Shown here piece by piece: positions 1 through 64,000 of a DNA stretch of 64,000 bases. The translations under genes and the position numbers were made by a program. Numbering within the stretch: position 1 is the stretch's first letter; every line of letters begins with the position of its first letter. The stretch comes from an uncultured Erysipelotrichaceae bacterium (lineage in GTDB: Bacteria > Bacillota_I > Bacilli_A > RFN20 > CAG-826), in contig CADCDA010000003.1 of the NCBI GenBank assembly GCA_902800025.1, positions 13,154 through 77,153 of the forward strand. The letters run 5' to 3'. Under the pieces are notes generated by a model. That model did not search any database. It was not told where the DNA came from and was given only the letters and a program-made list of their open reading frames with translations.

Positions 1-294
1 GATTCAGAAGTATCTGTGCTGTTGTAATACTTAATTGTTATAACAACGTCTTCATAGAAGGCATAGCTTAAGCACCCAGCAAAATCGTATGTTGTTTGGT
101 TATAGCTTGTTGAAGAACTGATATCAAAATAAGTTTGATAATTTGAGGTGCTTAAAGAAACCTCATGTTTTTCCATGGCTTGGGTTGTCGGTGCTGGAGT
201 ATTATTACCGCCTTCGTTATTGTTGCTGCTGTTATTTGTACAGCCACCAAGACATAAAGCTAAAAATGGAAGTAAGAATAGCATCTTTTTCATA
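1..294 (-). CDS. lipoprotein, N-terminal part only (continues beyond window start)
   Basis: Minus-strand ATG at 294..292. The signal peptide plus lipobox reads MKKMLFLLPFLALCLGGC, followed by an Asn/Ser/Thr-rich region. The ORF runs off the window edge, so it is missing from the ORF track. Confidence 0.55.
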
Positions 295-326
295 ACGTTT
301 TTACCTGCTTTCAAACAATATTTTAC

Positions 327-632
327 TCAATAAGGTATCAGGTTTCCATCGCTATCGAATTGAGGCTCATTTTTCTTGAACCTTTGGTGCTGAGCATTAT
401 GGCAATCTTTGCAAAGGAGAATCAGGTTGCTTTTTCCAAGAGTAATTTCTGGGTTGTTTATGTTTTCAGGAGTTAGCTCAATGATGTGATGCACTTCTTC
501 CCCTATTCCACCACACTTTTCACAACGACCATTAACAGAAGCTATTTTCTCAGCTCTCGCTATCTGCCACTCAGCCGAGCGGTAAAATCGGTTTATTGCT
601 TTGCATTTATTTAGCATCAGATTAAGCCCCAT
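327..632 (-). CDS. HNH endonuclease
   Basis: Cys/His HNH motif CEKCG...VHHIIEL...N...LLCKDCHNAQH. It is small (101 aa) and phage-associated. Confidence 0.8.
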   Translation of the reverse strand: MGLNLMLNKCKAINRFYRSAEWQIARAEKIASVNGRCEKCGGIGEEVHHIIELTPENINNPEITLGKSNLILLCKDCHNAQHQRFKKNEPQFDSDGNLIPY

Positions 633-1405
633 TCTCCCAGCTTTTCAAAACCTCCGATGGAGTTAACATAGTTTCTAGCAATAAGAACAATCTCTCCATA
701 AGGCTTGCCATCAACAAATTCATCACCAATAGCACAGCTAATAGTGACAGGCTTTCCGGTTTCTTGAGCTTTTAAGAAGGCGTAAATATTGACTGAAACA
801 TCAGCTTTACTTAAATCCTTCCCGTGAATGCCTCCTCCAGTAATTCCGTCACCTAAGTCAGAACCAAGCTTTCTATTAGCGGCTCCAGTATCAACTTCTG
901 TGCCTCCGCTCCAATCACCAATCGGATTGACATCAGCTTCTGGATAGATCTCTTTTATACACTTGCCTGGAACATTGCTTTGACAGATAACAAGGCGGTT
1001 TGCTTTTTCGTCAAGTACGCACTTTCCATCGTATTTCCAGTGGCTATAAAGAGAACGGACTATCTTTGATAGCTTCTTTTGTTCTTCAGTAAGCGGACAA
1101 CCTTTGAAGATGCCATTATCACCACACCTGAACTTTCCAGCTTGGTTATCAGCTAAGTGAACATCTTGCGGATATTCCTTGTAGTCAACCTTGAGCTTTC
1201 CAGCGATGCGGTAAACAATCGCTTCCACTTCTTTCTTAGTTAAGTGTGCGGAAGTTTCAGTGATAATGTGAGCGTGTCCATGGCCTATTAATATTTCAAC
1301 CGCGATACGAGGTGCTCTTTCTTTAGAATAAGCTAGGTCTACGAGAGCTCCCGCTATTCTATCCGCTAATTTATCAGGGTGACTTGGATTTACTTTCTCA
1401 AACAT
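617..1405 (-). CDS. miniaturised S-adenosylmethionine synthetase (MetK)-like protein
   Basis: N-terminal SHPDKLADRIAGALVD matches the MetK GHPDKIADQISDAVLD. C-terminal TGGGIHGKDLSKADVS matches the MetK GGGAFSGKDPSKVDRS, and GDWSGGTEVDTGAANRK matches GDCGLTGRKIIVDTYGG. It is only 262 aa, so the central domain is reduced, and it carries extra Cys residues. Confidence 0.6.
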   Translation of the reverse strand: MFEKVNPSHPDKLADRIAGALVDLAYSKERAPRIAVEILIGHGHAHIITETSAHLTKKEVEAIVYRIAGKLKVDYKEYPQDVHLADNQAGKFRCGDNGIFKGCPLTEEQKKLSKIVRSLYSHWKYDGKCVLDEKANRLVICQSNVPGKCIKEIYPEADVNPIGDWSGGTEVDTGAANRKLGSDLGDGITGGGIHGKDLSKADVSVNIYAFLKAQETGKPVTISCAIGDEFVDGKPYGEIVLIARNYVNSIGGFEKLGEWGLI

Positions 1406-1558
1406 GATGTTCTCCTTTGGAGGCTCGCTCCTAATTTAAAAAATGTGTGAAATGCCTTTACTGATTACAAAGTAATGAGTAAAGAAGCAAAAAAGCACCG
1501 AAGTAGGTGCCTTATTGATAGACTCCCTTATTATTAATAGGGAGACTATCTAATAAAC

Positions 1559-1807
1559 CTATTCGATGTCCACTAACCCATGAAGGCTCCCTTCCTCATA
1601 GATTTCTTTGAGTTCATCTGAGGTGTAGATGAGAACCTGGGCTTCAGGCATCGTTTTTGGTTTGTCAGTAGCGAAGACTATGGAGTTATTCCAGAATCCA
1701 ACTGCTACTCTTGGTTTATTGAAGAGGAGCACCGTGCGGTTAAGCTTGATGCCCTTCTTTTCGGTAATCTTAACAATTATTTCTAATCCCATGATTATGC
1801 CTCCCAA
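1559..1807 (-). CDS. hypothetical small phage protein
   Basis: ORF lies in the operon context and overlaps its neighbours by a few nt. No recognisable motif. Confidence 0.3.
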   Translation of the reverse strand: MGGIIMGLEIIVKITEKKGIKLNRTVLLFNKPRVAVGFWNNSIVFATDKPKTMPEAQVLIYTSDELKEIYEEGSLHGLVDIE

Positions 1808-2235
1808 GGTTTATTAAGCCATTCAACAAGCTCTTTAACTGAGTCTGTTTCAAATAAGGCATTGTCTGAATGGAATTGACCATCTGGCGTTCTTCCATAA
1901 ACGGTATATTTCTTTTGGTTCCAGCAGCAGTCTAATTGAATGGTAAATTGAACCTCTCCAGTTTCTAAGTCCGCAAAGCGGAAGTCGTCATATAAAGGTC
2001 CATTCAATGGGCAATTGTTTTTGAACCAAACGTACCAGTTTTTGAAGTTTACTTTTCCACCTTCTCTGAGTTTAGAAATAATGTTGCCCATTCTTTTGGT
2101 TTTTCTACCTAAAGAGCTGTCTTTACAAAACCAGTCGTACCACCCTGCTTTAATTTGGGTTTTAACATCTTCTGAATCGAAGTCTCCAAGAATGAAGCTT
2201 CCTATCCAGGATTGTAAGCAAATTCTGTTTTCCAT
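1795..2235 (-). CDS. hypothetical phage protein (Trp/Cys-rich)
   Basis: 146-aa ORF that is translationally coupled to its neighbours. No recognisable motif. Confidence 0.45.
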   Translation of the reverse strand: MENRICLQSWIGSFILGDFDSEDVKTQIKAGWYDWFCKDSSLGRKTKRMGNIISKLREGGKVNFKNWYVWFKNNCPLNGPLYDDFRFADLETGEVQFTIQLDCCWNQKKYTVYGRTPDGQFHSDNALFETDSVKELVEWLNKPWEA

Positions 2236-2450
2236 TATCTTAACCCCCTCCAGAGTGGTCTGAGTTCAACAGGGGTATTCTCCCAATCTACCTCATCCAT
2301 TGCTAAGCCATCAGCGATGCAGCCTTTGATGCAGCTGATCCATTTGGCTTGGTAAGAATTGTCCTTATCCATTGTTTCGTCCGTAACCCCCGCTTCAAGG
2401 TATCTCTTGAGAAGGGTTTCTAAGCCTTTTTTGGTTTCAATATAGTGCAT
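2235..2450 (-). CDS. hypothetical small phage protein
   Basis: 71-aa ORF. Its start is preceded by a GGAGG-like sequence (aaaaggaggtcagaat ATG). Confidence 0.45.
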   Translation of the reverse strand: MHYIETKKGLETLLKRYLEAGVTDETMDKDNSYQAKWISCIKGCIADGLAMDEVDWENTPVELRPLWRGLR

Positions 2451-2574
2451 ATTCTGACCTCCTTTTGGTCATGTATATACTCTCGTAAACCTTTAGGTTT
2501 ATCAACATATATCGACACTATTTTGATACAATTTTTACCTATGCACGTAAAGGGAATAAAACTGGAAAAACTTG

Positions 2575-3801
2575 TCAATTAAGGAAGTCGCCATCTTCTA
2601 AAACGCGGTAATCGCTGATTTCAGAAAGAGGTGTTTTCTTGCCATCTCTCACGAGGTAGCAGTTATCGTAGCTTTGAACTAATCTGAGGTAGCGTTTAAC
2701 AATGACATCGACATACTTTTCATCAAGCTCAATGAGATAAGCTTTTCTTTTAAGTTGCTCCGCTGCCATCATGGTGCTACCACTACCACCAAATGGATCA
2801 AGAACGATCTCTCCTTTTCTGGAGGAGTTTTCGATGGCTTTACAAATAAGCTCAACAGGCTTCATAGTTGGATGAAGATCATTGTGCTTAGGCTTATCGA
2901 AATCCCAGCGAGTGGTTTGGGTTCTGTCGTTTGTGAAATAATGAGCAGCTCCCTCTTTCCAGCCGTAAGCGATAGGCTCTACTTGAGCGTGATAGTCTTT
3001 TCTTCCTAAAGGAAAGGTATCCTTAACCCAGCAGATAATCTGAGAAAACTTGAATCCCGCTTCTTTGATTGCAAGAAGGAAATTAAGTTCTTCAACATCG
3101 CTATGGAAAATATAGAAAGGACAGCCAGGCTTACACGCATTGAACGCATTCACAAAAGCTGCCTTTAAGAAAGAGAGGAACGATTCGCTATCCATTTTGT
3201 CGTTTTGAATCTTTCCCGCAGTTCCTTCATAGTCCACGTTATATGGCGGATCCGTAAAGAGGAGATCTACTTCTTTTCCTTCAATGAGGATATCGAAGTT
3301 TTCCTTTTTGGTTGAGTCTCCACATAAAAGCTTATGACCGTTTAATAAAAAGAGATCGCCTTTTTGAGAATATGGGTTCTCAGGAAGCTCGTCTTTTATC
3401 TCATCTTGTTCAGGTTCTTTTTCAAACTCTAAGTCGAAACCGAATTGCTCCATGTCCATCTCGATGCTGTCGAGTTCTTCCTGAAGTTTAGAGTCGATCC
3501 AGGTTGCGATAGAACTTACTTGATTATCAGCAAGCCTAAAGGCTTTGATTTGGTCTTCATCTAAATCATCCGCAATGATACAAGGTACTTTGCTAATGCC
3601 TAATTTGTGACAAGCTTTAATTCTGGTGTGTCCGCAAACGATCACGTTATCCTTATCAATAACAATAGGGATTTTGAAACCGAATTCTCTGATGGAGTTT
3701 GCTACTGCTTCCACCGCTTCATCGTTGTTTCTTGGATTGTTTTCATAAGCTTTGAGCTCTGAGACATCCTTAATCACTATCTTCGGAATCTTCACTTCCA
3801 T
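2575..3801 (-). CDS. ParB-like nuclease domain fused to N4/N6 DNA methyltransferase (DPPY)
   Basis: N-terminal ParB/Srx-like motif (GHTRIKA). Methyltransferase catalytic motif FTDPPYNVDY and SAM-binding LDPFGGSGST. The likely true start is the ATG at 3801 with a GGAGG 10 nt upstream; the ORF-track start at 3855 is read-through. Confidence 0.8.
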   Translation of the reverse strand: MEVKIPKIVIKDVSELKAYENNPRNNDEAVEAVANSIREFGFKIPIVIDKDNVIVCGHTRIKACHKLGISKVPCIIADDLDEDQIKAFRLADNQVSSIATWIDSKLQEELDSIEMDMEQFGFDLEFEKEPEQDEIKDELPENPYSQKGDLFLLNGHKLLCGDSTKKENFDILIEGKEVDLLFTDPPYNVDYEGTAGKIQNDKMDSESFLSFLKAAFVNAFNACKPGCPFYIFHSDVEELNFLLAIKEAGFKFSQIICWVKDTFPLGRKDYHAQVEPIAYGWKEGAAHYFTNDRTQTTRWDFDKPKHNDLHPTMKPVELICKAIENSSRKGEIVLDPFGGSGSTMMAAEQLKRKAYLIELDEKYVDVIVKRYLRLVQSYDNCYLVRDGKKTPLSEISDYRVLEDGDFLN

Positions 3802-4270
3802 TGAGCCATACCTCCCCGCCTGCTTCAATTTTTTTCTCAGCAAGTTCGTAGTCAAAAGATCTCTCGGAATACTCTCTTCCGAAGTTGTGACTTAGAAGAT
3901 AAACGATGGCTTTGTAGTCGCCAGGAATATGCTTCTTGTACTTGTGAGCTTTTTTCTTTTTGTTTGCTTTATTGGAGACACCCTCTTCTAAGTACTGGTC
4001 TTCTTCAGTTACTTCGTAACCTATAGCCTTTTTGTACATAGCTCCAATGAGATTTCTTTTGAGATCAAGTCTGGCATCTTGCTTTAGCCTTTCGATCTCT
4101 GGGTGTTTTCTTTTTAACTTTATGAAAGTGGCTTCGTCCATCTGTAGGCGTTCACAGATTTCCTTTTGAGTCACTAGCTTTGAGAAGCAGTCGAATAAGA
4201 AATCTCGAACCTCTGGCCACTTTCCGGTTTCGTTCCACATTTCAAAAAGGTCTTTTCTGGTTTTGCCCAT
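3770..4270 (-). CDS. hypothetical phage DNA-binding protein (HTH-like)
   Basis: Strong RBS AGGAGGAAG 5 nt upstream of ATG 4270 (MGKTRKDLFEMW...). The upstream extension to 4375 in the ORF track is probably not translated. It has an HTH-like segment, ICERLQMDEATF. Confidence 0.5.
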   Translation of the reverse strand: MGKTRKDLFEMWNETGKWPEVRDFLFDCFSKLVTQKEICERLQMDEATFIKLKRKHPEIERLKQDARLDLKRNLIGAMYKKAIGYEVTEEDQYLEEGVSNKANKKKKAHKYKKHIPGDYKAIVYLLSHNFGREYSERSFDYELAEKKIEAGGEVWLNGSEDSEDSD

Positions 4271-4393
4271 AAGACTTCCTCCTAAAATGTGTATGAAAAA
4301 ACCTCTCCTAAGAGAGGCCTTGTTTCTATAGCTTTCGCCTATTTTAACATTATCAGAAGAATGCTGCTTTTTCAATCTTCTAAAAGCTAGCTT

Positions 4394-4828
4394 TTACTGC
4401 CTTTTACTATCTTCTTTTATTTTTACCAGAGATAGAGCTTTTCGATGGAGCTTAAAGACATAAGATTCAGCGTATCCAAGCTTGTCCGCTACTTCATTCC
4501 AATCCCAGCAATTAACATAGCGATAAGTGAGGACTAGTTCCATCACCGCATCATCTACTGTAGCGATCGCTTCTTGGATCTCATCTTTTAGAGTGAGAAG
4601 TTCTTCAATCTTTTCATCGATTTGCTTTCTCTTCTTTTCAAGCTTATCAAGGTAACGTACAAATGGAGCTTTCAAGGAAGGTGACTTTTGCACTCTTGGT
4701 TCATCATAGTTGATGCCCTGTGTTCCATCCGCAAGAAGTTCCAAACAATGAAGTTCTTCTTTTAAGGAGTCCACTTTAAGCGATAAGTAATAGTATCTTG
4801 ATAAATATTCTTTTACGTCATCGTACAT
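4394..4828 (-). CDS. sigma-70 region-4-like phage transcriptional regulator (ArpU/RinA-like)
   Basis: C-terminal HTH WNEVADKLGYAESYVFKLHRKAL resembles sigma region 4. Confidence 0.5.
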   Translation of the reverse strand: MYDDVKEYLSRYYYLSLKVDSLKEELHCLELLADGTQGINYDEPRVQKSPSLKAPFVRYLDKLEKKRKQIDEKIEELLTLKDEIQEAIATVDDAVMELVLTYRYVNCWDWNEVADKLGYAESYVFKLHRKALSLVKIKEDSKRQ

Positions 4829-6197
4829 CTTCCTTTCCTCCTAACTTGACTTTGACTGCTTCAAAGAGAGCATTTTGCATTGTCTCTTTGCCTTCTAATA
4901 CTTTTAGTATTGTTTCATCAACAGTGTCAGCGGCAACTATATGAGTAACCACTACTGTTGAGGATTTTTGACCTTGGCGATAAAGCCTGGCATTTGTTTG
5001 CTGATAAAGTTCTAAAGACCAGGTAAGTCCATACCAGCAAATAGCACTTCCACCATCTTGAAGATTTAGTCCATGCCCTGCTGAAGCCGGATGAATTAAA
5101 CCAACCTCTAGCTCACCAGCATTCCACTTTCTAAAGCTTTCGGCAGTATCTAGTTCCATATAGTTGATCTTTAGCTCATCAAGCCTTCCCTTGATTCTTT
5201 CTAAATCAGATCGATACCAGTAAGCAACTAAGAGAGGCTGACCATTTTGGGCTTCAATAATGTCTTCCAGAGCATCAAGCTTCTTAGAATGGATGATTTC
5301 AGTTTTTCCATCTTCGGTATAAACCGCTCCGTTTGCATATTGAGTAAGCTTTCCAGTAAGAACCGCAGCATTAGCTACTGAGATGTCCTTATCTTCAAGC
5401 GAGAGAACTAGTTCTCTTCTGAAATCTTTATAGGCTTTCATCTCCTTGTCAGAGAGATAAACCTTGTAAGCATTTGAGATAAGCTTTGGCATCTTGATGT
5501 GATCAATGGCTCTCATTGAAATTGTGATATCGCTAATAGAGTCAAAGATTGCTTCTTTAGCTCCTGAGATTGGTCGATAAGAGAACACCACTTCTCCATT
5601 GTGCTTATCTGGTACAAAGTACATGTTGCGGTAATGAGTGATGAATCTTCCTAAGCGTTTCCCGTAATCAAGAAGTCTGAATTCAGCCCAGAGATCCATG
5701 AGCCCATTTCCTGCTGGAGTACCAGTTAATCCAACTATGCGATCAGAATTAGCTCTTACCGCTAATAAGGATTTGAACCTTTTAGCTTTATGGTTTTTGA
5801 AGCTAGAAAGTTCATCAATTACGATCATGTCGAAGTCGAACTTATATCCGCTTTCTTCTATGAGCCAGGAAACGTTTTCCCTATTGATAATGTAGATGTC
5901 AGCTTTGCTGTTTAAAGCTTTAAGTCTAGTTTTTAAGTCGCCAACCACTACTGAAGCTTTGAGAATCTTAAGATGATCCCACTTCTTTAATTCGTTAGGC
6001 CAGGTATCACGAGCAACACGCAAGGGTGCAATTATTAATACTTTCCTTATTTCAAAAGAATCAAAGAGAAGATCATTCAATGCAGAAAGAGTAATAACTG
6101 TCTTTCCTAAACCCATATCGAGCAAAACTGCAGAGATAGGATTTGCTTCTATGAAGTTAGTCGCGAACTTTTGATATTCATGAGCTACGTATTGCAT
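4818..6197 (-). CDS. SNF2-family (SF2) helicase, phage type
   Basis: Walker A LLDMGLGKTVI, DExx box VIDELSSF, motif III LTGTP and motif VI-like QGQKS. Confidence 0.85.
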   Translation of the reverse strand: MQYVAHEYQKFATNFIEANPISAVLLDMGLGKTVITLSALNDLLFDSFEIRKVLIIAPLRVARDTWPNELKKWDHLKILKASVVVGDLKTRLKALNSKADIYIINRENVSWLIEESGYKFDFDMIVIDELSSFKNHKAKRFKSLLAVRANSDRIVGLTGTPAGNGLMDLWAEFRLLDYGKRLGRFITHYRNMYFVPDKHNGEVVFSYRPISGAKEAIFDSISDITISMRAIDHIKMPKLISNAYKVYLSDKEMKAYKDFRRELVLSLEDKDISVANAAVLTGKLTQYANGAVYTEDGKTEIIHSKKLDALEDIIEAQNGQPLLVAYWYRSDLERIKGRLDELKINYMELDTAESFRKWNAGELEVGLIHPASAGHGLNLQDGGSAICWYGLTWSLELYQQTNARLYRQGQKSSTVVVTHIVAADTVDETILKVLEGKETMQNALFEAVKVKLGGKEDVR

Positions 6198-6462
6198 CGA
6201 TTATTCCTCCTATTTGGCTTTCCTTGTCTAACACGTAGACTTGAAAACCCAGTTCTTGTAGCTGTTTGTGTCGGATTTTTTGCAGTTTTCTCGGTTTTTT
6301 CTTGGGAGCTTTTACTTCAACGAAGCCTATTTTGCCAATAGCGATGAGGATGAGGCGGTCAGGCATACCAGCAAGACCAGGAGATACAAATTTAAGAGCT
6401 AGACCACCAAGAGCTTTGATTTCCTTGCAGAGTTTTTTCTCAAGTTCTGACTCTTTTGCCAT
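6178..6462 (-). CDS. VRR-NUC domain nuclease
   Basis: A 94-aa protein with the PD-(D/E)xK-like core GMPDRLIL...VEVK that is typical of VRR-NUC. It is in its usual position, downstream of the SNF2 helicase. Confidence 0.7.
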   Translation of the reverse strand: MAKESELEKKLCKEIKALGGLALKFVSPGLAGMPDRLILIAIGKIGFVEVKAPKKKPRKLQKIRHKQLQELGFQVYVLDKESQIGGIIDAIRSS

Positions 6463-6780
6463 AGCTTGTCCTGCCTTTTCGGGAGGTTGTCCCGGATTTT
6501 TTGTGGTTTTGAGTGTTTTTCATAACAAGTTAATACAAAGTATTACTTCTTTTGGGCGGGACAAGTGGACAGGACAACCCGGATTTTTCCTATAGATTTA
6601 TAAAACATATGATTAGTTTTTTTCTTAACAATGCTTTCACATTATTAGCTAAATCTTGTCCAGGTTGTCCACTTGTCCTTAAGAACCACTTTTACTCTGT
6701 AACTTGTATACTCTTTGGCGGCCATAACCTGGGACAACTTTTCTTTCGCTTGTCCTTGTCCACCCTTCAATGCTCTTCAT
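6463..6780. repeat. iteron/inverted-repeat cluster (GGACAAG/GGACAAC motif), candidate replication origin
   Basis: At least 8 copies of GGACAA[GC] / [GC]TTGTCC lie in both orientations. A 16-21 bp inverted repeat, GGACAAGTGGACA(GGACA)ACC at 6558-6578 and GGTTGTCCACTTGTCC at 6663-6678, flanks an AT-rich 84-bp spacer. CCCGGATTTTT is repeated at 6493 and 6578. The cluster lies in the intergene between the primase and VRR-NUC genes and extends into the primase 3' end. Confidence 0.45.
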
Positions 6781-8772
6781 GATCGCTGAGATCGCATAGG
6801 AGTCGCTGGCTGTGAAATCTTCTTTTCTTTTGCCTAAGCATTCAGTCCAGATTTCAATGTTGCTAACTTCGGTCCTTTTAACAGTCCCTTCTTTATGCAT
6901 TTCATGACCTATATCGCCTAAGAAAGAGATTCGAGCCCCTATGTCCATCTTCCACCAGTCTTCAGGAAGAAGAGTATTAAGGTATTCTCTAACAAGGCCC
7001 TCTCTTTCGTCGTGTTCCATTGCACCATTGGTAGCTTCTTCTGCAGCTTGAGATAATTCTTCGCTATCTAAGAAAAGGTTTTCTCCTTTAGCGGCAATCT
7101 CCACTACTTCGGACCAGATTTGATCTATTATATCGGCAGTAAGCTCCCATGCTTTTTTACTACCGGTACCTGGAGTTCTGACAGGCCAGAAACGTCTGTT
7201 TCCTGTAATGTCTCTAAGAAAGCCGTCCTCAGCATTTGTTGTGGCAAAGAAGATGCATTGTCTAGGGTGAGAATTAACTCTTCTTCCAAAGGAAGCTCTG
7301 TATTTGTCGTCCTGCCTAGAGATAAAAGCTTTAACTTTATCAATGTCGGCCTTTTTCATGCCAGCCAACTCACCGATTTCCAAGATCCAATAACCCTGAA
7401 GCTTTTCTGCTGCGGTTTTATCGTTCATATCAGAAATGTTCAAAGAGTCCGAATACCAATCCATCCCTAGCTTTGCAATAGCTGTTGATTTGCCCACCCC
7501 TTGAGGGCCATTAAGAACCAGGATATAGTCAAACTTAATGCCTGGATTAAATACTCTTTTGTAAGCAGCGACTAGAATTTTCCTAATCACTGCTCTAGTG
7601 TATGGAGTATCTTCGGCACCAAAATAGTCGACAAGGAAGGTTTCAACTCTTGGAGTTCCATCCCATTTAGGAAGTTTTTCAAAATAATTCCTTATTGGAT
7701 GGTAGCTTCTATCATCAACGACTTTTGTTACTGCGTTGTTATAATTCTCTTTAGAGAAATTGGTATAAGTTTTGTTAATGTAGCACACAAGTTGGGCATC
7801 ATCGGCATCTCTCCAGAATCTAGATTTCGCAGGCCATGCTACAGGACCTATTATTTCTATGTCTGTTGCGAGCTCGTTATAAACAATGTTTTTAAGAAGA
7901 GGATCATTGTTAAGAATTAATTCAAGGTTTTCAGTGCAATTCACTATTGCGTGAGTTTTGTCATTCTTGATAAATTCGTCCTGCCAATTCTTATATTGTT
8001 CAGGAGGGACATAACCTTTGGTTAAAATCAAACGATTATAAAAGCTGTTTAAACTCTTCCAAATCGTGTTTTTGATTTCTTCTTCTTCAAGAGGAGGTTC
8101 ACATACCTTTTCATTTCTTTCTAAAATGAGAGAGTAGGCTTTATCTGTGTAACCATATCTTTTAACGACTTTTGCACCAAAGCTAGAAAGATAACCATTT
8201 CTATGGCCTTCGCCAACCTTGAATGAAGCATCTTTTTCATCATCAATCCACTTCATGAAATCATCAACATTGAAAGTACCTTCTATAATCTCAACATTTG
8301 GATTTATAGTCCCATAAAAGAACCTAGCTGCATCCACTGCATTAGAGTCAAAAAACGGGAAATAACTATTAACCTTCAGTTTTAAGTTTTTATAAGTTTC
8401 AATATCTGCTATTTCTTTAATTGGAAAAAGGATGTGAAATTTTGGTCTTGCGGCTTTTCCGTTCTTCGGTTTGTTGTGGCTTTTTGAGTAATGAATCATC
8501 ATTGTGACATTAGGAAACCATTCCTTAACCATTTCTAGGTCAACCCAAGTTGATGGATCATCAGAATGATCGTTATCACAATCAAGCATAAGGCAGTCTG
8601 AAGTAATGAAGTTTTTATTGCTTCTGGTGTTCTTTTCATATTCGGCCCCAACGTAATCGTGAGAAACAACTTCGATCAAATCTTCACGAGTTTTAATCTC
8701 TTTGAAATTTGGATAAAGCTTGTTTTGTTGTTTGCCTACAACATTGGCATAAAAACACTTCATAACAACCAT
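6679..8772 (-). CDS. primase-polymerase / D5(P4)-type SF3 helicase (phage replicative primase-helicase)
   Basis: Walker A VLNGPQGVGKST sits at about aa 430, and a Walker B-like ILEIGEL follows. There is a large N-terminal primase-like domain. This architecture is typical of phage/plasmid primase C-terminal D5 NTPases. Confidence 0.75.
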   Translation of the reverse strand: MVVMKCFYANVVGKQQNKLYPNFKEIKTREDLIEVVSHDYVGAEYEKNTRSNKNFITSDCLMLDCDNDHSDDPSTWVDLEMVKEWFPNVTMMIHYSKSHNKPKNGKAARPKFHILFPIKEIADIETYKNLKLKVNSYFPFFDSNAVDAARFFYGTINPNVEIIEGTFNVDDFMKWIDDEKDASFKVGEGHRNGYLSSFGAKVVKRYGYTDKAYSLILERNEKVCEPPLEEEEIKNTIWKSLNSFYNRLILTKGYVPPEQYKNWQDEFIKNDKTHAIVNCTENLELILNNDPLLKNIVYNELATDIEIIGPVAWPAKSRFWRDADDAQLVCYINKTYTNFSKENYNNAVTKVVDDRSYHPIRNYFEKLPKWDGTPRVETFLVDYFGAEDTPYTRAVIRKILVAAYKRVFNPGIKFDYILVLNGPQGVGKSTAIAKLGMDWYSDSLNISDMNDKTAAEKLQGYWILEIGELAGMKKADIDKVKAFISRQDDKYRASFGRRVNSHPRQCIFFATTNAEDGFLRDITGNRRFWPVRTPGTGSKKAWELTADIIDQIWSEVVEIAAKGENLFLDSEELSQAAEEATNGAMEHDEREGLVREYLNTLLPEDWWKMDIGARISFLGDIGHEMHKEGTVKRTEVSNIEIWTECLGKRKEDFTASDSYAISAIMKSIEGWTRTSERKVVPGYGRQRVYKLQSKSGS

Positions 8773-8819
8773 CCTCCTTTTCTTTATTAATTGTTTTATA
8801 AACTAGGTTCATATTGTGG

Positions 8820-10844
8820 TTACTCCTTCAAATAGAACTTGCAGCTATAGCCTTCAGCATTAAGGATTAATCCAGAAGCCCAATCAGGCAGTTTTGCCAT
8901 GCTTTTCTCCACAAATTCCGGTGATTTACCGCTGAAATCCTCAATAATAAGCTCGTCATGAACGTGCATTACTATGCGAGAATCTTTGAGAGTTCTCATG
9001 GCAAAGCAGAGAATGTCTCTAGCTGTTCCTTGAATGATGTTTTCAACGAATTTGGGACCATAGCTTTCAATCCTGGTCCACTTCTTTTGCTCGCCAATTC
9101 CTTCATAAGAAATGGATTCGTTTCCGTATTCGTTAATGATGATCTTTGGCTTAACGTATGAGAGCTTTCTACCACTTGGAAGAGTGATAAATAGCATTGA
9201 ACTTTTATAGGTGAAGATAAGATTTCCGAGCTTCTTCTCACAAGAGCATTTTGTTTTTGTTCCTTCTTCAATCACATAGCGGACAGCATCGCCAACTTCC
9301 CACCAAAATTTAGTGATGTTTTTGTTAGCATTTCGCCATGATTTAACTAGAGGAACAAGCTCTTCTTCAGTGAGGCCAGAGCCTTCATCTAAAGCACCCA
9401 TTGCAACTAGTGCTCCAGTGCTTCCACCATATCCAAGAGCAAGCTCGGCGATTTTACCCTTCTTTCTGAGTTCTCCATTAATGCCGTTTTTAACAACAGG
9501 AACGCCGAACATCTTACTTGCGGAAGAGCAATAAATATCTTCGTTATTTTTGAAAGCTTCTATTCTCCAAGTCTCACCTGCATACCAGGCAAGAACACGT
9601 GCTTCAATAGCAGAATAATCGCTTACCAAGAACTGCCCATCTCCTTCTGGGATAAAAGCTGTCCTTAATAGTTGTGATAGAATATCTGGAACATCTTCAT
9701 AGAGCATCTTGAGTGCTTCTACATCTTCTTTAAGAACCAGTTCTCTCACTACCGCTAAATCTGGAAGCTTGTTTTGTGGAAGATTATGAAGCTGAACGAT
9801 ATGGCTAGAAAAGCGGCCTGTTCTATTTGCTCCATAGAATTGGAACATTCCCCTAATTCTTCCATCACTGCAGACAGCTTCTTTCATGCGTTCATACTTC
9901 TTAATTGATGTTTTAGCGAGCATCTTTCTTAAAGCCATCGCAAGTCCAATTTCTGAATCTGCGAATTGCTTTTCTAAAGAAGTTACTGTCTTTTTGCCTA
10001 AATCTTCAGGTTCAACACCATATTTAAGTAGCCATTGTTTAAGCTGAGCGACTGAGTTTGGATTATCTAGCTCTGTGATATCTACCATAAGCTTAGAAAG
10101 CTCTTCGTGGATCACTCCATCGATTTTGATGGCTTTCTCTGCTAAAGCAGTATCTAAGTAAACGCCTCTATCATTGATTTCTTGATCGATGGCGTATTCT
10201 TCCCAGAGCCAGTCTGGAAGCGGATAGTTTTTAAGACGTTGTTGGATAGCAAGCTCCACTTCTACGTCTCTTTTGTTATAACGAAGAAATAAATCGCGTT
10301 TCTCTGGATGATTTTTAAATAAGTTTTTTGTTGCGCCACCATTACTTTTGGTTGGTTTGACTGGACTACAGAAGAATTTGATAAGATCTCGTCCTTCTTC
10401 TAACTTCTGATTCTCTAGCTTGAGAACAGCTCCGACACCTTTTAGAGATAAAGGAAGTCCGAGATAGCTCGCAGCAACCATTGTGCATCGCCAACTACGA
10501 GGATTTAAGAACTTGTTCTTAGGTAGCCCAAGATATCGAGATAAGCAGACTCTTTCAAAGGAAGCATTGTAAGCATGTTTTATACAAGAATCATCATTAA
10601 TAAGTCTTAAGATTTCAGAAGGAATAACTCCTCCTTCTTGTAAATTAACAACTTGAACTTCTCCTTCATTAAGAGAATAGCCGAAGCATAAGATTTCAAA
10701 ACTTGGATCTTCTGAATATCTATATGCCCCGGCTTTATTTAAGTTGACGTCTGAATAAGTCTCGATATCTATCGAAAGATGATTAATCAAGGAAATCTTC
10801 GGTGTCGTCAGTTGCGAAGTCTTTTTCAGCCGAGACTTTACCAC
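8820..10844 (-). CDS. family-A DNA polymerase (phage PolA-like, with 3'-5' exo domain)
   Basis: Exo I IDIETYS. Pol motif A DYSAIEARVLAW, motif B RKKGKIAELALGYGGS and motif C VHDELIIE. The start is ambiguous: GTG at 10844 or TTG at 10790. Confidence 0.85.
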   Translation of the reverse strand: MVKSRLKKTSQLTTPKISLINHLSIDIETYSDVNLNKAGAYRYSEDPSFEILCFGYSLNEGEVQVVNLQEGGVIPSEILRLINDDSCIKHAYNASFERVCLSRYLGLPKNKFLNPRSWRCTMVAASYLGLPLSLKGVGAVLKLENQKLEEGRDLIKFFCSPVKPTKSNGGATKNLFKNHPEKRDLFLRYNKRDVEVELAIQQRLKNYPLPDWLWEEYAIDQEINDRGVYLDTALAEKAIKIDGVIHEELSKLMVDITELDNPNSVAQLKQWLLKYGVEPEDLGKKTVTSLEKQFADSEIGLAMALRKMLAKTSIKKYERMKEAVCSDGRIRGMFQFYGANRTGRFSSHIVQLHNLPQNKLPDLAVVRELVLKEDVEALKMLYEDVPDILSQLLRTAFIPEGDGQFLVSDYSAIEARVLAWYAGETWRIEAFKNNEDIYCSSASKMFGVPVVKNGINGELRKKGKIAELALGYGGSTGALVAMGALDEGSGLTEEELVPLVKSWRNANKNITKFWWEVGDAVRYVIEEGTKTKCSCEKKLGNLIFTYKSSMLFITLPSGRKLSYVKPKIIINEYGNESISYEGIGEQKKWTRIESYGPKFVENIIQGTARDILCFAMRTLKDSRIVMHVHDELIIEDFSGKSPEFVEKSMAKLPDWASGLILNAEGYSCKFYLKE

Positions 10845-11346
10845 CTAAGTGGTCACCATCTGCAAGCTTGAGAACGTTATTGAGTCCAACAGCGATTCCC
10901 TTTGCACCATTTTTGTTATAGGCATAGAAGCTGATTGAGACTTTTCCGTACATTCCTGAGTAGATTTCGCTAGGATCAAGAATTGGGTTTAAAGCGGCAT
11001 CGACAATACCGACAGCACTAATGGAAGACGCATTTAAGAAATAGCTATCTTTATAGGCTGGATCGTCTGCTTTTTCAACATCTCCATCTCTTAATGGGAT
11101 ATGGATTGCTGAGAGAGCTGGTACTGTTTTGCCTGTGCCACGAAGCTTTGCTTCGCCTTCGTTATAGGCGGCTTCAATGGCTTTGTTGATCTTCTCTAAA
11201 GTGACAGTATCACTCTTAGGGATGATGATTGATGTTGAGTATTTTTCTTGACCACCCTCAACGGTAGCCTTCGCTTCTAAAATATTGCAATAAGAGAAAC
11301 GAACTTTTCCGGTAATAACCTTTGTTGGATTTACGACTTTTGTCAT
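10783..11346 (-). CDS. DUF2815-family phage protein (putative ssDNA-binding)
   Basis: N-terminal MTKVVNPTKVITGKVRFSYCNILEAKA resembles DUF2815. The PolA-DUF2815-DUF2800 arrangement is conserved in phage replication modules. Confidence 0.6.
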   Translation of the reverse strand: MTKVVNPTKVITGKVRFSYCNILEAKATVEGGQEKYSTSIIIPKSDTVTLEKINKAIEAAYNEGEAKLRGTGKTVPALSAIHIPLRDGDVEKADDPAYKDSYFLNASSISAVGIVDAALNPILDPSEIYSGMYGKVSISFYAYNKNGAKGIAVGLNNVLKLADGDHLGGKVSAEKDFATDDTEDFLD

Positions 11347-11348
11347 AA

Positions 11349-12326
11349 TTAATTTTCTCCTTCTAAATTGTTTAGTTCTTCCGCAAAGTCAGCTGCGGCA
11401 CTGTTGATTTCCTCTCTTTTATCACTGCGAGGAACGAGTGTTGGTTTGCCTTCTGGTTTAATTACATAGGGAGCCACTATCTCATTGAACTTAACTTTTC
11501 CTAATACTTTCTGGATATCGGTTAAGCTGAGAAGGGTTCTCTTGTAAGGATCAATTCCTTCGGCTTGAAGTGAAGCAACCACTGCTTCTTCATCTTTGAT
11601 GACTCTGTTAGATTTACCAGCAACGAGCTTATGGTTTTTCCAGATCTTACCCTTGATTGCTTCATTAAGGGCATAGTCTTTGATTTGATTAGCCCAGCTA
11701 ACGAGGGAGTCGATTCTGTCTAATACATCTTCAACTTCTTCATCAGTTAATAAAGGCGGTTCTTTTTGCTCATACTTTTCAAGTTCAAGAAGAGAATTCG
11801 ACTTAGCCCTACATGTGCTACGAATTCTACAAAAACGACAATTTTCACCTGGGTGGAATTCTCCCTTTCCTTCATAAGCATCAGCAGCGGCTGGTCTTAC
11901 CACTTCTTCGGCCCATTTGAGCAACTCCTCTTTAGAGATTTCACTAGTTTGGACGTTACCCATTCTTGGTTGGAAGATGCTCATCTTTACTGTCTTAAAG
12001 TCATAAAGGCAGTCAAACATTGATATTGCTCCTAAAGCGTACAATTTGGTTTGCGGATTCCCCTCACATTCCACTAAAACGTTCTTTCCGTATTTGAGAT
12101 CAATTACGTGGATCGTGTCTTTAGATAGAATTAGGGCATCTGCGGTACCAAAACTCTCAGGAACGAATTCTGATATGTCTACCTCCTGTTCGATGAATAG
12201 AACTGCATTTTTGTCATGTTTCTCGGCTTCATTAAGCTTTTCTAAGACAAATGCGACGTAGTCATCGGTATAACCATCCATTTCAGCATTGAAGTATTCG
12301 CTTTTTCTAGGATTAAGGTCTTCCAT
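11349..12326 (-). CDS. DUF2800-family PD-(D/E)xK (Cas4-like) nuclease
   Basis: C-terminal Cys cluster CRFCRIRSTC. A D...E.K-like core sits in the N-terminal half. Position matches its conserved partners. Confidence 0.6.
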   Translation of the reverse strand: MEDLNPRKSEYFNAEMDGYTDDYVAFVLEKLNEAEKHDKNAVLFIEQEVDISEFVPESFGTADALILSKDTIHVIDLKYGKNVLVECEGNPQTKLYALGAISMFDCLYDFKTVKMSIFQPRMGNVQTSEISKEELLKWAEEVVRPAAADAYEGKGEFHPGENCRFCRIRSTCRAKSNSLLELEKYEQKEPPLLTDEEVEDVLDRIDSLVSWANQIKDYALNEAIKGKIWKNHKLVAGKSNRVIKDEEAVVASLQAEGIDPYKRTLLSLTDIQKVLGKVKFNEIVAPYVIKPEGKPTLVPRSDKREEINSAAADFAEELNNLEGEN

Positions 12327-12582
12327 GTTTTCTGGCCTCCAAAGCTTTTATAAGCTTCTCTTCTGATAATGCATGAGCTACGGTGCCTTCCGCTGAAGCA
12401 GTACTATCTTGATCCTCGATAAATTCTGCTAACCTGGCGGAAGGTGTGCAAACTAGCCAAATGTGACTAGAACTTGCAGATAGAAGTGCGTGTCCTTTAG
12501 CTGCCATGTCTAATTTCAGCCGCTTCATCAAGGATCGCTTCCCATTCATCTGGATTAACTTCAGATAAGCGAGAGGCACCAT
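12313..12582 (-). CDS. hypothetical small phage protein (true start possibly internal, near 12507)
   Basis: ORF only. It overlaps the upstream ORF by 86 nt. Confidence 0.3.
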   Translation of the reverse strand: MVPLAYLKLIQMNGKRSLMKRLKLDMAAKGHALLSASSSHIWLVCTPSARLAEFIEDQDSTASAEGTVAHALSEEKLIKALEARKHGRP

Positions 12583-12799
12583 GACGTTTAAGGATTGCTT
12601 TCACTTCTTGTGTTTTCCCATCTCTACTTAGTTCAGCAAGAACAGTTCTTACTTCTTCTAAGGTGATAGGGACTAGCTCGCAGGCTTGTTCTGCCTTTGG
12701 CTCTTCCTCGCTATCAAGGGCTTCGATAAAGAGGTTTAATTCTTTAGCTAACTTGATCGCGAGCTCTTTAACGGTTGTGAAGTCTTTACTTTTTGCCAT
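12497..12799 (-). CDS. hypothetical acidic small phage protein
   Basis: 100-aa ORF in the operon context. Confidence 0.4.
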   Translation of the reverse strand: MAKSKDFTTVKELAIKLAKELNLFIEALDSEEEPKAEQACELVPITLEEVRTVLAELSRDGKTQEVKAILKRHGASRLSEVNPDEWEAILDEAAEIRHGS

Positions 12800-13082
12800 T
12801 TTTTCGGCCCTCCTTTTGAGTTGATACGGAGTTCCTAATGATTTGTTTCGCTCTTGAATCTGCTAAGACGGAGATTAGAGCAAGGGTATCCACCACTTGT
12901 TGGTCTTGCTTAGAGAGAGCTACTTTTGATTTGATCATTTTCGTTTTCTCCTTTGAGGATGCTTCTGTCCTCACTTTCCCCTTTCCGGAAAAAGGTGTTT
13001 TGTCCCAGAAAAAATTCATAAAGTTAAAAACCTCGGCATTTTTCTTGTAAAACCTGGATGATTCGTTTGACTTCTCTATCAA
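12786..13082 (-). CDS. hypothetical small phage protein
   Basis: ORF only. The start may be internal. Confidence 0.3.
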   Translation of the reverse strand: MIEKSNESSRFYKKNAEVFNFMNFFWDKTPFSGKGKVRTEASSKEKTKMIKSKVALSKQDQQVVDTLALISVLADSRAKQIIRNSVSTQKEGRKNGKK

Positions 13083-13629
13083 CTGAGCTTTTAGACATTT
13101 TTAATTCATTAGCTATATCGCGGACAGGTACGCCACGTGACCACATGTCTAAAATCGCCTGTTCCTTTTCATTTAATGAATGGATTTCAGACCACATCTT
13201 CTCTTTGCGTTCTTGATAGTAAATATCGGTAACGAAGTCCTCATCTGAAGCAGGTTCAAATTCATTTCCCTCTTCATCAGTGAGTTCTCCGAATGTTAGC
13301 GGTAATCTTTGTTGAAATTGATCATAGTCAAGCGGACTAGGATTCTTTGATAATTCTGGATCATCTGGATCATATCTAAATGGGCACTTCTCGCAGCTAT
13401 GTTCGCAAACGATAAGTTTTCCTTTTTTGCCTGGTATTAGGCATTTGGTAATTTTTTCATGATATTGTTTTTCTTTATCAATGATGTCCTTAAGCTTCAT
13501 TCCTAGCTCGTAGGAAACATAAATTTTGACACCACCGGTCATTTCAAGAGGAAGATAGTAAGTTCTATCGCTACTCTTCTTGGAGTAATCAACTCCATCA
13601 CATACTAAGTTAATTTTGATCTTTGCCAT
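13024..13629 (-). CDS. sigma-70 region-4/LuxR-type HTH regulator with Cys-rich (zinc-finger-like) centre
   Basis: C-terminal ILDMWSRGVPVRDIANELKMSKSSVDREVKRII is a sigma region 4-type HTH. A CEHSCEKC cluster sits in the centre. It is the first gene of the leftward replication operon. Confidence 0.5.
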   Translation of the reverse strand: MAKIKINLVCDGVDYSKKSSDRTYYLPLEMTGGVKIYVSYELGMKLKDIIDKEKQYHEKITKCLIPGKKGKLIVCEHSCEKCPFRYDPDDPELSKNPSPLDYDQFQQRLPLTFGELTDEEGNEFEPASDEDFVTDIYYQERKEKMWSEIHSLNEKEQAILDMWSRGVPVRDIANELKMSKSSVDREVKRIIQVLQEKCRGF

Positions 13630-13839
13630 GTTCTGGTCTCCTTTTTGTTCGGTTTGGAAACCAGTTCTGGCATCGAGGCAGCACTAAAAGAGCTAAATCG
13701 GAATTACAGGAATGGTTTCCTAGTAGTTCGCTTTCAGCTCTTAATTACTGATTGCTATGTTCGGCTCTGAATATTAAGAATTTGTCGACTAAGACAGAGC
13801 CATTTGTTTCATTTCTCTATAGAGGTTCAATTTGAAGCG

Positions 13840-13992
13840 TTACTTGAGGTTTTGTTCACTATCAAGATCCACTTCGGTTAAGAACTTTTTAATTTCTGAA
13901 ATAATGACACCTAATGTGCGTAACAACTTGATGCTGATTTCGACACCCTTTTGGGCATCGCTGCAGCCTTGAATAAGTTCGTTCTTTTTCAT
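13840..13992 (-). CDS. small 50-aa protein (MKKNELIQGCSDAQKGVEISIKLLRTLGVIISEIKKFLTEVDLDSEQNLK)
   Basis: Not in the ORF track because it is under 60 aa. Strong RBS AAGGAGG about 9 nt upstream of ATG 13992. A clean stop TAA lies at 13842..13840. Confidence 0.4.
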   Translation of the reverse strand: MKKNELIQGCSDAQKGVEISIKLLRTLGVIISEIKKFLTEVDLDSEQNLK

Positions 13993-14032
13993 GCTTCTTC
14001 GCCTCCTTTCCGTTTGCATTTGCGGCAGGGAA

Positions 14033-14094
14033 ACAAAAAAGCGCCTAACAAATACAAACTAATAGCTGTTCATCGTTAGGCGTTCCTTCTAGGC
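14033..14094 (-). terminator. terminator-like hairpin (GCGCCTAAC ... GTTAGGCGC followed by T-run on minus strand)
   Basis: Inverted repeat at 14041-14049 / 14085-14092 with a 35-nt loop. The A-run at 14035-14040 on plus gives the T-run on minus. The loop is large, so this is a weak call. Confidence 0.3.
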
Positions 14095-14430
14095 TATTGC
14101 CTATTCTACGTCTGTCATAAATAGTCCTTGTTCTGCCGAGCAGAAGTCTCTATCTGTAGCTTGTTTGTATTTGTTAAACGCTTCACTAATTGTGGATTGT
14201 CCAACAAATCGATATCATAGCTCGATTGCATTTTTTGCATTCAAGCACCGCTATTGTATAGTATTTGTCGTGTTTTTTCTAGTTTTATCGGTTTTAAGTC
14301 ATTTGAGTTTCCTCCGTTTTACCCAGACTTCGCTGAGCTTTTCTGACTACATTGTCGCCCATCGTTTTTATTAAAAATAGGGAAAACAGCACCCCTAATA
14401 ACCGATAATGGGTACCCACTTTTTTGCATT

Positions 14431-14457
14431 AAAAAAAGCCAGATAAAATCTGGCTTT
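14431..14457 (-). terminator. rho-independent terminator of the defence-like operon
   Basis: AAAGCCAGAT-aaa-ATCTGGCTTT is a perfect 10-bp stem. It is followed on the minus strand by TTTTTTT, 20 nt downstream of the stop at 14478. Confidence 0.75.
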
Positions 14458-14477
14458 ATGGCATCATTTTCACGAAC

Positions 14478-16244
14478 CTAATCTTGATAATTTTTCACGA
14501 AACCATAACGTCCGTTGTTAGGATCTTTCGTGAATTCTATTCTATTAACTCCTTCGTAATCTATGTCAGGAATATCGTTTTCGATTGCGATGATTTGCAT
14601 GTCCCTAGCGCACTCCTTCAAATAGGTGAATAAGGCTTTCTTTATTTGATCCGGAAGCTCTTCATTTCTCTTTTCTCTTAGTGACAAGATAGGAGAATCG
14701 ACTAGAAGCAATCCAGGCTTATAGTATCCTCTTTCTATCAAAACCTGCTGAAGAGCCAGTGCAAGTATCGTGTTGTAAAAACCCTTGAAGCCTTCGCCTT
14801 CATATTTCTTTTCGCTGCCGTTGATTTTAATATCAAAGTCACCATAGACGAAATCGATTTCATTTTCCCTGCCATTACATCTATCAATGCCGGCTTTCGC
14901 CTTAGTCACAAGGAAGCCAGAAAGAAGTGATTCAATGTATTCTCTAGGATTGTATTTCGTAATTTCGACCTTTATCTTCTCGACCTTCTTATGCTCTTCG
15001 ATTGCATCATTAAGGTTTTGGACGGCATTATTGTACTCAGCTTCGGAAACAACCGCGGTCTGATAGCTGTTAATCTTACTTTGAAGCTGCTTGACTAACG
15101 GCTTTAACTCATGATTGATCTCGGCATCAATAGCTTTCTTTTTGCCGACCAATTCGGAAACTTTCTCTTTTAGAGAAGCAAGCTCATCTTCGATAGCTTT
15201 TTTCGCTTCTTTCAAATCCTTTATTTGAGGTACAAGCTTCTTGAGCTCTGCTTCTGCAGCTTCTTCGCACGTCTCCTCTTCTTCTTTCTCAAGCTTGCCA
15301 TTGCAGAATGGACATCTTTGAGGCTCTTCGACATCCGAGGAATGAGCCTTTCCATCGACAATAAGCTCCATCCTTCTTAAATCCGATTCGTATTGGCTAA
15401 GGAGCGTGTTGTATTTTTCTATGAAGTTGTTAAGTTCAGCGATTCTATCGTTCAGGCCGATGATTTGGTTGGAGAGGCCTTTGCTCTCTTCGATCTTCTT
15501 GTTAAGCTCTTCATTCACTTCGTTGAGCCTTCTGATAAGCTCATCGATATCCTTTTTGAATTGCTCAGGCTCGCCAATCTTGAACCCTTCGTATGATTTC
15601 AACTTCTCAGTAAGCTTATCAACTTGCTCTTTCAGGTATTTTTCGAGCGCTTTCTTTCTGGCGGCTTTTTCAATAGGATTGCCTTCAGGATCTATGTGAT
15701 TGTCCCTGGACAAAAGGTAGATTAATGCCGATTTGAACGAAGTCGCGCTTGTGTTCTGCTCTGGGGCGAGGATACTTTCTTCTTTGCTTACATCGTTTTC
15801 TTTAATTACAAAAGTATGGGAGAACGTTCTGAAAGTTAGATTGTTCTTTTCCCAATTCTCGTTCTTAAGGATCTCCACTCTCTCGGTAAAGCCGATAAGC
15901 CTTAGCAATACATCGCTGTAGCTCATCCCATTTTCGTCTTTTTGCTTATATTCTCTGCATTCCAAACCTTGGATGTTCGTTTCTACAACCACAAGAGTCT
16001 TCTTGCCTATGGACCTAAGCAAAACAGCATATCCATCGTCGCATTCCACTCTCGCTTTGATCTCTTTTGCGTTGAAGTGCGGATTGACTTCTTTCTTTGC
16101 GCCGAAGATGAAATCGATGCAATCCAAAATGACGGACTTACCAGTATTAGATGGGCCATAAACAACGTTAAATCCATCGTCAAAGCTCACAGCAGACACT
16201 TCATCATTGTTCTGAATAAGCTGTATTTCTTTAATTCTTAACAT
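14478..16244 (-). CDS. SMC/Rad50-like ABC ATPase with central coiled coil and CxxC hook (LmuB / ABC-3C-ATPase-like)
   Basis: N-terminal MLRIKEIQLIQN...VVYGPSNTGKSVILDCIDFIFG is a Walker A. A long K/E/L-rich heptad region holds the CPFCNGK hook. The C-terminal part carries degenerate signature and Walker B sequences: EGEGFKGFYNTIL ... GLLLVDSPILSL ... IIAIEND. Confidence 0.7.
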   Translation of the reverse strand: MLRIKEIQLIQNNDEVSAVSFDDGFNVVYGPSNTGKSVILDCIDFIFGAKKEVNPHFNAKEIKARVECDDGYAVLLRSIGKKTLVVVETNIQGLECREYKQKDENGMSYSDVLLRLIGFTERVEILKNENWEKNNLTFRTFSHTFVIKENDVSKEESILAPEQNTSATSFKSALIYLLSRDNHIDPEGNPIEKAARKKALEKYLKEQVDKLTEKLKSYEGFKIGEPEQFKKDIDELIRRLNEVNEELNKKIEESKGLSNQIIGLNDRIAELNNFIEKYNTLLSQYESDLRRMELIVDGKAHSSDVEEPQRCPFCNGKLEKEEEETCEEAAEAELKKLVPQIKDLKEAKKAIEDELASLKEKVSELVGKKKAIDAEINHELKPLVKQLQSKINSYQTAVVSEAEYNNAVQNLNDAIEEHKKVEKIKVEITKYNPREYIESLLSGFLVTKAKAGIDRCNGRENEIDFVYGDFDIKINGSEKKYEGEGFKGFYNTILALALQQVLIERGYYKPGLLLVDSPILSLREKRNEELPDQIKKALFTYLKECARDMQIIAIENDIPDIDYEGVNRIEFTKDPNNGRYGFVKNYQD

Positions 16245-16686
16245 TGGTAAATCCTCCTCTTTTCACTAAGTCGGCCATGAATTTTCGAACGCTTTCATCT
16301 TTTTGAAGATCGTACTTCTCAAACGCTCCTTCTGCTGTCGACATATAATTTTCGCCGTACACATTGTCGAGCGAATCTATAAAGTTAATGCCATTATCAT
16401 TGATTTGGTACTTGAAACCATTATCTTGCGTCACATCGACAAGTCCTCTAGTAACCAATTCCTTAATCGCCATATCCACAAGTTCTTTTCTTGAGGCAAT
16501 TTCTCCAAACTTATAAGCACTATCGCCATGGAGATTGGACTCAGAAACCCCATAGTCCTTCCCATAACAGCAGATAAAGTCATAGCAGACAAATTGGTAT
16601 TTATCCATCTTGTCGAAAGGGCAATTGATGAGAAGCATCAATATCCTCAGTTGCATTTCAAATGGCGTGTTGAAAAATCTATTCAT
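16231..16686 (-). CDS. small hypothetical protein (candidate middle component / LmuC-like)
   Basis: The ATG at 16686 overlaps the upstream TAG (ATGAATAG), which indicates coupling. The 151-aa protein overlaps the ATPase start by 14 nt. No known motif. Confidence 0.5.
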   Translation of the reverse strand: MNRFFNTPFEMQLRILMLLINCPFDKMDKYQFVCYDFICCYGKDYGVSESNLHGDSAYKFGEIASRKELVDMAIKELVTRGLVDVTQDNGFKYQINDNGINFIDSLDNVYGENYMSTAEGAFEKYDLQKDESVRKFMADLVKRGGFTNVKN

Positions 16687-17695
16687 CCAGTTTCTCCTCC
16701 ACCCATTTGATTTTTTCATCATTAACTAGCATGTGGGTGATTCCTTTTCTCTCTTGGGTTTTGATCCATCCAGGGAGATGCATGAGAACGCTATTAAGAG
16801 GAATAAACGTCACCCTTTCCATTATTGCGTTCATTTTTTCTTTTCCAGAAGCATAGCTTTTGTTGCATGTGTCTTCTAGACCAGTGAAAATTTCGCTCTT
16901 TAGCTCATCGAAAAAATGATAGCCATAGGTTTCAGTGTCCCTAAGGCCAACTCTTATTGATTCGGCAGCGTAATAGTAGCCGCGTTGTTTGTTAAAATCA
17001 TCGAGACACGCGGTATCTGAAACAAGGTCGCTCTTCTTCACGAAGATAACATGTGCGGCCTCAGAGTAAACCTTTAGAAGCTCTTTGACGTAGTTTAATT
17101 CTTCGTCTTTAATATCATCTGGTGTCACGATGGCGACTGGGTGCTCCCTGCTATTGAGAATATCAATGATATCGTTCGTAGTGAGATTGTTATCGCCTAG
17201 TGATCTGTTTGCTTTTTTAGCCACAGGATTTGTTTTGTTGTCTGCGACAATCGCAAGCATGAAAACCTCTCTGAAGAAAAGCTTGTCTTCATTCCCTTTG
17301 TTGGCATTATAAAGCCCATTGACATAGCGCCTCTTTGCTATATCGATTTCTTCATCTGATTGCACCAATTCGTTTAATTCTTTGAAAATATATCGATTTT
17401 GCAGACTATTTGTCACGATTCTGTTCAAAAGCAACATTGAAATGCTTCCGTCTTTGTCGTGGCCGTTGAAGTATCTAGTCATTCCTGCCCTCAACAATGG
17501 ATAAACATCTTCGTTACCCTTATAAAGCGATCCGCACATTTTCGGAGTAAGACGGTATTGCTTATGTGATCTATCCCTGATATCCGCCTTTTTGATAGGA
17601 TCCTCCAATAAACCTTTCACCAAAAAAGTCATTTGCTTCTTTTTAGCAAATTTAGTGATTACCTTTAAAAATGATGAGAAGGTTAAGACGGCCAT
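16679..17695 (-). CDS. hypothetical 338-aa protein (candidate effector of the ATPase triad; no recognisable catalytic motif)
   Basis: The ATG at 17695 is 1 nt after the upstream TAA. No nuclease, SIR2, TIR, HEPN or Cap4 motif could be recognised by eye. Confidence 0.5.
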   Translation of the reverse strand: MAVLTFSSFLKVITKFAKKKQMTFLVKGLLEDPIKKADIRDRSHKQYRLTPKMCGSLYKGNEDVYPLLRAGMTRYFNGHDKDGSISMLLLNRIVTNSLQNRYIFKELNELVQSDEEIDIAKRRYVNGLYNANKGNEDKLFFREVFMLAIVADNKTNPVAKKANRSLGDNNLTTNDIIDILNSREHPVAIVTPDDIKDEELNYVKELLKVYSEAAHVIFVKKSDLVSDTACLDDFNKQRGYYYAAESIRVGLRDTETYGYHFFDELKSEIFTGLEDTCNKSYASGKEKMNAIMERVTFIPLNSVLMHLPGWIKTQERKGITHMLVNDEKIKWVEEKLDE

Positions 17696-17696
17696 A

Positions 17697-18392
17697 TTAT
17701 TCTTCGTTATCCTCTTTTTCCTTCTTGCGATAGACGTTTATTGGATTTCCGTCTTTATCTCTCCAGCAATTCCAGCCGTTGTCATTGTGACCTGAGATCA
17801 TTGCCGCGGCTTGGGAAACGGACGAGCACACAACATCTTCTTGTAAGATTGATCCTTTGAGCGGTAAGGACATCCTAAAAGGGACCCACGAGAATATTGA
17901 TGGAGTTTTTTCAGATAAAGGAGCACAAGTAGAATCTTTTTTAAGTGTTAGAACACCATTAGCAACGGCTAAAACACCAGAATAAGTATTTCTATCTGCC
18001 TTTGATTTAACTTGATAATAATACTCTCCATCAGGAAGCGATGAACTTTCTACCGCTTCTGTGGCTTGCTCAAACACCTCTTTCTTATCTTCTTCTGGAT
18101 ACACCACTCTTCCGTCGAGAGAAGAAAGGAGCTGACGAACCATATTGACGTCCAAAGAGAACATTTCGGTATCGCCTACTCTACTCTTGGAGAAAATTTC
18201 ATGAAGCAGAACTTCTTTTTCATCGTAGTTGTCAAGTTCTATTGCGAAGTTTCTTTTTAATCCGCTGACATTTCTATAACCATTACTTTCAAGGAATCTC
18301 ATTCTTTCCTCGAAATTGTCTGTTTTGGTTTTTCCTATTTTGACTAAGCCGCTAACAACGGTTGTCATCAAATAAATAATTCCTTTCGCCAT
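17697..18392 (-). CDS. T5orf172 (GIY-YIG superfamily) domain protein with C-terminal DUF4357-like region
   Basis: N-terminal GIIYLMTTVVSGLVKIGKTKTDNFEERMRFL matches the T5orf172 pattern (YxL..........KIGxT....R). A conserved E..LH (EVLLHEIF) follows. Confidence 0.55.
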   Translation of the reverse strand: MAKGIIYLMTTVVSGLVKIGKTKTDNFEERMRFLESNGYRNVSGLKRNFAIELDNYDEKEVLLHEIFSKSRVGDTEMFSLDVNMVRQLLSSLDGRVVYPEEDKKEVFEQATEAVESSSLPDGEYYYQVKSKADRNTYSGVLAVANGVLTLKKDSTCAPLSEKTPSIFSWVPFRMSLPLKGSILQEDVVCSSVSQAAAMISGHNDNGWNCWRDKDGNPINVYRKKEKEDNEE

Positions 18393-18406
18393 TCTCTATT
18401 CCTCCT

Positions 18407-21400
18407 TTATTTCAGCTTCCAATTAAAGAAGAAATCAGAAACAAACACATCTCTGTTGGCATACAAGATCTTGTTGATCTCTTTTTTGGAAACACCAAGA
18501 ATGTCTGCGATCTTTCCAGATTTCATTCCTTTGCCCGATTCTCTTAAAACTTTTACTATTTGATCTTTCAAAGAGAGAGGTTCTTCTTCAACTATCGCTT
18601 TTGGCTTAGCTACTACCTTTGGAGAGCTGAATTCAATAGCTTCATCTAGTAGCCTAGAGTCAAAACCAAATGCTTTGTATCCCTCAGAAACTCGTTCAAC
18701 ATATTCATCAGAAGGTCTTCCGAGTTTTCTATCCTCGTGCATAATGTAAACGAATGCTTCGATTTGGCTGAATGATCCATCATCAGCCTTAAGTTCAACT
18801 TTTATATCTTTTTTATAGTAGAAAGCAGGGTATCCTTCGTATCTATCTAGCGATGCTTCGTCATTTTCATTAACGACGAAAACACCAACAGGAACAGCAT
18901 ATCCGTTAGCCCTCTCGATTGTGAGGTAGTTTCCAGAGGAACTTCCCTTAAACATCAAGCGATAGTCATGGATAACTGATGTCCCTACTTTCCTTGCGGT
19001 TGGGCATCTGCTGGACATTTGTTCCAAATTGAGATTGCTGCCATAAGCCAAATAATAGCGAATTGGTTTCTGTGGTTTTTCTTCCACCACTAGTTCTGGT
19101 TCTTCTTCAGCAGGCTTTTCCACAGCATTTACAGGTTCCTCAACAGGTTTGCTTGAAACAAACGTTCTCGAAATTCTTGTTTGTTCTGGAGCTTCAGTAT
19201 GTGTTTCGCCTTCAATTCCAAATTCAAACCAATCAAAGCTGTTTCTATAGTTCTTTCTTACTTCTTCATTTGATAAATCTAAAGTAGATCCAATTGATTC
19301 GTTTTCAAAGAATTCTCTAATGAAGCCATTAAGGATATCTTCTTTGAAGATGTGATACTTGTTGAGAACCTCAAAGTCCTTCTTAGTGATACCGACAGCT
19401 TCTAAGAACCTATCCGGATCTGCATTCTTAAAGATTTCATCAAATGTCGTTTCTCTATAAACAGAAATATATAGGAATTCAAATAAACGAGCCAAGATGT
19501 GCTGCATGACGTTATCTGCATCTTGGATAGAAGTGTCATCGGCGTTTTTGATTACAGGTACCAAGGCTTTCTTTACTGCTTTTCTAAATGAATCACAGTA
19601 CCAGCGCTTGTAGATCTTTCCCCTATATTCCTGAGGAATGTTGTTTATGTCATTAAGATAGGCAACAACAAAGTTCTCTATCTTTTGCTTTGTTTCAGTT
19701 GTATATGTAATTTTTTCGCCGAAATGTTCTCTTACTTTGTCGACAAACTTAAGACCATCGGCTTTGCCGCATTGGAGCTTCTTAATAGGAGCGTTGACGC
19801 CTTGTTCATAGCCTTTCTTGAAGCCATTAATAAAGTATTTCTTATGGAGCTCATCTAAATCTGAAGGAATGTTTTCTTTGATGTGCTTTTCTTCGTTTGC
19901 ATCGTATTGTTCTTGGACTTCATTATCATCTAAATCAAGGTAAAGCTTACTATCAGCCATACCTAAGGCATAGCCTTTATCTCTTCCTTCTAAAGTAACC
20001 TTATCCTTAAAACTTGCATCATCTGGTTTAGGAGGGACGTCTCTATCCTTGGATTTTCCAAATTTTGCATGTGCAAAGACATGTTTAATAATGTCGCTAA
20101 CCTCCTCGTCATTGAGCATAGCGGCGATTGTATCTTCATCTTGGATCCAGGTCGTATTTTTGGTGTCCCTGATTTTCTTTGAAAGCGGCTTTCCTCTGCT
20201 ATCACCAAACTCAGCAAGCTTGAAGAATGTATCTTCGCCAATTGGGTGTTCCATGTCGCCATCCATGAAAATAGGTAAGTACTTAACGATCAGTCTAGCG
20301 ACTTGCATCTTCGTATATGCATTTTCCTTAGATGATTCTTCGGCATATTTTAAAAGAAGCGAAGCTGCTCTATCTATGTTGAAATCATATACATAACCAT
20401 CAGTTTTGAGGATCTTTCCGTTTTCAACCAATGGTGTCTGAATTCTAAATATCGCCTGGAAATATGATTCAGGGCTAGCTAAGTCCTTCAAAACGAAAAC
20501 ACTAAACCACTTCTTAACCGTGACACCTATAGTTAGCTTATTAACAGTGATTGAAATGCTGCCGATTTTACCGGTGTTTTCTCCAGCGGTCATGCTTTCA
20601 TTTAAAAATGTAAGGGCGTTTGTACCACTACCAACGTTCCTATCGGATAGATTGATGATCTGGTATCTAGAGAAATAATCATCTTCTTGAAGCAACTTTG
20701 CCATCGCATAGCATGAGTTGACAGTTGGCATGAGCCAAATCGTATGTTTGCTGTTAGGTGTAAGTTTTGGATTAGAATATGGGAAATTCTTTCCGTGCAT
20801 TGAAGCGCCTTTTATAATTTCAAGCCAAAGTTTAATCTCATCCTCATAAAGGAATTGGTATCCAAAGGCTTCGTCGTAATCTTTCCTCGTCTCAAAGAAT
20901 TTGTTCAAGGAAAAATAACTTCTTCCCAATACCTTATCATCCGAAACCACCGAATTGGCTAGCCCAGGGAACAAAGACTTCATGTCATAACCGAAGATGC
21001 TCATATCTGGGAATTGGGCATAATCTTTATTCGGGGTCCAATCGTCGTTCTCACTATTAGGATATTTCCTCTTTTGCTCATCAAAGTATGAATATGTGCT
21101 TGATGTTTTATCTGTAAATTCGCCTCTTGCTAAAGCTCTGAAAGGAGTTCCTGAGAGACAGATTGTTTTCTTTGTTTTGATTTCGAATTTCTTAACGACA
21201 TCCTTCGTGTCTTTGAGGTTTTTCTGATAGTCCTTATCAAGGTCCTCGAAAGTATCCTGAGTTCTAGCATTCCAGGCTCCAAAATGGTATTCATCGAGAA
21301 CCACCAAATCCCAATCAACATCTTGAAGCTTTTTGATTTTGTCTTTTGTTGTTTGGCTTTGGCTGTCTTTGCCTAAGTAGTTCTGCAACGATAAAAACAC

Positions 21401-22186
21401 AACGAAAGGCTCAGTCTTACCTTTTAAGGTAAAATCATTCCTTCTGATGTTGTCGTCGGTATAGTACTTATATACCTTATTTATATGAAGCAAGTCATCC
21501 TGCCATGATTTCTCAACTGCTGGGATGAATGTCAAAATTAAAATCTTATTGATATTGTTGTCTTCTGCAAACTTATAGGTCGTATAGCATTTTCCGAACC
21601 TCATTTTGCAGTTGAGAAGGAATCTTCCTCCTACTGGATGTTTGTCAAAATATGCAACTAAATCATCTATCGCTTTTTGCTGCTCAGCTCTAGGAGTATA
21701 AACAACTCTGCTGCTTCCGCTTTTTCTGATCTCGTTGAAAATAGAAATCAATTCATCAGGATGGATGTTGACAAACCACTCCTGCTCTTTTTCTTGAATT
21801 CCTGCGTACTTAGCTTTGATCTCGGCATGAACGCGATAATCTTTGAAGGATTCGCTATTGGTGTCTAAGCAGATGCCCCAATAGATGACTTCTCTGATGT
21901 CACCATAGCCTTTAGCAAATTGATCATCGGTCAAAGCTAATTCATGTTGTTGATCCTTAATTCTAGATTTGATTGCATGCCAAAAGGTCTCTCCCATTTT
22001 GCACTTGGTCATGCCTACCTTGACTCCATGATAAACGAAGTTAGGAAGTTGGTACATATAAATCAAGATCAAGTCTTGATCGGTTGTGTTTTTGTCATCC
22101 AGTTGGAAAAGAACGTCCTTTCCACTGAATCTGACTGTATCCTCAGAATTTATATTCTGGCCACGTTGGATTACTACTTCGCTCAT
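18407..22186 (-). CDS. multidomain 1259-aa protein: N-terminal T5orf172/GIY-YIG-like + SF2 (ResIII-type, DEYH) helicase + gamma-glutamylcyclotransferase (GGCT/AIG2)-like domain + C-terminal HTH
   Basis: N-terminal LILIYMYQLPNFVYHGVKVGMTK matches a T5orf172 core. Helicase motif I-like LNCKMRFGKCYT, motif II VVLDEYHF, motif III ICLSGTP and motif VI-like FQAIFRIQT. The GGCT-like segment is IRYYLAYGSNLNLEQM...IEAFVY. The C-terminal HTH is GKIADILGVSKKEINKIL. Confidence 0.7.
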   Translation of the reverse strand: MSEVVIQRGQNINSEDTVRFSGKDVLFQLDDKNTTDQDLILIYMYQLPNFVYHGVKVGMTKCKMGETFWHAIKSRIKDQQHELALTDDQFAKGYGDIREVIYWGICLDTNSESFKDYRVHAEIKAKYAGIQEKEQEWFVNIHPDELISIFNEIRKSGSSRVVYTPRAEQQKAIDDLVAYFDKHPVGGRFLLNCKMRFGKCYTTYKFAEDNNINKILILTFIPAVEKSWQDDLLHINKVYKYYTDDNIRRNDFTLKGKTEPFVVFLSLQNYLGKDSQSQTTKDKIKKLQDVDWDLVVLDEYHFGAWNARTQDTFEDLDKDYQKNLKDTKDVVKKFEIKTKKTICLSGTPFRALARGEFTDKTSSTYSYFDEQKRKYPNSENDDWTPNKDYAQFPDMSIFGYDMKSLFPGLANSVVSDDKVLGRSYFSLNKFFETRKDYDEAFGYQFLYEDEIKLWLEIIKGASMHGKNFPYSNPKLTPNSKHTIWLMPTVNSCYAMAKLLQEDDYFSRYQIINLSDRNVGSGTNALTFLNESMTAGENTGKIGSISITVNKLTIGVTVKKWFSVFVLKDLASPESYFQAIFRIQTPLVENGKILKTDGYVYDFNIDRAASLLLKYAEESSKENAYTKMQVARLIVKYLPIFMDGDMEHPIGEDTFFKLAEFGDSRGKPLSKKIRDTKNTTWIQDEDTIAAMLNDEEVSDIIKHVFAHAKFGKSKDRDVPPKPDDASFKDKVTLEGRDKGYALGMADSKLYLDLDDNEVQEQYDANEEKHIKENIPSDLDELHKKYFINGFKKGYEQGVNAPIKKLQCGKADGLKFVDKVREHFGEKITYTTETKQKIENFVVAYLNDINNIPQEYRGKIYKRWYCDSFRKAVKKALVPVIKNADDTSIQDADNVMQHILARLFEFLYISVYRETTFDEIFKNADPDRFLEAVGITKKDFEVLNKYHIFKEDILNGFIREFFENESIGSTLDLSNEEVRKNYRNSFDWFEFGIEGETHTEAPEQTRISRTFVSSKPVEEPVNAVEKPAEEEPELVVEEKPQKPIRYYLAYGSNLNLEQMSSRCPTARKVGTSVIHDYRLMFKGSSSGNYLTIERANGYAVPVGVFVVNENDEASLDRYEGYPAFYYKKDIKVELKADDGSFSQIEAFVYIMHEDRKLGRPSDEYVERVSEGYKAFGFDSRLLDEAIEFSSPKVVAKPKAIVEEEPLSLKDQIVKVLRESGKGMKSGKIADILGVSKKEINKILYANRDVFVSDFFFNWKLK

Positions 22187-22187
22187 A

Positions 22188-23855
22188 TCAAATCATCTCT
22201 CTAATTAAGGATTCGATATCCTTTATCTCAGTTTCGTCAAGGCCATACATTTCATAGAGTTCCTTGTCGCTCCACGATTTTTCATAAGTCAAATTCGGGA
22301 CAAATTTAAAATTATCTTTTGTAATATGCATAGAACTTAAGGTCAATAAAACTAAATATCTAGCAAATTTTGTCTTAATATACGATGCATAATTATTTGC
22401 CTCTTGTTCCGTGTCAAAAGCACCAAGTAATAAATAAGTAGCTGTAAACGCTTCCCCTGGTTTGTAAATTTTTATTTTTGTTGTGACATTAGACATACCA
22501 TCGCTAGCGTTATTAACACCTCCTCTATCAGGGTTTAACTGACCGATAGAAACTTTATATTTATCGATAATATCTGCTCCTTTTGGGAGGGAATCTTTTT
22601 TAATATAGAATTCGCCAGCACTAGCAATAACCTTTATTGAATTATCAAAAGGTTTTTCTTCACCTCTTGTATTGGTTGGAAGCCCAAATGGGGATATCGG
22701 ATAAACTAGCCTGTCAAGGAATACTTTTGTTTTAGCCCTTATTTTGTCAATAATTCCAATTCCGATATTGCTTCGTATAAATACATCGAAATCATTGAGT
22801 AGTCGATTCTTTGATGTTGTTTTTCCACCGACGCTACTGACGACTTGACATTTTCCTTGATGTTCAGAATCCCACAAGAAATAGCAAACGCCTCCAGCTA
22901 TATCAACGTTTGGAAAGCAGTCTCTGCTCTTTGGAAAATCAACCAATAAAGCCATTCTCTTATCATTCAGCATCTTCTCTCTGAATAAATCCATTCCCAT
23001 TCCGCCAGTAAACCATCTCGAAGGAATAATCATTGAAATATACTTCGGAGATAACGAGATAGCTTGTTCAACAAATTTGTGATAGATAGGCGTTGCCTGA
23101 ATTCCTGAGTCGTTTGTACTCAATTGATATGGTGGGTTGCCTATTATAATGTCGAATTTCATATTCTTATCTCCTTTAAAAAACCTATTTCTTAAATGTC
23201 TTTCTATAACCAAATGGTTAACATGCATAAATTCATAAGCATATTGTTCTCTTTGGTTCGCATCTAAATATTTTGAATCGTGTGCCACGCCACAATACTT
23301 GCATTTCTTTGTTTTCGGATCTATTTCATGGCTTGTATTTGGAGTTTTAATGTTCCCCTCGGTATCTGAAAACCATGTTCCGTTTCCTATGGCATATCCA
23401 TTAACAAAGTGACCGTCTGGAGCTTTTATTCCGTCACATGCTCTATTCGCTTCTGAACAATAATAAACGGTTCTTCTGGCTACATTAGCAGTGAACTTAG
23501 TTAGTCCAATAGAAAAGACCATATTTTGTAAAATGTGTTTTCTTCTTGTTTCTTTATCAGGAATAACATCTTTTAATCCTTCGTCAAGCCTAATAGCAAT
23601 TTCACGTTCAAAAATACCATTTTTTGTTGCAGGATTTAGCCACTTATAATTTGGATTATGCCAAACTTCATCAGGCAAAGAGTCAAGCATCATATCAGCA
23701 GTTTTTCTAGGTGTGAAAACTTCGTCATTGCCGACGTTTGTAATAGTTTCAAGAATGTCGAAGTGCTCTATATAATCGCTAGCTTCTTCTACAGCTGTAT
23801 TGTATTTCTTCTCAGCGCTTAGGCCTTCGCTGGTCTTTTTATCTTCATCTACCAT
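22188..23855 (-). CDS. gamma-class N6-adenine DNA methyltransferase (Eco57I/TaqI-like, NPPY) with Cys4 insertion
   Basis: Motif X DEVFTPRKTADMMLD, motif I-like WLNPATKNGIF and motif IV FDIIIGNPPYQ. It carries a CSEANRACDG...CKYCGVAHD zinc-ribbon-like insert and a long C-terminal putative target-recognition region. Confidence 0.8.
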   Translation of the reverse strand: MVDEDKKTSEGLSAEKKYNTAVEEASDYIEHFDILETITNVGNDEVFTPRKTADMMLDSLPDEVWHNPNYKWLNPATKNGIFEREIAIRLDEGLKDVIPDKETRRKHILQNMVFSIGLTKFTANVARRTVYYCSEANRACDGIKAPDGHFVNGYAIGNGTWFSDTEGNIKTPNTSHEIDPKTKKCKYCGVAHDSKYLDANQREQYAYEFMHVNHLVIERHLRNRFFKGDKNMKFDIIIGNPPYQLSTNDSGIQATPIYHKFVEQAISLSPKYISMIIPSRWFTGGMGMDLFREKMLNDKRMALLVDFPKSRDCFPNVDIAGGVCYFLWDSEHQGKCQVVSSVGGKTTSKNRLLNDFDVFIRSNIGIGIIDKIRAKTKVFLDRLVYPISPFGLPTNTRGEEKPFDNSIKVIASAGEFYIKKDSLPKGADIIDKYKVSIGQLNPDRGGVNNASDGMSNVTTKIKIYKPGEAFTATYLLLGAFDTEQEANNYASYIKTKFARYLVLLTLSSMHITKDNFKFVPNLTYEKSWSDKELYEMYGLDETEIKDIESLIREMI

Positions 23856-24490
23856 AGATCCACTCCTTCCTCGTGAACATTTATTTCATTTTCACTTATT
23901 TCCCATACCGGCATATCAAGCGGCTTCAAATTCCCTTTTTCTGCCTCAGGCATCTTATAGGCCACGTCTATTCCTAAAAGCAATCCTTCATCACTTTGAG
24001 TGTTTGACATTGCCCACATGAAGTTTCTCACAATAATGCATCTAAGAATATCGAAGTAGGAAGTATCGACTTGAATTTTGTTTTCAACAATAAAGTGCTT
24101 CACTAAAGTGAATATATTATTTCTTTGCTTTTCAATTAATTCTTCATCCATTTCTATAGAGTAGATAGTAGATAAAGCTCTGAGTGATTCAATTTCAAAA
24201 TTCTTAGTTATCTTCTCAAGACGCTTTTGGAGAATGTATGTAGTAAACGCACCATCACCAGAGGTTGGTTCGAGGACGGTTTTTGAAGAATCAAAAATAT
24301 CAGGACCTATGGCTTGACACATATCTTTGACAATGAAATCGGGAGTAAAAATTTGATAACCCTCAGTATCATTATGGCCCATAGAGGCAAGTTGAATAGT
24401 TTCAAAAGCTTCAATTAAGTCAAAAGCTTTAATCTGTTCTTTTTTAAATTCAGCCTTTATTTGATTAACATAATTTGAAAAATCAATCAT
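23849..24490 (-). CDS. truncated methyltransferase paralog (SAM-binding motifs X, I, II only; no NPPY)
   Basis: YQIFTPDFIVKDMCQAI plus VLEPTSGDGAF plus IYSIEMDEEL match the N-terminus of TaqI-like methyltransferases. Neither NPPY nor DPPY is present. It is translationally coupled on both sides. Confidence 0.5.
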   Translation of the reverse strand: MIDFSNYVNQIKAEFKKEQIKAFDLIEAFETIQLASMGHNDTEGYQIFTPDFIVKDMCQAIGPDIFDSSKTVLEPTSGDGAFTTYILQKRLEKITKNFEIESLRALSTIYSIEMDEELIEKQRNNIFTLVKHFIVENKIQVDTSYFDILRCIIVRNFMWAMSNTQSDEGLLLGIDVAYKMPEAEKGNLKPLDMPVWEISENEINVHEEGVDLW

Positions 24491-24678
24491 TCTTCCACCT
24501 CTATTCCATATTCTTTAAATAAAGGAGCGAGTTTCCTTTTAACTTTCATCGTTGGTTCACAATGACCATTCTCCCAGCGATTGATGCTTATAAAAGCAAC
24601 ACCCACTTTCTGGGCAAGTTCAGTCTGCGTTAAAAGCATTCTTTTCCTTAATAATTTTATTGCTTGAGCGTAATTCAT
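24487..24678 (-). CDS. Xre-family HTH regulator (controller/C-protein-like)
   Basis: A 63-aa protein: LTQTELAQKVGVAFISINRWENG is a classic Xre HTH. RBS GAGGTG lies 7 nt upstream. It is the first gene of the operon and overlaps the next gene by 4 nt. Confidence 0.8.
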   Translation of the reverse strand: MNYAQAIKLLRKRMLLTQTELAQKVGVAFISINRWENGHCEPTMKVKRKLAPLFKEYGIEVEE

Positions 24679-24699
24679 TATTGCACCTCAACGAATTTC

Positions 24700-24750
24700 A
24701 AAATTGATTATATCACTTTTATATCTTTTCCGCTATCCCTTATAAAGGGA
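24700..24750 (-). promoter_or_regulatory. operon promoter with extended -10 (TGATATAAT) and 6-3-6 inverted repeat TCCCTTATAAAGGGA at the -35 position
   Basis: On the minus strand, GTGATATAAT lies at 24717..24708. The palindrome at 24736..24750 sits exactly where the -35 and operator would be. Confidence 0.5.
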
Positions 24751-24797
24751 AAACTACAGATACTCCTGGAAAACAACCTAAATGCCCAATTCGCAAT

Positions 24798-24836
24798 CGT
24801 ATGTGATATAGGTAAAGCGTATGTGCGATAGGTAAG
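24798..24836. repeat. tandem direct repeat CGTATGTGATATAGGTAAAG / CGTATGTGCGATAGGTAAG
   Basis: Two adjacent ~20-bp units with 17/19 identity lie about 80 bp upstream of the operon promoter. They may be regulator-binding sites. Confidence 0.4.
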
Positions 24837-24974
24837 AAATCACCCGGCAAATGACCTCCAAAAATAAGGCAAATCAAATGAAAAGCGGTTAATAAATAAG
24901 AAAAAATGCCCATTTCTGAGCATTTTTGCGGTTTTTCGCATATTTCACTTTGTATCAAAGTATGTATACGATTA

Positions 24975-25051
<77 letters not shown>

Positions 25052-25139
25052 ATGTATCTATAGTGTTGGTAAGACATTTATGGTGCCTTTTCCAACACGC
25101 TTATATATTATTACAAAATCTCGAAGTTTTTTTCAAGCA

Positions 25140-26891
25140 CTAATTGTGCAACTTATTATATAAACTTTCCGCTACTTCACTTGGAAGGATTTGACTGAGC
25201 TCTTCTAAGCTTGCTTCTTTTAATGAATTAATGTCTGGATATAATCTTGTAATAACTTCTTTTCTTTTATTTCCTAGACCTTTTACTTCATCAAAGATTG
25301 AAACAGTCATCGCTTTGTTTCTTTTTTCTTTATGGAACGAAATAGCGAATCGGTGGACTTCATCTTGCATTCTTGTTAATAGGAAAAATAATTTCTTGTT
25401 TTCAATAGGGTAAGTATTACTATCAATATCGATTAGTCCACTTGTGGAATGTTTATCATCTTTATATAAGCCAAAAACTGGAATCTCAACTTCAATTTCT
25501 TTTAAGGCTTTAGAAGCACTTTCAACTTGAGGAAGTCCACCATCGACTAAAATTAAATCTGGATACTTTTTGTTTTCATTTTTTAATCTTAAATAATGTC
25601 GAGTAATAACTTCTTCCATACTCTTAAAATCATCACGAGCTTCTTCGTGTTCGATTTTAAATTTTCGATATAACTTTTTAGCGGGTTCACCGTTAATATA
25701 AGCAACCATCGCTCCAACTGGAGAAGATCCTTGTAGATGAGAATTATCGAATAGTTCGATATGGTATGGGGTTTTAATATTTAAGAGTGTTCCTAATTCT
25801 TCTAAAAGTGCGATTTTATCAGTGTCTAATTTTGAAGATAAGAAATATTCATCTAAAGCGTTATCAGCGTTACTTTTTGCCGACATCACTAAATCATAGA
25901 GCTTTCCTTTTGTGACACTTAAAACATTCGCATCTAGATAAACGCTTAATTCATCCACTACATAAGTAGAGTTAACAATTATTTCAGTTGGAAGAGGGCA
26001 TCTTTCATATAATTGAGTGATGAGTTCCACGACTTGTTCCTCTTCTTCTCCAAAAGCTTCAACAACATGCGTTTCTTTTCCTAATAACATGCCATTTCGA
26101 TAAATGAGAAAAGCGATTGATAAATAGCCGTTTCGACTAGAAAAGGCGAAGATATCACGACTTGTCTTATCTTTACTTTCAACAGTCATCGAAGTATTGA
26201 TATGCTCAATCGAATCGATGATATCTTTATATTCTTTAGCGAGTTCGTAATTCATTTCATTACTCGCTTCAATCATTTTTTGTTTTAATAAGCGTATTTC
26301 TTCAGAGTTATTTCCATTGAGGAAGTTTTTAATTTTGACTCTGAGTTCATCATAAACACTTTCTTCTATTTTATTAACACAAGGGGCTAAGCATTGCCCG
26401 AGGTGATAATAAAGGCACACTGAAGAAGGGATGCTGCGACATTTTCTAATTGGATAAACTTTGTTTATAAGGTCCACCATTTTGTAGGCTGCTCCACTAT
26501 TAGGGAATGGACCATAATAATCATAGTTTTTATCCTTGTTATTTCTTTTTATTTGAAGAGTGACATCGCCTTTTTTCTTAATCGCAATATACGGATAATG
26601 GCTGCCGTCTTTAAGAAGAATATTAAATCTTGGATAGTATTGATGAATAAGGTTCATTTCTAAGACGAGTGCTTCTTTTTCGTTTTGCACGATAATCGTT
26701 TCAAAATGATCGACGTTTTGAACCATTCTAAAAACCTTGCCAGCTTGTGGTCTTAAGAAATATTGGCTCACTCTTTTTTGAAGGTCTTTGGCTTTGCCAA
26801 CATATATTACAACATTATCTTTATCGTACATTAAATACACTCCTGGAGAGTGCTTTAAATTCGATATTAATACTTTTATCTTTTCAGTCAT
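25140..26891 (-). CDS. uvrC: excinuclease ABC subunit C
   Basis: N-terminal GIY-YIG (PGVYLMYDKDNVVIYVGKAKDLQKRVSQYF) and a C-terminal HhH. The likely start is the ATG at 26891, overlapping the mutS2 stop. Confidence 0.85.
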   Translation of the reverse strand: MTEKIKVLISNLKHSPGVYLMYDKDNVVIYVGKAKDLQKRVSQYFLRPQAGKVFRMVQNVDHFETIIVQNEKEALVLEMNLIHQYYPRFNILLKDGSHYPYIAIKKKGDVTLQIKRNNKDKNYDYYGPFPNSGAAYKMVDLINKVYPIRKCRSIPSSVCLYYHLGQCLAPCVNKIEESVYDELRVKIKNFLNGNNSEEIRLLKQKMIEASNEMNYELAKEYKDIIDSIEHINTSMTVESKDKTSRDIFAFSSRNGYLSIAFLIYRNGMLLGKETHVVEAFGEEEEQVVELITQLYERCPLPTEIIVNSTYVVDELSVYLDANVLSVTKGKLYDLVMSAKSNADNALDEYFLSSKLDTDKIALLEELGTLLNIKTPYHIELFDNSHLQGSSPVGAMVAYINGEPAKKLYRKFKIEHEEARDDFKSMEEVITRHYLRLKNENKKYPDLILVDGGLPQVESASKALKEIEVEIPVFGLYKDDKHSTSGLIDIDSNTYPIENKKLFFLLTRMQDEVHRFAISFHKEKRNKAMTVSIFDEVKGLGNKRKEVITRLYPDINSLKEASLEELSQILPSEVAESLYNKLHN

Positions 26892-29190
26892 GAAGAATGA
26901 CGACGGTTGCCCCGCCTCCTCCTTCGTTGATATCACCTAAACGATATTTAACACCTTTGAGAGTGGATAAATATTCGTGGACCATTTTACGGAGAACACC
27001 ATTACCGAATCCATGGATGATTCTGACTTGTTTGATGTTTTTGATTTTGACATTATCAAGATATTTTTCTAAGGCTTCTTTAGCCTCGTCTCTTCTCATT
27101 CCGATGATATTGAGTTCAAGCCCGACATTCGTGTTAATTTTGTTTTCAAAATAGTTTTCACTCTTTTTAACTTTGTTAACATTATTTGGAGCTATTTTAT
27201 GAAGTTTATTGATTTCGATATCATAAGAAAGACCGTCTGCACTTAAGATGTGGGCTTTCTTTCCATTAATCCTAACGACTCGACCTTCTAAAGATAGAGA
27301 TGGGTAAAGGACATAATCGTTTTCTTTTATCTCTTCATCATAGATGATTACAGTTTCGACTTCTTTTAAATCCTCAACTTGTTTCTTTAAATTGATAGCC
27401 TCATGAAGCTTGATATCACTCTTATTAAGAGATTTGATTACTTGATCAATTTCTTCATTAACATCCTTAAGGATTTGTTCTTTTTCTAACTTAACTGACT
27501 CAAGGAGGTGTTCTTTTTGATTTTTCAGGTTCTCTTGGGCTTTCTCAAGCTCTTTTCTTTCTCTTTCAAGATTTTGTCTAACGAGTTGATTTTCTCTTTT
27601 TAAACGTTCTGTTTCATCGATTTGTTTATTAAGTCTAGAAATTAAGGTTTCAAAGTCATTACTGTCTTCGTTAAGATATTCTTTTTTTACTTCTTCAATC
27701 GAATTGCGATTAATTCCATATCTCGTTGCAACTTCAAAACCATAACTCTTTCCTGGAGCTTGATATTTATAAATATAAGTAGGAAGCAATTTGTCTTCAT
27801 CGAAAAGCATTGAACTATTTTCAATGTTATTAGATAAATAAGCATACTCTTTGATTTTTGAATAATGGGATGAAATCATCGCAAGCGAATGTCTTTTTTC
27901 AATCTCTTTAAGAACCACCAAAGCGATAATTTCTCCTTCTTTTGGATCGGTTCCAGTTCCTAATTCATCAAGTAACACTAGATCTTTTCCTTTGGTGACA
28001 TCGATGATTTCAGCGATATTTTTCATATGTCCAGAGAACGTAGAAAGATTATCATTAAGTGATTGATTATCACCGATATCAAGATAGATATGTTCGAATA
28101 TTCCTAGTGTTGCTTTACTAACAGGAATAGCTAAGCCACATTGATTCATTAAAGTTAATAATCCCACGACTTTTAAAGAAACAGTTTTTCCTCCAGCATT
28201 AGGTCCACTTATAACAACGATTCTTTTCTCTTCATCGAGATGATAATCATTTCCTACAACTTTATTTTTATCAATTAAAGGATGTTTAGCGTTTTCTAAA
28301 AGAATTTCTTGCTTATTTGATAAAGCCGCTATTCTCATCTCGTTATTAAGAGCGTAATTCGCTTTAGCGGAAATAAAATCTATGTAACCTATAACATTAT
28401 TGTTATGGATAACTTCCTCTTCTTGAAGTAACACTAAAGCGGTGAGTTCTTTTAAAATTTTTCTCACTTCTTCGTTTTCTTCGATTTTCTTGCTTGCTAT
28501 ATCGTTATTTAATTGAACAAGTTCAAGAGGTTCGATAAATGTTGTATTACCACTATCAGAGATATCATAAATAATTCCAAGAACCTTATTCTTATTAGCG
28601 GTTTTCACTGGTAAAACAAAATGACCATCTCGAATTGTGACATTGCTATCGCTAAGATATGAAGAATATCGATACGCTAGAGAAGATACTTTGCTATTCA
28701 AACTCGCTTCTAAAGTTTTGATTTTATGTCTAATTTCTTTAAGTGTTGGAGAAGCGTTATCACTTACTGTGAGGCTTGGTGTTATTACTCTTTTAATTGA
28801 ATTCTTCAAAGAGGAAAGTTCTTTCATTGAGTTGATATATTCTCCAATAATCGGATAATCACCACCATGCTTTTGATAATGGGCGATTAATTTATCACTT
28901 AGTTCAATATCATTTAAAACATGATTTAAATCACTTGGTGTCATCATCGCTGTCTTTTTAGCGATATCAATCAAAGTCAAAATAGCAACACTACTAGAAA
29001 TTGGAAGAGGGCCATATCGCGAAATAAGGTTCATCATTTCATCGAGTTCATCTAAAGATTTTTTAACAGCATTAAAGTTAGAATTCATTTTCATTTCAAA
29101 AATGAGTTCCTTTCCTTTTTCAGTTTTTGCAAACTCGAGAATACCCTCTTGGATTCTTTTAAATTCTAATGTGTTATATACGTCTAACAT
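26884..29190 (-). CDS. mutS2: endonuclease MutS2 (MutS domains + C-terminal Smr)
   Basis: Walker A GPNAGGKT, DELGTGTD, and a C-terminal Smr-like LDNVKIKNIKQVRIIHGFGNGVLR. The true start is likely the ATG at 29190 (MLDVYNTLEFKRIQ). Confidence 0.85.
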   Translation of the reverse strand: MLDVYNTLEFKRIQEGILEFAKTEKGKELIFEMKMNSNFNAVKKSLDELDEMMNLISRYGPLPISSSVAILTLIDIAKKTAMMTPSDLNHVLNDIELSDKLIAHYQKHGGDYPIIGEYINSMKELSSLKNSIKRVITPSLTVSDNASPTLKEIRHKIKTLEASLNSKVSSLAYRYSSYLSDSNVTIRDGHFVLPVKTANKNKVLGIIYDISDSGNTTFIEPLELVQLNNDIASKKIEENEEVRKILKELTALVLLQEEEVIHNNNVIGYIDFISAKANYALNNEMRIAALSNKQEILLENAKHPLIDKNKVVGNDYHLDEEKRIVVISGPNAGGKTVSLKVVGLLTLMNQCGLAIPVSKATLGIFEHIYLDIGDNQSLNDNLSTFSGHMKNIAEIIDVTKGKDLVLLDELGTGTDPKEGEIIALVVLKEIEKRHSLAMISSHYSKIKEYAYLSNNIENSSMLFDEDKLLPTYIYKYQAPGKSYGFEVATRYGINRNSIEEVKKEYLNEDSNDFETLISRLNKQIDETERLKRENQLVRQNLERERKELEKAQENLKNQKEHLLESVKLEKEQILKDVNEEIDQVIKSLNKSDIKLHEAINLKKQVEDLKEVETVIIYDEEIKENDYVLYPSLSLEGRVVRINGKKAHILSADGLSYDIEINKLHKIAPNNVNKVKKSENYFENKINTNVGLELNIIGMRRDEAKEALEKYLDNVKIKNIKQVRIIHGFGNGVLRKMVHEYLSTLKGVKYRLGDINEGGGGATVVILHD

Positions 29191-29264
29191 GATTCTTTTA
29201 TTCCAACCAGATACATTAAGTATATCAAAACAATACAAAAACTCATAATGAATAGATATGACAA

Positions 29265-29552
29265 ATGATGGTAAGAAAAGCAAAAGAAACTGTGAAGACC
29301 ACAATCAATGTAGCGATGGTCTATACCTACTATGAGATAGGTAGAAGAATAGTTGAAGAAGAACAAAAAGGGCAAAGTAGAGCAGATTATGGAAAAGAAA
29401 TACTTCAGCAGCTTTCGAATTCTTTGACTAAGGAGTTTGGAAAAGGCTATTCAATTTCAAACATTAGAGCCATACGACAATTCTTTATCACTTATAAAAG
29501 TGATCAAATTCAACAAACAGTGTTTAGCGAATTCAAAAACTGGTGTAGTTAA
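29265..29552 (+). pseudogene. remnant of a DUF1016 (YhcG-like PDDEXK nuclease) N-terminal domain
   Basis: YEIGRRIVEEEQKGQSRADYGKEILQQLSNSLTKEFGKGYSISNIRAIRQFFITY matches the DUF1016 N-terminal region. Only 95 aa remain out of roughly 340. Confidence 0.45.
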
Positions 29553-29597
29553 GATGTGATTTGAAGTATCATTATTAATGAGTAAAATAATATTGAT

Positions 29598-30488
29598 ATG
29601 ATTTCCATCAAAGTTACGCCTGAACAGTATCAAGAAATTAAGGATCACTATTCCTCATATTTTGTTAACGCAGCCGGAGACTATATCGACTTTGTCGCTA
29701 ATGTCGAAGGATGTGTTATTACTGGATATACTTCTAAGAAAACAAAAAAGTCCATCATTTTTAATGGTGAAAACGAATATGAAGAAGCTAGTAAATGGGT
29801 AGAAGTAGAAACACCAGTTAAAAAAGAAGAAGAGAAACTCCACTTTGTGGACTATGGCGAACAAATCGGTTCAGATGAAGTTGGAGTTGGAGATTTCCTC
29901 CTCCCAATGATTGTGGTCGCTGTTTATATGAGAAAAGACCAATATCAAAGGCTTAAAGAACTCGGTGTAACCGATTCTAAAAAAATGAGCGATCAAAAAA
30001 TTAGAGAAATCGGTCCAACATTAGTCAAAGAATTTGAATATAGTAAACTCACTCTTCCAAATAGCAAATATAATGAGATGTATCTAAAGGAAGAAAATCT
30101 TAATAGCCTTAAGGCTAAAATGCATAATCGCGCTTTATATAATCTCCATAAAAAATATGAGGATGTTATCGCTATTTATGTCGACCAATTTGTCGATGAG
30201 AAAACTTATTATAAATATCTTAATGATGAAAACGAACCAATCGTCAAAGGAATCTCATTTAAAACCAAAGGTGAACAAAGATTCCCAAGTGTCGCTGCCG
30301 CTAGTGTTATTGCTAGATATGCATTCTTATTAGAAAAAGATCGTTTAGAAGCTAAATACGGTATCGAGTTCCCTTGTGGAGCTGGTCCAAAAGTCGACAA
30401 AATTAAAAAAATCCTTCTTGAGAAAGTCGGACAGGAAGAATTTGATAGCTTAGTTAAGAAGAATTTTAAGAATTATTCTTCTAATTGA
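29598..30488 (+). CDS. rnhC: ribonuclease HIII
   Basis: Catalytic GSDEVGVGD. The ~300-aa length with an N-terminal extension is typical of RNase HIII. It is adjacent to mutS2, as in Firmicutes. Confidence 0.75.
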   Translation: MISIKVTPEQYQEIKDHYSSYFVNAAGDYIDFVANVEGCVITGYTSKKTKKSIIFNGENEYEEASKWVEVETPVKKEEEKLHFVDYGEQIGSDEVGVGDFLLPMIVVAVYMRKDQYQRLKELGVTDSKKMSDQKIREIGPTLVKEFEYSKLTLPNSKYNEMYLKEENLNSLKAKMHNRALYNLHKKYEDVIAIYVDQFVDEKTYYKYLNDENEPIVKGISFKTKGEQRFPSVAAASVIARYAFLLEKDRLEAKYGIEFPCGAGPKVDKIKKILLEKVGQEEFDSLVKKNFKNYSSN

Positions 30489-31381
30489 TGTAAAACATCA
30501 ACAAAGTAATCAGGTAAATCGATATTAAAGGTCATCTCTTCGTTAGTGGAAGGATGAATTAAAGTTAAAGAGGTCGCTACTAAAAGCTGACCTTTTTTAT
30601 ATAAAGAATCATATTTCCTTCCAGCGTATAAAGGATCGCCTTCAACAGGATAACCAATATAAGAAAGATGGACTCTAATTTGATGAGTTCTTCCAGTTTT
30701 AAGATGACATTCCACTAAAGTGTGTTCTTTATATCTTTTCAAAACTTTGAAATATGTAATTGCCTCTTTAGAGTTAGTTCTTGTTACCCCCATCTTTTGA
30801 CGGTTATTTGGATCTCTTCCGATTGGAAGATTAATTTCTCCACTATTTTCTGGGATGATTCCTTTAACTAAAGCGGTATAAGTTCTTGCCATTGTATGAT
30901 CTTTTAGTTGCTCAGCAAGTTTAAGATGAGCATTATCATTTTTAGCGACACATATTAACCCACTTGTATCTTTATCAATACGGTGGACTATTCCAGGACG
31001 ATTCACCCCGTTAATGCCACTCAAATCTTTACAGTGATATAAGATTGCGTTTACTAAAGTGTGTTCATTATGTCCATTAGAAGGATGGACCACCATTCCT
31101 TGTGGTTTATTGATAATCAAAATATCTTTATCTTCATAAACAATATCTAAAGGAATATCTTCTTTGTTTACTTCAAGTTCTTTATTTTCTGGAATAGTCA
31201 AAGATATAACATCATTCTCTTTTAATTTTAAAGAACTTTTTGCTTCTTTGTCGTTTACAAACACTTCACCTTCATCAATAATCTTAGCGATATGAGTTCT
31301 AGAGAAGTTAGTCAAAACACTAGATAAGAATTTATCTAGACGATATCCATTATATTCATTTGTAACGACAAATTTATTCAT
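30473..31381 (-). CDS. rluD: RluA/RluD-family 23S rRNA pseudouridine synthase
   Basis: S4-like N-terminus and catalytic HRIDKDTSGLICVAKN. Confidence 0.8.
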   Translation of the reverse strand: MNKFVVTNEYNGYRLDKFLSSVLTNFSRTHIAKIIDEGEVFVNDKEAKSSLKLKENDVISLTIPENKELEVNKEDIPLDIVYEDKDILIINKPQGMVVHPSNGHNEHTLVNAILYHCKDLSGINGVNRPGIVHRIDKDTSGLICVAKNDNAHLKLAEQLKDHTMARTYTALVKGIIPENSGEINLPIGRDPNNRQKMGVTRTNSKEAITYFKVLKRYKEHTLVECHLKTGRTHQIRVHLSYIGYPVEGDPLYAGRKYDSLYKKGQLLVATSLTLIHPSTNEEMTFNIDLPDYFVDVLHQLEE

Positions 31382-32039
31382 CTTTATTTTCTTGTTTTTG
31401 AGCTTCTAAATATTTGTTCTTTTCTTGCTCGGTTTTAGAAACAAGTTTCACTGTTTCTTCTTTTTTACTATCCTCTTTTGGAGTGTTTTTTGCTTTAATT
31501 CTCGCTTCGATAACATCAGTGATAATCATAAAGATAATTAGCATAAAGGCAGCGACAACAACACTGCTATCAGCGATATTGAAGTTGAACTTCCAAACTC
31601 CATAAAAATCGATCCAGTCAACAACACCTTGAACGGTTGAATTTAAGAATTCAGGGGTATAGAAAATACGGTCAATAACATTACCAAGAGCCCCGGCAAT
31701 AACCATCATGAAACATGCACGATAATATTTGCCGATATTACCCCACTTTTTTATAAGGAAAAAGATGATAATACTGACGATAACTAAAGCGACAATGCAG
31801 AAAATAATGCGGTTAGTTAAATCATTTCCGGTTGATAAACCAAAGACAAAATTATTGTTGATAACATAGTTAATTCTTAAAAATCCAGGAATTAGCACGA
31901 TTCCGCCTTCAGAGATAATATGGCGGCTATTAGCGACGACAACTTGTTTAGTGACAAAATCAATAATAAGTAAAAGCACTCCAAGCCAAATAAATGACTC
32001 AAAAACCCATTTACCAGTTTTTAAAAATTTCTCTTTCAT
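31374..32039 (-). CDS. lspA: lipoprotein signal peptidase II with K/E-rich C-terminal tail
   Basis: Four TM helices and conserved GALGNVIDR. Its position next to rluD and ileS is the conserved synteny. Confidence 0.8.
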   Translation of the reverse strand: MKEKFLKTGKWVFESFIWLGVLLLIIDFVTKQVVVANSRHIISEGGIVLIPGFLRINYVINNNFVFGLSTGNDLTNRIIFCIVALVIVSIIIFFLIKKWGNIGKYYRACFMMVIAGALGNVIDRIFYTPEFLNSTVQGVVDWIDFYGVWKFNFNIADSSVVVAAFMLIIFMIITDVIEARIKAKNTPKEDSKKEETVKLVSKTEQEKNKYLEAQKQENKDE

Positions 32040-34783
32040 TATTTATGTATCACTTTCTGGCATCTTGGGCAGAGATAATCGCCATCATCTTGAATTAATG
32101 CAAGTTTAGAATAGTTCCAACATCTTGAACATTTTTGTCCTTCATGATGTCTAATTGCCACTTTACTAACTTCGTAATCTTTACTATCTTCATTAGTGCC
32201 AAATTCGACTTCAGAAACAACAAATAAAGTTGCAAGTTCTTCTTTAGTAAATTTATTTACTAAATCTTGATGATCTTTATCAGTGGATAAGTACACCATC
32301 GCTTCTTGAGCAGAACCGATAATTTTATTATTTCTTGCTTCTTCTAAAGCTTTTAAGACATCTTTACGAAGGTCGATAACCTTTTCATATTCTTCAAATA
32401 ATTTTGTGTCATCTCTTTCTTCGTAAGTTGGATAATCTAATAATTGGACATTTTTCTTTCTCTCACCTGGAAGATTACGATTAAATTCATCCATTGTAAA
32501 TGGAAGGATTGGGTTTAACACTCTTAAAAGTGTTTCACTTACTATATAGAAGACTGTTTGAATTTGTTTTCTTCTTAAAGAATCTTTTGCATCGCAGTAA
32601 AGACTATCTTTAGATATATCTAAATAGAAGGCACTTAATTCGCTTGAGCAGAAATTAAGGATTTCCATTGTTGCACTACTGAAATCATATTTATCAAAGC
32701 TGTTTTTACAAATTTTTACGAGTCTATTTAGCTTTGCTAAAATATATTCGTCTACTTTAGAGAATTCTTTGACTTCATCTTTTTTAGGATCATAGTCCAC
32801 TAAATTCCAAGATAAGAATTTTAAAGTATTTCTAATCTTACGATATTGTTCAGCAACTTGTTTGATAAGGTTTTCACCGATTCTCACATCTTGTTGATAA
32901 TCAATACTTGCTGTCCATAAACGGAGAATATCCGCGCCATAAACATTAGCGATTTTAACTGGATCAACACCATTTCCTTTAGACTTATGCATTTGTTCAC
33001 CGTGTTCATCTAAAACCCAACCATGTGAGGTAACAGTTTTATAAGGAGCAACATGGTTACATGCTACAGAAACGATTAAAGAAGAGTTAAACCAACCACG
33101 ATATTGGTCGCTTCCTTCTAAATATAAATCACTTGGATATCTAATTCCTCGATTGACTAAGACTCCATTCCAAGAAGATCCACTATCAAACCAGACATCC
33201 ATGATGTCGTTTTCTTTAGTGAATTCTCCATTAGGAGAATGTTCATTTTTGTATCCTTCAGGCAATAACTCTTTAGCGTTCTTTTCATACCAAATATTAC
33301 TACCATATTTCCTAAATAATTCTTCAATGTGTTTGAAGACTTTTTCTTCAATAATTGGAGTTCCATCTTCGGCATAGAAGATTGGGATAGGAACGCCCCA
33401 GGCTCTTTGACGGGAAATACACCAGTCACCACGGTCTTTAATCATGTTGACCATTCGATTTTCTCCCCAGGCTGGATACCATGTTGTCTCATGGATAATT
33501 TTGATTAATTCATCTCTAATTGGCTCAATTGAACAGAACCATTGAGAAGTCGCTCTAAAGATTAATGGTTTACCAGTTCTCCAATCGTGAGGATAGGAGT
33601 GAGTAAAGGTTGTGTGCTTAAGTAAGCTACCATTTTCTTCAATAATTTTTAAAACAGCGTCATTCGCCTTTTCATAGAAAAGACCTTCAATTCCTTCACC
33701 AGTTCCAGGCATCATAAAACCTTTTTCATCAACTGGGCAATATGGTTCTAATCCTCTTCCAGGATATTTTAAACACACTTGATAGTCTTCGACACCATGT
33801 CCTGGAGCGGTATGGACTAAACCAGTACCAGCGTCATTAGTGACGTGTGTGCCAACAATCACTAAAGAATCACGATCATAGAATGGGTGCTTACAGACGA
33901 CATATTCGAGTTCACTACCTCTAATTTCTTTTAATAAAGAAACATCTTCTAATTCAAGTTCTTTAGTTAAAGCTTCTTCAAATTCTTTTAAGAAGACAAG
34001 CTTTCCTCTATTAGAAGTTTGATATTCACCATAAATAAAGTCTGGATGAGCAGAGATTGCTAAGTTAGCAGGTAAGGTCCAAGGTGTAGTTGTCCAAATG
34101 ACAAGTCGAGCGTCTTGATCAACAACACCTTTTCCGTCTTTAACAGGGAAAGCAACATAAATTGAATGAGAAAGAACATCTGCGTATTCAATTTCTGCTT
34201 CTGCTAAAGCAGATTCAGAGCTTGGTGACCAATAAACTGGTTTTAAACCTTTATAAATAAGGCCAGAGAGCGCCATTTTAGAGAAGGCGTTAATCTGCAT
34301 CGCTTCATATTCTTTTAAAAGCGTTAAGTATGGATGATCAAAATCTCCAACTAAACCAAGTCTTCTAATTTGTTCCTTTTGATTAGCAACTTGTTTAAGA
34401 GCGTATTCTTCACATTTTTGCCTAAATTCAACAATTGGAGTTGTTTTACGATTAACACCACTTTTGGTTACTTGGTTTTCAATTGGTAAACCATGTGTGT
34501 CCCAGCCAAAAACAAAAGGAGTGTTAAATCCGTTCATATTCTTATAACGAACAACAAAATCTTTAAGAATACGATTTAACATATGTCCACAGTGCATGTT
34601 TCCATTTGCGTAAGGTGGACCATCGTGAAGAACGAATTCTTTCGCGTCTTTGCGATTTAAATTCATCTCTTCGTAGAGATTTTCATTTTTCCATTTTTCA
34701 ACTAAAACAGGTTCTTTTTGGTTGAGATTACCTCTCATTTCAAAGTCTGTTTTAAACATTAGTAACGTATCTTTATATTCCAT
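32039..34783 (-). CDS. ileS: isoleucyl-tRNA synthetase
   Basis: HIGH-type PPYANGNMHCGH, KMSKS-type MHKSKGN, and a C-terminal Zn finger CSRCW...CPRC. No T-box leader: only a 42-bp upstream intergene. Confidence 0.9.
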   Translation of the reverse strand: MEYKDTLLMFKTDFEMRGNLNQKEPVLVEKWKNENLYEEMNLNRKDAKEFVLHDGPPYANGNMHCGHMLNRILKDFVVRYKNMNGFNTPFVFGWDTHGLPIENQVTKSGVNRKTTPIVEFRQKCEEYALKQVANQKEQIRRLGLVGDFDHPYLTLLKEYEAMQINAFSKMALSGLIYKGLKPVYWSPSSESALAEAEIEYADVLSHSIYVAFPVKDGKGVVDQDARLVIWTTTPWTLPANLAISAHPDFIYGEYQTSNRGKLVFLKEFEEALTKELELEDVSLLKEIRGSELEYVVCKHPFYDRDSLVIVGTHVTNDAGTGLVHTAPGHGVEDYQVCLKYPGRGLEPYCPVDEKGFMMPGTGEGIEGLFYEKANDAVLKIIEENGSLLKHTTFTHSYPHDWRTGKPLIFRATSQWFCSIEPIRDELIKIIHETTWYPAWGENRMVNMIKDRGDWCISRQRAWGVPIPIFYAEDGTPIIEEKVFKHIEELFRKYGSNIWYEKNAKELLPEGYKNEHSPNGEFTKENDIMDVWFDSGSSWNGVLVNRGIRYPSDLYLEGSDQYRGWFNSSLIVSVACNHVAPYKTVTSHGWVLDEHGEQMHKSKGNGVDPVKIANVYGADILRLWTASIDYQQDVRIGENLIKQVAEQYRKIRNTLKFLSWNLVDYDPKKDEVKEFSKVDEYILAKLNRLVKICKNSFDKYDFSSATMEILNFCSSELSAFYLDISKDSLYCDAKDSLRRKQIQTVFYIVSETLLRVLNPILPFTMDEFNRNLPGERKKNVQLLDYPTYEERDDTKLFEEYEKVIDLRKDVLKALEEARNNKIIGSAQEAMVYLSTDKDHQDLVNKFTKEELATLFVVSEVEFGTNEDSKDYEVSKVAIRHHEGQKCSRCWNYSKLALIQDDGDYLCPRCQKVIHK

Positions 34784-34825
34784 ATTTACGTTCCTTTCTA
34801 TGAAGTTAAATTATGAATAATTTAG

Positions 34826-37800
34826 TTATGCGATTGCGTTAATCGCAAATCCTTTGACGTCAATGTATGAAAGAACATCTTTAAATACGATTGACACTTT
34901 TCCAGTTAGAGCGTCTTCATCATCAAGAATGACACTATAATCGGTAAATGAACCACTACAAGTTCCACTATCAATTTCTTTTTCACCAACTGAGATTGTG
35001 TACTTAAATGTTTTGCTACTACCACATGCAACATTGAAGAACACTGCGTTGACTTTTGTCTTTCCTGAGAAATTGATTTCACTTTTTGTGGTGAATGATA
35101 ATGTTCCACAGTAGACCGATGTTGTGCCGAATCGGCAAGCTTTATCGGTGTTTCTATTGCCTAAAGTAATTGATGTATTGCTACTAACAACATCAAATGT
35201 GAGTCCGTTTAAATCTCCAACGAAGACACCATTAGAGCCAGAATATGCATCTTTAGCGTTGCTACCAGGAGCAGAATAGTTCCAGGTTGCGCTATCAAAT
35301 GTAATCGCGCTGCCACCAACAACTTTCGCTTTAATGCTTAAAGTATTCTTATCAGTTGTGACTTCGATGGTCTTACCGTTAATAACGTCATCATCAACGA
35401 ATGTATAATCAGGAACACTAATCTTTGTATAATCAACAGTCCCTTCACTTAAATCATTCTTAATAGCCTTAATTCCAAGAGTTTGAGCAGTTGGTTTATC
35501 TCCAACATTGAAGACAGGTGGATTAGTGCTATCAGAGGCATAATGATGAATTTCATCTTTATTCATCTTTAAAGAGATGTAAGAAGGAATTAGTTTAACT
35601 AATGATCCTGGTTGGTCTTTTAAATCACCAAAGATATAGTCAACAAGTTGAGGATAGTCAACAAATGGATTTCTATTTCCTTGAGTTCCTCTACCTTGAG
35701 AAGAATTGTGGGTGTAAACAGAATCATTATGTTGCATTTCAAGTAAATCAACAGAGTAGCTATTCCACTTTAATAAATTAGATAAGTAGCCGATTGAATA
35801 TGGCATCGCAGAATTAAGATAAATCTCGTATGCTTTTTGACGATATAAATCATAATCATCATCTTTTAACTCTGAATCTTCTAAATCCACTAAAGAACGA
35901 TAATAATTTACAATCGCGGTGTTTTCAGTCTTAGTTGGATACATAAACTCATTTAATGAGATACGATTATAATCAACATTTGGTTCCACTATTTGAAGTG
36001 GTAATTCTTTAGAATTAATGTGTAATGATTTTGTACTTGTTGAATGAGTATCGATATCATCGCCTCTAAATGTCCAGGTTTCAGAAATATCGGTTTCTTC
36101 GATTTCGTTATACATCACACTCATGTAGAAAATCGCTCTAGCTAATCGACCTTTATCGTTATCGCCAGGTTCGAATGATTTCCTAACATAAGAACATTCT
36201 TCTTTTGTTGCATAATCAGCGTTATCTGGATTTGCATAGCCAAGGTTCTTATTACCTCTACTACCATTTGTTCCAGCGTGAGAAGCGAATAAGTTATGGA
36301 AGTCTGTCGCTCTTCCTAAATTCTTAACTGCAGAACCAGTTGAGAATCCAGTCATCAATGATGCAGCAAATCCATGTTCTCTTTGCCAAGAACTATTTGT
36401 TTCGGTTTTTAGAATTGGACTATCAGTATAAACAGCATCTAAATACGCAAAATCGTATAAGTCTTGATCAGCGTATTGGTTGGTTTCCCAGTTAGGTGCG
36501 TCATATTTTAAAGGAGTGACATCTTTAGAAATAATCGCATGTAACTTAGCTTTAAGATCTTCACCGTTTTCCCAGGTGAGATTTCCATAGTAGTTGTTAT
36601 AACAACTATCGTATGTTTCTGTTTCATCTTTAACAGTCACTAAAATACGATTAGCCTTGTCGTTTTCAGTTGTTAAGGTAATGATGGCACTACCACCTTT
36701 AAGAGCAGTTAATTGTCCGTTATTATCAACAGTTACCGCTTCTTCGTTATTGCTAACAAAAGTTTTGATTTTATCAACAGCACCTTCTGGAAGGATTGAA
36801 TATGAGATGTTTTTGTTTTGACCTTTGGTCATAACGATTGATTCATCTTCAAATCTAATTCCGCTAGCGCGTAAACCTTTTTCATCAATTAAATCACTAA
36901 CAGTAATCTCAACAGTGTCTCTATAGCCTTGCCAAGTTACTGAAATGTTTGCTTTTCCAGCTTTATGAGCTTTTACGTTACCAGCAGAAACAGTACAAAC
37001 TTCTTCGTTATCACTATAGAAACCATAATCTAAACCACTTGGAGTTGCTCCTATAACGTTATAAGTAAGCCTTTTGGTATCTCCAACTTTCATCGATAAG
37101 TCTGAATCATCAATTTCTAGATTAATGGATGGATCACCGTCTTTAATTGAGAAGGCCATAACTCCAAAAGCTTCATCAGTGTCTCTTTTATCGTTATTGT
37201 TTTCATCGTTATAAGCGTAGACAAGTGTTGTTCCTTGTTTTAATCCGGTTGCCACACTATTTTCGACTGAAACAACTGTCGAATCTTTCACTTCATATTT
37301 GACATTATGATAGGCTTCTTCAGGAATAACTACAGGATTAATAGTAAAACTATTACCAGTGAAGATTTCTGTTGCAGAAGTCGCTAAATAGACTCTTTCA
37401 GCAGCAACACTTGGAACATATGGGAAGGTTTCACTAATTGTGTAACCACACTTTTCACAAGATGAATGTCTTAAGCCTTCTTGAGTTGGAGAGGCTTCTC
37501 TATCATTAACCCAATCACCAAATGTATGTTCTTCATCATCGATTTTTAAAGTTTCATAGCCTTCATCAGTACAAGCATGCCAGTGATTTGTTTCATCATG
37601 GCTCCAATCAGAAGAATAATGATGTTCTAATTTATCAGCGTTCTTTTCTGTGTAGAAATATCCACAAACACTGCAGGTATATTTTATATAGCCATCAGAT
37701 TCATATGTTGGACTGATAGTTGTTTGAGTGTATGTATGTTCTTCCTTATCGGATGTTACATCATGTCCACAAGTAGAATTATGCCAGTGATATGTTTCGT

Positions 37801-37918
37801 CATGACTCCACTCAGTTGAGAAGGTATGAACATGTTCAGGAGCACTTGGAGCACACGAAAACAAAAGAATTGAAGTAATTAATGATGATATAACTTTAAT
37901 CGTCTTTCCTTTTTTCAT
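34826..37918 (-). CDS. large surface lipoprotein with endonuclease-I (EndA-like) domain, Ig-like domains and N-terminal His/Cys-rich tandem repeat
   Basis: Signal plus lipobox ILLFSC. The endonuclease I-like motif is GRLARAIFYMSVMY, preceded by RGNKN. The N-terminus carries two ~60-aa repeats (WSHDETxHWH...EEHT...CxxCGY). Confidence 0.7.
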   Translation of the reverse strand: MKKGKTIKVISSLITSILLFSCAPSAPEHVHTFSTEWSHDETYHWHNSTCGHDVTSDKEEHTYTQTTISPTYESDGYIKYTCSVCGYFYTEKNADKLEHHYSSDWSHDETNHWHACTDEGYETLKIDDEEHTFGDWVNDREASPTQEGLRHSSCEKCGYTISETFPYVPSVAAERVYLATSATEIFTGNSFTINPVVIPEEAYHNVKYEVKDSTVVSVENSVATGLKQGTTLVYAYNDENNNDKRDTDEAFGVMAFSIKDGDPSINLEIDDSDLSMKVGDTKRLTYNVIGATPSGLDYGFYSDNEEVCTVSAGNVKAHKAGKANISVTWQGYRDTVEITVSDLIDEKGLRASGIRFEDESIVMTKGQNKNISYSILPEGAVDKIKTFVSNNEEAVTVDNNGQLTALKGGSAIITLTTENDKANRILVTVKDETETYDSCYNNYYGNLTWENGEDLKAKLHAIISKDVTPLKYDAPNWETNQYADQDLYDFAYLDAVYTDSPILKTETNSSWQREHGFAASLMTGFSTGSAVKNLGRATDFHNLFASHAGTNGSRGNKNLGYANPDNADYATKEECSYVRKSFEPGDNDKGRLARAIFYMSVMYNEIEETDISETWTFRGDDIDTHSTSTKSLHINSKELPLQIVEPNVDYNRISLNEFMYPTKTENTAIVNYYRSLVDLEDSELKDDDYDLYRQKAYEIYLNSAMPYSIGYLSNLLKWNSYSVDLLEMQHNDSVYTHNSSQGRGTQGNRNPFVDYPQLVDYIFGDLKDQPGSLVKLIPSYISLKMNKDEIHHYASDSTNPPVFNVGDKPTAQTLGIKAIKNDLSEGTVDYTKISVPDYTFVDDDVINGKTIEVTTDKNTLSIKAKVVGGSAITFDSATWNYSAPGSNAKDAYSGSNGVFVGDLNGLTFDVVSSNTSITLGNRNTDKACRFGTTSVYCGTLSFTTKSEINFSGKTKVNAVFFNVACGSSKTFKYTISVGEKEIDSGTCSGSFTDYSVILDDEDALTGKVSIVFKDVLSYIDVKGFAINAIA

Positions 37919-37971
37919 ATTAATTGCCCCCTAAACAAATATCCTTTTGATATTATCACATACATGAGCAC

Positions 37972-38000
37972 AAAAAAAGAGCGAAAATCGCTCTTTTTAG
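37972..38000 (-). terminator. rho-independent (bidirectional) terminator after ftsZ
   Basis: AAAGAGCGA-aaa-TCGCTCTTT stem flanked by an A-run and a T-run. Confidence 0.75.
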
Positions 38001-38012
38001 AAAGTACTATGA

Positions 38013-39119
38013 TTATTTAGTGTCTTTGAGGAAGTTAGGAATGATACTATCTTCTTCAAGATATCTCTCTTGTTCACGTTTTGCGGTTTCAGAAAGTTCG
38101 CTAACTTTTTCATCTTCAGGAACAGTATTAATTGGAGTAGCAAATGTTTGAGCGGTGAAATCAACATCGTTTTCAAAGTCACTTGCGATAACTGACACTA
38201 AGATTTCATCAGTTAATTGATCATTAATTGTGATACCAAATTTAATATCAATATTGTTGCCTGCTGCATCAATAAGAAGGTTAACACATTCTTGAGCTTC
38301 AAATAAGTTAACTTGAGTGCCACAAGTAATAGCAACGATTGCTCTTCTAGCACCGATCATACTCGCTTCAAGTAATGGTGAATTAACAGCGTTATTAGCA
38401 GCGTCTTTTGCTCTATTTGGTCCACTACCAACACCAAATCCGATTAAGCCAACACCACTATCTTTTAAGGTATTTCTTACATCAGCGAAGTCGAGATTGA
38501 TAATTGCTGGTAGTAAAATTAAGTCAACAACTGTTTTAACTGATCTCGCCAAAACTTTATCAGATTCATTAAAGGCTTGGCTAATTGGTGTATTACCATT
38601 TGTAATCAATAATTTATCATTAGAAACAACGATTAAGGAGTCGACTGATGACTTTAATTTATTTAAGCCATCAATAGAGTTAACAGTTCTCTTTTTTCCT
38701 TCAAAGGAAAATGGTCTAGTAACAATCGCAACGACTAACGCTCCTGCTTCTTTAGCAATACGAGCGACGACTGGAGCCGCACCTGTACCTGTGCCTCCGC
38801 CCATACCTGCAGCGATAAAGACCATATTGGCATCTTTAACAATTTCACGAATATCATCAGCGCTTGCTTCAGCAGCTTGTTCACCCATTTCTGGTTCTCC
38901 ACCTGCACCTAAACCACCAGTTAAAGATTCTCCAAGAATAATTCTGTTAGAAGATTTGCTTGTTGCTAAAGCTTGTTTATCGGTATTTGCAACATAAAAA
39001 TCAACATTGGAAATTTCTTCATCAATCATACGATTGACAGCGTTATTTCCTGCCCCACCGACACCGATAACTACAATTTTAGCGGCGGGTTCAAAATTGT
39101 CTAAATCATAATTTTGCAT
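38013..39119 (-). CDS. ftsZ: cell division GTPase FtsZ
   Basis: Tubulin signature GGGTGTGAAPVVA, GVGGAGNNAV at the N-terminus, and an acidic C-terminal tail. Confidence 0.95.
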   Translation of the reverse strand: MQNYDLDNFEPAAKIVVIGVGGAGNNAVNRMIDEEISNVDFYVANTDKQALATSKSSNRIILGESLTGGLGAGGEPEMGEQAAEASADDIREIVKDANMVFIAAGMGGGTGTGAAPVVARIAKEAGALVVAIVTRPFSFEGKKRTVNSIDGLNKLKSSVDSLIVVSNDKLLITNGNTPISQAFNESDKVLARSVKTVVDLILLPAIINLDFADVRNTLKDSGVGLIGFGVGSGPNRAKDAANNAVNSPLLEASMIGARRAIVAITCGTQVNLFEAQECVNLLIDAAGNNIDIKFGITINDQLTDEILVSVIASDFENDVDFTAQTFATPINTVPEDEKVSELSETAKREQERYLEEDSIIPNFLKDTK

Positions 39120-39135
39120 AATTCTTTTCTCCTAA

Positions 39136-40332
39136 CTAATCTTCTCGAAAAACAGCGACCGTTGGTTTCTTTTCATCGCTTGATGTATTTGGATATTTGT
39201 AATCAATATATAACGCTCCAAGTAAAGCGAATAAACTTGGATCTCTTGCTCCTATTGTCTTAGGAGAAGCAGTTTTGATATTTGTGAAGACTTCTTTTTT
39301 AAGCAAATGATTCACAATACCTTTGAGTTTACTACCTCCTCCTATGAGGATAATTGGCATCGATTGATATTCGATAACATTATATGATTGAGCTAATTGC
39401 TCAATAGCGTTAGTCATTAGTCTAAAAAGTTCGTCTAAATCTTTTTCAATTAATTCATTGAGTTCTTCAACATAATGTTTGCTTTCGCCTTCATCAGTGT
39501 CGACATTGCACACTGAATAAGCAAATTTCATTTCTCTTTTATCTAATCCATAAAGGATCTTAATCTTTTCAGCTTCTAGTTCAGAAATATTGAATTTAGA
39601 AACGATATGATCGGTGATATTATCTCCACCCCAAGAGAATGAACGCGAGGCAAATAGTTGTTTCTTTCCTATTAAGGAAACAGACGTTGAGGCTGCTCCT
39701 ATATCAACTAAGAAATAATTGTCAGGAGTGTCATTATAAGAGGAAAGGAGTTCACTAGCCGCAAAAGTCGATACCACTCTTCTATTTATTTGAATATTGG
39801 CGTTTCTCAAGATATCTGAATATTCTTGATTAATACGCTTTGGAAGGGTGTGCACTTTAGTGAAGGCGGTAACTGAACTACTAGTTTTTCCTATTGGTGC
39901 GTGAGCGTATACATTATTATTTTCAATAACGAATGCTTCAGGAACGATATCGATTAATTCATTATCGACTGGAAGTCTTTTATTTCTAATAATGCTATAA
40001 ATATTTTTAATATCTAATTCTCCGATGACTTTCTCTGGAGAAATAACAGATGTTATCTGCTTAGTTTGATAAACCTCTAATCCATAAGGAGGTAACACTA
40101 AAGAGACATTATTAATAAGTTCATTAAAACGGTAATCATCATCGATAACTGGATTAACCTTTTGTAACTCTTTTACTAATAATGCTTTTTCTTTAACAAC
40201 ACCATTTTCTAAAAAATGATTAATTGGTACTTTTTTCACATAATTAATCAAAACTTGATCGTTTTCAGTGGTGCCAAAAGCCACTTTTATATACCTATGC
40301 GAGATTTCTAAAGCGATAACATTATTCTTCAT
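39136..40332 (-). CDS. ftsA: cell division protein FtsA (actin-like ATPase)
   Basis: Position immediately upstream of ftsZ, ~400 aa, and actin-fold Gly-rich segments (LIGGGSKLKG). Confidence 0.8.
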   Translation of the reverse strand: MKNNVIALEISHRYIKVAFGTTENDQVLINYVKKVPINHFLENGVVKEKALLVKELQKVNPVIDDDYRFNELINNVSLVLPPYGLEVYQTKQITSVISPEKVIGELDIKNIYSIIRNKRLPVDNELIDIVPEAFVIENNNVYAHAPIGKTSSSVTAFTKVHTLPKRINQEYSDILRNANIQINRRVVSTFAASELLSSYNDTPDNYFLVDIGAASTSVSLIGKKQLFASRSFSWGGDNITDHIVSKFNISELEAEKIKILYGLDKREMKFAYSVCNVDTDEGESKHYVEELNELIEKDLDELFRLMTNAIEQLAQSYNVIEYQSMPIILIGGGSKLKGIVNHLLKKEVFTNIKTASPKTIGARDPSLFALLGALYIDYKYPNTSSDEKKPTVAVFRED

Positions 40333-40447
40333 ATCAGGATTATTTTACCTCACATGTTATTTATTAACAATAATTTGTTAATTTAAATAAAAAGAAAGTC
40401 TAGGCGAACCTAGACCCAATTAACAAGAGGGGGAATCTTGTTTAATC

Positions 40448-40681
40448 CTAATTGTAAGTCTCCAATTCTGGAGTTTCTTCATCAGTTGGCGAATCCGCTA
40501 CTTCAGAAGTATTGTTCTCTTTTTTCGCTTCCGCTTCAGAGACATTTCTTTCAGTAATGTAGGTTGGAATTGCAACGATGGCAACTAGAGCCACTAAGCT
40601 AGAGAAAACGATGGAGAAATTACGCATCACTAAAACAAACTTGCTTCTATGATGCTTATAGAGTTTGTTTTTGATTTGCAT
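40448..40681 (-). CDS. small single-TM division-cluster protein (FtsL-like)
   Basis: Strong RBS AAAGGAG 8 nt before ATG 40681. One TM helix (FSIVFSSLVALVAIVAI). It is located between rsmH and ftsA. Confidence 0.55.
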   Translation of the reverse strand: MQIKNKLYKHHRSKFVLVMRNFSIVFSSLVALVAIVAIPTYITERNVSEAEAKKENNTSEVADSPTDEETPELETYN

Positions 40682-40697
40682 AACTTTTTCTCCTTTC

Positions 40698-41627
40698 TTA
40701 GATTTTCTCAATAATCCTTAGAACACTACTGACTGAACGATGGTTGTATTCTTTTTCCTCTTCACTTGGTTTAATGCCTTTTCTTGTGATGAGGCGATAT
40801 TCTTTTTGATCGTTTGTTAATGGAAGATCGTATCGATTTCCTTCCACTACTGTGAGCTCTTTAAATAGTGATTTCACTATCTTATCTTCACCAGAATGGA
40901 AGGTGATGACTGCGAGTCTACCACCTTTATTAAGGTGAGATAGAGCTTTAGTCAATGTTCTTTTAAGAACATTAATTTCATCATTTACTTCAATTCTTAG
41001 AGCTTGGAAGATTTGTTTTGCTGGGTGTCCAACCTTCGCTAATTCTTTAGCAGGCTTACTTCTTTTGATAATGTCCACTAATTCGAATGTTGTGCTAATA
41101 GGTTTTGACTCTCTTTGCTTGACGATATTTTTGGCGATGGAGTATGAATATTTTTCTTCGCCATATTCGTTAAATATTCTGACTAAATCATTTAGTGAAT
41201 ATTCGTTAACAATTTTTTTAGCGGTTAATGGATTCCTCTTATCCATTCTCATATCGAGCTCACTATCATATCGATAGGAGAATCCACGACTTTGATCATC
41301 AAACTGAGGGGAACTTACTCCTAAGTCCATTAAGATTCCATCGACTTTATCAATATTTAATCCTTTTAGGATTTCATCGATATTGACGAAGTTATCTCTG
41401 ACAAGAGTGAAGTTATTTCCAATCTTTGACAATCTTTCTTTTGATGCGAGGATGGCTTCATCGTCTTGGTCAACCCCGATTAGCCGGCCTTTGTTAGACA
41501 AGGAGGAGAGGATAACACTACTATGGCCGGCTCTTCCTAGGGTTAGATCGAGATAAATTCCATCTCTTCTAATATTTAGACCTTCGATTACTTCTTTAAG
41601 AAGTACAGGGATATGTGTCTCATTCAT
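40698..41627 (-). CDS. rsmH: 16S rRNA (cytosine1402-N4)-methyltransferase RsmH/MraW
   Basis: SAM-binding DLTLGRAGHS. The mraZ-rsmH synteny is conserved. Confidence 0.9.
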   Translation of the reverse strand: MNETHIPVLLKEVIEGLNIRRDGIYLDLTLGRAGHSSVILSSLSNKGRLIGVDQDDEAILASKERLSKIGNNFTLVRDNFVNIDEILKGLNIDKVDGILMDLGVSSPQFDDQSRGFSYRYDSELDMRMDKRNPLTAKKIVNEYSLNDLVRIFNEYGEEKYSYSIAKNIVKQRESKPISTTFELVDIIKRSKPAKELAKVGHPAKQIFQALRIEVNDEINVLKRTLTKALSHLNKGGRLAVITFHSGEDKIVKSLFKELTVVEGNRYDLPLTNDQKEYRLITRKGIKPSEEEKEYNHRSVSSVLRIIEKI

Positions 41628-42057
41628 CTTGACTATCTAATGATTCAGCGATTGCCTCGAAGTTCTCATTAGCCTCATCTTGATATTTGTTAAATCTATT
41701 TAAGTCCCAGATTTCAAAGTGGTCACCCACTCCGATAATCATCACTTGTTTTCCAATTTGATATTTGCTTAATGTCGCAGAAGGAATTTGGATTCTTCCA
41801 ACCTTATCAACATTTAACTCTGTAACACTTGAGAGCATGATACGTAAATATGTTCTGGAGTTTTTCTTATTAAATGAGATTTGTGAACATTCTTTAGTGA
41901 GCTTTTCGAATTCTGATTCGTTATAAACAGCGATACATCCTTCAAAGCCTTTCATGATATATAACGCTGACCCTTCAGAAAGACCTTCTTTGAGTCGACG
42001 AGGAATCATTAATCTTCCTTTATCATCTAAAGTGTGTTCGTAACTGCCAAAATACAT
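41620..42057 (-). CDS. mraZ: transcriptional regulator MraZ
   Basis: Duplicated MraZ motif HTLDDKGRLMIPRRL ... VDKVGRIQIP. Confidence 0.9.
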   Translation of the reverse strand: MYFGSYEHTLDDKGRLMIPRRLKEGLSEGSALYIMKGFEGCIAVYNESEFEKLTKECSQISFNKKNSRTYLRIMLSSVTELNVDKVGRIQIPSATLSKYQIGKQVMIIGVGDHFEIWDLNRFNKYQDEANENFEAIAESLDSQDE

Positions 42058-42207
42058 TTACCACTTTCTCCCACTTTTTACCACGTACCTATATTTTAAG
42101 GGAACATTCCAAATAACGCAACACATTTTTAAAGAAAAAATAAGATAAAAGAAAAAATCCCGAAATACTCGAGATTTCTTACTTTTAATTGCAGAGCAAT
42201 TAATATG

Positions 42208-42699
42208 CTAATTATCGTCTAGCTCAATATTATCTAAAGCGCTCCAACGAGAGTCGACTTTATTTTTTTGTTCTTCTTCATATTGATCTTCACTTAAAAC
42301 TCTATAGCCTTCTCCACTACTTGGGAGTTTAGCCCCTTTTTTAACTAGAGTTAAAGGAACTTCAGAAACAATTAATCCTAAGATATAAGGATCTAGTTCG
42401 AATATTGGGTTATCAATATGAATTACATCTTCATCTTCATCTAAGAAAGAGAATGTCAAAGATGTATCGATTTTAACTTTTAATGGAATATCTTCTAATG
42501 TATAAGAACACACTCCAATAACATCACTATTTATTTTGACATTCAAAATAAGATAATCGTCATAATCAGTACCAGTCACCTTCACATGAGTGTTACTTAT
42601 CCCCCTAATATGGGTAGGATCAAAAGAAGTGTCAGAAAAGTCGACATCTTCTTCAAGTACATAATCTTTATTTTGAAAGAAATAGCGATTAATTTTCAT
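42208..42699 (-). CDS. DUF177 / YceD-family protein
   Basis: C-terminal DSRWSALDNI matches the YceD DPRW..L motif. Acidic. ~160 aa. Confidence 0.6.
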   Translation of the reverse strand: MKINRYFFQNKDYVLEEDVDFSDTSFDPTHIRGISNTHVKVTGTDYDDYLILNVKINSDVIGVCSYTLEDIPLKVKIDTSLTFSFLDEDEDVIHIDNPIFELDPYILGLIVSEVPLTLVKKGAKLPSSGEGYRVLSEDQYEEEQKNKVDSRWSALDNIELDDN

Positions 42700-45089
42700 T
42701 ACATTCTAAGCTCAGCGTTTACCTGTTTTGCTAATTCGAATTTAATTTTGTCTAAAGTATCAGTGATTTCTTTATCGGTTAAGGTTCCTTCTTTACCCAT
42801 GGTAATAGAGATAGCAACACTCTTTGCGCCATGGAAAATTCCTTCACCTTCATAAACATCAAAGATCTTAGCGTCTTTGACAATACCATTGCCGTTCTTT
42901 TTAATGACTTTAATGATATCAGAAGCACTCACCTCTTTAGCGACCACTAAAGCGAGGTCGCGGTTAACAGATGGGAATCTAGATATAGGAGCCATTTTTG
43001 TAATCGAAACTTTAGATTCTAATAATTGTTCAAGATTCATTTCTAAAACAACAACACTGGTTTTTGATAAACCAAATTCTTTTTTTGCATTTGGATGGAG
43101 TTCACCAAGAACACCGATAACTTGGTTTTGGAAAACGATAGTTGCGGATTTTCCTGGATGTAATTCTTCTTTATCAGAAGAATAACGATCAAATCTATAT
43201 CTTGAATTTTCAATTCCAAGTAAAGCAAAGATGTTTTCAACAATTCCTTTCATATGGAAGAAATCATATGGCTCTTTACTCATTAAATCACGATTAAGTG
43301 AATTACCAACGAGCACGACTGCTAAATGTTCGTTTCTACTACTCTTACTCATCATGTTCGCGGTTTCAAATAAAGCGAGATCTTTATTTTGACGATTCAC
43401 ATTATAAGAGGCAGCTTCTAATAAAGAATAGAGAATATGTGTTCTAAAGACTTCTCTTTCATCAGTGAGAGGATTAAGAAGTGAATAATGCTCTTCATCA
43501 TTTAATAAATTAAACTTAGTGGAGTTATCTTTAGATAAAAGTGAATAAGTTAAGCATTCATCTAATCCTTTATTTAATAAGGATTCTCTTATTTTTCTAA
43601 GTCTTGATTGTCTTAAGGTAAGACCGCCAACTTTGACATCTAAGGTTGGAAGAACACTCTTAACGTTATCAAATCCTAATAAGCGGATGACTTCTTCAGA
43701 GATATCAGCTTCACAGGTGACATCAAGTCTAAAGGTAGGAACTTCGACTTCAAATTCATCTTTATTAATTGATTTGACACCGAAATGTAATCTCTTAAGA
43801 ACACTTAAGGTTTGTTCTTCGTTGAATTCAGTTCCTAAACGATTATTAATACGTTTAACTGAGCAGTTAAGTTTTTTAACTTTCTTCTCCTCGCTTTGAT
43901 AAGTAACAATGTTAGAGAATTCTTTTCCTTCGCAGTGTTCTTTAATCAAATAGGAAGCAAAGTTAATCACATCTTCAGCTTGGAAATGATTTGTTCCTTT
44001 AACAAATCGAGATGATGATTCACTTGCTAAACCAAGTCGAGAAGATGTATGACGAATACTTGCTCCATCAAAAGAAGCAGCTTCGATATAAATGTTTTTA
44101 GTTTTATTATCAACTGCACATTCAAGTGATCCCATGACGCCACCTAAACACATCGCTTTTTTATTGCTTGTAATGACGATATCTTGAGGAATGACCTTAT
44201 AGGTCTTTTCATCTAAAGCGACAAAGTCGACATCTAAATCATCACGGGCAATGAGCTCATGTTTTGGAAGCTTGTCCATATCGTACATGTGGAGTGGTTG
44301 ACCAGTGAGTAACATCACATAGTTACCAATATCAACAATGTTATTAATGCTTCTAACACCCATAGAACGAAGGGCTTCTTGCATATATTTTGGTGATTCT
44401 TTAGTAACAATGTTTCTGATTTCTCTACCAGAGAATTGAGTGCATCTATTTGTTTCAGAGCCCACTACTAAGTCGGTTTTAAAATCATCTTTAACTTCAA
44501 AAGAAGGAATATTCACTTCTCTAGAGAAAATAGCACCAACTTCTTTAGCGACATTATATAAAGATAATAAGTCAGGACGATTAGCTAAAATCTTAAGATT
44601 TAAAACAGCATCATCTAAACCTAAATAACCTAAAACATTTTCTTCTCCAACTGGAGCGTCATTAGGTAATTCTTCAATACCTTTTGTTTGTTCTTCGTTT
44701 AAATATTTGGAATCAACACCTAATTCAAGTAAAGAACAGCACATTCCTTGAGATTCAACTCCTCTAATAACAGAAGGTTTAATTTCTCCACCAGGAAGTT
44801 TTGCGCCAATTTGAGCAACGATGACTTTAAGTCCTTTTCTCGCATTAGGAGCACCACAAACGATTTGTTTCACTTCTTTTCCTAAATCAACTTTAAGAAC
44901 ATGGAGGTGATCACTATCTGGGTGAGCTTCACATTCTAAAATGTGACCAATGACTAAATTTGTGCCACTAGCTAAAGAAGCAACTTCTTCAACTTCGATA
45001 CCTGCAAAAGTTAATCCGTTAGCGATTTCTTCTGGGGTAAGTCCATCGAGATTCACATACTTTTTTAATTCATTAATACTGACTAACAT
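42699..45089 (-). CDS. pheT: phenylalanyl-tRNA synthetase beta subunit
   Basis: 796-aa protein with tRNA-binding, B3/B4, B5 and class-II-like C-terminal domains. It is adjacent to pheS. Confidence 0.9.
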   Translation of the reverse strand: MLVSINELKKYVNLDGLTPEEIANGLTFAGIEVEEVASLASGTNLVIGHILECEAHPDSDHLHVLKVDLGKEVKQIVCGAPNARKGLKVIVAQIGAKLPGGEIKPSVIRGVESQGMCCSLLELGVDSKYLNEEQTKGIEELPNDAPVGEENVLGYLGLDDAVLNLKILANRPDLLSLYNVAKEVGAIFSREVNIPSFEVKDDFKTDLVVGSETNRCTQFSGREIRNIVTKESPKYMQEALRSMGVRSINNIVDIGNYVMLLTGQPLHMYDMDKLPKHELIARDDLDVDFVALDEKTYKVIPQDIVITSNKKAMCLGGVMGSLECAVDNKTKNIYIEAASFDGASIRHTSSRLGLASESSSRFVKGTNHFQAEDVINFASYLIKEHCEGKEFSNIVTYQSEEKKVKKLNCSVKRINNRLGTEFNEEQTLSVLKRLHFGVKSINKDEFEVEVPTFRLDVTCEADISEEVIRLLGFDNVKSVLPTLDVKVGGLTLRQSRLRKIRESLLNKGLDECLTYSLLSKDNSTKFNLLNDEEHYSLLNPLTDEREVFRTHILYSLLEAASYNVNRQNKDLALFETANMMSKSSRNEHLAVVLVGNSLNRDLMSKEPYDFFHMKGIVENIFALLGIENSRYRFDRYSSDKEELHPGKSATIVFQNQVIGVLGELHPNAKKEFGLSKTSVVVLEMNLEQLLESKVSITKMAPISRFPSVNRDLALVVAKEVSASDIIKVIKKNGNGIVKDAKIFDVYEGEGIFHGAKSVAISITMGKEGTLTDKEITDTLDKIKFELAKQVNAELRM

Positions 45090-45100
45090 GACGATACCTC

Positions 45101-46138
45101 CTAAGCTTTTTTACGATATTGTCTAAGAAAACGAATATCGTTTTGATAGAACTTACGAATATCGTCAATACCATATCTAAGAATAGCGACTCTTTCTATA
45201 CCAATGCCAAAGGCAAATCCGCTATAGACATCAGGATCATAGCCGTTCATCTTCAAAACATTTGGATGGACCATTCCACCACCTAAAATTTCAATATAGC
45301 CTGTGCCTTTACACATCGAACAGCCTTTACCGTTACAGTTAGCACATGTAATATCAACTTCAACGCTTGGTTCAGTGAATGGGAAATATGATGGGCGAAG
45401 TCTGATTTCTCTTTTTTCGCCAAACATCTTTTTCGCAAATAACTCTAAAGTTGCTTTTAAATGACCGATATTAATATCTTTATCGATAACTAATCCTTCA
45501 ATTTGAGCGAATTGATGTGAATGTGTCGCATCATCATCATCTCTACGATAGGTTTTTCCAGGACAAATAATTCTAATTGGTTTTCCTTCTGCTGCTTGCA
45601 TTGTATGAGCTTGAACAGGAGAAGTATGTGTTCTTAAAAGAACAGAATCAGAAATATAGAAAGTATCTTGCATATCTCTAGCAGGATGATCTTTTGGAAT
45701 ATTAAGTAATTCAAAGTTATATAAGTCGGTTTCAACTTCTGGTCCATCAGCGACTTCAAATCCCATATTTAAGAAGATGTCTGTGATTTCATCTTTAACA
45801 ACATAGAATGGGTTTTGACCACCGAGTTCCACTCTTTTACTTGGAAGTGAAATATCGATTGTTTCACTTTTGAGTTTCTTCTCAAGTTCTTCTTTACGAA
45901 GTTGATTTTCTTTTTCTTCGATTGCGGAAGCGATTTTCGCTTTCACTTCATTGAGTTTTTGTCCCATTTCTTTTCTTTCTTCAGGTGGTAAAGAACCTAA
46001 AGTAGAAAGTAAGGACATTAAAACACTTTTTTTGGCGAGGAATTTGATTTTGAGTTCTTGTAGCTTTTCAGAAGTACTAGACTCACCAATTTCATCCATC
46101 GCACTTTGATAAATTTCATTGATGTTTTGATTTTCCAT
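45101..46138 (-). CDS. pheS: phenylalanyl-tRNA synthetase alpha subunit
   Basis: Class II motifs: FRLRPSYFPFTEPS, GIGIERVAIL and a zinc knuckle CANCNGKGCSMC. No T-box leader: the upstream intergene is only 112 bp. Confidence 0.9.
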   Translation of the reverse strand: MENQNINEIYQSAMDEIGESSTSEKLQELKIKFLAKKSVLMSLLSTLGSLPPEERKEMGQKLNEVKAKIASAIEEKENQLRKEELEKKLKSETIDISLPSKRVELGGQNPFYVVKDEITDIFLNMGFEVADGPEVETDLYNFELLNIPKDHPARDMQDTFYISDSVLLRTHTSPVQAHTMQAAEGKPIRIICPGKTYRRDDDDATHSHQFAQIEGLVIDKDINIGHLKATLELFAKKMFGEKREIRLRPSYFPFTEPSVEVDITCANCNGKGCSMCKGTGYIEILGGGMVHPNVLKMNGYDPDVYSGFAFGIGIERVAILRYGIDDIRKFYQNDIRFLRQYRKKA

Positions 46139-46250
46139 TGTGCTATTTCCTTTAAATCGATAAAAAGTATATCATAAAAAAAGAGATTTGAAATATTATT
46201 TCATTTCCCTTTTTATCTAAATACTAATCGGAACACTTAAGTGTTCTTTT

Positions 46251-46967
46251 TTAATGAATTACATTCATTAATATTCCACCCGCTACCGAGACATTGAGAG
46301 AATCGATATTGGAGATAGGGATAATAACTTCAAGATCCGCTAATTTTCTTATTTCAGAAGAAACTCCTCGAGATTCATTTCCTAAAACAAGTACAAAACT
46401 ATCTTTGAACTTAACTTGGTCTAGAGGAAGAGAATTCTTTGAGAGGTTACTAACTATAATTTGATGTGTTCCTTTAAAAGAAGAAAGCTTTCCAATTCTA
46501 GTAGGAATCATAAAAATAGCGCCTTTAGAAGAATTGACAACTTTTTCATTATAGAAAGAAACCGATTTTTCACTAGCCACTACTAAGTCATAAGAGAACG
46601 CAAGAGCGGTTCTAATTAATGTTCCCATATTACCTGGATCAGTGATTTCATCAAGATATAAAACCTTCTTTGGTTCTTTAACCTCTTTTTCCACCATTTT
46701 CGCAATGAAAACAACGCCTTCTGGATTGACGTTATTAGAAATCTTTTTAAGGAGATCTTCTTTAACTAAGTATTGAGGTATTTCTTCAGGAATTTCTAAA
46801 TATTCAGTCGTGAATACTTCAACGACAACATTCGCTAAAAGGGCCATTTCAAGGGCTTTCTTTGTCTCAGCGAGGAACATTTTATGTTCTTCACGATACT
46901 TTTTCTCTTTTAAAGAAGCAGCAAACTTGATATGTTGATTATCTTTGCTTGTAATGACTTGAATCAT
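46251..46967 (-). CDS. TrmH/SpoU-family RNA 2'-O-methyltransferase
   Basis: SpoU methylase fold motifs: LDEITDPGNMGTLIRTA, LGNESRGVS and VAGGILM. Confidence 0.75.
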   Translation of the reverse strand: MIQVITSKDNQHIKFAASLKEKKYREEHKMFLAETKKALEMALLANVVVEVFTTEYLEIPEEIPQYLVKEDLLKKISNNVNPEGVVFIAKMVEKEVKEPKKVLYLDEITDPGNMGTLIRTALAFSYDLVVASEKSVSFYNEKVVNSSKGAIFMIPTRIGKLSSFKGTHQIIVSNLSKNSLPLDQVKFKDSFVLVLGNESRGVSSEIRKLADLEVIIPISNIDSLNVSVAGGILMNVIH

Positions 46968-47599
46968 TTGAATTCTCCTTTCCTAAGCTTATTATGTAAC
47001 GCGTCATAATCTGGGCAATACTTGTACACTACATCATAGAATGCTTTTGAGTGATTATAGACCTTAATATGAGCGAGTTCATGAACGATTACTGAATCTA
47101 ATATTGGTGTTGAATAATGAATTAATTGAAAAGCGAAAGTTAAATGTTTTGATTGTTTAGAATTGCTCCCATATCTTGACGTCATCTTTCTAATGGTGAC
47201 GCGATATGAAGGAAGATTCATTACTTTCTCATAATAGCGAACTCTTTTAGTGACAATATCAAGAAATATTTTCTTGAGTTTAGTTAATAGCTCTTCTTGA
47301 TTTTTATAATTGATTTGAGGATATCCTTCAATTCTTACCATTCCACTTTTAGCGATTTCAAATCTATCCCCAAAAAGATAAATATAATCATCACCAATCG
47401 CTTTGGTTTTATCACCTTTTTCAATAAGCTTAGCGGCAAATCTATCTAATCCACTCACCACTGTTCTTTTTAATGTTAATGGATGACAAGAAACATAAAA
47501 CTTCTCATCTTTATAACGATAATGGATGTTTTTAATTCTTTTATGAGTGACAATCACTTCATAGTCTTTATCATTTACTTTGTAAAAGAAATTATTCAT
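46964..47599 (-). CDS. DUF45/YgjP-like zinc metallopeptidase (HExxH)
   Basis: HELAHIKVYNHSKAF. Confidence 0.65.
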   Translation of the reverse strand: MNNFFYKVNDKDYEVIVTHKRIKNIHYRYKDEKFYVSCHPLTLKRTVVSGLDRFAAKLIEKGDKTKAIGDDYIYLFGDRFEIAKSGMVRIEGYPQINYKNQEELLTKLKKIFLDIVTKRVRYYEKVMNLPSYRVTIRKMTSRYGSNSKQSKHLTFAFQLIHYSTPILDSVIVHELAHIKVYNHSKAFYDVVYKYCPDYDALHNKLRKGEFK

Positions 47600-47656
47600 A
47601 TTCTCGCTTATTATATATTGATTAACTTTCTTTAGAAATATAAAATAACTGAGGTT

Positions 47657-48091
47657 ATGGAAAAAATATTAATCAGTGCGTGCTTAGTGGGCGATAAAGT
47701 GAGATATGACGGAAAGAGTCAATATCATCCTTTAGTTAAAGAATTACTTCAAAAATATGAATTAGTTCCTTTCTGTCCAGAAGTTGAAGGAGGTCTAACT
47801 ACTCCTAGAGTTCCTTCAGAAATTTCCAAAGGAAAAGTTCTTAATAAGGAAGGAAGAGATGTCACTAGACAATTTCAAACTGGTGCTGAACTTGCGCTTA
47901 ATATTTGTAAATATCTTCAAATTAAAATAGCGATCTTAAAAGATGGTTCTCCAAGCTGTGGAAGTTCTGAAATCCATGACGGTCGATTCACTGGAAGAAT
48001 GATTAAAGGAAAAGGAATCACCACCACTTTGTTGGAACAAAACGGGATTAAAATTTATAACGAAAACGAAATAGAGGAGTTACTTAAGTAA
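47657..48091 (+). CDS. DUF523-family protein (TudS-like)
   Basis: N-terminal MEKILISACLVGDKVRYDG with conserved Cys. Confidence 0.6.
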   Translation: MEKILISACLVGDKVRYDGKSQYHPLVKELLQKYELVPFCPEVEGGLTTPRVPSEISKGKVLNKEGRDVTRQFQTGAELALNICKYLQIKIAILKDGSPSCGSSEIHDGRFTGRMIKGKGITTTLLEQNGIKIYNENEIEELLK

Positions 48092-48102
48092 CCCCTCTTT
48101 TT

Positions 48103-48837
48103 TTATGCTAACTTATTAATCGCAACATTACTTGAAACTGTATCAGCTTCAATTAAATATTTACTTAACGATGGGTTTTCTGGTGTTCCAAAGTTATTTC
48201 TTAATGTTCCACTGATAGAATCAAAATTTACATCAAATCCTCTTTGTGGGTCTAATAGAAATGTGATATTTCCACTAACGGAATTTATTACGATTTTTTC
48301 TTCTATAGAAGTATTTCTAATTTCCATCGTAACTGTTCCACTAACTGTGTCAATGGTTGCTCTTTTATTACTTCCTAATTCAATTTGTCCATTTCCTGAA
48401 ACAACATTGATATCTAATTCCTTAACACTATCAAGATCAATCTCATAATTCCCAGAAACGATATCAAGGTTTAAGTAATCTAATTCATAGGGAACCGTAA
48501 TTGTTAAATTTTTCTTTGAAAAATCAATTTTATTTGTGTCGGTTCCACTTTTCAAACATTGAATAGTGAAAACTCCTCCTGATTCTGGGTCGTCAAATTG
48601 GTTCCAATAATATAAAGGATTATCGGTCTTTTCTTCTTCGATGATAAATTTTTCACCTTGAAGTACTTTAACTGACCCACCGATCCAGTTGACATTTAAA
48701 GTGCTGATTTTGTTTTCGACTTCAAAAGATTCGGAATATTCGGTGTATTTATCCGCATCTTGATAACTATAGTCCGCACTTATAGTGCAACCCACTAATG
48801 ATGGTAAAATTAATAACAATAATAATTTGTTTTTCAT
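48103..48837 (-). CDS. lipoprotein with DUF4097-like beta-helical repeats
   Basis: Lipobox LVGC, and a repeated VSGN..I motif. Confidence 0.6.
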   Translation of the reverse strand: MKNKLLLLLILPSLVGCTISADYSYQDADKYTEYSESFEVENKISTLNVNWIGGSVKVLQGEKFIIEEEKTDNPLYYWNQFDDPESGGVFTIQCLKSGTDTNKIDFSKKNLTITVPYELDYLNLDIVSGNYEIDLDSVKELDINVVSGNGQIELGSNKRATIDTVSGTVTMEIRNTSIEEKIVINSVSGNITFLLDPQRGFDVNFDSISGTLRNNFGTPENPSLSKYLIEADTVSSNVAINKLA

Positions 48838-48846
48838 ATTCGTTAA

Positions 48847-49629
48847 TTACTCCAAATAAATCTTTCTTAGTTTTTCAACATCAACTTCTAGTATATCTTT
48901 AATATAATTCATAATCGAACCATATTTATGATTAGCTTCTTTAACCGCACTATTAAGATAATCAACTTCAACTGCGAAAACTTCATCCATTGCTTTTGAA
49001 TATTCTTCATTGAAGAATGGTCTGTTTTTCACTTGTTTTTTCATATTTTCTAATCGCGGTATCATCGCTTCATTTGTTAATAAATAATCATTAAGAGCGT
49101 CTTCATGAGATACTCCTAATGCAATTTCTAGTAAATACGCCGCAATTCCTGCTCGATCTTTCCCCTGAGAACAATGGAAATACACCACTCTTTTATCATC
49201 TTTTAATAATACTTTAAAAAATTCTTTATACGCTTTTGTCCCAGCTTTAGTAGCAAGTGATTCTTTATAAATTCGACACATATGACCATATCCATCCGTG
49301 GAACCTCCAAGAAACCATAAAAGATTACTATCATCAAATTCGTTTGATCCTTTTAAATCGTTATCCATAGAATCGTCGAGAACTGGAAAATTATGATATG
49401 TCACACCTTTGAACTTATGGTCTGGTCGATCAGTGAATTCTGCAGGAGAACGAAAATCAACAATATCAGTGAGATTTAAAGATTTGATTTTTGCGATATC
49501 TTTTCTAGAAACATGGCCTAAAAAACCACCACGAAAAATTCTTCCTTCTTTAACCTTCTTTCCGTTAAATCCAGTTAGTCCACCGATATCACGAACGTTT
49601 TTTTGATAATCTAGTTCAATTTTTCTCAT
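48847..49629 (-). CDS. protein-tyrosine/dual-specificity phosphatase (CX5R)
   Basis: Active site FHCSQGKDRAG. Confidence 0.75.
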   Translation of the reverse strand: MRKIELDYQKNVRDIGGLTGFNGKKVKEGRIFRGGFLGHVSRKDIAKIKSLNLTDIVDFRSPAEFTDRPDHKFKGVTYHNFPVLDDSMDNDLKGSNEFDDSNLLWFLGGSTDGYGHMCRIYKESLATKAGTKAYKEFFKVLLKDDKRVVYFHCSQGKDRAGIAAYLLEIALGVSHEDALNDYLLTNEAMIPRLENMKKQVKNRPFFNEEYSKAMDEVFAVEVDYLNSAVKEANHKYGSIMNYIKDILEVDVEKLRKIYLE

Positions 49630-49691
49630 ATTTATAAATATAGCACCAGCCGAATATGAATTGTCTATATAATTTGATATAATCAGACATT

Positions 49692-50216
49692 ATGAAGAAC
49701 TATGTTTATATAATTTATTTTTCTATTATGCTTCTGATGCATATATTTATTATTTTGCTTGCTTTGCTTTGGAGAAAAAATAGATTTCGTAAATGCATTC
49801 ATAAAACTTCAGCCGGAATAGGTTTATTCATCGGCTCTATCTTGCTTGTAATTGGCGAATCAATAGGTTTGTATTTTGATAACGATATAAATGGCATTTT
49901 ATATTCCGTGATAGGATATGCTTTTTTGAGCATTACGTTTTTTGTGATTATTTGCTATTTTATGACATTTTGTATCTACATTGATGGAAATTATGTTGTC
50001 AAAAGGTCTTTGCTCAGAAAATCGAAAATTTATTTAAAAGAAAAAAGGTGCATAATTAAGTTAGATGGGTTAACTGTGAGGGTTATTTCTCAAAAAAATG
50101 GCATTAATATTTCGTTTTACACAAAAAGAATAGAAGGGGATTGGGAATATTTTATATATAAATGCAAAGAAATAGCATATACAGATTACGACAACAAAGA
50201 TAATAATATAAATTAA
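49692..50216 (+). CDS. hypothetical membrane protein
   Basis: Three or four predicted TM helices. No motif. Confidence 0.5.
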   Translation: MKNYVYIIYFSIMLLMHIFIILLALLWRKNRFRKCIHKTSAGIGLFIGSILLVIGESIGLYFDNDINGILYSVIGYAFLSITFFVIICYFMTFCIYIDGNYVVKRSLLRKSKIYLKEKRCIIKLDGLTVRVISQKNGINISFYTKRIEGDWEYFIYKCKEIAYTDYDNKDNNIN

Positions 50217-50282
50217 CTACTTTTATATATTTAAAAATCTAAATTCTATATAACATTTTTTATTCTTCTCTTTTTCATTTCA

Positions 50283-50318
50283 ATATAATTGAAGTTGTGC
50301 GATAATTAACTAGGTAAA
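50283..50318 (+). promoter_or_regulatory. ackA promoter (TTTCAA -17- TGcGATAAT extended -10)
   Basis: Sigma-A-like hexamers at correct spacing, followed by RBS AAGGAG. Confidence 0.45.
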
Positions 50319-50334
50319 TTAAGGAGATAAAATA

Positions 50335-51531
50335 ATGGCAAAAGTATTAACAATCAACTCCGGTAGTTCAAGTTTGAAATTCAAACTCTATGAAATGCCT
50401 GAAGAGAAAGTTTTATGTTCAGGTAACTGCGAGAAAATTAAATTAGAAAAAGGTATTTTTACTATTAAGTATGGTGATAAAAAAGAAGTCAGTGAACCTG
50501 CTTTCCCAGATCATCAAGTCGCCGCTCAAAAAGTCGTCGACGAACTCTTAGCAAAAAAGATCATCTCAAGCTATGATGAAATCAAAGCTGTTGGTCATAG
50601 AATCGTTCAAGGTGGAAAATACTTCTCACATAGTGAAATGTTTAACGCCGATACAGAAGCAAAAATCGAATCTTTGATTCCTCTTGCTCCACTTCATAAC
50701 GCTGCTCACTTAACATGCTTTAGAGCATTTAAAAAAGTTCTTCCAAATTGTCCAATGGTGGCTGTCTTTGACACCGCATACCATCAAACAATGGAGCCAG
50801 AAGACTATGTCTTCCCAATCCCACATGAATTAACTGAAAAATATGATATCCGCCGTTATGGTGCGCACGGTACATCACACAACTATTTAGCGCTTGAAGG
50901 TGAGAAATATCTTAAAGACACTGAAGGCAAGAGAATCATTTCTTGCCATATCGGTTCTGGTGCTTCTATTACCGCGATTAAAGACGGTAAATGTGTAGCA
51001 ACATCTATGGGCCTTACACCTTTAGGTGGAATTATGATGGGAACAAGAACTGGCGATATGGATCCAAGTGTTTTCAACTATGTTGTTAAAGTCACTGGTA
51101 AATCTGCTGAAGAAGTTTATCAAATGTTTAATAAACAAAGTGGTTTTGCAGGTATGTCCACTGTCGGTCCAGATAGCCGTGATGTTTTAAAGGCAGTTGA
51201 AGAAGGAAATGAACACGCCATCTTAGCAAACAAAGTTTTCAATAGAAGAATTGCGGATTTCATCGGTCAATATTATGTCCGTTTAGGTGGAGCAGACCTC
51301 ATTATCTTCTCTGCTGGTATCGGCGAAAACGAGCCAAGAACTAGAAGAGATGTTTGTAAACTCATCAAAGATGCTTTAGGTGTTGAAATCGATGAAGAAC
51401 TCAATAACACAATCCATGGAAAAGAATGTTTAATTTCTACTCCAAATAGTAAGATCAAAGTCGCTGTCATCCCAACCGACGAAGAAGTGATGATTGCACG
51501 TGATGCTTACAATATGACAGTTGGAAAATAA
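50335..51531 (+). CDS. ackA: acetate kinase
   Basis: N-terminal VLTINSGSSSLKF and HLGSGAS-type motifs (HIGSGASI). Confidence 0.9.
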   Translation: MAKVLTINSGSSSLKFKLYEMPEEKVLCSGNCEKIKLEKGIFTIKYGDKKEVSEPAFPDHQVAAQKVVDELLAKKIISSYDEIKAVGHRIVQGGKYFSHSEMFNADTEAKIESLIPLAPLHNAAHLTCFRAFKKVLPNCPMVAVFDTAYHQTMEPEDYVFPIPHELTEKYDIRRYGAHGTSHNYLALEGEKYLKDTEGKRIISCHIGSGASITAIKDGKCVATSMGLTPLGGIMMGTRTGDMDPSVFNYVVKVTGKSAEEVYQMFNKQSGFAGMSTVGPDSRDVLKAVEEGNEHAILANKVFNRRIADFIGQYYVRLGGADLIIFSAGIGENEPRTRRDVCKLIKDALGVEIDEELNNTIHGKECLISTPNSKIKVAVIPTDEEVMIARDAYNMTVGK

Positions 51532-52531
51532 TATGAAATTAGAAAAAGAAATCGCTGAACTTGGAAAAAAGTTCAAAAAAGAAAATCTCGAATTTGAAAA
51601 GCTCGTACGCGAATATGACCGCATCGCTATTTTTAGACACATCATGCCTGATTATGATGCGCTAGGTACTCAGCTTGGTTTATATCACTTTATCAAAGAT
51701 AACTTCCCACAAAAAGAAGTCATTGTTTTAGGTGATAACCACGTGACATTCACTCCACGACTTTTCCAAGAAATGGATAAACCAACTGATGATTGGTTTA
51801 ATAAACCATTCCTCGCCATTATTTGTGATGTTGGTGCGAAAAAAAGAATCGCTGATCCTCGTTTTGAAAAAGCAGAAAAGATTATTATTGTTGACCACCA
51901 TCCAAAAGTGGAAGAACTCGCTAATGTCGATATGGTTGATACCACTAAGTCTGCAGCAGCAGAATTCATGGTCTCTCTTTTACTTAACTGGAAACATAAA
52001 TATGTTTGGGGAAAAGATGCTGCTAGCAATTTCTATATTGGTATGGTAGGAGACAATGGAAGATTCCAATATAGCTCCACTAACGCGCATACATTTAAAA
52101 TTGCCTCTCATCTTATCGGATGTGGCATTTGCTTAAATGATATTTATGGAGCGATGTATCTCAAACAAATCGATGACCTTAATGTCACCGCTTATATTCT
52201 TAACAATTTCAAAATCTCTCCAAAAGGTGTTGCCTATTATATCCTAGACGATAAGATTCAACGCGACTTAAAAATCACCACTGAGAGAGGAAAAGAAAAT
52301 GTTAACCTATTCTCAAATATCAAAGGAATTAACATTTGGTGCTCTATTACTCAAGACACAGATCCAAAAGAACCATGCTGGAGAATTTCCATCCGTTCGC
52401 GTGATTATGTGATTAATGGAGTTGCAACACAGTTCGGTGGAGGCGGACACGCTCAAGCAAGTGGCGCAAAAATCACCACTCTTGAAGAACTTCCAGAATT
52501 CATCGCTGCTCTTGATGCACTTATTAAATAG
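51521..52531 (+). CDS. DHH/DHHA1-family phosphoesterase (NrnA-like nanoRNase/pAp phosphatase)
   Basis: IIIVDHHP DHH motif and GGGGHAQASG DHHA1 motif. Confidence 0.75.
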   Translation: MENNMKLEKEIAELGKKFKKENLEFEKLVREYDRIAIFRHIMPDYDALGTQLGLYHFIKDNFPQKEVIVLGDNHVTFTPRLFQEMDKPTDDWFNKPFLAIICDVGAKKRIADPRFEKAEKIIIVDHHPKVEELANVDMVDTTKSAAAEFMVSLLLNWKHKYVWGKDAASNFYIGMVGDNGRFQYSSTNAHTFKIASHLIGCGICLNDIYGAMYLKQIDDLNVTAYILNNFKISPKGVAYYILDDKIQRDLKITTERGKENVNLFSNIKGINIWCSITQDTDPKEPCWRISIRSRDYVINGVATQFGGGGHAQASGAKITTLEELPEFIAALDALIK

Positions 52532-52658
52532 TTAAATTGAGTCACTTCATTGTGGCTCTTTTTTTATTCTCAAATACTTTATCCTATTTCTCGAATTTAT
52601 ATATAAAAGTCGCCAATAACTTATTTTATTTAGCGCGCATTTAGACTATAATGTCTAT

Positions 52659-55600
52659 ATGTTTGCTCCACTTAGAATCATTTCTGGATATTCCTTCTTA
52701 AAAAGCGGCTTAACAATTGAAAAAATCGCTGAATCAGTCGCTAAAGAAGGCTTTTCCGGTGCTGGACTAGCGGACTCTAATTATTTATATGGGGTTCCTA
52801 GTTTTATTGAAGCAATGGAAAAAATCAAAAAGGGTTATCTTATCGGATTAGAACTAAATATCGAAGATAACTTTTATGTCTTTTATTGTTACTCCGAAGA
52901 GGGATATCGTAATTTGCTTAAAATAACTTCTTTAGTGAGCAAAGATGAATTCTCCTTAAATGTTTTAAAAGATAACCACCAGGGACTTATTGGAGTGCTA
53001 GAAACAAATTATGGGAAATTCAAAGAAGAATTCTCAAAAGAAGCAACTGTTGAATTCTCAAAATATTACGCGAAAATATCTACTTTAGTAGATAAATTCT
53101 ATCTAGGACTTGAAGTTACTAATAAAAAAGAATTCAAAAGAGCACAAGAAATTAGAGAGTTCGCTACCGAACATGTTTATGACACGATTGCTTTCCCACG
53201 GATCAAATATCAAAAGAAAAACGATGCGATTATTCTCACGATTGTTAATGCGATTGATAAAGATGAAAAGATTGATGTTAAGGAAGACACTGGTGAACAA
53301 TATTTCCACGATATAAATTATTATTCAAAACTTTACACAAAAGTCGAACTCGATAGAACTGAAGAATTCATCAAAATGTCTTCGTTTAATTATCATCAAA
53401 AAAGAGGCGGTATCGCCCACTACCCTGTTAAAGATTCAATCCAAGCATTAAAGGAAAACGTTTATCAAGGTTTAAAAGATAGAAATATCGCTGATGATAA
53501 ACATATTCAAAGAGCGAAATATGAATTAGAAGTTATTACTTCTATGGGATATGCAGACTATTTCTTAATTGTCGCCGATTATGTAAATTACGCTAAAACA
53601 CACGATATCTTAGTTGGCCCAGGTAGAGGTAGCGCTGCTGGCTCTTTAGTGTCTTACGCTTTAGGAATCACCGAAGTTGATCCTTTAGATTATGATTTAC
53701 AATTTGAAAGATTCTTAAACAAAGCTCGTAAGAGCATGCCTGATATCGATATCGACTTTATGGATATCTCTAGAGATCAAGTTATTAACTATGTTAAAGA
53801 TAAATATGGAGCGGATAAAGTCGCTAATATTGCTACTTTCCAAACCATTCAAGCCAAACAAGCCTTAAGAGATATTGGAAGAATCTATAAAATTCCTACT
53901 CGACATATCGATTTATTAAGTAAATCAATTACTGATAAAACTACATTAAGAGAAGCTTATAAGAAACTTCCTGCTTTTAAAAACCTCGTTGATAGCGATA
54001 AGTATTTCTTAGAAATCGTCTCTTTAGCAAATAAGATTGAAGGTCTTCCTCGTCAAGCCGGACTACACGCTGCTGGTGTTGTTTTAAATGACACCCCAAT
54101 TGAAAGCGTTTTACCAGTCACATATGACTATGATGGAAACATTTCTTCTCAATATGAAAAAGATTATCTTGAATCACAAGGTTTCTTAAAAATGGACTTC
54201 CTTTCCTTAAGAAACTTAACCACTATTGATTATTGTTTGAAGTTAATTAAAGAAAACACAGGAAAATCATTATCTTTTTATGACATTCCGCACAATGAAA
54301 AAGAAATCTTTGATTTAATTAGAACTGGTCAAACTATCGGTTTATTCCAAATCGAAAGTGCGGGTATGAAAAATGCGATCAAAATCATTCAGCCAAAAGT
54401 CTTTGATGATATTGTCACTTTGCTCGCTATTTTTAGACCTGGTCCAATGGATAACATTAAAGATTATCAAGCAAGAAAAACTGGGAAAGTTAAAGTCCAA
54501 TATTTGAGTGAATCTCTTAAAGAGATTTTATTACCAACTTATGGTGTTCTTATCTATCAAGAGCAAATCAATAAAATCGCTCAAGTCATGGCGGGATATG
54601 CTCCAGAAGACGCTGATTTATTTAGAAGAGCAATTTCTCATAAAGAAAAAGATGTTCTTGCTAGCAATAAGAAGAACTTTATTGAAGGTTCTATTAAAAA
54701 CGGATACAAAGAAAAAGATGCCGAAAAGATGTTTAACGATATCTTGAAGTTTGCGGACTATGGCTTTAATAAATCACACGCCGTTGTCTATGCGATTATC
54801 GCTTGTCGAATGGCGTATCTAAAATATCACTATCCATTAGAATTCTATGCTTCAATTCTCACCATCAGTAGCGGTACAACCGATCATAAATTCTCAGACT
54901 ATGTCGCTGAAATAAAAGCGAGAAAATATCATGTTTATCTTCCAAATATCAATGTGAGTGATAAGAATTTTGTTATTCATAACAACGGATTACTATTCCC
55001 ACTTAATATGATTAAAGGAATTAATGAAGGAACGGTTAATAAAATCATCGACGAAAGAATTGAAAACGGCAAGTATAAAGACTTCTTTGATTTCGTTTCA
55101 AGAATGTATCATCTCGGATTAAAAGAAGATGCCATTTTGAAGTTTATTGATTCTGGAGCTTTAGATACTTTGCATTCTTCTAGAGCTAGTATGAGAAACA
55201 CTTTACATTACGCTCATCAACTCGCCGAGCTTTCCTATGATAACAACGGTCAACTCATTTTGGATGCAACGTTAGAAAATCAAAAGCAATTCCTTCCTGA
55301 TGTTGATATTCCTCTAGTGAATCTCAATTTAGAATATGATTCCTTAGGAATTATGCTTTCTGATAATCCATTAAGATATAAAAAAGACTTATTAAATTCT
55401 CATCATGTTATTAGTTTAATCGATGTGAAAGAAAGAACTGATAAAGTTACTGTCGCTGGAATCATTTCTAATGTTAAAACCATCAAAGTAAGAAAGAATA
55501 ACTCCACTATGGCGTTTATCAAAATCTTTGATGAAAGCGACGAATTAGAAGTGACTATTTTCCCTAGAGTCTATGAAAATAGCTTTGCTATATTAAATAA

Positions 55601-55691
55601 AAACAATATCGTCCTTGTTAAAGGAAGATACGAAAAGAAGGATGAAAAAGAAAGTTTCATCGCTGACGAAATAAAACTATTAGAGGAGTAA
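52659..55691 (+). CDS. dnaE: DNA polymerase III alpha subunit (DnaE-type, PHP domain)
   Basis: N-terminal PHP domain (MFAPLRIISGYSFLKSG), catalytic PDIDIDF, and 1010 aa. Confidence 0.9.
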   Translation: MFAPLRIISGYSFLKSGLTIEKIAESVAKEGFSGAGLADSNYLYGVPSFIEAMEKIKKGYLIGLELNIEDNFYVFYCYSEEGYRNLLKITSLVSKDEFSLNVLKDNHQGLIGVLETNYGKFKEEFSKEATVEFSKYYAKISTLVDKFYLGLEVTNKKEFKRAQEIREFATEHVYDTIAFPRIKYQKKNDAIILTIVNAIDKDEKIDVKEDTGEQYFHDINYYSKLYTKVELDRTEEFIKMSSFNYHQKRGGIAHYPVKDSIQALKENVYQGLKDRNIADDKHIQRAKYELEVITSMGYADYFLIVADYVNYAKTHDILVGPGRGSAAGSLVSYALGITEVDPLDYDLQFERFLNKARKSMPDIDIDFMDISRDQVINYVKDKYGADKVANIATFQTIQAKQALRDIGRIYKIPTRHIDLLSKSITDKTTLREAYKKLPAFKNLVDSDKYFLEIVSLANKIEGLPRQAGLHAAGVVLNDTPIESVLPVTYDYDGNISSQYEKDYLESQGFLKMDFLSLRNLTTIDYCLKLIKENTGKSLSFYDIPHNEKEIFDLIRTGQTIGLFQIESAGMKNAIKIIQPKVFDDIVTLLAIFRPGPMDNIKDYQARKTGKVKVQYLSESLKEILLPTYGVLIYQEQINKIAQVMAGYAPEDADLFRRAISHKEKDVLASNKKNFIEGSIKNGYKEKDAEKMFNDILKFADYGFNKSHAVVYAIIACRMAYLKYHYPLEFYASILTISSGTTDHKFSDYVAEIKARKYHVYLPNINVSDKNFVIHNNGLLFPLNMIKGINEGTVNKIIDERIENGKYKDFFDFVSRMYHLGLKEDAILKFIDSGALDTLHSSRASMRNTLHYAHQLAELSYDNNGQLILDATLENQKQFLPDVDIPLVNLNLEYDSLGIMLSDNPLRYKKDLLNSHHVISLIDVKERTDKVTVAGIISNVKTIKVRKNNSTMAFIKIFDESDELEVTIFPRVYENSFAILNKNNIVLVKGRYEKKDEKESFIADEIKLLEE

Positions 55692-55695
55692 CATC

Positions 55696-58299
55696 ATGGC
55701 AAAATTAACGATTATTGATGGAAATTCACTTTTGTTTAGATCCTATTACGCAACCGCATATCCAGGCGCAGAAATTATGCGTACTCAATCAGGAATTCCG
55801 ACAAATGCGATTTTCGCATTCTCTAATATGATGAATAAAATCATTAACGGCCTTAAAGAGGGCGAAGGAATCATCGTCGCTTTTGATGCAGCTAAGCACA
55901 ATTTTAGACATGACGCTTTAGAAACTTATAAAGCGAATAGAAAGCCTGCCCCTACCGAATTAGTGGAACAATTCCCAATCGTTAGAGAATTCCTCCGTTC
56001 CTTTGGAATTTTTCAATTTGAAGAAGAAGGATTTGAAGGTGATGATATCGCTGGAACAATCGCTAAAAAAGCCGAAAAAGAAGGATATGAAGTTGAAATC
56101 TATACTTCAGATAAAGATTTCCTCCAACTAGTAAGTGATAAAGTCTCAGTGCAAATTATTAGAAAAGGTCTTTCTGATGTCGTTAAAATGACTCCAGAAG
56201 TCGTAAAAGAAACATATGGATTTGAACCAATTCAAATCATCGATTATAAAGGGTTAAGAGGAGATTCTTCTGATAATCTTCCTGGTATACCAGGAATCGG
56301 TGAAAAGACCGCAGTTAAACTCATTGAAGAATATGGCAGTTTTGATAATATCATTGCTCACGCTAGTGAGATTAAAGGCAAATTAGGAGAAATGATTACC
56401 GCTAATGCGGATAAAGGCACTATTTCTCGTGATTTAGCAATTATTAAAACAGATGTTAATCTTCCATTTGATATCGATGACACTACTTATCACGGCTATT
56501 CATTTAAAGTCATTAATGAGTTCTGTCAAAAATACGAATTAAAACAATTTTTAACTAAGATTTCTCCAAAATGGAAACAAGTTAATGAAGATACAGCGGC
56601 AATTGAAGTAGAAACAATCTCTTCTTTTAAAGGTGTTGATTTAGGAAATGAATTTGGAATCGCTCTTGATTATGAAGATGAAGATGATTATTTCAATTCC
56701 GAAGTTTTTGGCCTTGCTCTTTCTAGTAAGAACAAACACTACTACATTAGCGTTGATAATGCCTTAAAAGATAAAGCATTATTAGATATCTTATCTAATA
56801 AAGAGGTTCACAAATACTGTTACGACTATAAAGCAATTAAAGTAGCCTTAGCAAAAAGAGGGGTCGAGATTAATGGATTAGCCTTTGATTTATTAATCGC
56901 TACATATTTAATCGACACTACTGTCAAAGGTAAAATCGAACCAGTTTTAAATGTCTATGGAGTTGATATTAGTGAAAAGAAAGAAGAAGTATCATTATTC
57001 ACGAATGAAAACCCAGATAAAACTGCGAAGATTGCCTATTTCTCATACGCACTAGCGGGTAAAGTAAAAGCGGAACTCGTTAAAATTAACGCTCTTGAAT
57101 TATTTGAAAATCTTGAATTACCACTAGTTAATATTTTAGCGGATATGGAAATTGAAGGATTCCCAATTGATATTAAAGTGTTAGATGGTTTTGGAAACGA
57201 ATGGAAAAACAAACTCAAAGAGTTAGAGCAAGATATTTACTCTTTAGCAGGTGAAGAATTTAATGTTGCTTCTCCAAAACAATTAGGGGATATCTTATTT
57301 AATAAGTTAGGTTTGCCTGCTAATAAAAAAGGATCAACATCTGCTGGTAACTTAAATGACCTCATTGAATATCATCCAATCATCGCTAAAATCATTGAAT
57401 ATCGTAAATACGCTAAACTCATTTCTACTTATGTAGAAGGATTAAAGAATCACGTCTATAAAGACAATAAGATTCATGCGACATTTAACCAAGCCTTAAC
57501 TCAAACAGGTCGATTAAGTTCATCGAATCCAAATCTACAAAATATATCTGTTAGAGACGAAGAAGGTAAACTAATAAGAAAAGCGTTCTATTATCCAGAA
57601 GATGAATATGAAATTCTTTCCTTAGACTATTCTCAAATTGAATTAAGAATCCTCGCTCATCTCTCTAATTGTCCAAATCTTAAAAATATCTTTATGGACC
57701 CTGATAGCGATATTCATACCGCGACCGCTAAAAGAATCTTTAAACTTGAAGGCGAACCAACTTCACTTCAAAGAAGAAAAGCTAAAGCTGTTAACTTTGG
57801 AATCATCTACGGAATCTCTGATTGGGGTTTAGCAGATCAATTAGAAATCTCCGTTAAAGAGAGTAAAGAAATCATCTCAAGTTTCTATGAAACTTTCCCA
57901 GAAGTTAATGACTTCTTTAAAAACATCGTTGATAACGCTCTTAAGGATGGTTATGTTTCAACAATGATGGGAAGAAGAAGATATCTTAGAGAACTTCATG
58001 ATTCTAACTATCAAGTCAGAGAGTTCGCTAAAAGAGCAGCGATGAACGCTCCTATTCAAGGAAGTGCTGCTGATTTAATTAAAGTAGCGATGATTGAAGT
58101 TGATAAAGCTCTAAAAGAAGGAAAATTTAAAACTAAGCTAGTTTTACAAATACATGACGAACTTATTTTCAAAGTTCCAAAAGAAGAAAAGGAGACAGTT
58201 TATAACGTGATTCGCGATAAAATGATTCACGCTTTAGATTTATCAATTCCTCTCGAAGTTGATGGAGGATTTGGAAAATCTTGGTATGACTGTAAATAA
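55696..58299 (+). CDS. polA: DNA polymerase I
   Basis: 5'-3' exo N-terminus. Pol motifs DYSQIELRILAH, RRKAKAVNFGIIYG and QIHDELIF. Confidence 0.9.
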   Translation: MAKLTIIDGNSLLFRSYYATAYPGAEIMRTQSGIPTNAIFAFSNMMNKIINGLKEGEGIIVAFDAAKHNFRHDALETYKANRKPAPTELVEQFPIVREFLRSFGIFQFEEEGFEGDDIAGTIAKKAEKEGYEVEIYTSDKDFLQLVSDKVSVQIIRKGLSDVVKMTPEVVKETYGFEPIQIIDYKGLRGDSSDNLPGIPGIGEKTAVKLIEEYGSFDNIIAHASEIKGKLGEMITANADKGTISRDLAIIKTDVNLPFDIDDTTYHGYSFKVINEFCQKYELKQFLTKISPKWKQVNEDTAAIEVETISSFKGVDLGNEFGIALDYEDEDDYFNSEVFGLALSSKNKHYYISVDNALKDKALLDILSNKEVHKYCYDYKAIKVALAKRGVEINGLAFDLLIATYLIDTTVKGKIEPVLNVYGVDISEKKEEVSLFTNENPDKTAKIAYFSYALAGKVKAELVKINALELFENLELPLVNILADMEIEGFPIDIKVLDGFGNEWKNKLKELEQDIYSLAGEEFNVASPKQLGDILFNKLGLPANKKGSTSAGNLNDLIEYHPIIAKIIEYRKYAKLISTYVEGLKNHVYKDNKIHATFNQALTQTGRLSSSNPNLQNISVRDEEGKLIRKAFYYPEDEYEILSLDYSQIELRILAHLSNCPNLKNIFMDPDSDIHTATAKRIFKLEGEPTSLQRRKAKAVNFGIIYGISDWGLADQLEISVKESKEIISSFYETFPEVNDFFKNIVDNALKDGYVSTMMGRRRYLRELHDSNYQVREFAKRAAMNAPIQGSAADLIKVAMIEVDKALKEGKFKTKLVLQIHDELIFKVPKEEKETVYNVIRDKMIHALDLSIPLEVDGGFGKSWYDCK

Positions 58300-58301
58300 A
58301 T

Positions 58302-59711
58302 ATGCCTGAGTTACCAGAAGTCGAAACGATTAAAAATGTTCTTGTTAAGATAGTGAATGGACATAAAATCAATAAGATTGATGTCTATAGAAAAGGCACT
58401 ATCGAAGGTGATGCCAATGAGTTTATTAAAGGACTCACTGGTGAAACGTTTTTAAGCATGTCTCGAATCGGGAAATATTTAATCTTCCATCTAACAAACG
58501 ACAAAGTGATCGTTTCTCACCTCAGAATGGAAGGCAAATATTATGAATTTGACGAAAGTGAAAACGATAGTAAATACGCGAAAGTCGTCTTCCATTTAGA
58601 TAACGGGAAGAAATTATGTTATGACGACTCTCGTTGCTTTGGAATATTAAAGCTTTCTAATGAAAAAGAATATCAAAATTTAGAGATGATTTCTAAGCTT
58701 GGTCCTGAACCATTCTTGGTCAAAGATGTAACGCCAATAATGAAACAAGTTTCAAAGGTAAAAAAGCCGATTAAAACTACACTACTAGACCAAACCATTA
58801 TCACAGGATTAGGAAATATATATGTCGATGAAACACTATATGCAAGTCATATTCATCCATTAACCCCAGCTTCTCTTATTACCAAGAAGGAATGGGAAGA
58901 AATAATCAAGAACTCAGTTGAAATATTAAATATCGCCATTCAAATGGGTGGATCTACAATTAAGAGTTATCATCCAGGAAAGGATATTGACGGTAACTTC
59001 CAAACTAGAATTAAGATTTATGGTAAAGAAGGAGAATCTTGTCCTACATGTGGACACACATATCGATTCATTAAAGTCGGCGGGAGAGGCACTACTTTCT
59101 GCCCTATTTGTCAACGTAAAAAAGGTGCTCCTCATAATATCGGATTAACTGGAAAAATCGCATCCGGAAAAAGCACTGTTTTAGATATCTATAAAAATTT
59201 AGGAGCAGCTACTTTATCTAGCGATGAAATCGTCAAAGATTTATATCAAAAAGAAGAAGTTGCTTCTTTAATTGAAAAGACTTTGAAAATAATGTTCTCC
59301 ACTAAAGTGGTTAACAAAGATGAATTAAGAAATCATCTACTCATTAATCCTAAAGATAAGAGAAAACTTGAAAAAATCATTCATCCCTTAGTCGAAAAAG
59401 AAATAGTGAGATTTTTAAGTGAAGAAAAAAATCCAATTAGAGTGGTTGAAGTTCCACTTCTCTTCGAATCGAAGATGGACCACTACTTTGATTCCATTGT
59501 AGTTATTGATGTTGATGAAAAAACTCAATTAGAAAGACTTAATCAAAGAAATCAAAAGACCGCTTTATACTTAAAAGAGATTAATAAAACTAATAAAATT
59601 GATGAAAATAAAAATAAGGCAACGTACCTTATTTATAATAACGGAACGCTTTCCGATTTAGAAAAAGTAGTTAAGAAATCACTTAACGAAGTGACGGATC
59701 TAATAAAATAA
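58302..59711 (+). CDS. mutM: fusion: formamidopyrimidine-DNA glycosylase (Fpg/MutM) + dephospho-CoA kinase (CoaE)
   Basis: N-terminal MPELPEVETI. Zinc finger CPTCGH...CPICQ at about aa 245-270. It is immediately followed in the same frame by the CoaE P-loop IGLTGKIASGKSTV. No intervening stop. Confidence 0.8.
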   Translation: MPELPEVETIKNVLVKIVNGHKINKIDVYRKGTIEGDANEFIKGLTGETFLSMSRIGKYLIFHLTNDKVIVSHLRMEGKYYEFDESENDSKYAKVVFHLDNGKKLCYDDSRCFGILKLSNEKEYQNLEMISKLGPEPFLVKDVTPIMKQVSKVKKPIKTTLLDQTIITGLGNIYVDETLYASHIHPLTPASLITKKEWEEIIKNSVEILNIAIQMGGSTIKSYHPGKDIDGNFQTRIKIYGKEGESCPTCGHTYRFIKVGGRGTTFCPICQRKKGAPHNIGLTGKIASGKSTVLDIYKNLGAATLSSDEIVKDLYQKEEVASLIEKTLKIMFSTKVVNKDELRNHLLINPKDKRKLEKIIHPLVEKEIVRFLSEEKNPIRVVEVPLLFESKMDHYFDSIVVIDVDEKTQLERLNQRNQKTALYLKEINKTNKIDENKNKATYLIYNNGTLSDLEKVVKKSLNEVTDLIK

Positions 59712-60585
59712 ATTCCTTAGAACACATTAAATTGAGCATTTGACGAATTTGCTCAATTTTTGGTTTGCTCGCATTTGTGGTTTGATACATACTCGCACAA
59801 TCTTCGATAGAATAATTACTAGTAATTATTGTGAATAATTTATTCTTCACTCTATAAGAAAGAATTGGGAAGAGAATATTATCTCTTACAAAGTCGCTTT
59901 TAAATTCATTTCCAAAATCATCAAGTACTAAAAAGTCTGAAGTTTTATATTTTTCAATATCGTCATCAAACATTGGACTTTTCGCAAATGCTAAAGTTGA
60001 GAGTTCTTTAAATCTTTCTGGAACATTAATGAAAGCAATTTTATCAAAATATCCTTTTCTAGCGGCTTCAACTGCTAAAGTTGCTGCAAAGAAAGATTTA
60101 CCACTAGCGATATTTCCTTTCATGAAAACCCATTTAGTTGCTCCATTTTCGGCAGCGTCTTTAAATTGTTTAACAATTTGAATCTTCGCCATACTTCTAA
60201 TATTACTTACATCTTTATATAAAGAATTATTGAGCCAGTCTTCTTCAAAGTCATAAGTCACTAATCTCTTTTTAAAATTTGCGAACTCTAAATATTTCTT
60301 ACATGGAATTAAGTTACGATCAACAATTCCGTTTTTAAAAGTTACTGAATTCACTAGATGTTTCGGTTCTTTATTACAATACTTTAAACCCTTGCAGTCT
60401 TTACAATTATTCATGTCGACTGCAAAGTCATATATTTTAGCGATATTATTTCTAATCATTTCATCACTTAATCCTAATTCTCTTAAATATTTAAGAGTTT
60501 TGAGATTAGAAAAGACCACATCTTCCATTTCTTTTAAGGTAGATGTGTCGATTGTTAAGTCTTGATTAGTTTTAAATCTTTCCAT
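59683..60585 (-). CDS. dnaI: primosomal helicase loader DnaI
   Basis: N-terminal zinc-binding CKDCKGLKYC, Walker A MKGNIASGKSF and Walker B LVLDDFG. Confidence 0.8.
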   Translation of the reverse strand: MERFKTNQDLTIDTSTLKEMEDVVFSNLKTLKYLRELGLSDEMIRNNIAKIYDFAVDMNNCKDCKGLKYCNKEPKHLVNSVTFKNGIVDRNLIPCKKYLEFANFKKRLVTYDFEEDWLNNSLYKDVSNIRSMAKIQIVKQFKDAAENGATKWVFMKGNIASGKSFFAATLAVEAARKGYFDKIAFINVPERFKELSTLAFAKSPMFDDDIEKYKTSDFLVLDDFGNEFKSDFVRDNILFPILSYRVKNKLFTIITSNYSIEDCASMYQTTNASKPKIEQIRQMLNLMCSKEFILLDPSLR

Positions 60586-61871
60586 TATTCGTCCTTAAAT
60601 GAATCAAGCAAAGCATCAATCTCTTCCTCAGAAAGATTAGCTTCCTCATTAATAATAGCATTTGATTCCGTTTTAGATTCTTCTTTATTGTATTTTTTAT
60701 TAGACTTTGTCTCATTTCTACGACTATTACTCACGTAACTATTATTTAAATAATTCATCGCATCAATCGCAGTTTCTAAATTTTCTCTGCTAATGGAAGA
60801 AGCAATCTTTTCAACAGAGTATTTAGAAAGAACATTGTTATTCATCTGTAACACAAAATCGATTACAACATTAATAACTGCGTTTGGTAATTTATAATCT
60901 TCGGCAAGAGAATAAATGATATTCAAGTCTGCTTGAGCAGGCTTTGTTCCGTTTTGTAGCATTGATAAAACAGTCTTTGGATTATTAGTTTCAAAGAATT
61001 TGATTTTTGCCGCTAAACCTTCTTCACCGATAACAACATTTCTTGCGGTCTTTTTCTTTTTCAGTGTACGAACTCCATAATTGACTTCATTGATGAAATC
61101 ACTATTTAATTGACTAAAGTCAATTCTATTTCCTTTAGTCTTAGTTGGATCATAACAATTAGCGACCTTTTCAGCAGCGATTTCTTCACTAATACCATAT
61201 AAAGTTGCAATTCTTTCAATTTCTTTTAAGTCACCTTTTGTGAGTGCCTTTTCATTGATTTGACTAATTTCTTTTAAAGAATTAAAGAATTTCTCATATG
61301 AGAATTCAGTGTCAATCTTGCTCTTCTTTCTTCCTAAAGTTTTCTCATCAACATTAGCAGCTTTTAAGAAAGCAGAATCAGAGAAGTCTGGATGGAAGAT
61401 ATCATTAAAACTCGCCGAAATATCTTCGCCAGTAGGAAGCTGTTCATTAACTTGATACACTCTTTTAATTCTATTAGCTTCAGTCTCTCCAAGATTTTGA
61501 ATTAATAAACCATATAAAAGAGTGTCGTTAAAGAACTTCATCGGTGTTTTTGGTGCAAATAATTCGTAATGATAAATGGAGAATTCTCTAACTTTTTCTA
61601 ATCTTGTTTTTAATAGTCCAACAGCTTCAAGTTGCTTTCTAGCGTCAATAAATTGACCAGTCGCAATTTTCATTCTTAAAAGTAATTGTTCATGGCTACT
61701 TAAAGACACGACTTGTTGATTGTGAGATTCGCTCCAAAAAGTAAAATAAATCGCTAACGCAGTATAGCCAATAATTGGTTGATAAAGATTAGCGATTGTG
61801 TCTCGATCATAGTCCGCTAATAAAGAGGAAACTTTGATATCGAACATATCATTTGTAGATAAAATAACCAT
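60585..61871 (-). CDS. dnaB: replication initiation/membrane attachment protein DnaB (DnaD/DnaB-like, Firmicutes)
   Basis: Position upstream of dnaI with an overlapping stop/start. ~430 aa. DDBH2-like C-terminal region. RBS AGGAGG. Confidence 0.65.
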   Translation of the reverse strand: MVILSTNDMFDIKVSSLLADYDRDTIANLYQPIIGYTALAIYFTFWSESHNQQVVSLSSHEQLLLRMKIATGQFIDARKQLEAVGLLKTRLEKVREFSIYHYELFAPKTPMKFFNDTLLYGLLIQNLGETEANRIKRVYQVNEQLPTGEDISASFNDIFHPDFSDSAFLKAANVDEKTLGRKKSKIDTEFSYEKFFNSLKEISQINEKALTKGDLKEIERIATLYGISEEIAAEKVANCYDPTKTKGNRIDFSQLNSDFINEVNYGVRTLKKKKTARNVVIGEEGLAAKIKFFETNNPKTVLSMLQNGTKPAQADLNIIYSLAEDYKLPNAVINVVIDFVLQMNNNVLSKYSVEKIASSISRENLETAIDAMNYLNNSYVSNSRRNETKSNKKYNKEESKTESNAIINEEANLSEEEIDALLDSFKDE

Positions 61872-61959
61872 CGTTTTCCCCTCCTAACGTTGCCAAAATT
61901 ATGCGACAAAAAATTATGAGTTTCAACGACAAAAAATTATGTTTTTTTACTTGACAAAG

Positions 61960-62040
61960 TTATCCACATTCGCCAAACAAATGATTTATACAATGTATAA
62001 ATCTTTAAATTTATTATCCAAATATTAAAAGTTATCCACA
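61960..62040. promoter_or_regulatory. cluster of DnaA boxes (2 x perfect TTATCCACA, 1 x TTATCCAAA) upstream of dnaB-dnaI
   Basis: AAGTTATCCACATT occurs at 61957-61970 and 62029-62042, and TTATCCAAA at 62014-62022. All three share one orientation. They lie upstream of a minus-strand promoter TTGAAA-17-CATAAT (61901-61935) that carries a tandem 15-mer CGACAAAAAATTATG x2. Confidence 0.5.
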
Positions 62041-62323
62041 TTGCATTTTGTGGAAAATCTTACCATTTGCCATCAAAAATATCGATGTAGGAATGTAAAT
62101 AATAGTAAAGCCTTTTTAACAATTAAATAATGTCCTAAAATATTATTATGATTAAAATCATTTCAAACAAAAACACAGGATCAAGAGTGTCTGTAGATTG
62201 TAAGGCAATAAATGCTTTTTCATTGTATCAAACATTTTATACCCCTATTTTTTTGGTTTTATAATGTGAGGATTTCATGTTAGAAAAAAAGTTTTTTTAA
62301 GAACTAGTCTATCAAGCATAATT

Positions 62324-62905
62324 ATGTATATTGTGGCCAGTATAGTAGTTTTGGCCGTAATTGCATTTACAATAAACAGTATTATATTTTTAACAATTAA
62401 TTGGGGCACGCTAAGTTTCAACAAACAAACATTTGCATACTTTGGTAGTATAATAATCCTTCCGGTTTTAATATACTATTTTTTAGCACTTTTTTCTGGA
62501 CACAATTATGTGACAAATGATTCATTATGCAATTCTGGAGAATTTCCTTATTCAGGAAAGATGCAATATAAAACAAAAGTTTTATTCAGTAATATAAAAA
62601 TGATAGAGTTAATTTACTCACAAAAAAATTCTAAAATGAAATGGCCAAAAGGAATAGTGTCTGGACCAAGACAATACTTGGTTGTGTATGATTATAATGG
62701 GAAAAAGCACTGCTTTAGTGTTTCCGGTTATTCTAAGAAAACATTGGTAAAATTCTTAACCACTATAAAAGTAAGATGCGAATTTTTAGGAAATCATATT
62801 GATATAAATATCAATTCGTTAGTTAATATCTATGCTCACCCAACAAAAAAAGAATTTGATAAAATGGATGAGAATGATGAATACGATGAGAATGCTGTAG
62901 AATAA
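62324..62905 (+). CDS. hypothetical membrane protein (2 TM + soluble domain)
   Basis: ORF with N-terminal TM helices. Confidence 0.5.
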   Translation: MYIVASIVVLAVIAFTINSIIFLTINWGTLSFNKQTFAYFGSIIILPVLIYYFLALFSGHNYVTNDSLCNSGEFPYSGKMQYKTKVLFSNIKMIELIYSQKNSKMKWPKGIVSGPRQYLVVYDYNGKKHCFSVSGYSKKTLVKFLTTIKVRCEFLGNHIDININSLVNIYAHPTKKEFDKMDENDEYDENAVE

Positions 62906-62949
62906 ATATAATTTAAATAAGTGATAAATAACTATTTTATATCAAAAAT

Positions 62950-63948
62950 GTGAGTGCTATTATAATAGCAAAGGAATTTTATTTTATGATTAGAAGAATT
63001 GCAGTCTTAACAAGTGGCGGAGACGCCCCAGGAATGAACGCTTGTCTTAGAGCAGTTATTAGAGCGGGATTGTTCCACGGAATTAGTATGTATGTCATTT
63101 ACGAAGGATTAAGAGGCTTAGTCGAAGGAAAAATCGAACAAGTCGATAAAGACTTCACACAAGACATCATCAACCGTGGCGGTACAATCATTAGAAGCGC
63201 TCGTTTACCTGAATTTAAAGATCCAAAAATCGTTAAAAGAGCCGCTAATATTCTTCAAGACTTCGAAATCGATGCTCTCGTTGGTATCGGTGGAGATGGT
63301 ACATTTAGAGGCTTAAACGATTTATCAAAATATGGAATCAAAGTCGTTGGTATTCCAGGAACAATTGATAACGATGTTGGAAGCACAGAACAAACCATCG
63401 GTTTCTCCACTGCTTTAAACACCATTTGTAGTTGTATCGATAAACTTAAAGATACATGTGGATCTCATCAACGTTGTTCTTTAATTGAAGTTATGGGTCG
63501 TCATTGTGGTGACCTCGCAATGTATGCTGCTTTAGCAGAAGGTGCTGAAGGTGTCATCTGTGTCGAACATCCACTTAAGGAAGATCAATTATTTAGAAAA
63601 TTAAGAAAAATGAAAGCTCAAAACAAGAGCCACGCTATTATTGTCGTTTCTGAAAACTTACTCGATATCAATGAACTCGCCAAAAAGATCGAAGAGGAAA
63701 CAGGATTTGATACCAGAACAGAAGTTCTTGGACGTTTACAAAGAGGTGGTTCCCCATCTGCTGAAGATAGAATTTTAGCAGCGAGAATGGGTGCTAGAAG
63801 TATCGATATCGTTTTAGATAAAGATTCAGGAAGCAGAATCATTGGTATGAGAGGCGGACAAATCGTCGACTTACCAATTGAAGAAGCAGTCGAAATGAAA
63901 CACGAGCATACACACGGATTAAGACAATTAATCGATATGCTCCAATAA
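62950..63948 (+). CDS. pfkA: ATP-dependent 6-phosphofructokinase
   Basis: RIAVLTSGGDAPGMNA, GIGGDGTFRG and MGRHCGDLA are classic PfkA motifs. Confidence 0.9.
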   Translation: MSAIIIAKEFYFMIRRIAVLTSGGDAPGMNACLRAVIRAGLFHGISMYVIYEGLRGLVEGKIEQVDKDFTQDIINRGGTIIRSARLPEFKDPKIVKRAANILQDFEIDALVGIGGDGTFRGLNDLSKYGIKVVGIPGTIDNDVGSTEQTIGFSTALNTICSCIDKLKDTCGSHQRCSLIEVMGRHCGDLAMYAALAEGAEGVICVEHPLKEDQLFRKLRKMKAQNKSHAIIVVSENLLDINELAKKIEEETGFDTRTEVLGRLQRGGSPSAEDRILAARMGARSIDIVLDKDSGSRIIGMRGGQIVDLPIEEAVEMKHEHTHGLRQLIDMLQ

Positions 63949-64000
63949 TCAAGTTTATTAATATTTATATTAATAGAAATTACATCATTTAGCCCACTAT

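What the first reader, a model, noticed from the sequence alone, without database searches (positions are those of the whole stretch)
617..1405. Phage-module-encoded, shrunken MetK-like SAM synthetase next to an HNH endonuclease
The 262-aa product keeps the MetK N-terminal HPDK(I/L)AD motif and the C-terminal GGGxxxGKDxSKxDxS P-loop and flanking Gly-rich segment. It lacks about 120 aa of the central domain and gained several Cys.

It sits in the same leftward phage operon as a ParB-fused DNA methyltransferase. It could supply SAM for phage self-methylation, or manipulate host SAM-dependent defences, or, if inactive, act as a SAM or methionine binding decoy.
Basis: partly seen in the sequence, partly recalled or inferred. 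Interest (0 to 1): 0.6.

Follow-up and report, generated by a model that had tools for sequence, protein, structure and literature searches.

The report
Compact phage MetK-like SAM synthetase
A prophage gene encodes a two-thirds-size but apparently complete version of the enzyme that makes the methyl donor SAM, most likely to feed the phage's own DNA methylases; the family is very common, has been noted in the literature, and has not been tested biochemically as far as I could find.

Summary

It has not lost a domain. All three MAT domains are present in trimmed form, and the 122-aa deficit against E. coli MetK is spread over loops, helices and the C-terminal tail. All 16 catalytic or ligand-contacting MetK residues I checked have counterparts, with one conservative change (F230 to W165). 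The gene is under purifying selection (median dN/dS 0.13).

It belongs to a deeply diverged family of about 260 aa, roughly 25% identical to MetK, found in prophages of Bacillota and Gardnerella. In relatives it almost always abuts a ParB-fused DNA methyltransferase, between the small and large terminase genes.

My best explanation is an active, compact SAM synthetase that supplies phage DNA methylation before packaging (confidence 0.62; activity untested). The HNH neighbour looks like packaging-module furniture rather than a functional partner.

The family is annotated as SAM synthetase by IMG and in one phage GenBank record. A truncated prophage MetK was described in Streptococcus agalactiae in 2021. 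Moderate interest.

The parts
617..1405 (-). Compact MetK-like (methionine adenosyltransferase-fold) gene, 262 aa
1370..1381 (-). Codons for H9-P10-D11-K12, equivalent to E. coli MetK His14/Asp16/Lys17
   Evidence: MAFFT alignment with E. coli MetK. Each residue is kept in 32-33 of 35 family sequences (the query plus 34 50%-identity representatives).
794..838 (-). Codons for G190-S204, GGGIHGKDLSKADVS, the triphosphate loop (K196, K200, D202 = MetK K265, K269, D271)
1412..1418 (-). Shine-Dalgarno AAAGGAG, 6 nt before the ATG
   Evidence: Read directly from the sequence.
1492..1513 (-). Terminator-like GC hairpin plus T-run inside a strongly structured 153-nt intergenic region (1406-1558)
   Evidence: Terminator scan. 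RNA fold z-score -4.19. No Rfam family, so no SAM riboswitch detected.
327..632 (-). HNH endonuclease. It probably starts at the ATG overlapping the MetK-like stop (TGATG, about position 617), giving 96 aa as called in identical contigs
   Evidence: Pfam HNH E 5e-07. PHROG HNH families, plus a terminase-small-subunit-labelled family. Gene call in L002.
2575..3855 (-). ParB_N-fused N6/N4 DNA methyltransferase with DPPY and FGGSGST motifs present; the presumed SAM consumer
   Evidence: Pfam N6_N4_Mtase E 3.9e-33 and ParB_N E 3.3e-07. PHROG_498 E 2.2e-145. Motifs read from the translation.
3770..4375 (-). Small-terminase-like gene; with TerL beyond the window end it brackets the methylase / MetK-like block
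   Evidence: PHROG_309 'terminase small subunit' E 1.4e-15. TerL lies about 3.3 kb past the MetK-like gene on contigs that carry the identical protein.
4394..4828 (-). DUF1492 / sigma-70-region-4-like regulator that precedes the packaging block in relatives; a late-gene role is my inference
   Evidence: Pfam DUF1492. PHROG_36 transcriptional regulator. The homologue in L009 also hits Sigma70_r4.

Best explanation
The gene encodes a catalytically competent, miniaturised methionine adenosyltransferase (SAM synthetase). It keeps the whole three-domain MAT fold and the active-site residues that, in canonical MetK, sit at a dimer interface. What has been trimmed is loops, helix ends and the C-terminal tail.

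It lies in the block between the small and large terminase genes, together with the phage's ParB-fused N6/N4 DNA methyltransferase. Its likely job is to raise SAM supply, from host ATP and methionine, while many phage genome copies are methylated before packaging. Progeny DNA would then enter the next host already protected from restriction.

Shown here: homology, fold, residue conservation, purifying selection and gene linkage.

Inferred: dimer formation, SAM synthesis itself, late-lytic timing, and the benefit to methylation.

For: **Active site.** Every MetK residue I checked has a counterpart:
- H14 to H9, D16 to D11, K17 to K12, E42 to E37, E55 to E50
- Q98 to Q80, D118 to D96, D163 to D126, K165 to K128, F230 to W165
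- D238 to D172, R244 to R178, K245 to K179, K265 to K196, K269 to K200, D271 to D202

Each is kept in 30-35 of 35 family sequences (the query plus 34 50%-identity representatives). Two hydrophobic residues aligned with E. coli Ile102/Ile302, which I recall as lining the S-methyl pocket, are also kept: L84 and I226, each in 44 of 47 sequences.

**Selection.** Median pairwise dN/dS is 0.13 over 838 pairs. Identity stays at 59-71% across phages of Oscillospiraceae, Streptococcus, Terrisporobacter, Anaeroplasmataceae and Gardnerella.

**Linkage.**
- In 68 IMG/VR loci with enough downstream sequence, 55 have a DNA methyltransferase gene starting within 120 nt of the MetK-like stop. Another 10 have one within 3 kb.
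- Start and stop overlap with the ParB-methylase gene in L009-L013.
- The same TerS / MetK-like / methylase order occurs in Gardnerella phage vB_Gva_AB1 and Terrisporobacter phage TPDSL_ph1. In Javan117 a methylase sits immediately upstream instead and no TerS is annotated.

**Displacement.** Streptococcus phage phi1207.3 has the same type of replication module. It carries a canonical 353-aa three-domain MetK in a comparable position: downstream of the SNF2 helicase gene, beside an HNH and near a ParB-methylase plus a C5 methylase, though upstream of its TerS. Both proteins fall in PHROG_1569.

**Consumer.** The window's methylase has intact DPPY and FGGSGST motifs.
Against: - No enzymatic data exist for any member that I could find.
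- The protein scores 39.6 bits against the NCBIfam metK equivalog cut-off of 309.4. Pfam's middle-domain model does not detect it, and the C-domain model detects only 24 of 47 family members.
- It is only about 25% identical to E. coli MetK or to the phage canonical MetK. Altered substrate or product cannot be excluded.
- I could not model oligomeric state.
- In this window the gene is not adjacent to the methylase. Three small ORFs and a terminator-like hairpin lie between them.
- The 80 loci used for linkage counts are the closest relatives and are not phylogenetically independent.
- A few divergent family members have lost HPDK and other catalytic residues, so not all members need be enzymes.
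Confidence: 0.62

Rival explanations
1. It is an active MAT-fold enzyme with altered chemistry. It might use another nucleotide or a methionine analogue, or make a SAM-like cofactor used by the neighbouring methyltransferases for a non-methyl DNA modification.
For: It is about 25% identical to MetK and has family-specific invariant motifs: CGDNGIF, CQS, W165 in place of Phe230, GGGLHGKD one residue shorter than GGGAFSGKD, and C-terminal GGFEKFAEWGL. Some relatives carry a PAPS-reductase-like gene between the two methylases.
Against: Residues that hold the amino-acid moiety (E50, Q80, D172, K200), the S-methyl pocket (L84, I226), the adenine stack (W165) and the triphosphate are all of the canonical kind. 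A canonical MetK occupies a comparable slot in phi1207.3.
Confidence: 0.12
2. It is a non-catalytic or dominant-negative MetK mimic. It would bind host MetK, SAM or methionine to lower or sense SAM and so disarm SAM-dependent defences such as type I/III restriction or BREX, the end that T3 SAM lyase achieves by other means.
For: The precedent is that phage T3 both cleaves SAM and inhibits MetK to escape BREX and type I R-M (bioRxiv 10.1101/2023.02.27.530186, listed). MAT active sites lie at subunit interfaces, so mixed oligomers are conceivable (my knowledge). The adjacent host island carries an Eco57I-type methylase system.
Against: A binder would not need every Mg/K/triphosphate/catalytic residue under purifying selection. 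Lowering SAM would starve the phage's own methylases, which are its most constant neighbours. At about 25% identity to canonical MetK, a conserved hetero-interface across hosts from Actinomycetota to Bacillota is unlikely.
Confidence: 0.08
3. It is a lysogenic-conversion gene that changes host physiology (SAM-dependent AI-2/polyamine pathways, aggregation, biofilm) rather than serving phage DNA methylation.
For: PMC8223999 reports that deleting a truncated prophage metK and its neighbours in S. agalactiae 12/111phiA reduced aggregation, glycocalyx and biofilm, with partial plasmid complementation.
Against: That study had incomplete complementation and secondary mutations. Here the gene sits between terS and terL in the packaging block, which I would expect to be silent in a lysogen. 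This explanation would also still require SAM synthetase activity.
Confidence: 0.1

Closest known systems
Canonical bacterial MetK / methionine adenosyltransferase (EC 2.5.1.6; NCBIfam TIGR01034; Pfam PF00438+PF02772+PF02773; e.g. E. coli MetK, PDB 1fug/7ll3)
   Different: It is 262 aa against 384 aa and about 25% identical. It scores far below the equivalog cut-off (39.6 against 309.4 bits), and the middle-domain HMM is silent. GAGDQG becomes CGDNG and Phe230 becomes Trp. The C-terminal tail is replaced by a short GGFEKxxEWG helix. It is encoded in a phage packaging block and has no SAM riboswitch.
Canonical-type phage MetK (e.g. Streptococcus phage phi1207.3 Orf29, 353 aa; 137 phage records)
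   Same: Both are phage-borne and lie beside an HNH gene and near a ParB-methylase, in phages with the same PolA / VapE-type primase / VRR-NUC / SNF2 replication module. Both fall in PHROG_1569.
   Different: phi1207.3 Orf29 is 50% identical to E. coli MetK and hits all three Pfam domains. The window protein is about 25% identical to it and 91 aa shorter. In phi1207.3 the MetK/methylase block lies upstream of TerS rather than between TerS and TerL.
Truncated prophage 'MetK' of S. agalactiae 12/111phiA (PMC8223999)
   Same: It is described as a prophage MetK with a 135-aa truncation relative to E. coli, separated by one nucleotide from an endonuclease gene. The similar prophages named there include S. 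constellatus and S. equi, species whose Javan phages carry 61-64% identical homologues of the window protein.
   Different: I could not compare the sequences directly, so membership in the same family is probable rather than verified. That paper interprets the gene as a host-benefit gene. It gives no enzymology.
Phage T3 SAM lyase (SAMase)
   Same: It is also a phage protein acting on the host SAM economy, in the context of restriction and BREX.
   Different: The fold is unrelated and the effect is opposite: it destroys SAM and inhibits MetK. T3 carries no linked methylases of this kind (bioRxiv 10.1101/2023.02.27.530186, seen; PDB 8bb1).

Membership tests
MetK / methionine adenosyltransferase superfamily (fold level) | Three pseudo-symmetric beta-alpha-beta-beta-alpha-beta domains | tested here: met
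MetK / methionine adenosyltransferase superfamily (fold level) | Catalytic and ligand residues: His14, Asp16, Lys17, Glu42, Glu55, Gln98, Asp118, Asp163, Lys165, Phe230, Asp238, Arg244, Lys245, Lys265, Lys269, Asp271 (E. coli numbering, recalled from the MetK structural literature) | tested here: met
   All have counterparts in the query, with Phe230 replaced by Trp. Each is kept in 30-35 of 35 family sequences.
MetK / methionine adenosyltransferase superfamily (fold level) | Signature motifs GHPDK, GAGDQG and GGGAFSGKDxxKVDRS | tested here: inconclusive
   HPDK is present. GAGDQG is replaced by CGDNG, with Asp kept. The P-loop is present as GGGIHGKDLSKADVS, one residue shorter and with Arg replaced by Val.
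NCBIfam TIGR01034 metK (equivalog, i.e. same function assumed) | Whole-protein score at or above the curated cut-off of 309.4 bits | tested here: not met
   39.6 bits. It should therefore not be filed as an equivalog of MetK by HMM criteria.
Pfam three-domain MetK architecture (PF00438 N, PF02772 M, PF02773 C) | All three domain models hit above the gathering threshold | tested here: not met
   Only the N domain hits in the query. Across 47 family members, N hits 47, C hits 24 and M hits none at E up to 1.
Methionine adenosyltransferase (enzyme activity EC 2.5.1.6) | Forms SAM from ATP and L-methionine and hydrolyses tripolyphosphate; homodimer with active sites at the interface | not testable with these tools
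No multimer prediction was available. I found no published enzymology.
PHROG_1569 (phage MetK-like proteins, listed as 'unknown function') | Significant full-length match to the family profile | tested here: met
   E 2.6e-60, residues 1-247 on profile positions 4-310 of 346. The canonical phi1207.3 MetK also matches, at E 5.7e-172.
Compact (~260 aa) prophage MetK-like family | Length about 260 aa with the motifs MFEKVNPxHPDKxADRIAGA, CGDNGIF, CQS, NPxGxWxGG, NRKLGSD, GGGLHGKDLSKADVS and GGFEKFAEWGL; located next to a DNA methylase in the packaging block | tested here: met
   Alignments A1 and A2. More than 8000 90%-identity clusters. 205 50%-identity representatives at E<1e-30. Synteny.

The most novel reading that the evidence does not exclude
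The roughly 260-aa family would be the smallest natural SAM synthetase, about two-thirds the size of the MATs with solved structures. It would work as a dedicated on-site SAM generator, physically or translationally coupled to the ParB-fused methyltransferase and possibly the packaging machinery. Alternatively it would make a non-canonical SAM-like cofactor for phage DNA modification.
Probability: 0.12. Interest if true: 0.65.

Novelty: new member of a known kind. Interest (0 to 1): 0.4.

Why it matters
If active, this family defines a minimal MAT scaffold: 262 aa, with no solved structure of this compact type found in the PDB. That is useful for enzyme engineering and for SAM-analogue biocatalysis.

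It would also show that temperate phages of gut, rumen and oral Bacillota routinely bring their own methyl-donor supply together with their anti-restriction methylases.

The family is very abundant, with more than 8000 90%-identity clusters, yet PHROGs lists it as 'unknown function'. A single enzymatic test would therefore upgrade a large amount of phage annotation. It would also clarify what 'metK' calls as auxiliary metabolic genes in viromes really represent.

Tried and rejected
- **First AF2 run.** A shallow 19-sequence alignment gave pLDDT 59.8 and was discarded. A 47-sequence alignment that added diverse 50%-identity representatives gave 96.4.
- **SAM riboswitch or other known RNA upstream of the gene.** The Rfam scan of 1-5000 at E up to 1 found nothing.
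- **BFVD viral structure library.** No match at E<=0.001, so this fold appears absent from that set.
- **Rosetta-stone fusions with methyltransferases.** None appeared among the long family representatives I checked. P0121 (582 aa) is instead interrupted inside the P-loop by a roughly 320-aa insert. P0191 is a chimera with ClpP/capsid sequence.
- **Host identification by exact 41-mer.** No hit. A UvrC protein search then placed the host among uncultured rumen Bacilli / Erysipelotrichaceae-like MAGs, at most 87% identical.
- **Canonical metK elsewhere in the window.** None found by tblastn.
- **Literature on enzymology of a truncated, compact or phage MetK.** Eight full-text searches returned annotation-level mentions and one genetic study only.
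- **'Loss of one domain'.** Rejected on the model and the gap distribution.
- **'HNH is a functional partner'.** Rejected because in most relatives the HNH lies upstream of TerS, separated from the MetK-like gene.

Full report
**1. The observation**

The ORF at 617..1405 (minus strand) is a clean 262-aa ATG-started frame. An AAAGGAG Shine-Dalgarno sits 6 nt upstream.

It contains HPDKLAD at residues 9-15 and GGGIHGKDLSKADVS at residues 190-204. The homology evidence is:
- Pfam finds only the MetK N-terminal domain (E 4.6e-10).
- PHROGs places it in phrog_1569, labelled 'unknown function' (E 2.6e-60).
- NCBIfam's metK equivalog model gives 39.6 bits against a cut-off of 309.4.
- A sequence search of the PDB finds MetK only, apart from one weak tail hit (4hhu, E 0.025). 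Two matched stretches cover the N-terminal motif and the P-loop region.

The MetK relationship is therefore real, but the protein is not a standard MetK.

**2. Anatomy**

A first AlphaFold run on a shallow alignment was poor (pLDDT 59.8). I then added diverse family representatives from an exhaustive HMMER search. That search found 1206 representatives at E<=1e-3 and 205 at E<1e-30. With them the model reached pLDDT 96.4 and pTM 0.93.

The secondary-structure string shows the helix and strand elements of all three MAT domains. In a MAFFT alignment with E. coli MetK, the missing residues are scattered. Nineteen fall in the N region, 48 in the middle region, 20 in the C core and 42 at the C-terminal tail. 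The protein is a trimmed complete MAT. It has not lost its central domain.

**3. Active site**

I checked 16 residues that the MetK structural literature assigns to catalysis or ligand binding (recalled from memory, E. coli numbering). All have a counterpart in the query, with one conservative change, F230 to W165:
- H14 to H9, D16 to D11, K17 to K12
- E42 to E37, E55 to E50, Q98 to Q80
- D118 to D96, D163 to D126, K165 to K128
- F230 to W165, D238 to D172
- R244 to R178, K245 to K179
- K265 to K196, K269 to K200, D271 to D202

Each is kept in 30-35 of 35 family sequences, meaning the query plus 34 50%-identity representatives. Two hydrophobic positions aligned with E. coli Ile102 and Ile302, which I recall as lining the methionine S-methyl pocket, are also kept. 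L84 and I226 are each present in 44 of 47 sequences.

Of the six cysteines, three are family-conserved (C94, C141, C224). They form no metal-site-like motif.

Pairwise dN/dS among relatives has a median of 0.13 over 838 pairs.

A few divergent representatives have lost HPDK and other catalytic residues. The window's protein has not.

**4. The family**

The family is only about 25% identical both to E. coli MetK and to the canonical phage MetK of phi1207.3. Those two are 50% identical to each other. It is therefore an old, distinct clade and not a recent truncation.

Longer members (about 320-415 aa) carry lineage-specific insertions rather than the missing MetK segments.

In the GenBank phage collection the family occurs in 25 records. 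They include Streptococcus Javan prophages, Oscillospiraceae, Acutalibacteraceae, Ruminococcus and Anaeroplasmataceae phages, Terrisporobacter phage TPDSL_ph1 and Gardnerella phage vB_Gva_AB1. Most are annotated 'hypothetical protein'. The Gardnerella record is annotated 'S-adenosylmethionine synthetase'. IMG also names cluster members S-adenosylmethionine synthetase.

**5. Context**

The window's left 14 kb is the replication-to-packaging part of a siphovirus-type prophage. The genes, all leftward, are:
- DUF2800 nuclease
- Enc34-type ssDNA-binding protein
- family A polymerase
- VapE-type primase
- VRR-NUC
- SNF2 helicase
- DUF1492 / sigma-like regulator
- a small-terminase-like gene
- the ParB-fused N6/N4 methylase
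- three small ORFs
- a structured intergenic region with a terminator-like hairpin
- the MetK-like gene
- an HNH gene overlapping its stop codon

Contigs that carry the identical protein continue with small unknown genes, an LRR protein, TerL, portal, protease and capsid.

In 80 IMG/VR loci the commonest order is regulator, HNH, TerS, MetK-like, ParB-methylase, sometimes a PAPS-reductase-like gene, and usually a C5 methylase; TerL follows where the contig reaches that far. Of 68 loci with enough downstream sequence:
- 55 have a methylase gene starting within 120 nt of the MetK-like stop
- 10 more have one within 3 kb

In L009-L013 the two genes share start and stop positions. The TerS / MetK-like / methylase order recurs in phages of Actinomycetota and Clostridia. 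In the Streptococcus phage Javan117 a methylase sits immediately upstream of the MetK-like gene instead.

The constant partner is thus the methylase, not the HNH. In most relatives the HNH lies before TerS, as expected for a packaging-associated HNH. These loci are close relatives, so the counts are descriptive and not independent.

Streptococcus phage phi1207.3 has the same replication module. It carries a canonical 353-aa MetK downstream of its SNF2 helicase gene, beside an HNH and near a ParB-methylase and a C5 methylase. There the block lies upstream of TerS rather than between the terminase genes. Canonical MetK occurs in 137 phage records. Two distant homologues in comparable positions of related phages argue for the same job.

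**6. Mechanism**

I consider the most likely reading to be an active compact SAM synthetase. It would top up SAM while the phage methylases modify many genome copies ahead of packaging. I give this confidence 0.62, and the activity itself is untested.

My own rough reasoning is that methylating a few hundred copies of a roughly 50-kb genome needs a number of methyl groups comparable to the cellular SAM pool. This is an inference, not a measurement.

The rivals are:
- altered chemistry or cofactor (0.12)
- a lysogenic-conversion role, as proposed for S. agalactiae 12/111phiA (PMC8223999) (0.10)
- a non-catalytic MetK mimic or SAM-lowering decoy (0.08)

The decoy reading conflicts with the preserved catalytic set, and with the constant company of SAM-consuming enzymes.

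**7. Comparison and novelty**

At fold and active-site level the protein passes as a MAT. It fails the HMM-based definitions of MetK. It should be described as a MetK-like compact MAT and not filed as the metK equivalog.

A truncated prophage MetK next to an endonuclease was described in 2021 (PMC8223999). The phi1207.3 paper suggested in 2014 that its MetK serves the phage methylase (PMC4260502). I found no enzymology and no solved structure of the compact type.

The window's gene is therefore a new member of a known but uncharacterised kind. Interest is moderate.

Noticed in passing
window 1406-1558 (- strand): The 153-nt intergenic region upstream of the MetK-like gene folds unusually well (MFE -43.7 kcal/mol, z -4.19, three hairpins including a terminator-like one at 1492-1513). 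It matches no Rfam family. It may be a transcription boundary or an attenuator for the MetK-like/HNH unit.
   Followed up: partly
P0121 (582-aa homologue from the representative search): This MetK-like protein is split inside the triphosphate loop (GGGL | CLSGDSEY ... FITGN | CGKDLSK) by a roughly 320-aa insert. Its ends look intein-like (Cys start, Asn-Cys end). No Pfam intein or Hint domain was detected, so this is unproven. Inteins typically sit in functionally critical sites.
   Followed up: partly
window 14478-17695 (- strand): Three genes form an ABC-3C type candidate defence system: an AAA/SMC-like ATPase, Middle Component 2 (PF20288) and CTD6 (PF20282). They lie next to the prophage's early region.
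   Followed up: no
window 17697-23855 (- strand): A DUF4357/RAMA-like protein, a 1259-aa protein with a C-terminal GGACT (gamma-glutamyl cyclotransferase-like) domain, and an Eco57I-type methylase. This may be a second restriction or defence module. The large protein is otherwise unannotated.
   Followed up: no
window 24975-25051 (- strand): tRNA-Arg (TCT) lies at the boundary between the mobile/defence region and the host genes uvrC, mutS2 and RNase HIII. GC content also drops from about 0.40 to about 0.33 here. It is a likely integration site.
   Followed up: no
window 3770-4375 and 2575-3855 (- strand): The small-terminase-like gene (PHROG_309) overlaps the start of the ParB-methylase gene. 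The methylase / MetK-like block is thus inserted between terS and terL, an arrangement shared with phages of several phyla.
   Followed up: yes
window 1-292 (- strand), continuing off the window; L002 11113-13897: After the HNH gene, a lipoprotein-like ORF begins (signal peptide plus Cys, MKKMLFLLPFLALCLGGC...). In identical contigs it is followed by other small ORFs and a 492-aa LRR_5 protein before TerL. These are candidate moron genes inside the packaging block.
   Followed up: no
L009-L013 8030-8839 and many IMG/VR loci: A PAPS-reductase-family gene is wedged between the ParB-methylase and a roughly 730-aa C5 methylase, directly downstream of the MetK-like gene. Its role in this methylation cluster is unknown.
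   Followed up: no
P0133, P0217, P0168, P0192 (divergent family representatives): These members have lost HPDK (STPNK, ANINK, HVDK) or several other catalytic residues. They may be pseudoenzymes within the family.
   Followed up: no
window 25140-64000: Host genes are most similar (UvrC at most 87%) to uncultured rumen 'Bacilli bacterium' / Erysipelotrichaceae MAGs. The host species itself is not in the GTDB-representative genome set searched.
   Followed up: partly

Follow-up and report, generated by a model that had tools for sequence, protein, structure and literature searches.

A probable SaPI-type replication origin downstream of a VapE-type primase-helicase gene in a gut or rumen Bacillota prophage, with a proposed residue-to-base rule for its iterons

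What is the function of the short repeats that crowd the end of a prophage primase-helicase gene and the gap that follows it? The locus (positions 6463-6780) lies in a 64-kb stretch of DNA that was analysed as a whole and is referred to here as the window, and an earlier note on this DNA had put the locus forward as a candidate origin of phage replication. Judged from the sequence and its homologies, the region is very probably (at roughly 0.85) a prophage replication origin of the SaPI/PICI Rep-iteron type, on which the primase-helicase encoded upstream would act. This kind of origin is already known from the staphylococcal pathogenicity islands (SaPIs); the part that may be new is a rule connecting residues of the initiator with bases of its repeats. 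A limited literature search found no published residue-level specificity code for the VapE/SaPI-Rep family.

The repeats are strongly concentrated at this locus. The motif GGACAA[GC] occurs 15 times across the window, and ten of these copies fall within 6465-6761. Its core, GGACA, is present in 11 copies in 6463-6780, where 0.31 would be expected at the rate of the remaining window (Poisson P = 5.6e-14), and any other 318-nt stretch of the window contains at most three. Ten of the 11 cores read GGACAA; seven are found on the gene strand, which is the minus strand, and four on the opposite strand, in keeping with the more than eight copies in both orientations that had been described. The cluster extends over the last 84 nt of the VapE gene and the entire 216-nt gap behind it, so that its earlier placement at and past the 3' end of the gene was correct. 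Followed along the gene strand, it is composed of two direct copies and one inverted copy within the gene, three direct copies, the AT-rich core, three inverted copies, an 85-nt spacer with a palindrome and two further direct copies (Table 1). The GC content of the core is 19.7%, compared with 35.6% for the whole window; the AT-rich segment of 84 bp in the earlier note was thus real in composition and approximate in length, the core measuring 71 nt. A perfect inverted repeat of 13 nt (6559-6571 and 6666-6678) brackets the core with 94 nt separating its arms, and a second pair of 12 nt is nested within it (6572-6583 and 6659-6670, 92% complementary). Because these two pairs are combined, composite arms of approximately 25 nt result, each of which corresponds to three iterons. 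The inverted repeat of 16-21 bp that had been reported is likewise genuine, its stated length being approximate and its perfect part 13 nt.

Two other signals were considered in the same interval. Plus-strand open reading frames at 6266-6595 and 6552-6782 run antisense across the iterons and the AT-rich core and were taken as spurious. A terminator-like hairpin with a T-run was seen on the plus strand at 6478-6496, antisense to the operon and partly built from a proximal iteron, and the scan for promoters and terminators placed it at chance level (one found, 1.1 expected).

Table 1. Coordinates of the repeats, origin elements and flanking genes in the window
Feature	Position	Strand	Details
VapE-domain gene	6679-8772	-	697 aa; fused primase / Rep-type initiator-helicase; stop codon 6679-6681
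Beta-hairpin wing codons (residues 671-691)	6700-6762	-	predicted; R677 = 6742-6744, R685 = 6718-6720
In-gene iteron block	6732-6761	-	direct 6757-6761 and 6751-6755, inverted 6732-6736; codons W671-T-R-T and V679-V-P681
Left iteron arm	6655-6678	-	three direct copies: GGACAAGT GGACAACCT GGACAAG; begins at the first base past the stop codon
AT-rich core	6584-6654		presumed DNA unwinding element, from composition; 71 nt, 19.7% GC
Box CTATAGGAAAAA in the AT-rich core	6584-6595	gene strand	common to distant relatives
Right iteron arm	6557-6583	-	three inverted copies, reading TTGTCC TGTCC ACTTGTCC along the gene strand
Palindrome TAATAC-TTT-GTATTA	6531-6545		between right arm and proximal block; subfamily of the window only
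Proximal iteron block	6465-6492	-	direct copies GGGACAACC and AGGACAAGC, the latter overlapping the VRR-NUC ribosome-binding region
Gene-sense GGACAA copies	6757-6761, 6751-6755, 6674-6678, 6666-6670, 6657-6661, 6488-6492, 6467-6471	-	none of the seven degenerate
Antisense GGACA cores	6559, 6567, 6572	opposite gene strand	
Antisense in-gene GGACA core	6732	opposite gene strand	
VRR-NUC-type endonuclease gene	6178-6462	-	94 aa; closes the origin gap on its far side; Pfam VRR_NUC E 1.6e-4, slightly under the family cut-off

The protein encoded immediately upstream consists of a primase-like region (residues approximately 1-250), a VapE-type ATPase (approximately 360-580) and a predicted C-terminal winged-helix domain (approximately 600-697). 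It matches the Pfam family VapE-like_dom (E 1.4e-74), and residues 261-612 match the sequence of SaPI1 Rep in PDB entry 7pds (E 5.7e-69). PHROG assigns the protein to DNA helicase and DNA primase families and its first 250 residues to primase/helicase N-terminal families. D64, D66 and H99, which are nearly invariant among 50 homologues, are compatible with a primase motif of the archaeo-eukaryotic type. The C-terminal domain (CTD) alone gave no match against PDB sequences; a family profile aligned with 7pds at E 5e-99, and this alignment reached residue 422 of 477, entering the first half of the CTD and covering its motif R-x-x-V-S-x-x-E-I-W. An AlphaFold2 model (mean pLDDT 84) predicts CTD helices at 638-645 and 655-667, followed by a beta-hairpin of strands 671-680 and 684-691 with the turn P681-G682-Y683 (wing pLDDT 82-89), and the predicted arrangement is that of a winged helix. 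When this structure was used as a Foldseek query, the top PDB match was again 7pds ('PriRep1 with dsDNA'; about 455 columns, 31-33% identity, target-normalised TM 0.73-0.78), aligned over essentially the full 7pds chain, and the next matches were African swine fever virus AsfvPrimPol, the NrS-1 helicase region and SaPI5 PriRep5. The gene, which the earlier note had taken for a primase/helicase, can thus be assigned to the VapE / SaPI Rep family on the concordant evidence of Pfam, PDB 7pds, Foldseek and PHROG. R677 and R685 are located on opposite strands of the predicted wing, and the i/i+2 alternation together with the cross-strand pairing suggests that R677, V679, R685 and R687 would share one wing face.

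By definition, a SaPI origin directly follows rep on its downstream side and contains 6-12 penta- or hexanucleotide iterons (Qiao et al., PMC9371898), arranged about an AT-rich centre with at least two iterons per side in opposite directions (PMC9371898; Ubeda et al. 2007 cited there). The locus conforms in each respect. Its 11 GGACA cores fall into the range of 6-12 iterons of 5-6 nt, the first iteron begins at the base past the rep stop codon (6678) in the directly adjoining gap, and three direct and three inverted copies face each other across the AT-rich core. As initiator it has a Rep helicase that belongs to the VapE / D5-like SF3 AAA+ family (Pfam, 7pds, Foldseek), with a C-terminal winged helix predicted by AlphaFold2, Foldseek and the profile, and the role of this domain in origin specificity is supported by the covariation described below. 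The opinion that the site is one usual for an origin was therefore well founded, and iterons opposed about an AT-rich centre match the published arrangement (PMC9371898).

All genes neighbouring the cluster are encoded on the minus strand. According to Pfam, they are transcribed in the order DUF2800 / PD-(D/E)XK nuclease, Enc34-type SSB, family-A DNA polymerase (PolA), VapE, the gap, VRR-NUC, SNF2 helicase, DUF1492 regulator and ParB-N/methylase fusion, and the module also carries terminase-small-like and late-regulator-like genes (Pfam, PHROG). The VRR-NUC gene, whose product was assigned by PHROG as an endonuclease (E 5.7e-29), keeps its syntenic position in most of the related loci. Because the element has its own polymerase, SSB and accessory genes (PolA, SSB, nucleases and SNF2 helicase), it is not a satellite (phage-inducible chromosomal island); the region is classed as a phage or prophage origin working like a SaPI origin and not as a PICI. 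A BLAST search against phage records gave no match across the gap and weak similarity (65-73% identity) to the coding flanks in a few gut phages.

Several observations were made on the surrounding genes. The DUF2800 / PD-(D/E)XK gene (11349-12582, minus strand) is split into two overlapping open reading frames, of which 12313-12582 covers profile positions 1-55 and 11349-12326 positions 67-368. A frameshift, a sequencing error or decay to a pseudogene could account for the split, and given this gene the prophage may be defective. Further minus-strand genes encode a protein of 262 aa limited to the N-terminal SAM synthetase domain (617-1405), a fusion of a ParB-N domain with an N6/N4 DNA methylase (2575-3855) and a terminase-small-subunit-like protein (3770-4375) whose reading frame overlaps that of the methylase by 86 nt. 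A defence-like cluster (14478-25051, minus strand) adjoins a tRNA gene (24978-25051) and includes an AAA ATPase of 588 aa, an ABC-3C CTD6-domain protein, a 1259-aa GGACT/AIG2-domain protein and an Eco57I-like methylase. Host DNA probably begins at the UvrC gene, since this gene follows the defence-like cluster and the tRNA at 25140-26936.

The position of the proximal copies raises the question whether the repeats are operator sites only, through which VapE or another regulator of the module controls the downstream genes (VRR-NUC, SNF2 and others) at the level of transcription or translation, with the origin lying elsewhere. These copies overlap the ribosome-binding region of VRR-NUC, a conserved palindrome, which may be an operator or promoter element, separates them from the right arm, and initiators often autoregulate. 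However, oppositely directed iteron sets around a core of 20% GC at the 3' side of a Rep homologue constitute the defining layout of a SaPI origin, the 64-kb window has no other iteron cluster, and the covariation points to the wing of Rep and not to an HTH regulator. Regulation is also compatible with origin function, and an auxiliary role of this type is included in the main explanation. Operators alone are therefore considered unlikely for the cluster as a whole; for the copies near the ribosome-binding site a purely regulatory role is possible, but such a role leaves unexplained the inverted sets on either side of the AT-rich core.

Related loci were used to distinguish what is conserved in the cluster from what is particular to the window. 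Scans of viral and genome collections yielded 123 loci, 77 of them distinct, whose products are related to the VapE-domain protein over its C-terminal two thirds (about 60% identity). A short repeat of the form NNACA is located at the same place in all of the approximately 200 related loci, its two variable bases differing between relatives. The comparison with relatives that had been suggested as a check thus supports the origin reading, as nearly every related locus examined has repeats. In the 77 distinct loci, the motif is repeated 4-18 times in both orientations and differs between loci, the classes being GGACA(A), (G)TGACA(A), GGAACA(A), GAAACA(A) and (T)AGACA(A) with the common form NNACA. 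The gap between VapE and VRR-NUC measures 215-255 nt in most relatives and about 300, 440 or 790 nt in some. Direct copies, a core of 10-25% GC with a 40-nt minimum at 7-25% GC, inverted copies and an auxiliary block make up the common layout, which every relative has at the same place with respect to vapE. Five closer relatives (L124-L128, 70-94% protein identity) have the exact layout of the window, including the in-gene block and the palindrome. The in-gene block is kept in L124 and L126-L128 and switched to AGACA, together with all other copies, in L125; the proximal block consists of two or three copies at the same place in all five. All six pairs of the palindrome are kept in 5-6 of six sequences with a variable centre, and the palindrome is absent from more distant relatives.

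Two further features were noticed in this comparison. In the commonest type of locus, two boxes, TTTCTATATAGTACAAAAA and CGCGCGTATAGGAAA, lie inside the AT-rich core and do not vary with the iteron; they were seen 110-200 nt past the VapE stop codon in L074, L062, L004, L040 and some 30 further loci, a set with different iterons and a protein identity of only approximately 60%. Of the two boxes, the second alone is retained in the window, as CTATAGGAAAAA. These boxes could be a primase start or a melting site. At one locus (L077), a 617-nt gap past the VapE stop codon contains two tandem copies of the entire origin unit, with an offset of approximately 384 nt and 18 and 14 core copies.

The emphasis that the earlier note had laid on a long inverted repeat was not sustained by the relatives. 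Across the core, the longest perfect inverted repeat has a median length of 9 nt in 76 relatives, which is about one iteron, and the 13 nt of the window are the longest. In type-A loci the left copies are adjacent and the right copies approximately 42 nt apart. A hairpin or cruciform was consequently rejected as the conserved feature, arm lengths and layouts being variable across relatives. The same data bear on the proposal that the locus acts as an RNA element of the polycistronic transcript, in which the two arms would form a stem around an AT-rich loop and serve as a processing site, attenuator or translational regulator. The gene-strand RNA does fold more stably than shuffled sequences (z = -4.97), and RNAalifold applied to six close relatives returned a stem with two-sided changes in 11 of 30 pairs, which is compatible with a hairpin. 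Yet the stem is made of iterons in opposite orientation, so a switch in specificity alters both arms and mimics compensation, and direct copies that have no pairing partner, in the in-gene and proximal blocks, switch as well. The short median repeat and the unequal arms of the type-A loci also disagree with a conserved stem, and pairing within RNA cannot account for covariation with protein residues. Rfam gave no match in 6000-7200 at E <=10 except two chance-level ones outside the gap; its gathering score was reached nowhere in the window save by a tRNA elsewhere, and nowhere in 19 relatives. An RNA element is accordingly regarded as very improbable.

The origin reading is also supported by the observation that the sequence of the repeat co-varies with two residues of the C-terminal wing. 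The last 130 residues were aligned for 88 non-redundant loci, on which the rules were derived. Ranked by normalised mutual information with the repeat class, the two best columns of this alignment were those of R685 and R677. In the R677 column, Arg is present in all 64 xGACA loci and a residue other than Arg in all 23 xAACA loci. In the R685 column, Arg or Lys accompanies G at base 1 in 53 of 57 loci, and Leu, Gln, Met or Pro accompanies T or A in 29 of 30. Edge-disjoint pairs differing in the repeat were then taken from a neighbour-joining tree of the protein with its tail removed; for base 2 all nine of these pairs were concordant, and for base 1 14 of 16 were. With both rules left unchanged, an out-of-sample set of 80 further metagenome loci, 50 of them new and non-redundant, agreed with the base 2 rule in 50/50 and with the base 1 rule in 49/50 loci. 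This second batch alone included a TTACA class (L136, L175, L179, L183 and L191), in which the R677 position is taken by Ala, Pro or Val and the R685 position by Leu or Gln. Over the combined 140 non-redundant loci, the two-by-two counts are 89/0/0/51 for Arg at R677 against G at base 2 and 88/2/5/45 for Arg or Lys at R685 against G at base 1, the latter rule having seven exceptions (e.g. Gln with G, A or T). Neighbouring tail positions are equally linked to the origin, and they carry information of at most 0.43 for base 2 and 0.33 for base 1, compared with 0.94 and 0.61 at the two wing positions (140 loci).

Individual pairs of loci illustrate the switch. L125, whose protein is 83% identical to that of the window, has approximately 13 copies, all of which are changed from GGACA to AGACA, in-gene ones included, along with a change from YGRQR to YGQQR in a tail that is otherwise typical of the subfamily of the window (VV-GYG-QR). 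The same switch distinguishes L082 from L078 in another subfamily. L063 and L066 differ by 1% in their backbone, yet have different tails and iterons. Part of the covariation counts may reflect exchange of modules instead of independent co-evolution, because tail and origin are adjacent and can be inherited or swapped as one block; moving together, they would have undergone fewer independent events than the backbone tree suggests. Function is nevertheless favoured over hitch-hiking, since Arg at the first position is kept amid diverse neighbours whenever base 2 is G and is variously replaced otherwise, since the R to Q change in L125 goes with a switch of all its copies, and since L082 and L078 repeat that change in another subfamily. 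It is therefore somewhat more probable than not that the two wing positions, R677 and R685, directly read iteron bases 2 and 1. With moderate confidence, the code proposed is Arg at R677 for G at base 2, Arg or Lys at R685 for G at base 1; T or A at base 1 goes with Leu, Gln, Met or Pro at R685. We also lean towards the view that this near-digital wing code sets the specificity of the origin, and that the last approximately 25 codons form one swappable cassette with the origin, the iterons of this subfamily being embedded in the wing codons themselves.

This embedding is visible in the window at 6730-6762 (minus strand), where iterons occupy codons (W671-T-R-T and V679-V-P681) of the very wing that is predicted to read them. 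In L125 (4450-4573), the iteron switch from TTGTCC to TTGTCT turns Pro (P681) into Tyr in the wing turn. As iterons reside within wing codons, a switch of specificity at the DNA level would also alter the predicted reader.

The covariation with the VapE tail also bears on whether the cluster could be a partition (centromere-like) site, a packaging site or the target of the ParB-domain methyltransferase (2575-3855). Short repeats clustered in both orientations are also present at parS-type and pac sites, and the ParB-N domain protein is encoded 2.6 kb away. However, this protein is fused to an N6/N4 methylase, no ParA was seen among the Pfam-annotated genes, the repeats follow the tail of the neighbouring VapE protein across 140 loci, and they keep their place next to vapE in every relative. 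A role of this kind is thus extremely unlikely.

For the replication origin, we infer a mechanism that comprises binding, melting, a double-hexamer geometry, roles of individual residues and an auxiliary function. The C-terminal winged-helix domain of the VapE-type protein would bind the GGACA(A) iterons through its beta-hairpin wing, with R677 reading the G at base 2 and R685 the G at base 1, and the invariant residues Q686 and R687 probably reading the invariant ACA. The oppositely oriented iteron sets that flank the 71-nt core would place two hexamers face to face, the AT-rich core would melt, and the helicase would load itself without a separate loader. Primers would be made by the N-terminal primase domain, and the family-A polymerase and the Enc34-type SSB would continue replication. 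The in-gene block and the block near the ribosome-binding site would be auxiliary binding sites, which may couple occupancy by the initiator to expression of the downstream genes.

These results place a probable origin in a prophage replication module that is very widespread in gut and rumen Bacillota and poorly described (DUF2800 nuclease, Enc34-type SSB, PolA, VapE, VRR-NUC and SNF2 helicase). The two-residue, two-base rule can be tested directly by changing one residue and one base. If true, it would predict cross-activation or insulation of origins among related phages and satellites, allow the design of orthogonal Rep-ori pairs and provide residue-level detail on how SaPI-type Reps read their iterons, beyond what the solved structures show.

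Among known systems, the alpha protein of satellite phage P4 likewise unites primase and helicase and binds short iterons through its C-terminal domain; P4 differs in its two separated regions with type I iterons, ori and crr. The (G)TGAACA of some relatives resembles, when read on the other strand, what we take to be the P4 iteron, TGTTCACC; this resemblance is mentioned as a lead only. Short opposed repeats at AT-rich or easily melted DNA and double hexamers are also known for SV40 large T antigen and papillomavirus E1 (PMC7581432, PMC9371898), which belong to eukaryotic viruses and differ in that their origin-binding domain has another fold and is N-terminal to the helicase. Cch2 of SCCmec, a D5/MCM-like helicase that loads itself, binds short direct repeats at a putative origin in the gap that follows its gene (PMC7581432). 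By description, this system resembles the one proposed for the window in its self-loading helicase, its repeats in the downstream gap and its A-family polymerase, and differs in having three iterons only, in needing direct repeats alone for binding and in its CCPol-MP primase arrangement (PMC7581432). In Enterococcus phage Abitsa, a putative origin was assigned by analogy to SaPI5 on purely computational grounds (PMC13517437). As described, this true phage is similar in its PriRep5-like self-loading helicase and in its repeats around an AT-rich region, and different in its seven 10-bp repeats and lytic lifestyle (PMC13517437).

The closest counterparts are the SaPI/PICI systems represented by SaPI1 Rep1 (7pds) and SaPI5 PriRep5 (7ola). 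In SaPI Rep, the winged helix of the CTD recognises the iterons, and the self-loading 3'-5' helicase binds and melts the origin without ATP; SaPI5 has a fused primase-Rep, and only a single-stranded pentanucleotide is visible in the 7pds structure (PMC9371898). The window differs from these systems in that its module is a phage-type cassette with its own PolA, SSB, PD-(D/E)XK nuclease, VRR-NUC and SNF2 helicase, in its host, a low-GC gut or rumen-type Bacillota instead of Staphylococcus, and in its iterons inside the wing coding sequence, its block near the ribosome-binding site and its palindrome; its CTD is too divergent for detection by sequence alone. It shares with them a homologous VapE-type initiator-helicase with a predicted C-terminal winged helix, fused to a primase as in SaPI5, and it matches every DNA-level feature of the SaPI origin.

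Follow-up and report, generated by a model that had tools for sequence, protein, structure and literature searches.

The eight minus-strand genes at the tRNA-proximal end of a prophage in the window (the whole stretch of DNA analysed, 64,000 nucleotides from an uncultured Erysipelotrichaceae bacterium) most probably constitute three functionally autonomous, exchangeable defence modules within one transcription unit, a reading to which we assign a probability of roughly 0.78. The modules are a restriction–modification (RM)-like cassette, a PDC-S57 gene and a Lamassu system, identified by matches in Pfam, PADLOC, NCBIfam and PHROGs and by fold comparisons. Their gene order, domain content, separate phylogenetic distribution and exchange as cassettes are directly observed. 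The features are collected in Table 1.

Table 1. Features of the defence unit and its tRNA-side flank, in window coordinates
Feature	Position	Strand	Evidence
Intrinsic terminator, operon end	14435..14457	-	Hairpin + T-run; scan and direct reading
LmuB, short SMC/Rad50-like ABC ATPase, 588 aa	14478..16244	-	PADLOC LmuB, 6.8e-149
LmuC, middle component MC2, 151 aa from ATG at 16686	16231..16686	-	Pfam MC2, 8.6e-36
LmuA, 338 aa	16679..17695	-	ABC-3C CTD6 at aa 199-331, 3.4e-34
PDC-S57 candidate, 231 aa	17697..18392	-	PADLOC PDLC05040, 8.7e-89, full length
Multidomain SF2 helicase protein, 1259 aa	18407..22186	-	Domain searches, fold search, motifs
GGACT (gamma-glutamyl cyclotransferase-like) insert in 1259-aa protein, aa 1038-1190	18617..19075	-	Pfam GGACT, 3.4e-11
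Gamma-class N6-adenine DNA methyltransferase, Eco57I family, 555 aa	22188..23855	-	Pfam Eco57I, 5.9e-30
Half-methyltransferase, 213 aa	23849..24490	-	SAM motif I, motif X; no NPPY
Xre-type HTH, 63 aa	24487..24678	-	Pfam HTH_3, 2.9e-9
Putative extended -10 promoter element (TG-A-TATAAT, TGATATAAT)	24707..24715	-	Direct reading of sequence
Tandem 20-bp direct repeat, 85% identity, upstream of promoter	24795..24834	.	Repeat family D1
Terminator-like hairpin just within element, downstream of tRNA	24902..24927	-	Scan; inverted repeat I2
Host tRNA-Arg(tct), context outside operon	24975..25051	-	ARAGORN; 3' ACCA = prophage end

ORF calls on the window verified the eight genes (14478–24678) and the operon layout described for them in an earlier note on this DNA. 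That note gave the correct sizes for the seven junctions but took all of them for overlaps. Four are (HTH/213-aa gene, 4 nt; 213-aa gene/555-aa methyltransferase gene, 7 nt; LmuA/LmuC, 8 nt; LmuC/LmuB, 14 nt), and three are spacers (methyltransferase/helicase gene, 1 nt; helicase/PDC-S57 gene, 14 nt; PDC-S57/LmuA gene, 1 nt). All gaps are too small to hold a terminator, and the sole terminator-like match found by scanning the minus strand within the operon is a weak 6-bp stem inside the HTH gene. Promoter-like matches inside the operon are not enriched (25 found against 32.3 expected from shuffled sequence). A clear purine-rich Shine-Dalgarno-like run lies 5' of seven of the eight genes, the helicase gene having a weak one only. 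The terminator placed earlier at 14,431–14,457 was recovered by both scan and reading. For the promoter, placed at about 24,700, an extended -10 element can be read at 24715..24707, but this is absent from the output of the two-hexamer promoter scan, and because of that omission the promoter is considered putative. We infer that the eight genes are co-transcribed as a single unit. The identical block is found on at least 21 metagenome contigs and is therefore no assembly artefact. The shared promoter region and terminator and the lack of intergenic room count against separable modules, and functional coupling would also fit them.

Composition differs from module to module, GC3 being 0.29–0.31 in the HTH and methyltransferase genes, 0.39 in the helicase gene, 0.36 in PDC-S57 and 0.43–0.47 in Lamassu; this mosaic was counted in favour of separate modules. 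Exchange of a module is seen in a sister prophage, L094, whose backbone proteins are 97–100% identical to those of the window. A Type I RM system there occupies the place of the RM-like cassette (window 18410–24795), and PDC-S57 (84% identical) and a divergent Lamassu (65–69% identical) are retained; nucleotide homology breaks off precisely with the helicase stop codon (18410) and is regained from 24795, a short way 5' of the promoter. Another prophage, L095, has an HTH gene, a Type I RM system and LmuACB, without PDC-S57.

The earlier note had proposed the eight genes as a candidate undescribed composite system, in which case the RM-like and ABC-3C/Lamassu halves of a single system would depend on one another. 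The one promoter region, the one terminator and the overlapping or abutting genes agree with this, as does preservation of the eight-slot order in L016, which carries a diverged version of this prophage (backbone 26–69% identical, a different PDC-S57 subfamily, Lamassu 35–56% identical), from which it follows that the arrangement is long-persistent. L016 and the window, however, represent one phage lineage, so that common descent, without selection for a complex, can account for the order they share. Distribution largely refutes the composite reading. The helicase-side sample covered 80 species genomes from many phyla, with enough upstream DNA at 65 loci and enough downstream DNA at 53; Lamassu (LmuB) follows the helicase gene at one of these 53 and is absent from the other 52. 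On the Lamassu side the sample was 80 relatives of LmuB, only 28–35% identical to that of the window so that close relatives are thinly sampled, and the helicase or either methyltransferase was found within 10 kb at 0 of the 80 loci. The earlier note had held that failure of the triad and the methyltransferase–helicase pair to co-occur elsewhere would mean independent systems set side by side, and this is essentially what the search found. Its placing of the fifth gene within the composite did not survive either, the protein being a full-length PDC-S57 match that is missing from L095. Together with the clean-breakpoint swap in L094 and the occurrence of LmuACB as its own operon in L096–L098, these counts make a single composite system highly improbable, and three separate modules are the preferred reading.

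The first half of the unit was rightly described as RM-like; it includes an Eco57I methyltransferase and an SF2 helicase protein. The 63-aa protein, confirmed as an Xre-type HTH, is likely the controller of the cassette: its match to PADLOC Control_protein is weak (7.7e-3), but homologous genes come first in the RM-like operons of at least nine other genomes and also in the Type I RM operons of L094 and L095. Two methyltransferase motifs, X (IFTPDF, aa 47) and SAM motif I (EPTSGDGAF, aa 74), are present in the 213-aa protein; the NPPY catalytic motif was not found in it. It matches the N-terminal regions of methyltransferase models weakly, a Rhizobium homolog is labelled ‘N-6 DNA methylase’ by PGAP, and at least 52 of 59 related loci carry a small ORF of 180–380 aa ahead of the methyltransferase gene. 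The earlier identification of a gamma-class NPPY methyltransferase holds for the 555-aa protein, which matches PADLOC MTase_II (2.1e-45) and REase_MTase_IIG (3.6e-38) and carries motif X at aa 46, a motif I-like NPATKNGIF at aa 74, CxxC at aa 185 and NPPY at aa 240; its C-terminal half is target-recognition-like.

The 1259-aa protein is likely the motor–nuclease subunit. A T5orf172/GIY-YIG-like domain (about aa 40–155) is followed by an SF2 ATPase (about aa 165–600; GKC at 198, DEYH at 298, SGTP at 345), a conserved helical region (about aa 600–1000), the GGACT insert and a Z-alpha-like winged helix (aa 1205–1259). The T5orf172-like identity of the N-terminus is moderately supported by sequence comparison: hhalign gives 87% probability against the PDC-S57 family, but the Pfam match, although covering the full profile, is below threshold (E=0.051). 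In a fold search a homolog matched SF2, Snf2, XPB and RadD motors, and among the matches were the restriction enzymes SauUSI and LlaBIII, which have the SF2 translocase fold in common with it. The family comprises more than 4150 protein clusters and conserves nuclease-like Y43, Y45, R75 and E136, Walker A K199 and DEYH. The GGCT-like domain reported earlier is the GGACT insert, which matches phrog_2520 (4.8e-47), has YGSNL (aa 1048) and LDRYEG (aa 1113) both intact and is 55–61% identical to standalone phage GGCT genes; the majority of homologs lack it.

At 61 of 65 loci the gene immediately 5' of the helicase gene encodes a methyltransferase homolog. The same RM-like trio is also found on a Rhizobium plasmid, and Pediococcus plasmid pRS5 encodes a single fused T5orf172–helicase–Eco57I protein. 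We found no experimentally characterised member of the RM-like family. By its content the cassette (window about 18410–24795) would be an ATP-dependent RM-like system under the Xre-type HTH controller. The Eco57I-family enzyme would methylate adenine at N6 within recognition sites of host and prophage DNA, with the half-methyltransferase as a putative accessory subunit, and the 1259-aa protein would use its SF2 motor to translocate on unmethylated incoming DNA and its T5orf172/GIY-YIG-like domain to cut it. That the cassette restricts at all may be questioned, since DnmA–YeeB–YeeC of Bacillus subtilis, a methyltransferase, SF2 helicase and T5orf172 cluster with a similar domain set, gave no restriction or phage protection (PMC9973331), and an epigenetic/self-protective or relic role has been proposed for it. 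The cassette would then be an epigenetic or self-protective methylation module, a relic or a tool by which the phage modifies its own DNA during replication. It immediately precedes the phage replication genes and runs in the same orientation; the putative helicase motif VI is QAIFRIQ, from which, on our reading, the usual second arginine is missing. We nevertheless regard a non-restricting cassette as unlikely. Members of the helicase family occur very widely, with strong residue conservation over the entire protein, which argues for maintained activity; the fused single-chain versions on small plasmids resemble classical Type IIG/ISP-style enzymes; variable defence candidates lie downstream of the cassette in other genomes; the prophage already encodes a separate ParB-fused methyltransferase; and Vibrio homologs of DnmA and YeeB do alter phage sensitivity (PMC9973331).

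The second module is the 231-aa PDC-S57 protein, with a T5orf172/MUG113 nuclease-like N-domain and a DUF4357/RAMA-like C-domain (Pfam: MUG113, which is T5orf172-related, 2.7e-4; DUF4357, 8.9e-13; RAMA, 1.2e-4). This agrees with its earlier description as a standalone T5orf172 protein; T5orf172 itself is listed as weak among the collection's precomputed matches. The protein would act as a small nuclease, its C-domain being a predicted reader of adenine-methylation state. PADLOC files it under the PDC-S label, which we take to denote single-gene candidates. It might instead be an accessory, methylation-reading nuclease of the adenine-methyltransferase RM operon that precedes it. Genes of this type come last after the helicase gene in the window, L016 and L030, after HsdR in L094, and after an EcoRI-type methyltransferase + GmrSD_N/HNH pair in L158, and the RAMA/DUF4357 domain takes its name from an association with adenine-methylase RM systems (PMC4738411). 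The neighbourhood sample is small and was gathered for another question. The PDC-S label, the presence of the gene at just 2 of 80 helicase loci and its staying with Lamassu, not with the RM cassette, at the L094 breakpoint make an accessory role rather unlikely, and we favour a stand-alone module.

The last three genes are a short type II Lamassu, LmuA–LmuC–LmuB, which bears out the Lamassu/ABC-3C-like triad recognised earlier. LmuB aligns over residues 4–587 with positions 6–604 of the 605-position PADLOC model and has Walker A GPSNTGKS (aa 30), Walker B LLLVDS (aa 512) and, at aa 311, the zinc hook CPFC, the CxxC hook ascribed to a coiled-coil ABC ATPase. LmuC matches the PADLOC LmuC model (4.2e-43); its longest ORF extends to 16722 (163 aa), and gene-caller starts give 135 or 151 aa. 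LmuA has a fold that matches solved LmuA. Its N-domain (aa 1–190) is all-helical, and a search there for a recognisable effector domain or catalytic signature found none, as before. LmuA–LmuC–LmuB is complete at every locus of the 80 LmuB relatives that has upstream DNA. By homology to solved systems (PMC12663957), LmuA would be held by LmuB2–LmuC via CTD6. Once aberrant phage DNA ends or replication structures had been detected, LmuA would be freed by ATP hydrolysis, and would oligomerise and abort infection via its helical N-domain.

In the window, L016, L094 and L095, LmuACB is immediately preceded by an RM system, of differing type, a recurrence in four prophage lineages that counts against separable modules. 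It hints at layered defence, in which independent modules would cooperate, double-strand ends left by RM cleavage of invading DNA triggering LmuB–LmuC and the placement of RM of any type before Lamassu being selected for synergy. RM systems also adjoin Lamassu in L096–L098, L100, L162 and L158. As RM systems are more common than any other defence genes, chance adjacency is expected in prophage hot spots. Type I RM-like genes lie within 10 kb of only about 8 of the 80 more distant Lamassu loci, and the four operonic cases amount to at most two phage backbones and close relatives. Selection for such layering is quite unlikely in our view, and three autonomous modules are again preferred.

Within the prophage, the end of which abuts the 3' end of tRNA-Arg, this operon comes first among the transcription units. 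A defence island between a phage module and tRNA-Arg had been proposed, but the unit is itself part of the prophage, occupying its extreme end, and not of a chromosomal island. Between L001 (tRNA-Arg) and L002 (tRNA-Thr) sequence identity starts exactly at the tRNA 3' end, and GC content, about 0.40 on one side of this boundary, falls to about 0.33 on the other. The hairpin just within it is identical in L002 and therefore part of the element. The D1 tandem repeat, a possible operator or recombinase arm-type site, sits in a short block (24795–24950) that is still homologous to L094.

The operon occupies positions 14478 to 24678 of the window as eight consecutive ORFs on the minus strand, a reading that agrees exactly with the coordinates in the earlier note, and the same block is present, identical, on at least 21 independent metagenome contigs. 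In order, the genes encode an HTH protein, a half-methyltransferase, an Eco57I methyltransferase, a 1259-aa helicase protein, PDC-S57, LmuA, LmuC and LmuB. The layout of the operon, its domain content and the modular distribution of its parts are direct observations. We read the operon as three modules, an R–M-like cassette (genes 1 to 4, module 1), PDC-S57 (gene 5) and a Lamassu system (genes 6 to 8), and give this reading a probability of about 0.78. The operon is a prophage-borne multi-system defence operon, a known kind, and the only novelty of the eight-gene combination is the particular way in which its cassettes are stacked in a single prophage lineage.

The genes are tightly packed. 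Their junctions are, in order, a 4-nt overlap, a 7-nt overlap, spacers of 1, 14 and 1 nt, an 8-nt overlap and a 14-nt overlap, the 8-nt overlap of LmuA and LmuC being counted with the 151-aa start of LmuC. The sizes are therefore those claimed earlier, but the genes do not all overlap, as three of the seven junctions are short spacers. A purine-rich ribosome-binding run is clear for seven of the eight genes and weak for the helicase gene. The start of LmuC differs between gene callers on different contigs (135 or 151 aa, the longest ORF having 163 aa), and the best upstream purine run belongs to the 151-aa start, the one that overlaps LmuA. The strong terminator proposed downstream of gene 8 was located as a hairpin and T-run. 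The putative operon promoter is an extended -10 element that lies before the first gene and was not listed by the two-hexamer promoter scan. Within the operon, promoter-like and terminator-like matches in a consensus scan were in no excess over shuffled sequence. GC3 is 0.29–0.31 in genes 1–3, 0.39 in gene 4, 0.36 in gene 5 and 0.43–0.47 in genes 6–8, compared with 0.34–0.36 in the phage backbone and 0.25–0.27 in host genes; these steps fit a mosaic origin.

Coordinates of features in the window and at related loci (L-handles) on other contigs or genomes
Feature	Locus	Position	Strand	Remarks
Eight-gene operon	window	14478-24678	minus	
Terminator, G+C-rich hairpin and T-run	window	14457..14435	minus	20 nt past last stop codon; scan and direct reading
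Putative promoter, extended -10 element TGATATAAT	window	24715..24707	minus	read directly, upstream of first gene
Tandem 20-bp direct repeat	window	24795-24834		between element end and promoter; 85% identity
tRNA-Arg(tct)	window	24975-25051		right of operon, followed by host genes
tRNA-Arg(tct)	L001	7136-7212		same prophage, same tRNA as window
tRNA-Thr(ggt)	L002	7139-7212		same prophage, other host site
DNA methyltransferase with ParB-like N-domain	window	2575-3855		phrog_498, 2.2e-145
LmuC, start of 151-aa form	window	16686		
LmuC, longest ORF	window	16231-16722		163 aa
GGACT domain of gene 4	window	18617-19075		aa 1038-1190
Winged helix of gene 4	window	18410-18574		aa 1205-1259
PDC-S57-type gene	window	17697-18392		
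PDC-S57-type gene	L016	13337-14008		diverged relative, same phage lineage
PDC-S57-type gene	L030	13290-13982		
PDC-S57-type gene	L094	6649-7344		sister prophage
PDC-S57-type gene	L158	7405-8073		
Variable downstream defence candidate	L014	6952-11801		
Variable downstream defence candidate	L021	13282-14256		
Variable downstream defence candidate	L051	13297-14253		
Variable downstream defence candidate	L036	2962-4776		
Small ORF, ~330-aa form	L021	7302-8294		
Small ORF, ~330-aa form	L051	7248-8240		
Small ORF, 213-aa form (gene 2)	window	23849-24490		

The GC content is ~0.40 from position 1 to ~24,900 and ~0.33 beyond. To the left of the operon lie phage genes for a PD-(D/E)xK/DUF2800 protein, an Enc34-type ssDNA-binding protein, a family A DNA polymerase, a VapE-type primase-helicase, an SNF2 helicase, a late regulator and a small-terminase-like protein, together with a ParB-fused DNA methyltransferase and an HNH endonuclease. 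The ParB-fused enzyme is a second DNA methyltransferase of the prophage, of a type typical for phage self-protection. To the right come a tRNA gene and then host genes, including uvrC and mutS2. The operon had been placed on a chromosomal island between phage and tRNA. This does not hold, as is seen from two contigs, L001 and L002, that carry the same element beside different host genes: their identity starts exactly at the ACCA of the tRNA 3' end, so the operon is the first transcription unit inside the prophage, at its tRNA-proximal end. The abutted gene is tRNA-Arg in the window and in L001 and tRNA-Thr in L002, and the prophage proteins are 100% identical between the two insertion contexts. 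No integrase gene is present between the tRNA and the operon. A tandem direct repeat between the element end and the promoter falls in a short block still homologous to the sister prophage L094 and may serve as an operator or as an arm site for a recombinase. Megablast of window positions 1–25000 against 50,697 phage records gave no matches, and scans of IMG/VR for near relatives of LmuB and PDC-S57 found none. A scan of IMG/VR with the phage PD-(D/E)xK protein returned only distant phages (40–46% identity) that lack the cassette and so are uninformative on the hot spot.

The earlier note had proposed a single composite eight-gene system, and the distribution of the modules speaks against it from both sides. 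The family of the 1259-aa protein comprises more than 4150 clusters at E<=1e-5 and was sampled at one genome per species, giving 80 loci from Bacillota, Actinomycetota, Bacteroidota, Gemmatimonadota, Pseudomonadota and other phyla. In 61 of the 65 loci with enough upstream DNA, the gene immediately before the helicase gene encodes a methyltransferase homolog; in at least 52 of 59 a small ORF comes before the methyltransferase, either as a protein of 213–236 aa with motifs X and I or as one of ~330 aa. The latter form, seen at L021, L051 and other helicase loci, has an EVFTP motif, an EVCCGEAPYL stretch and a C-terminal Cys/His cluster, and no Pfam match. The helicase-methyltransferase trio is also annotated on a Rhizobium plasmid, and a single-chain T5orf172-helicase-Eco57I protein is found on the Pediococcus plasmid pRS5. 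At other loci the genes after the helicase gene vary and are often defence-like: PDC-S31, PDC-S57 of another sub-model, HEC-05-like proteins or, in a further case, a Mokosh-like (MkoA/MkoC-like) helicase with an AbiO/PDC-S14-like protein. With such varied defence candidates after the helicase homolog, the 3' side of the R–M-like module looks like a cargo slot. LmuB is found at only one of the 53 helicase loci with at least 4 kb of downstream DNA, the sole case being L016. This diverged relative from the same phage lineage (PD-(D/E)xK protein 54% and polymerase 69% identical to those of the window) has the same eight-slot order with another PDC-S57 subfamily, and descent best explains the architecture that it has in common with the window. 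The slot-5 gene of L016 was rejected as a homolog of the window PDC-S57, since BLASTP found no similarity and it belongs to a different PDC-S57 sub-model.

The Lamassu side was sampled as 80 metagenome loci with LmuB relatives 28–35% identical to that of the window. Every locus that covers the upstream DNA has LmuA and LmuC of the same type ahead of LmuB, and none of the 80 carries the module 1 helicase, methyltransferase or half-methyltransferase within 10 kb. The co-occurrence of the triad with the methyltransferase-helicase pair, offered earlier as a check, thus does not extend beyond the shared ancestry of the carrier element. The clearest evidence on whether there is one system or several comes from the sister prophages. 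The backbone proteins of L094 are 97–100% identical to those of the window, and its operon consists of HTH, HsdM, HsdS and HsdR, a canonical Type I R–M system, followed by PDC-S57 (84% identical), LmuA, LmuC and LmuB (65–69% identical). Nucleotide homology between window and L094 runs from 8001 to 18410, the base after the stop codon of the helicase gene, and resumes only at 24795–24950. From these breakpoints, the exchanged piece is exactly the promoter with the HTH, half-methyltransferase, methyltransferase and helicase genes. L095, from a different phage, has HTH, Type I R–M and LmuACB genes without PDC-S57, and at L096–L098 LmuACB forms a separate operon beside a convergent Type I R–M system. 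That the eight proteins form one integrated system is contradicted by the distribution and by this cassette swap, and we regard it as highly improbable.

A looser connection, in which cuts made by the R–M module supply DNA ends that are sensed by Lamassu, would be compatible with the finding of R–M genes directly upstream of LmuACB in four lineages. Such adjacency is, on the other hand, expected by chance in hot spots, and functional layering of this kind is improbable. With the composite system set aside, the main value of the finding is corrective: the locus is a clean, well-documented prophage defence hot spot in which whole systems are swapped as cassettes and presumably transcribed as one operon.

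Prophage and satellite hot spots of the P2/P4 type carry exchangeable defence cassettes. The present locus is like them in its fixed position at the prophage end and in the varied defence cargo of near-identical phages. It differs in that an HTH gene leads a single compact operon into which several systems are chained, and in that the 3' end abutted by the element belongs to one tRNA gene in some hosts and to another in others.

The description of the first half of the operon as R–M-like is sustained by the domains of its methyltransferase and motor. Gene 3 is an Eco57I-family, gamma-class N6-adenine methyltransferase (Pfam 5.9e-30) with motif X at aa 46, a TaqI-like motif I at aa 74 and NPPY at aa 240, and so has both the SAM motif and the catalytic (D/N)PP(Y/F) of R–M methyltransferases. 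Gene 2 (213 aa) has motif X at aa 47 and a canonical motif I, EPTSGDGAF, at aa 74, in the same register as gene 3, and lacks a catalytic motif. Gene 4 contains an SF2 ATPase (ResIII 1.9e-5, above the Pfam cut-off) in which GKC, DEYH and SGTP are invariant. Its N-terminus is T5orf172-like by sequence: the Pfam match covers positions 3–100 of the 101 of the profile at E=0.051, below the cut-off, hhalign aligns it with the PDC-S57 family at 87% probability (E=3.8e-6), the fused plasmid homolog matches T5orf172 at E=0.0036, and PGAP names homologs of gene 4 'GIY-YIG nuclease family protein'. Gene 1 is an Xre-type HTH protein (HTH_3, 2.9e-9) at the head of the operon, and its homologs head other R–M operons. 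Its match to the PADLOC Control_protein model is weak (7.7e-3), and no palindromic C-box operator was found upstream of it, a tandem direct repeat lying there instead.

Two further parts of gene 4 are unusual. A GGACT domain (Pfam 3.4e-11) is inserted near the C-terminus, and most members of the family (~1100 aa) are without it. The insert shares 55–61% identity with 'gamma-glutamyl cyclotransferase' genes that gut phages carry as standalone genes, and keeps YGSNL and LDRYEG. A literature search for GGCT in a defence context found nothing relevant, and to our knowledge no role has been assigned to a GGACT fold in an R–M-like motor protein. The C-terminal winged helix, with which nearly all proteins of the family end, is a borderline match to Z-alpha domains, which bind Z-DNA or Z-RNA: the Pfam z-alpha match of 4.1e-4 is just under the cut-off, and in the PDB profile search ZBP1 and ADAR appear at E ~0.07–0.7. 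This borderline match was all that the search for solved sequence relatives gave for gene 4, and for gene 3 it gave nothing. A fold search with the model of a 991-aa homolog of gene 4 (mean pLDDT 66) returned SF2 translocases generally, SauUSI and LlaBIII among them.

In its likely working, module 1 resembles an ATP-dependent R–M enzyme, and it fits no formal type. Closest are the Type ISP/IIG enzymes, such as LlaGI and LlaBIII, which, like module 1 with its putative nuclease, join a nuclease, an SF2 motor and a gamma-class adenine methyltransferase with a recognition domain; the PADLOC model for the fused form (REase_MTase_IIG, PDLC03626) is matched by gene 4 at profile positions 169–593 and by gene 3 at 1001–1359. 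Whereas those enzymes are single polypeptides, the activities of module 1 are split over three genes and a controller, here as separate genes and likewise in 61 of 65 related loci, although fused relatives exist. The nuclease of module 1 is predicted to be T5orf172/GIY-YIG-like rather than Mrr/PD-(D/E)xK, and there are extras in the half-methyltransferase and, in this subclade, the GGACT insert and the Z-alpha-like winged helix. Unlike Type I R–M systems, module 1 has no HsdS. MADS, DISARM, BREX, Hma and Mokosh were considered for module 1 and rejected, the PADLOC matches being weak and at domain level only (mad1 8.8e-3, mad2 2.5e-5) or absent.

The inventory of domains is also that of DnmA-YeeB-YeeC of B. 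subtilis and Vibrio crassostreae, an N6-adenine methyltransferase, an SF2 helicase and a T5orf172 protein encoded in one operon on acquired DNA (PMC9973331). DnmA is MmeI-like, whereas gene 3 matches Eco57I and has no MmeI Pfam domain; T5orf172 and helicase are fused in gene 4 and are separate genes in DnmA-YeeB-YeeC; and the window has in addition a half-methyltransferase. For the B. subtilis genes it was concluded that they form an epigenetic module or a relic rather than a restriction system (PMC9973331). The same conclusion for module 1 is unlikely, if a little less so than functional layering with Lamassu, given that the motor and nuclease-like residues are strongly conserved and that plasmid-borne fused forms exist.

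Taking module 1 as a restriction system, homology suggests that the Eco57I-type enzyme would methylate adenines at target sites, while the motor-nuclease protein, recruited to unmodified sites, would translocate by ATP hydrolysis and cut with its GIY-YIG-like domain, a scheme resembling those of the Type ISP, Type I and Type III enzymes. In characterised proteins of phages and satellites, T5orf172 domains are reported to act as nucleases (PMC8263062, PMC10448857). The half-methyltransferase may be a SAM-binding accessory, and the HTH gene may time expression in the fashion of a C protein. No experimentally characterised relative was found for this R–M-like family. It is very widespread, with more than 4000 protein clusters in many phyla and on plasmids, and a tractable member would define its rules of recognition and cleavage. 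The T5orf172-helicase/Eco57I/half-methyltransferase family with its GGACT-bearing subclade is under-explored, as is the catalytically silent N-domain of LmuA.

Gene 5 is a member of PDC-S57 (PADLOC PDLC05040, 8.7e-89, residues 1–225 against positions 1–228 of 229) and consists of a T5orf172/MUG113 N-domain and a DUF4357/RAMA-like C-domain. A literature search for 'PDC-S57' found no paper and no experimental evidence. The protein would couple a T5orf172 nuclease-like domain to a DUF4357/RAMA-like domain, of a kind predicted to discriminate adenine methylation (PMC4738411). Genes of PDC-S57 type close adenine-methyltransferase R–M operons at five loci, behind R–M systems of three kinds: the helicase-methyltransferase trio, Type I R–M and an EcoRI-type methyltransferase with a GmrSD_N/HNH nuclease. 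This position at the operon end suggests a role associated with R–M rather than a stand-alone one. Yet PDC-S57 is rare beside the present helicase family (2 of 80 loci) and, at the L094 breakpoint, stays with Lamassu, so that its being an R–M accessory instead of a system of its own is doubtful, though the least improbable of the alternatives considered here.

The last three genes had been called Lamassu type II or ABC-3C-like, and the PADLOC and Pfam searches concur. PADLOC identifies LmuA (2.8e-45, full length), LmuC (4.2e-43) and LmuB (6.8e-149, residues 4–587, full length), and Pfam identifies the ABC-3C families CTD6 (PF20282, 3.4e-34) in LmuA and MC2 (PF20288, 8.6e-36) in LmuC. LmuB of short Lamassu is an SMC/Rad50-like ABC ATPase of ~600 aa with Walker A, a Walker B of the form hhhhD[Q/S/T/E], a coiled coil and, optionally, a zinc hook (PMC12663957). 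Gene 8 conforms to this description, with Walker A GPSNTGKS at aa 30, Walker B LLLVDS at aa 512 and a single zinc hook, CPFC, at aa 311. Gene 7 is the small middle component between LmuA and LmuB, in the order A-C-B, and gene 6 has the conserved C-terminal domain with which LmuA docks on LmuB and LmuC. On every structural feature compared except the class of effector, genes 6–8 are a short type II Lamassu, or ABC-3C, system. With V. cholerae DdmABC and Salmonella LmuACB (PDB 9nxx, 9ny5, 9hqx, 9hr5) they have in common the gene order, the ~600-aa LmuB with Walker A, hhhhD[S] Walker B and CxxC zinc hook, and the small LmuC (PMC12663957). ABC-3C systems, with a CTD6 effector, an MC2 middle component and a coiled-coil ABC ATPase as third component, show no architectural difference from the triad, and are Lamassu under another name.

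If the triad works like the solved systems, an LmuB2-LmuC complex would sequester monomeric LmuA through the LmuA C-terminal domain, and the detection of DNA ends or of structures formed in phage replication, with ATP hydrolysis, would release LmuA to oligomerise and become active (PMC12663957). One could go further and regard an HTH-controlled R–M system of any type, an optional PDC-S57 and LmuACB, joined in one operon at the end of a prophage, as a selected two-layer design, with the helical N-domain of LmuA as a new, non-enzymatic effector. Double-strand ends from restriction, or a stalled restriction motor, would then trigger Lamassu directly, and failure or overload of R–M would be converted into abortive infection. 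Such a design is quite unlikely in our estimate; the recurrence of R–M before Lamassu and the known sensing of DNA ends by Lamassu make the synergy directly testable.

The N-domain of LmuA (aa 1–190) is all-helical in the AF2 model. The earlier note saw no known effector motif in this 338-aa protein, and none has emerged: the domain has no Pfam match at E<=0.1, its AF2 model has no specific fold match, and among 58 non-identical relatives none of its polar residues and essentially none of its residues of any kind are conserved, whereas many are in the C-terminal domain of the same relatives. The window domain matches none of the recognised effectors, be it Cap4, Mrr, Sir2, protease, lipase, HNH or another, and belongs to no recognised enzymatic class. 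This does not exclude membership of Lamassu, because unassigned and effector-less clades have been described, and the window LmuA may belong to one of these (PMC12663957). A domain without a catalytic signature bears on how Lamassu could kill without an obvious enzyme. An exhaustive phmmer search with the N-domain through 1.84 billion representative proteins returned a spurious match to a 1249-aa tandem-repeat protein and three genuine relatives, all of them LmuA-sized.
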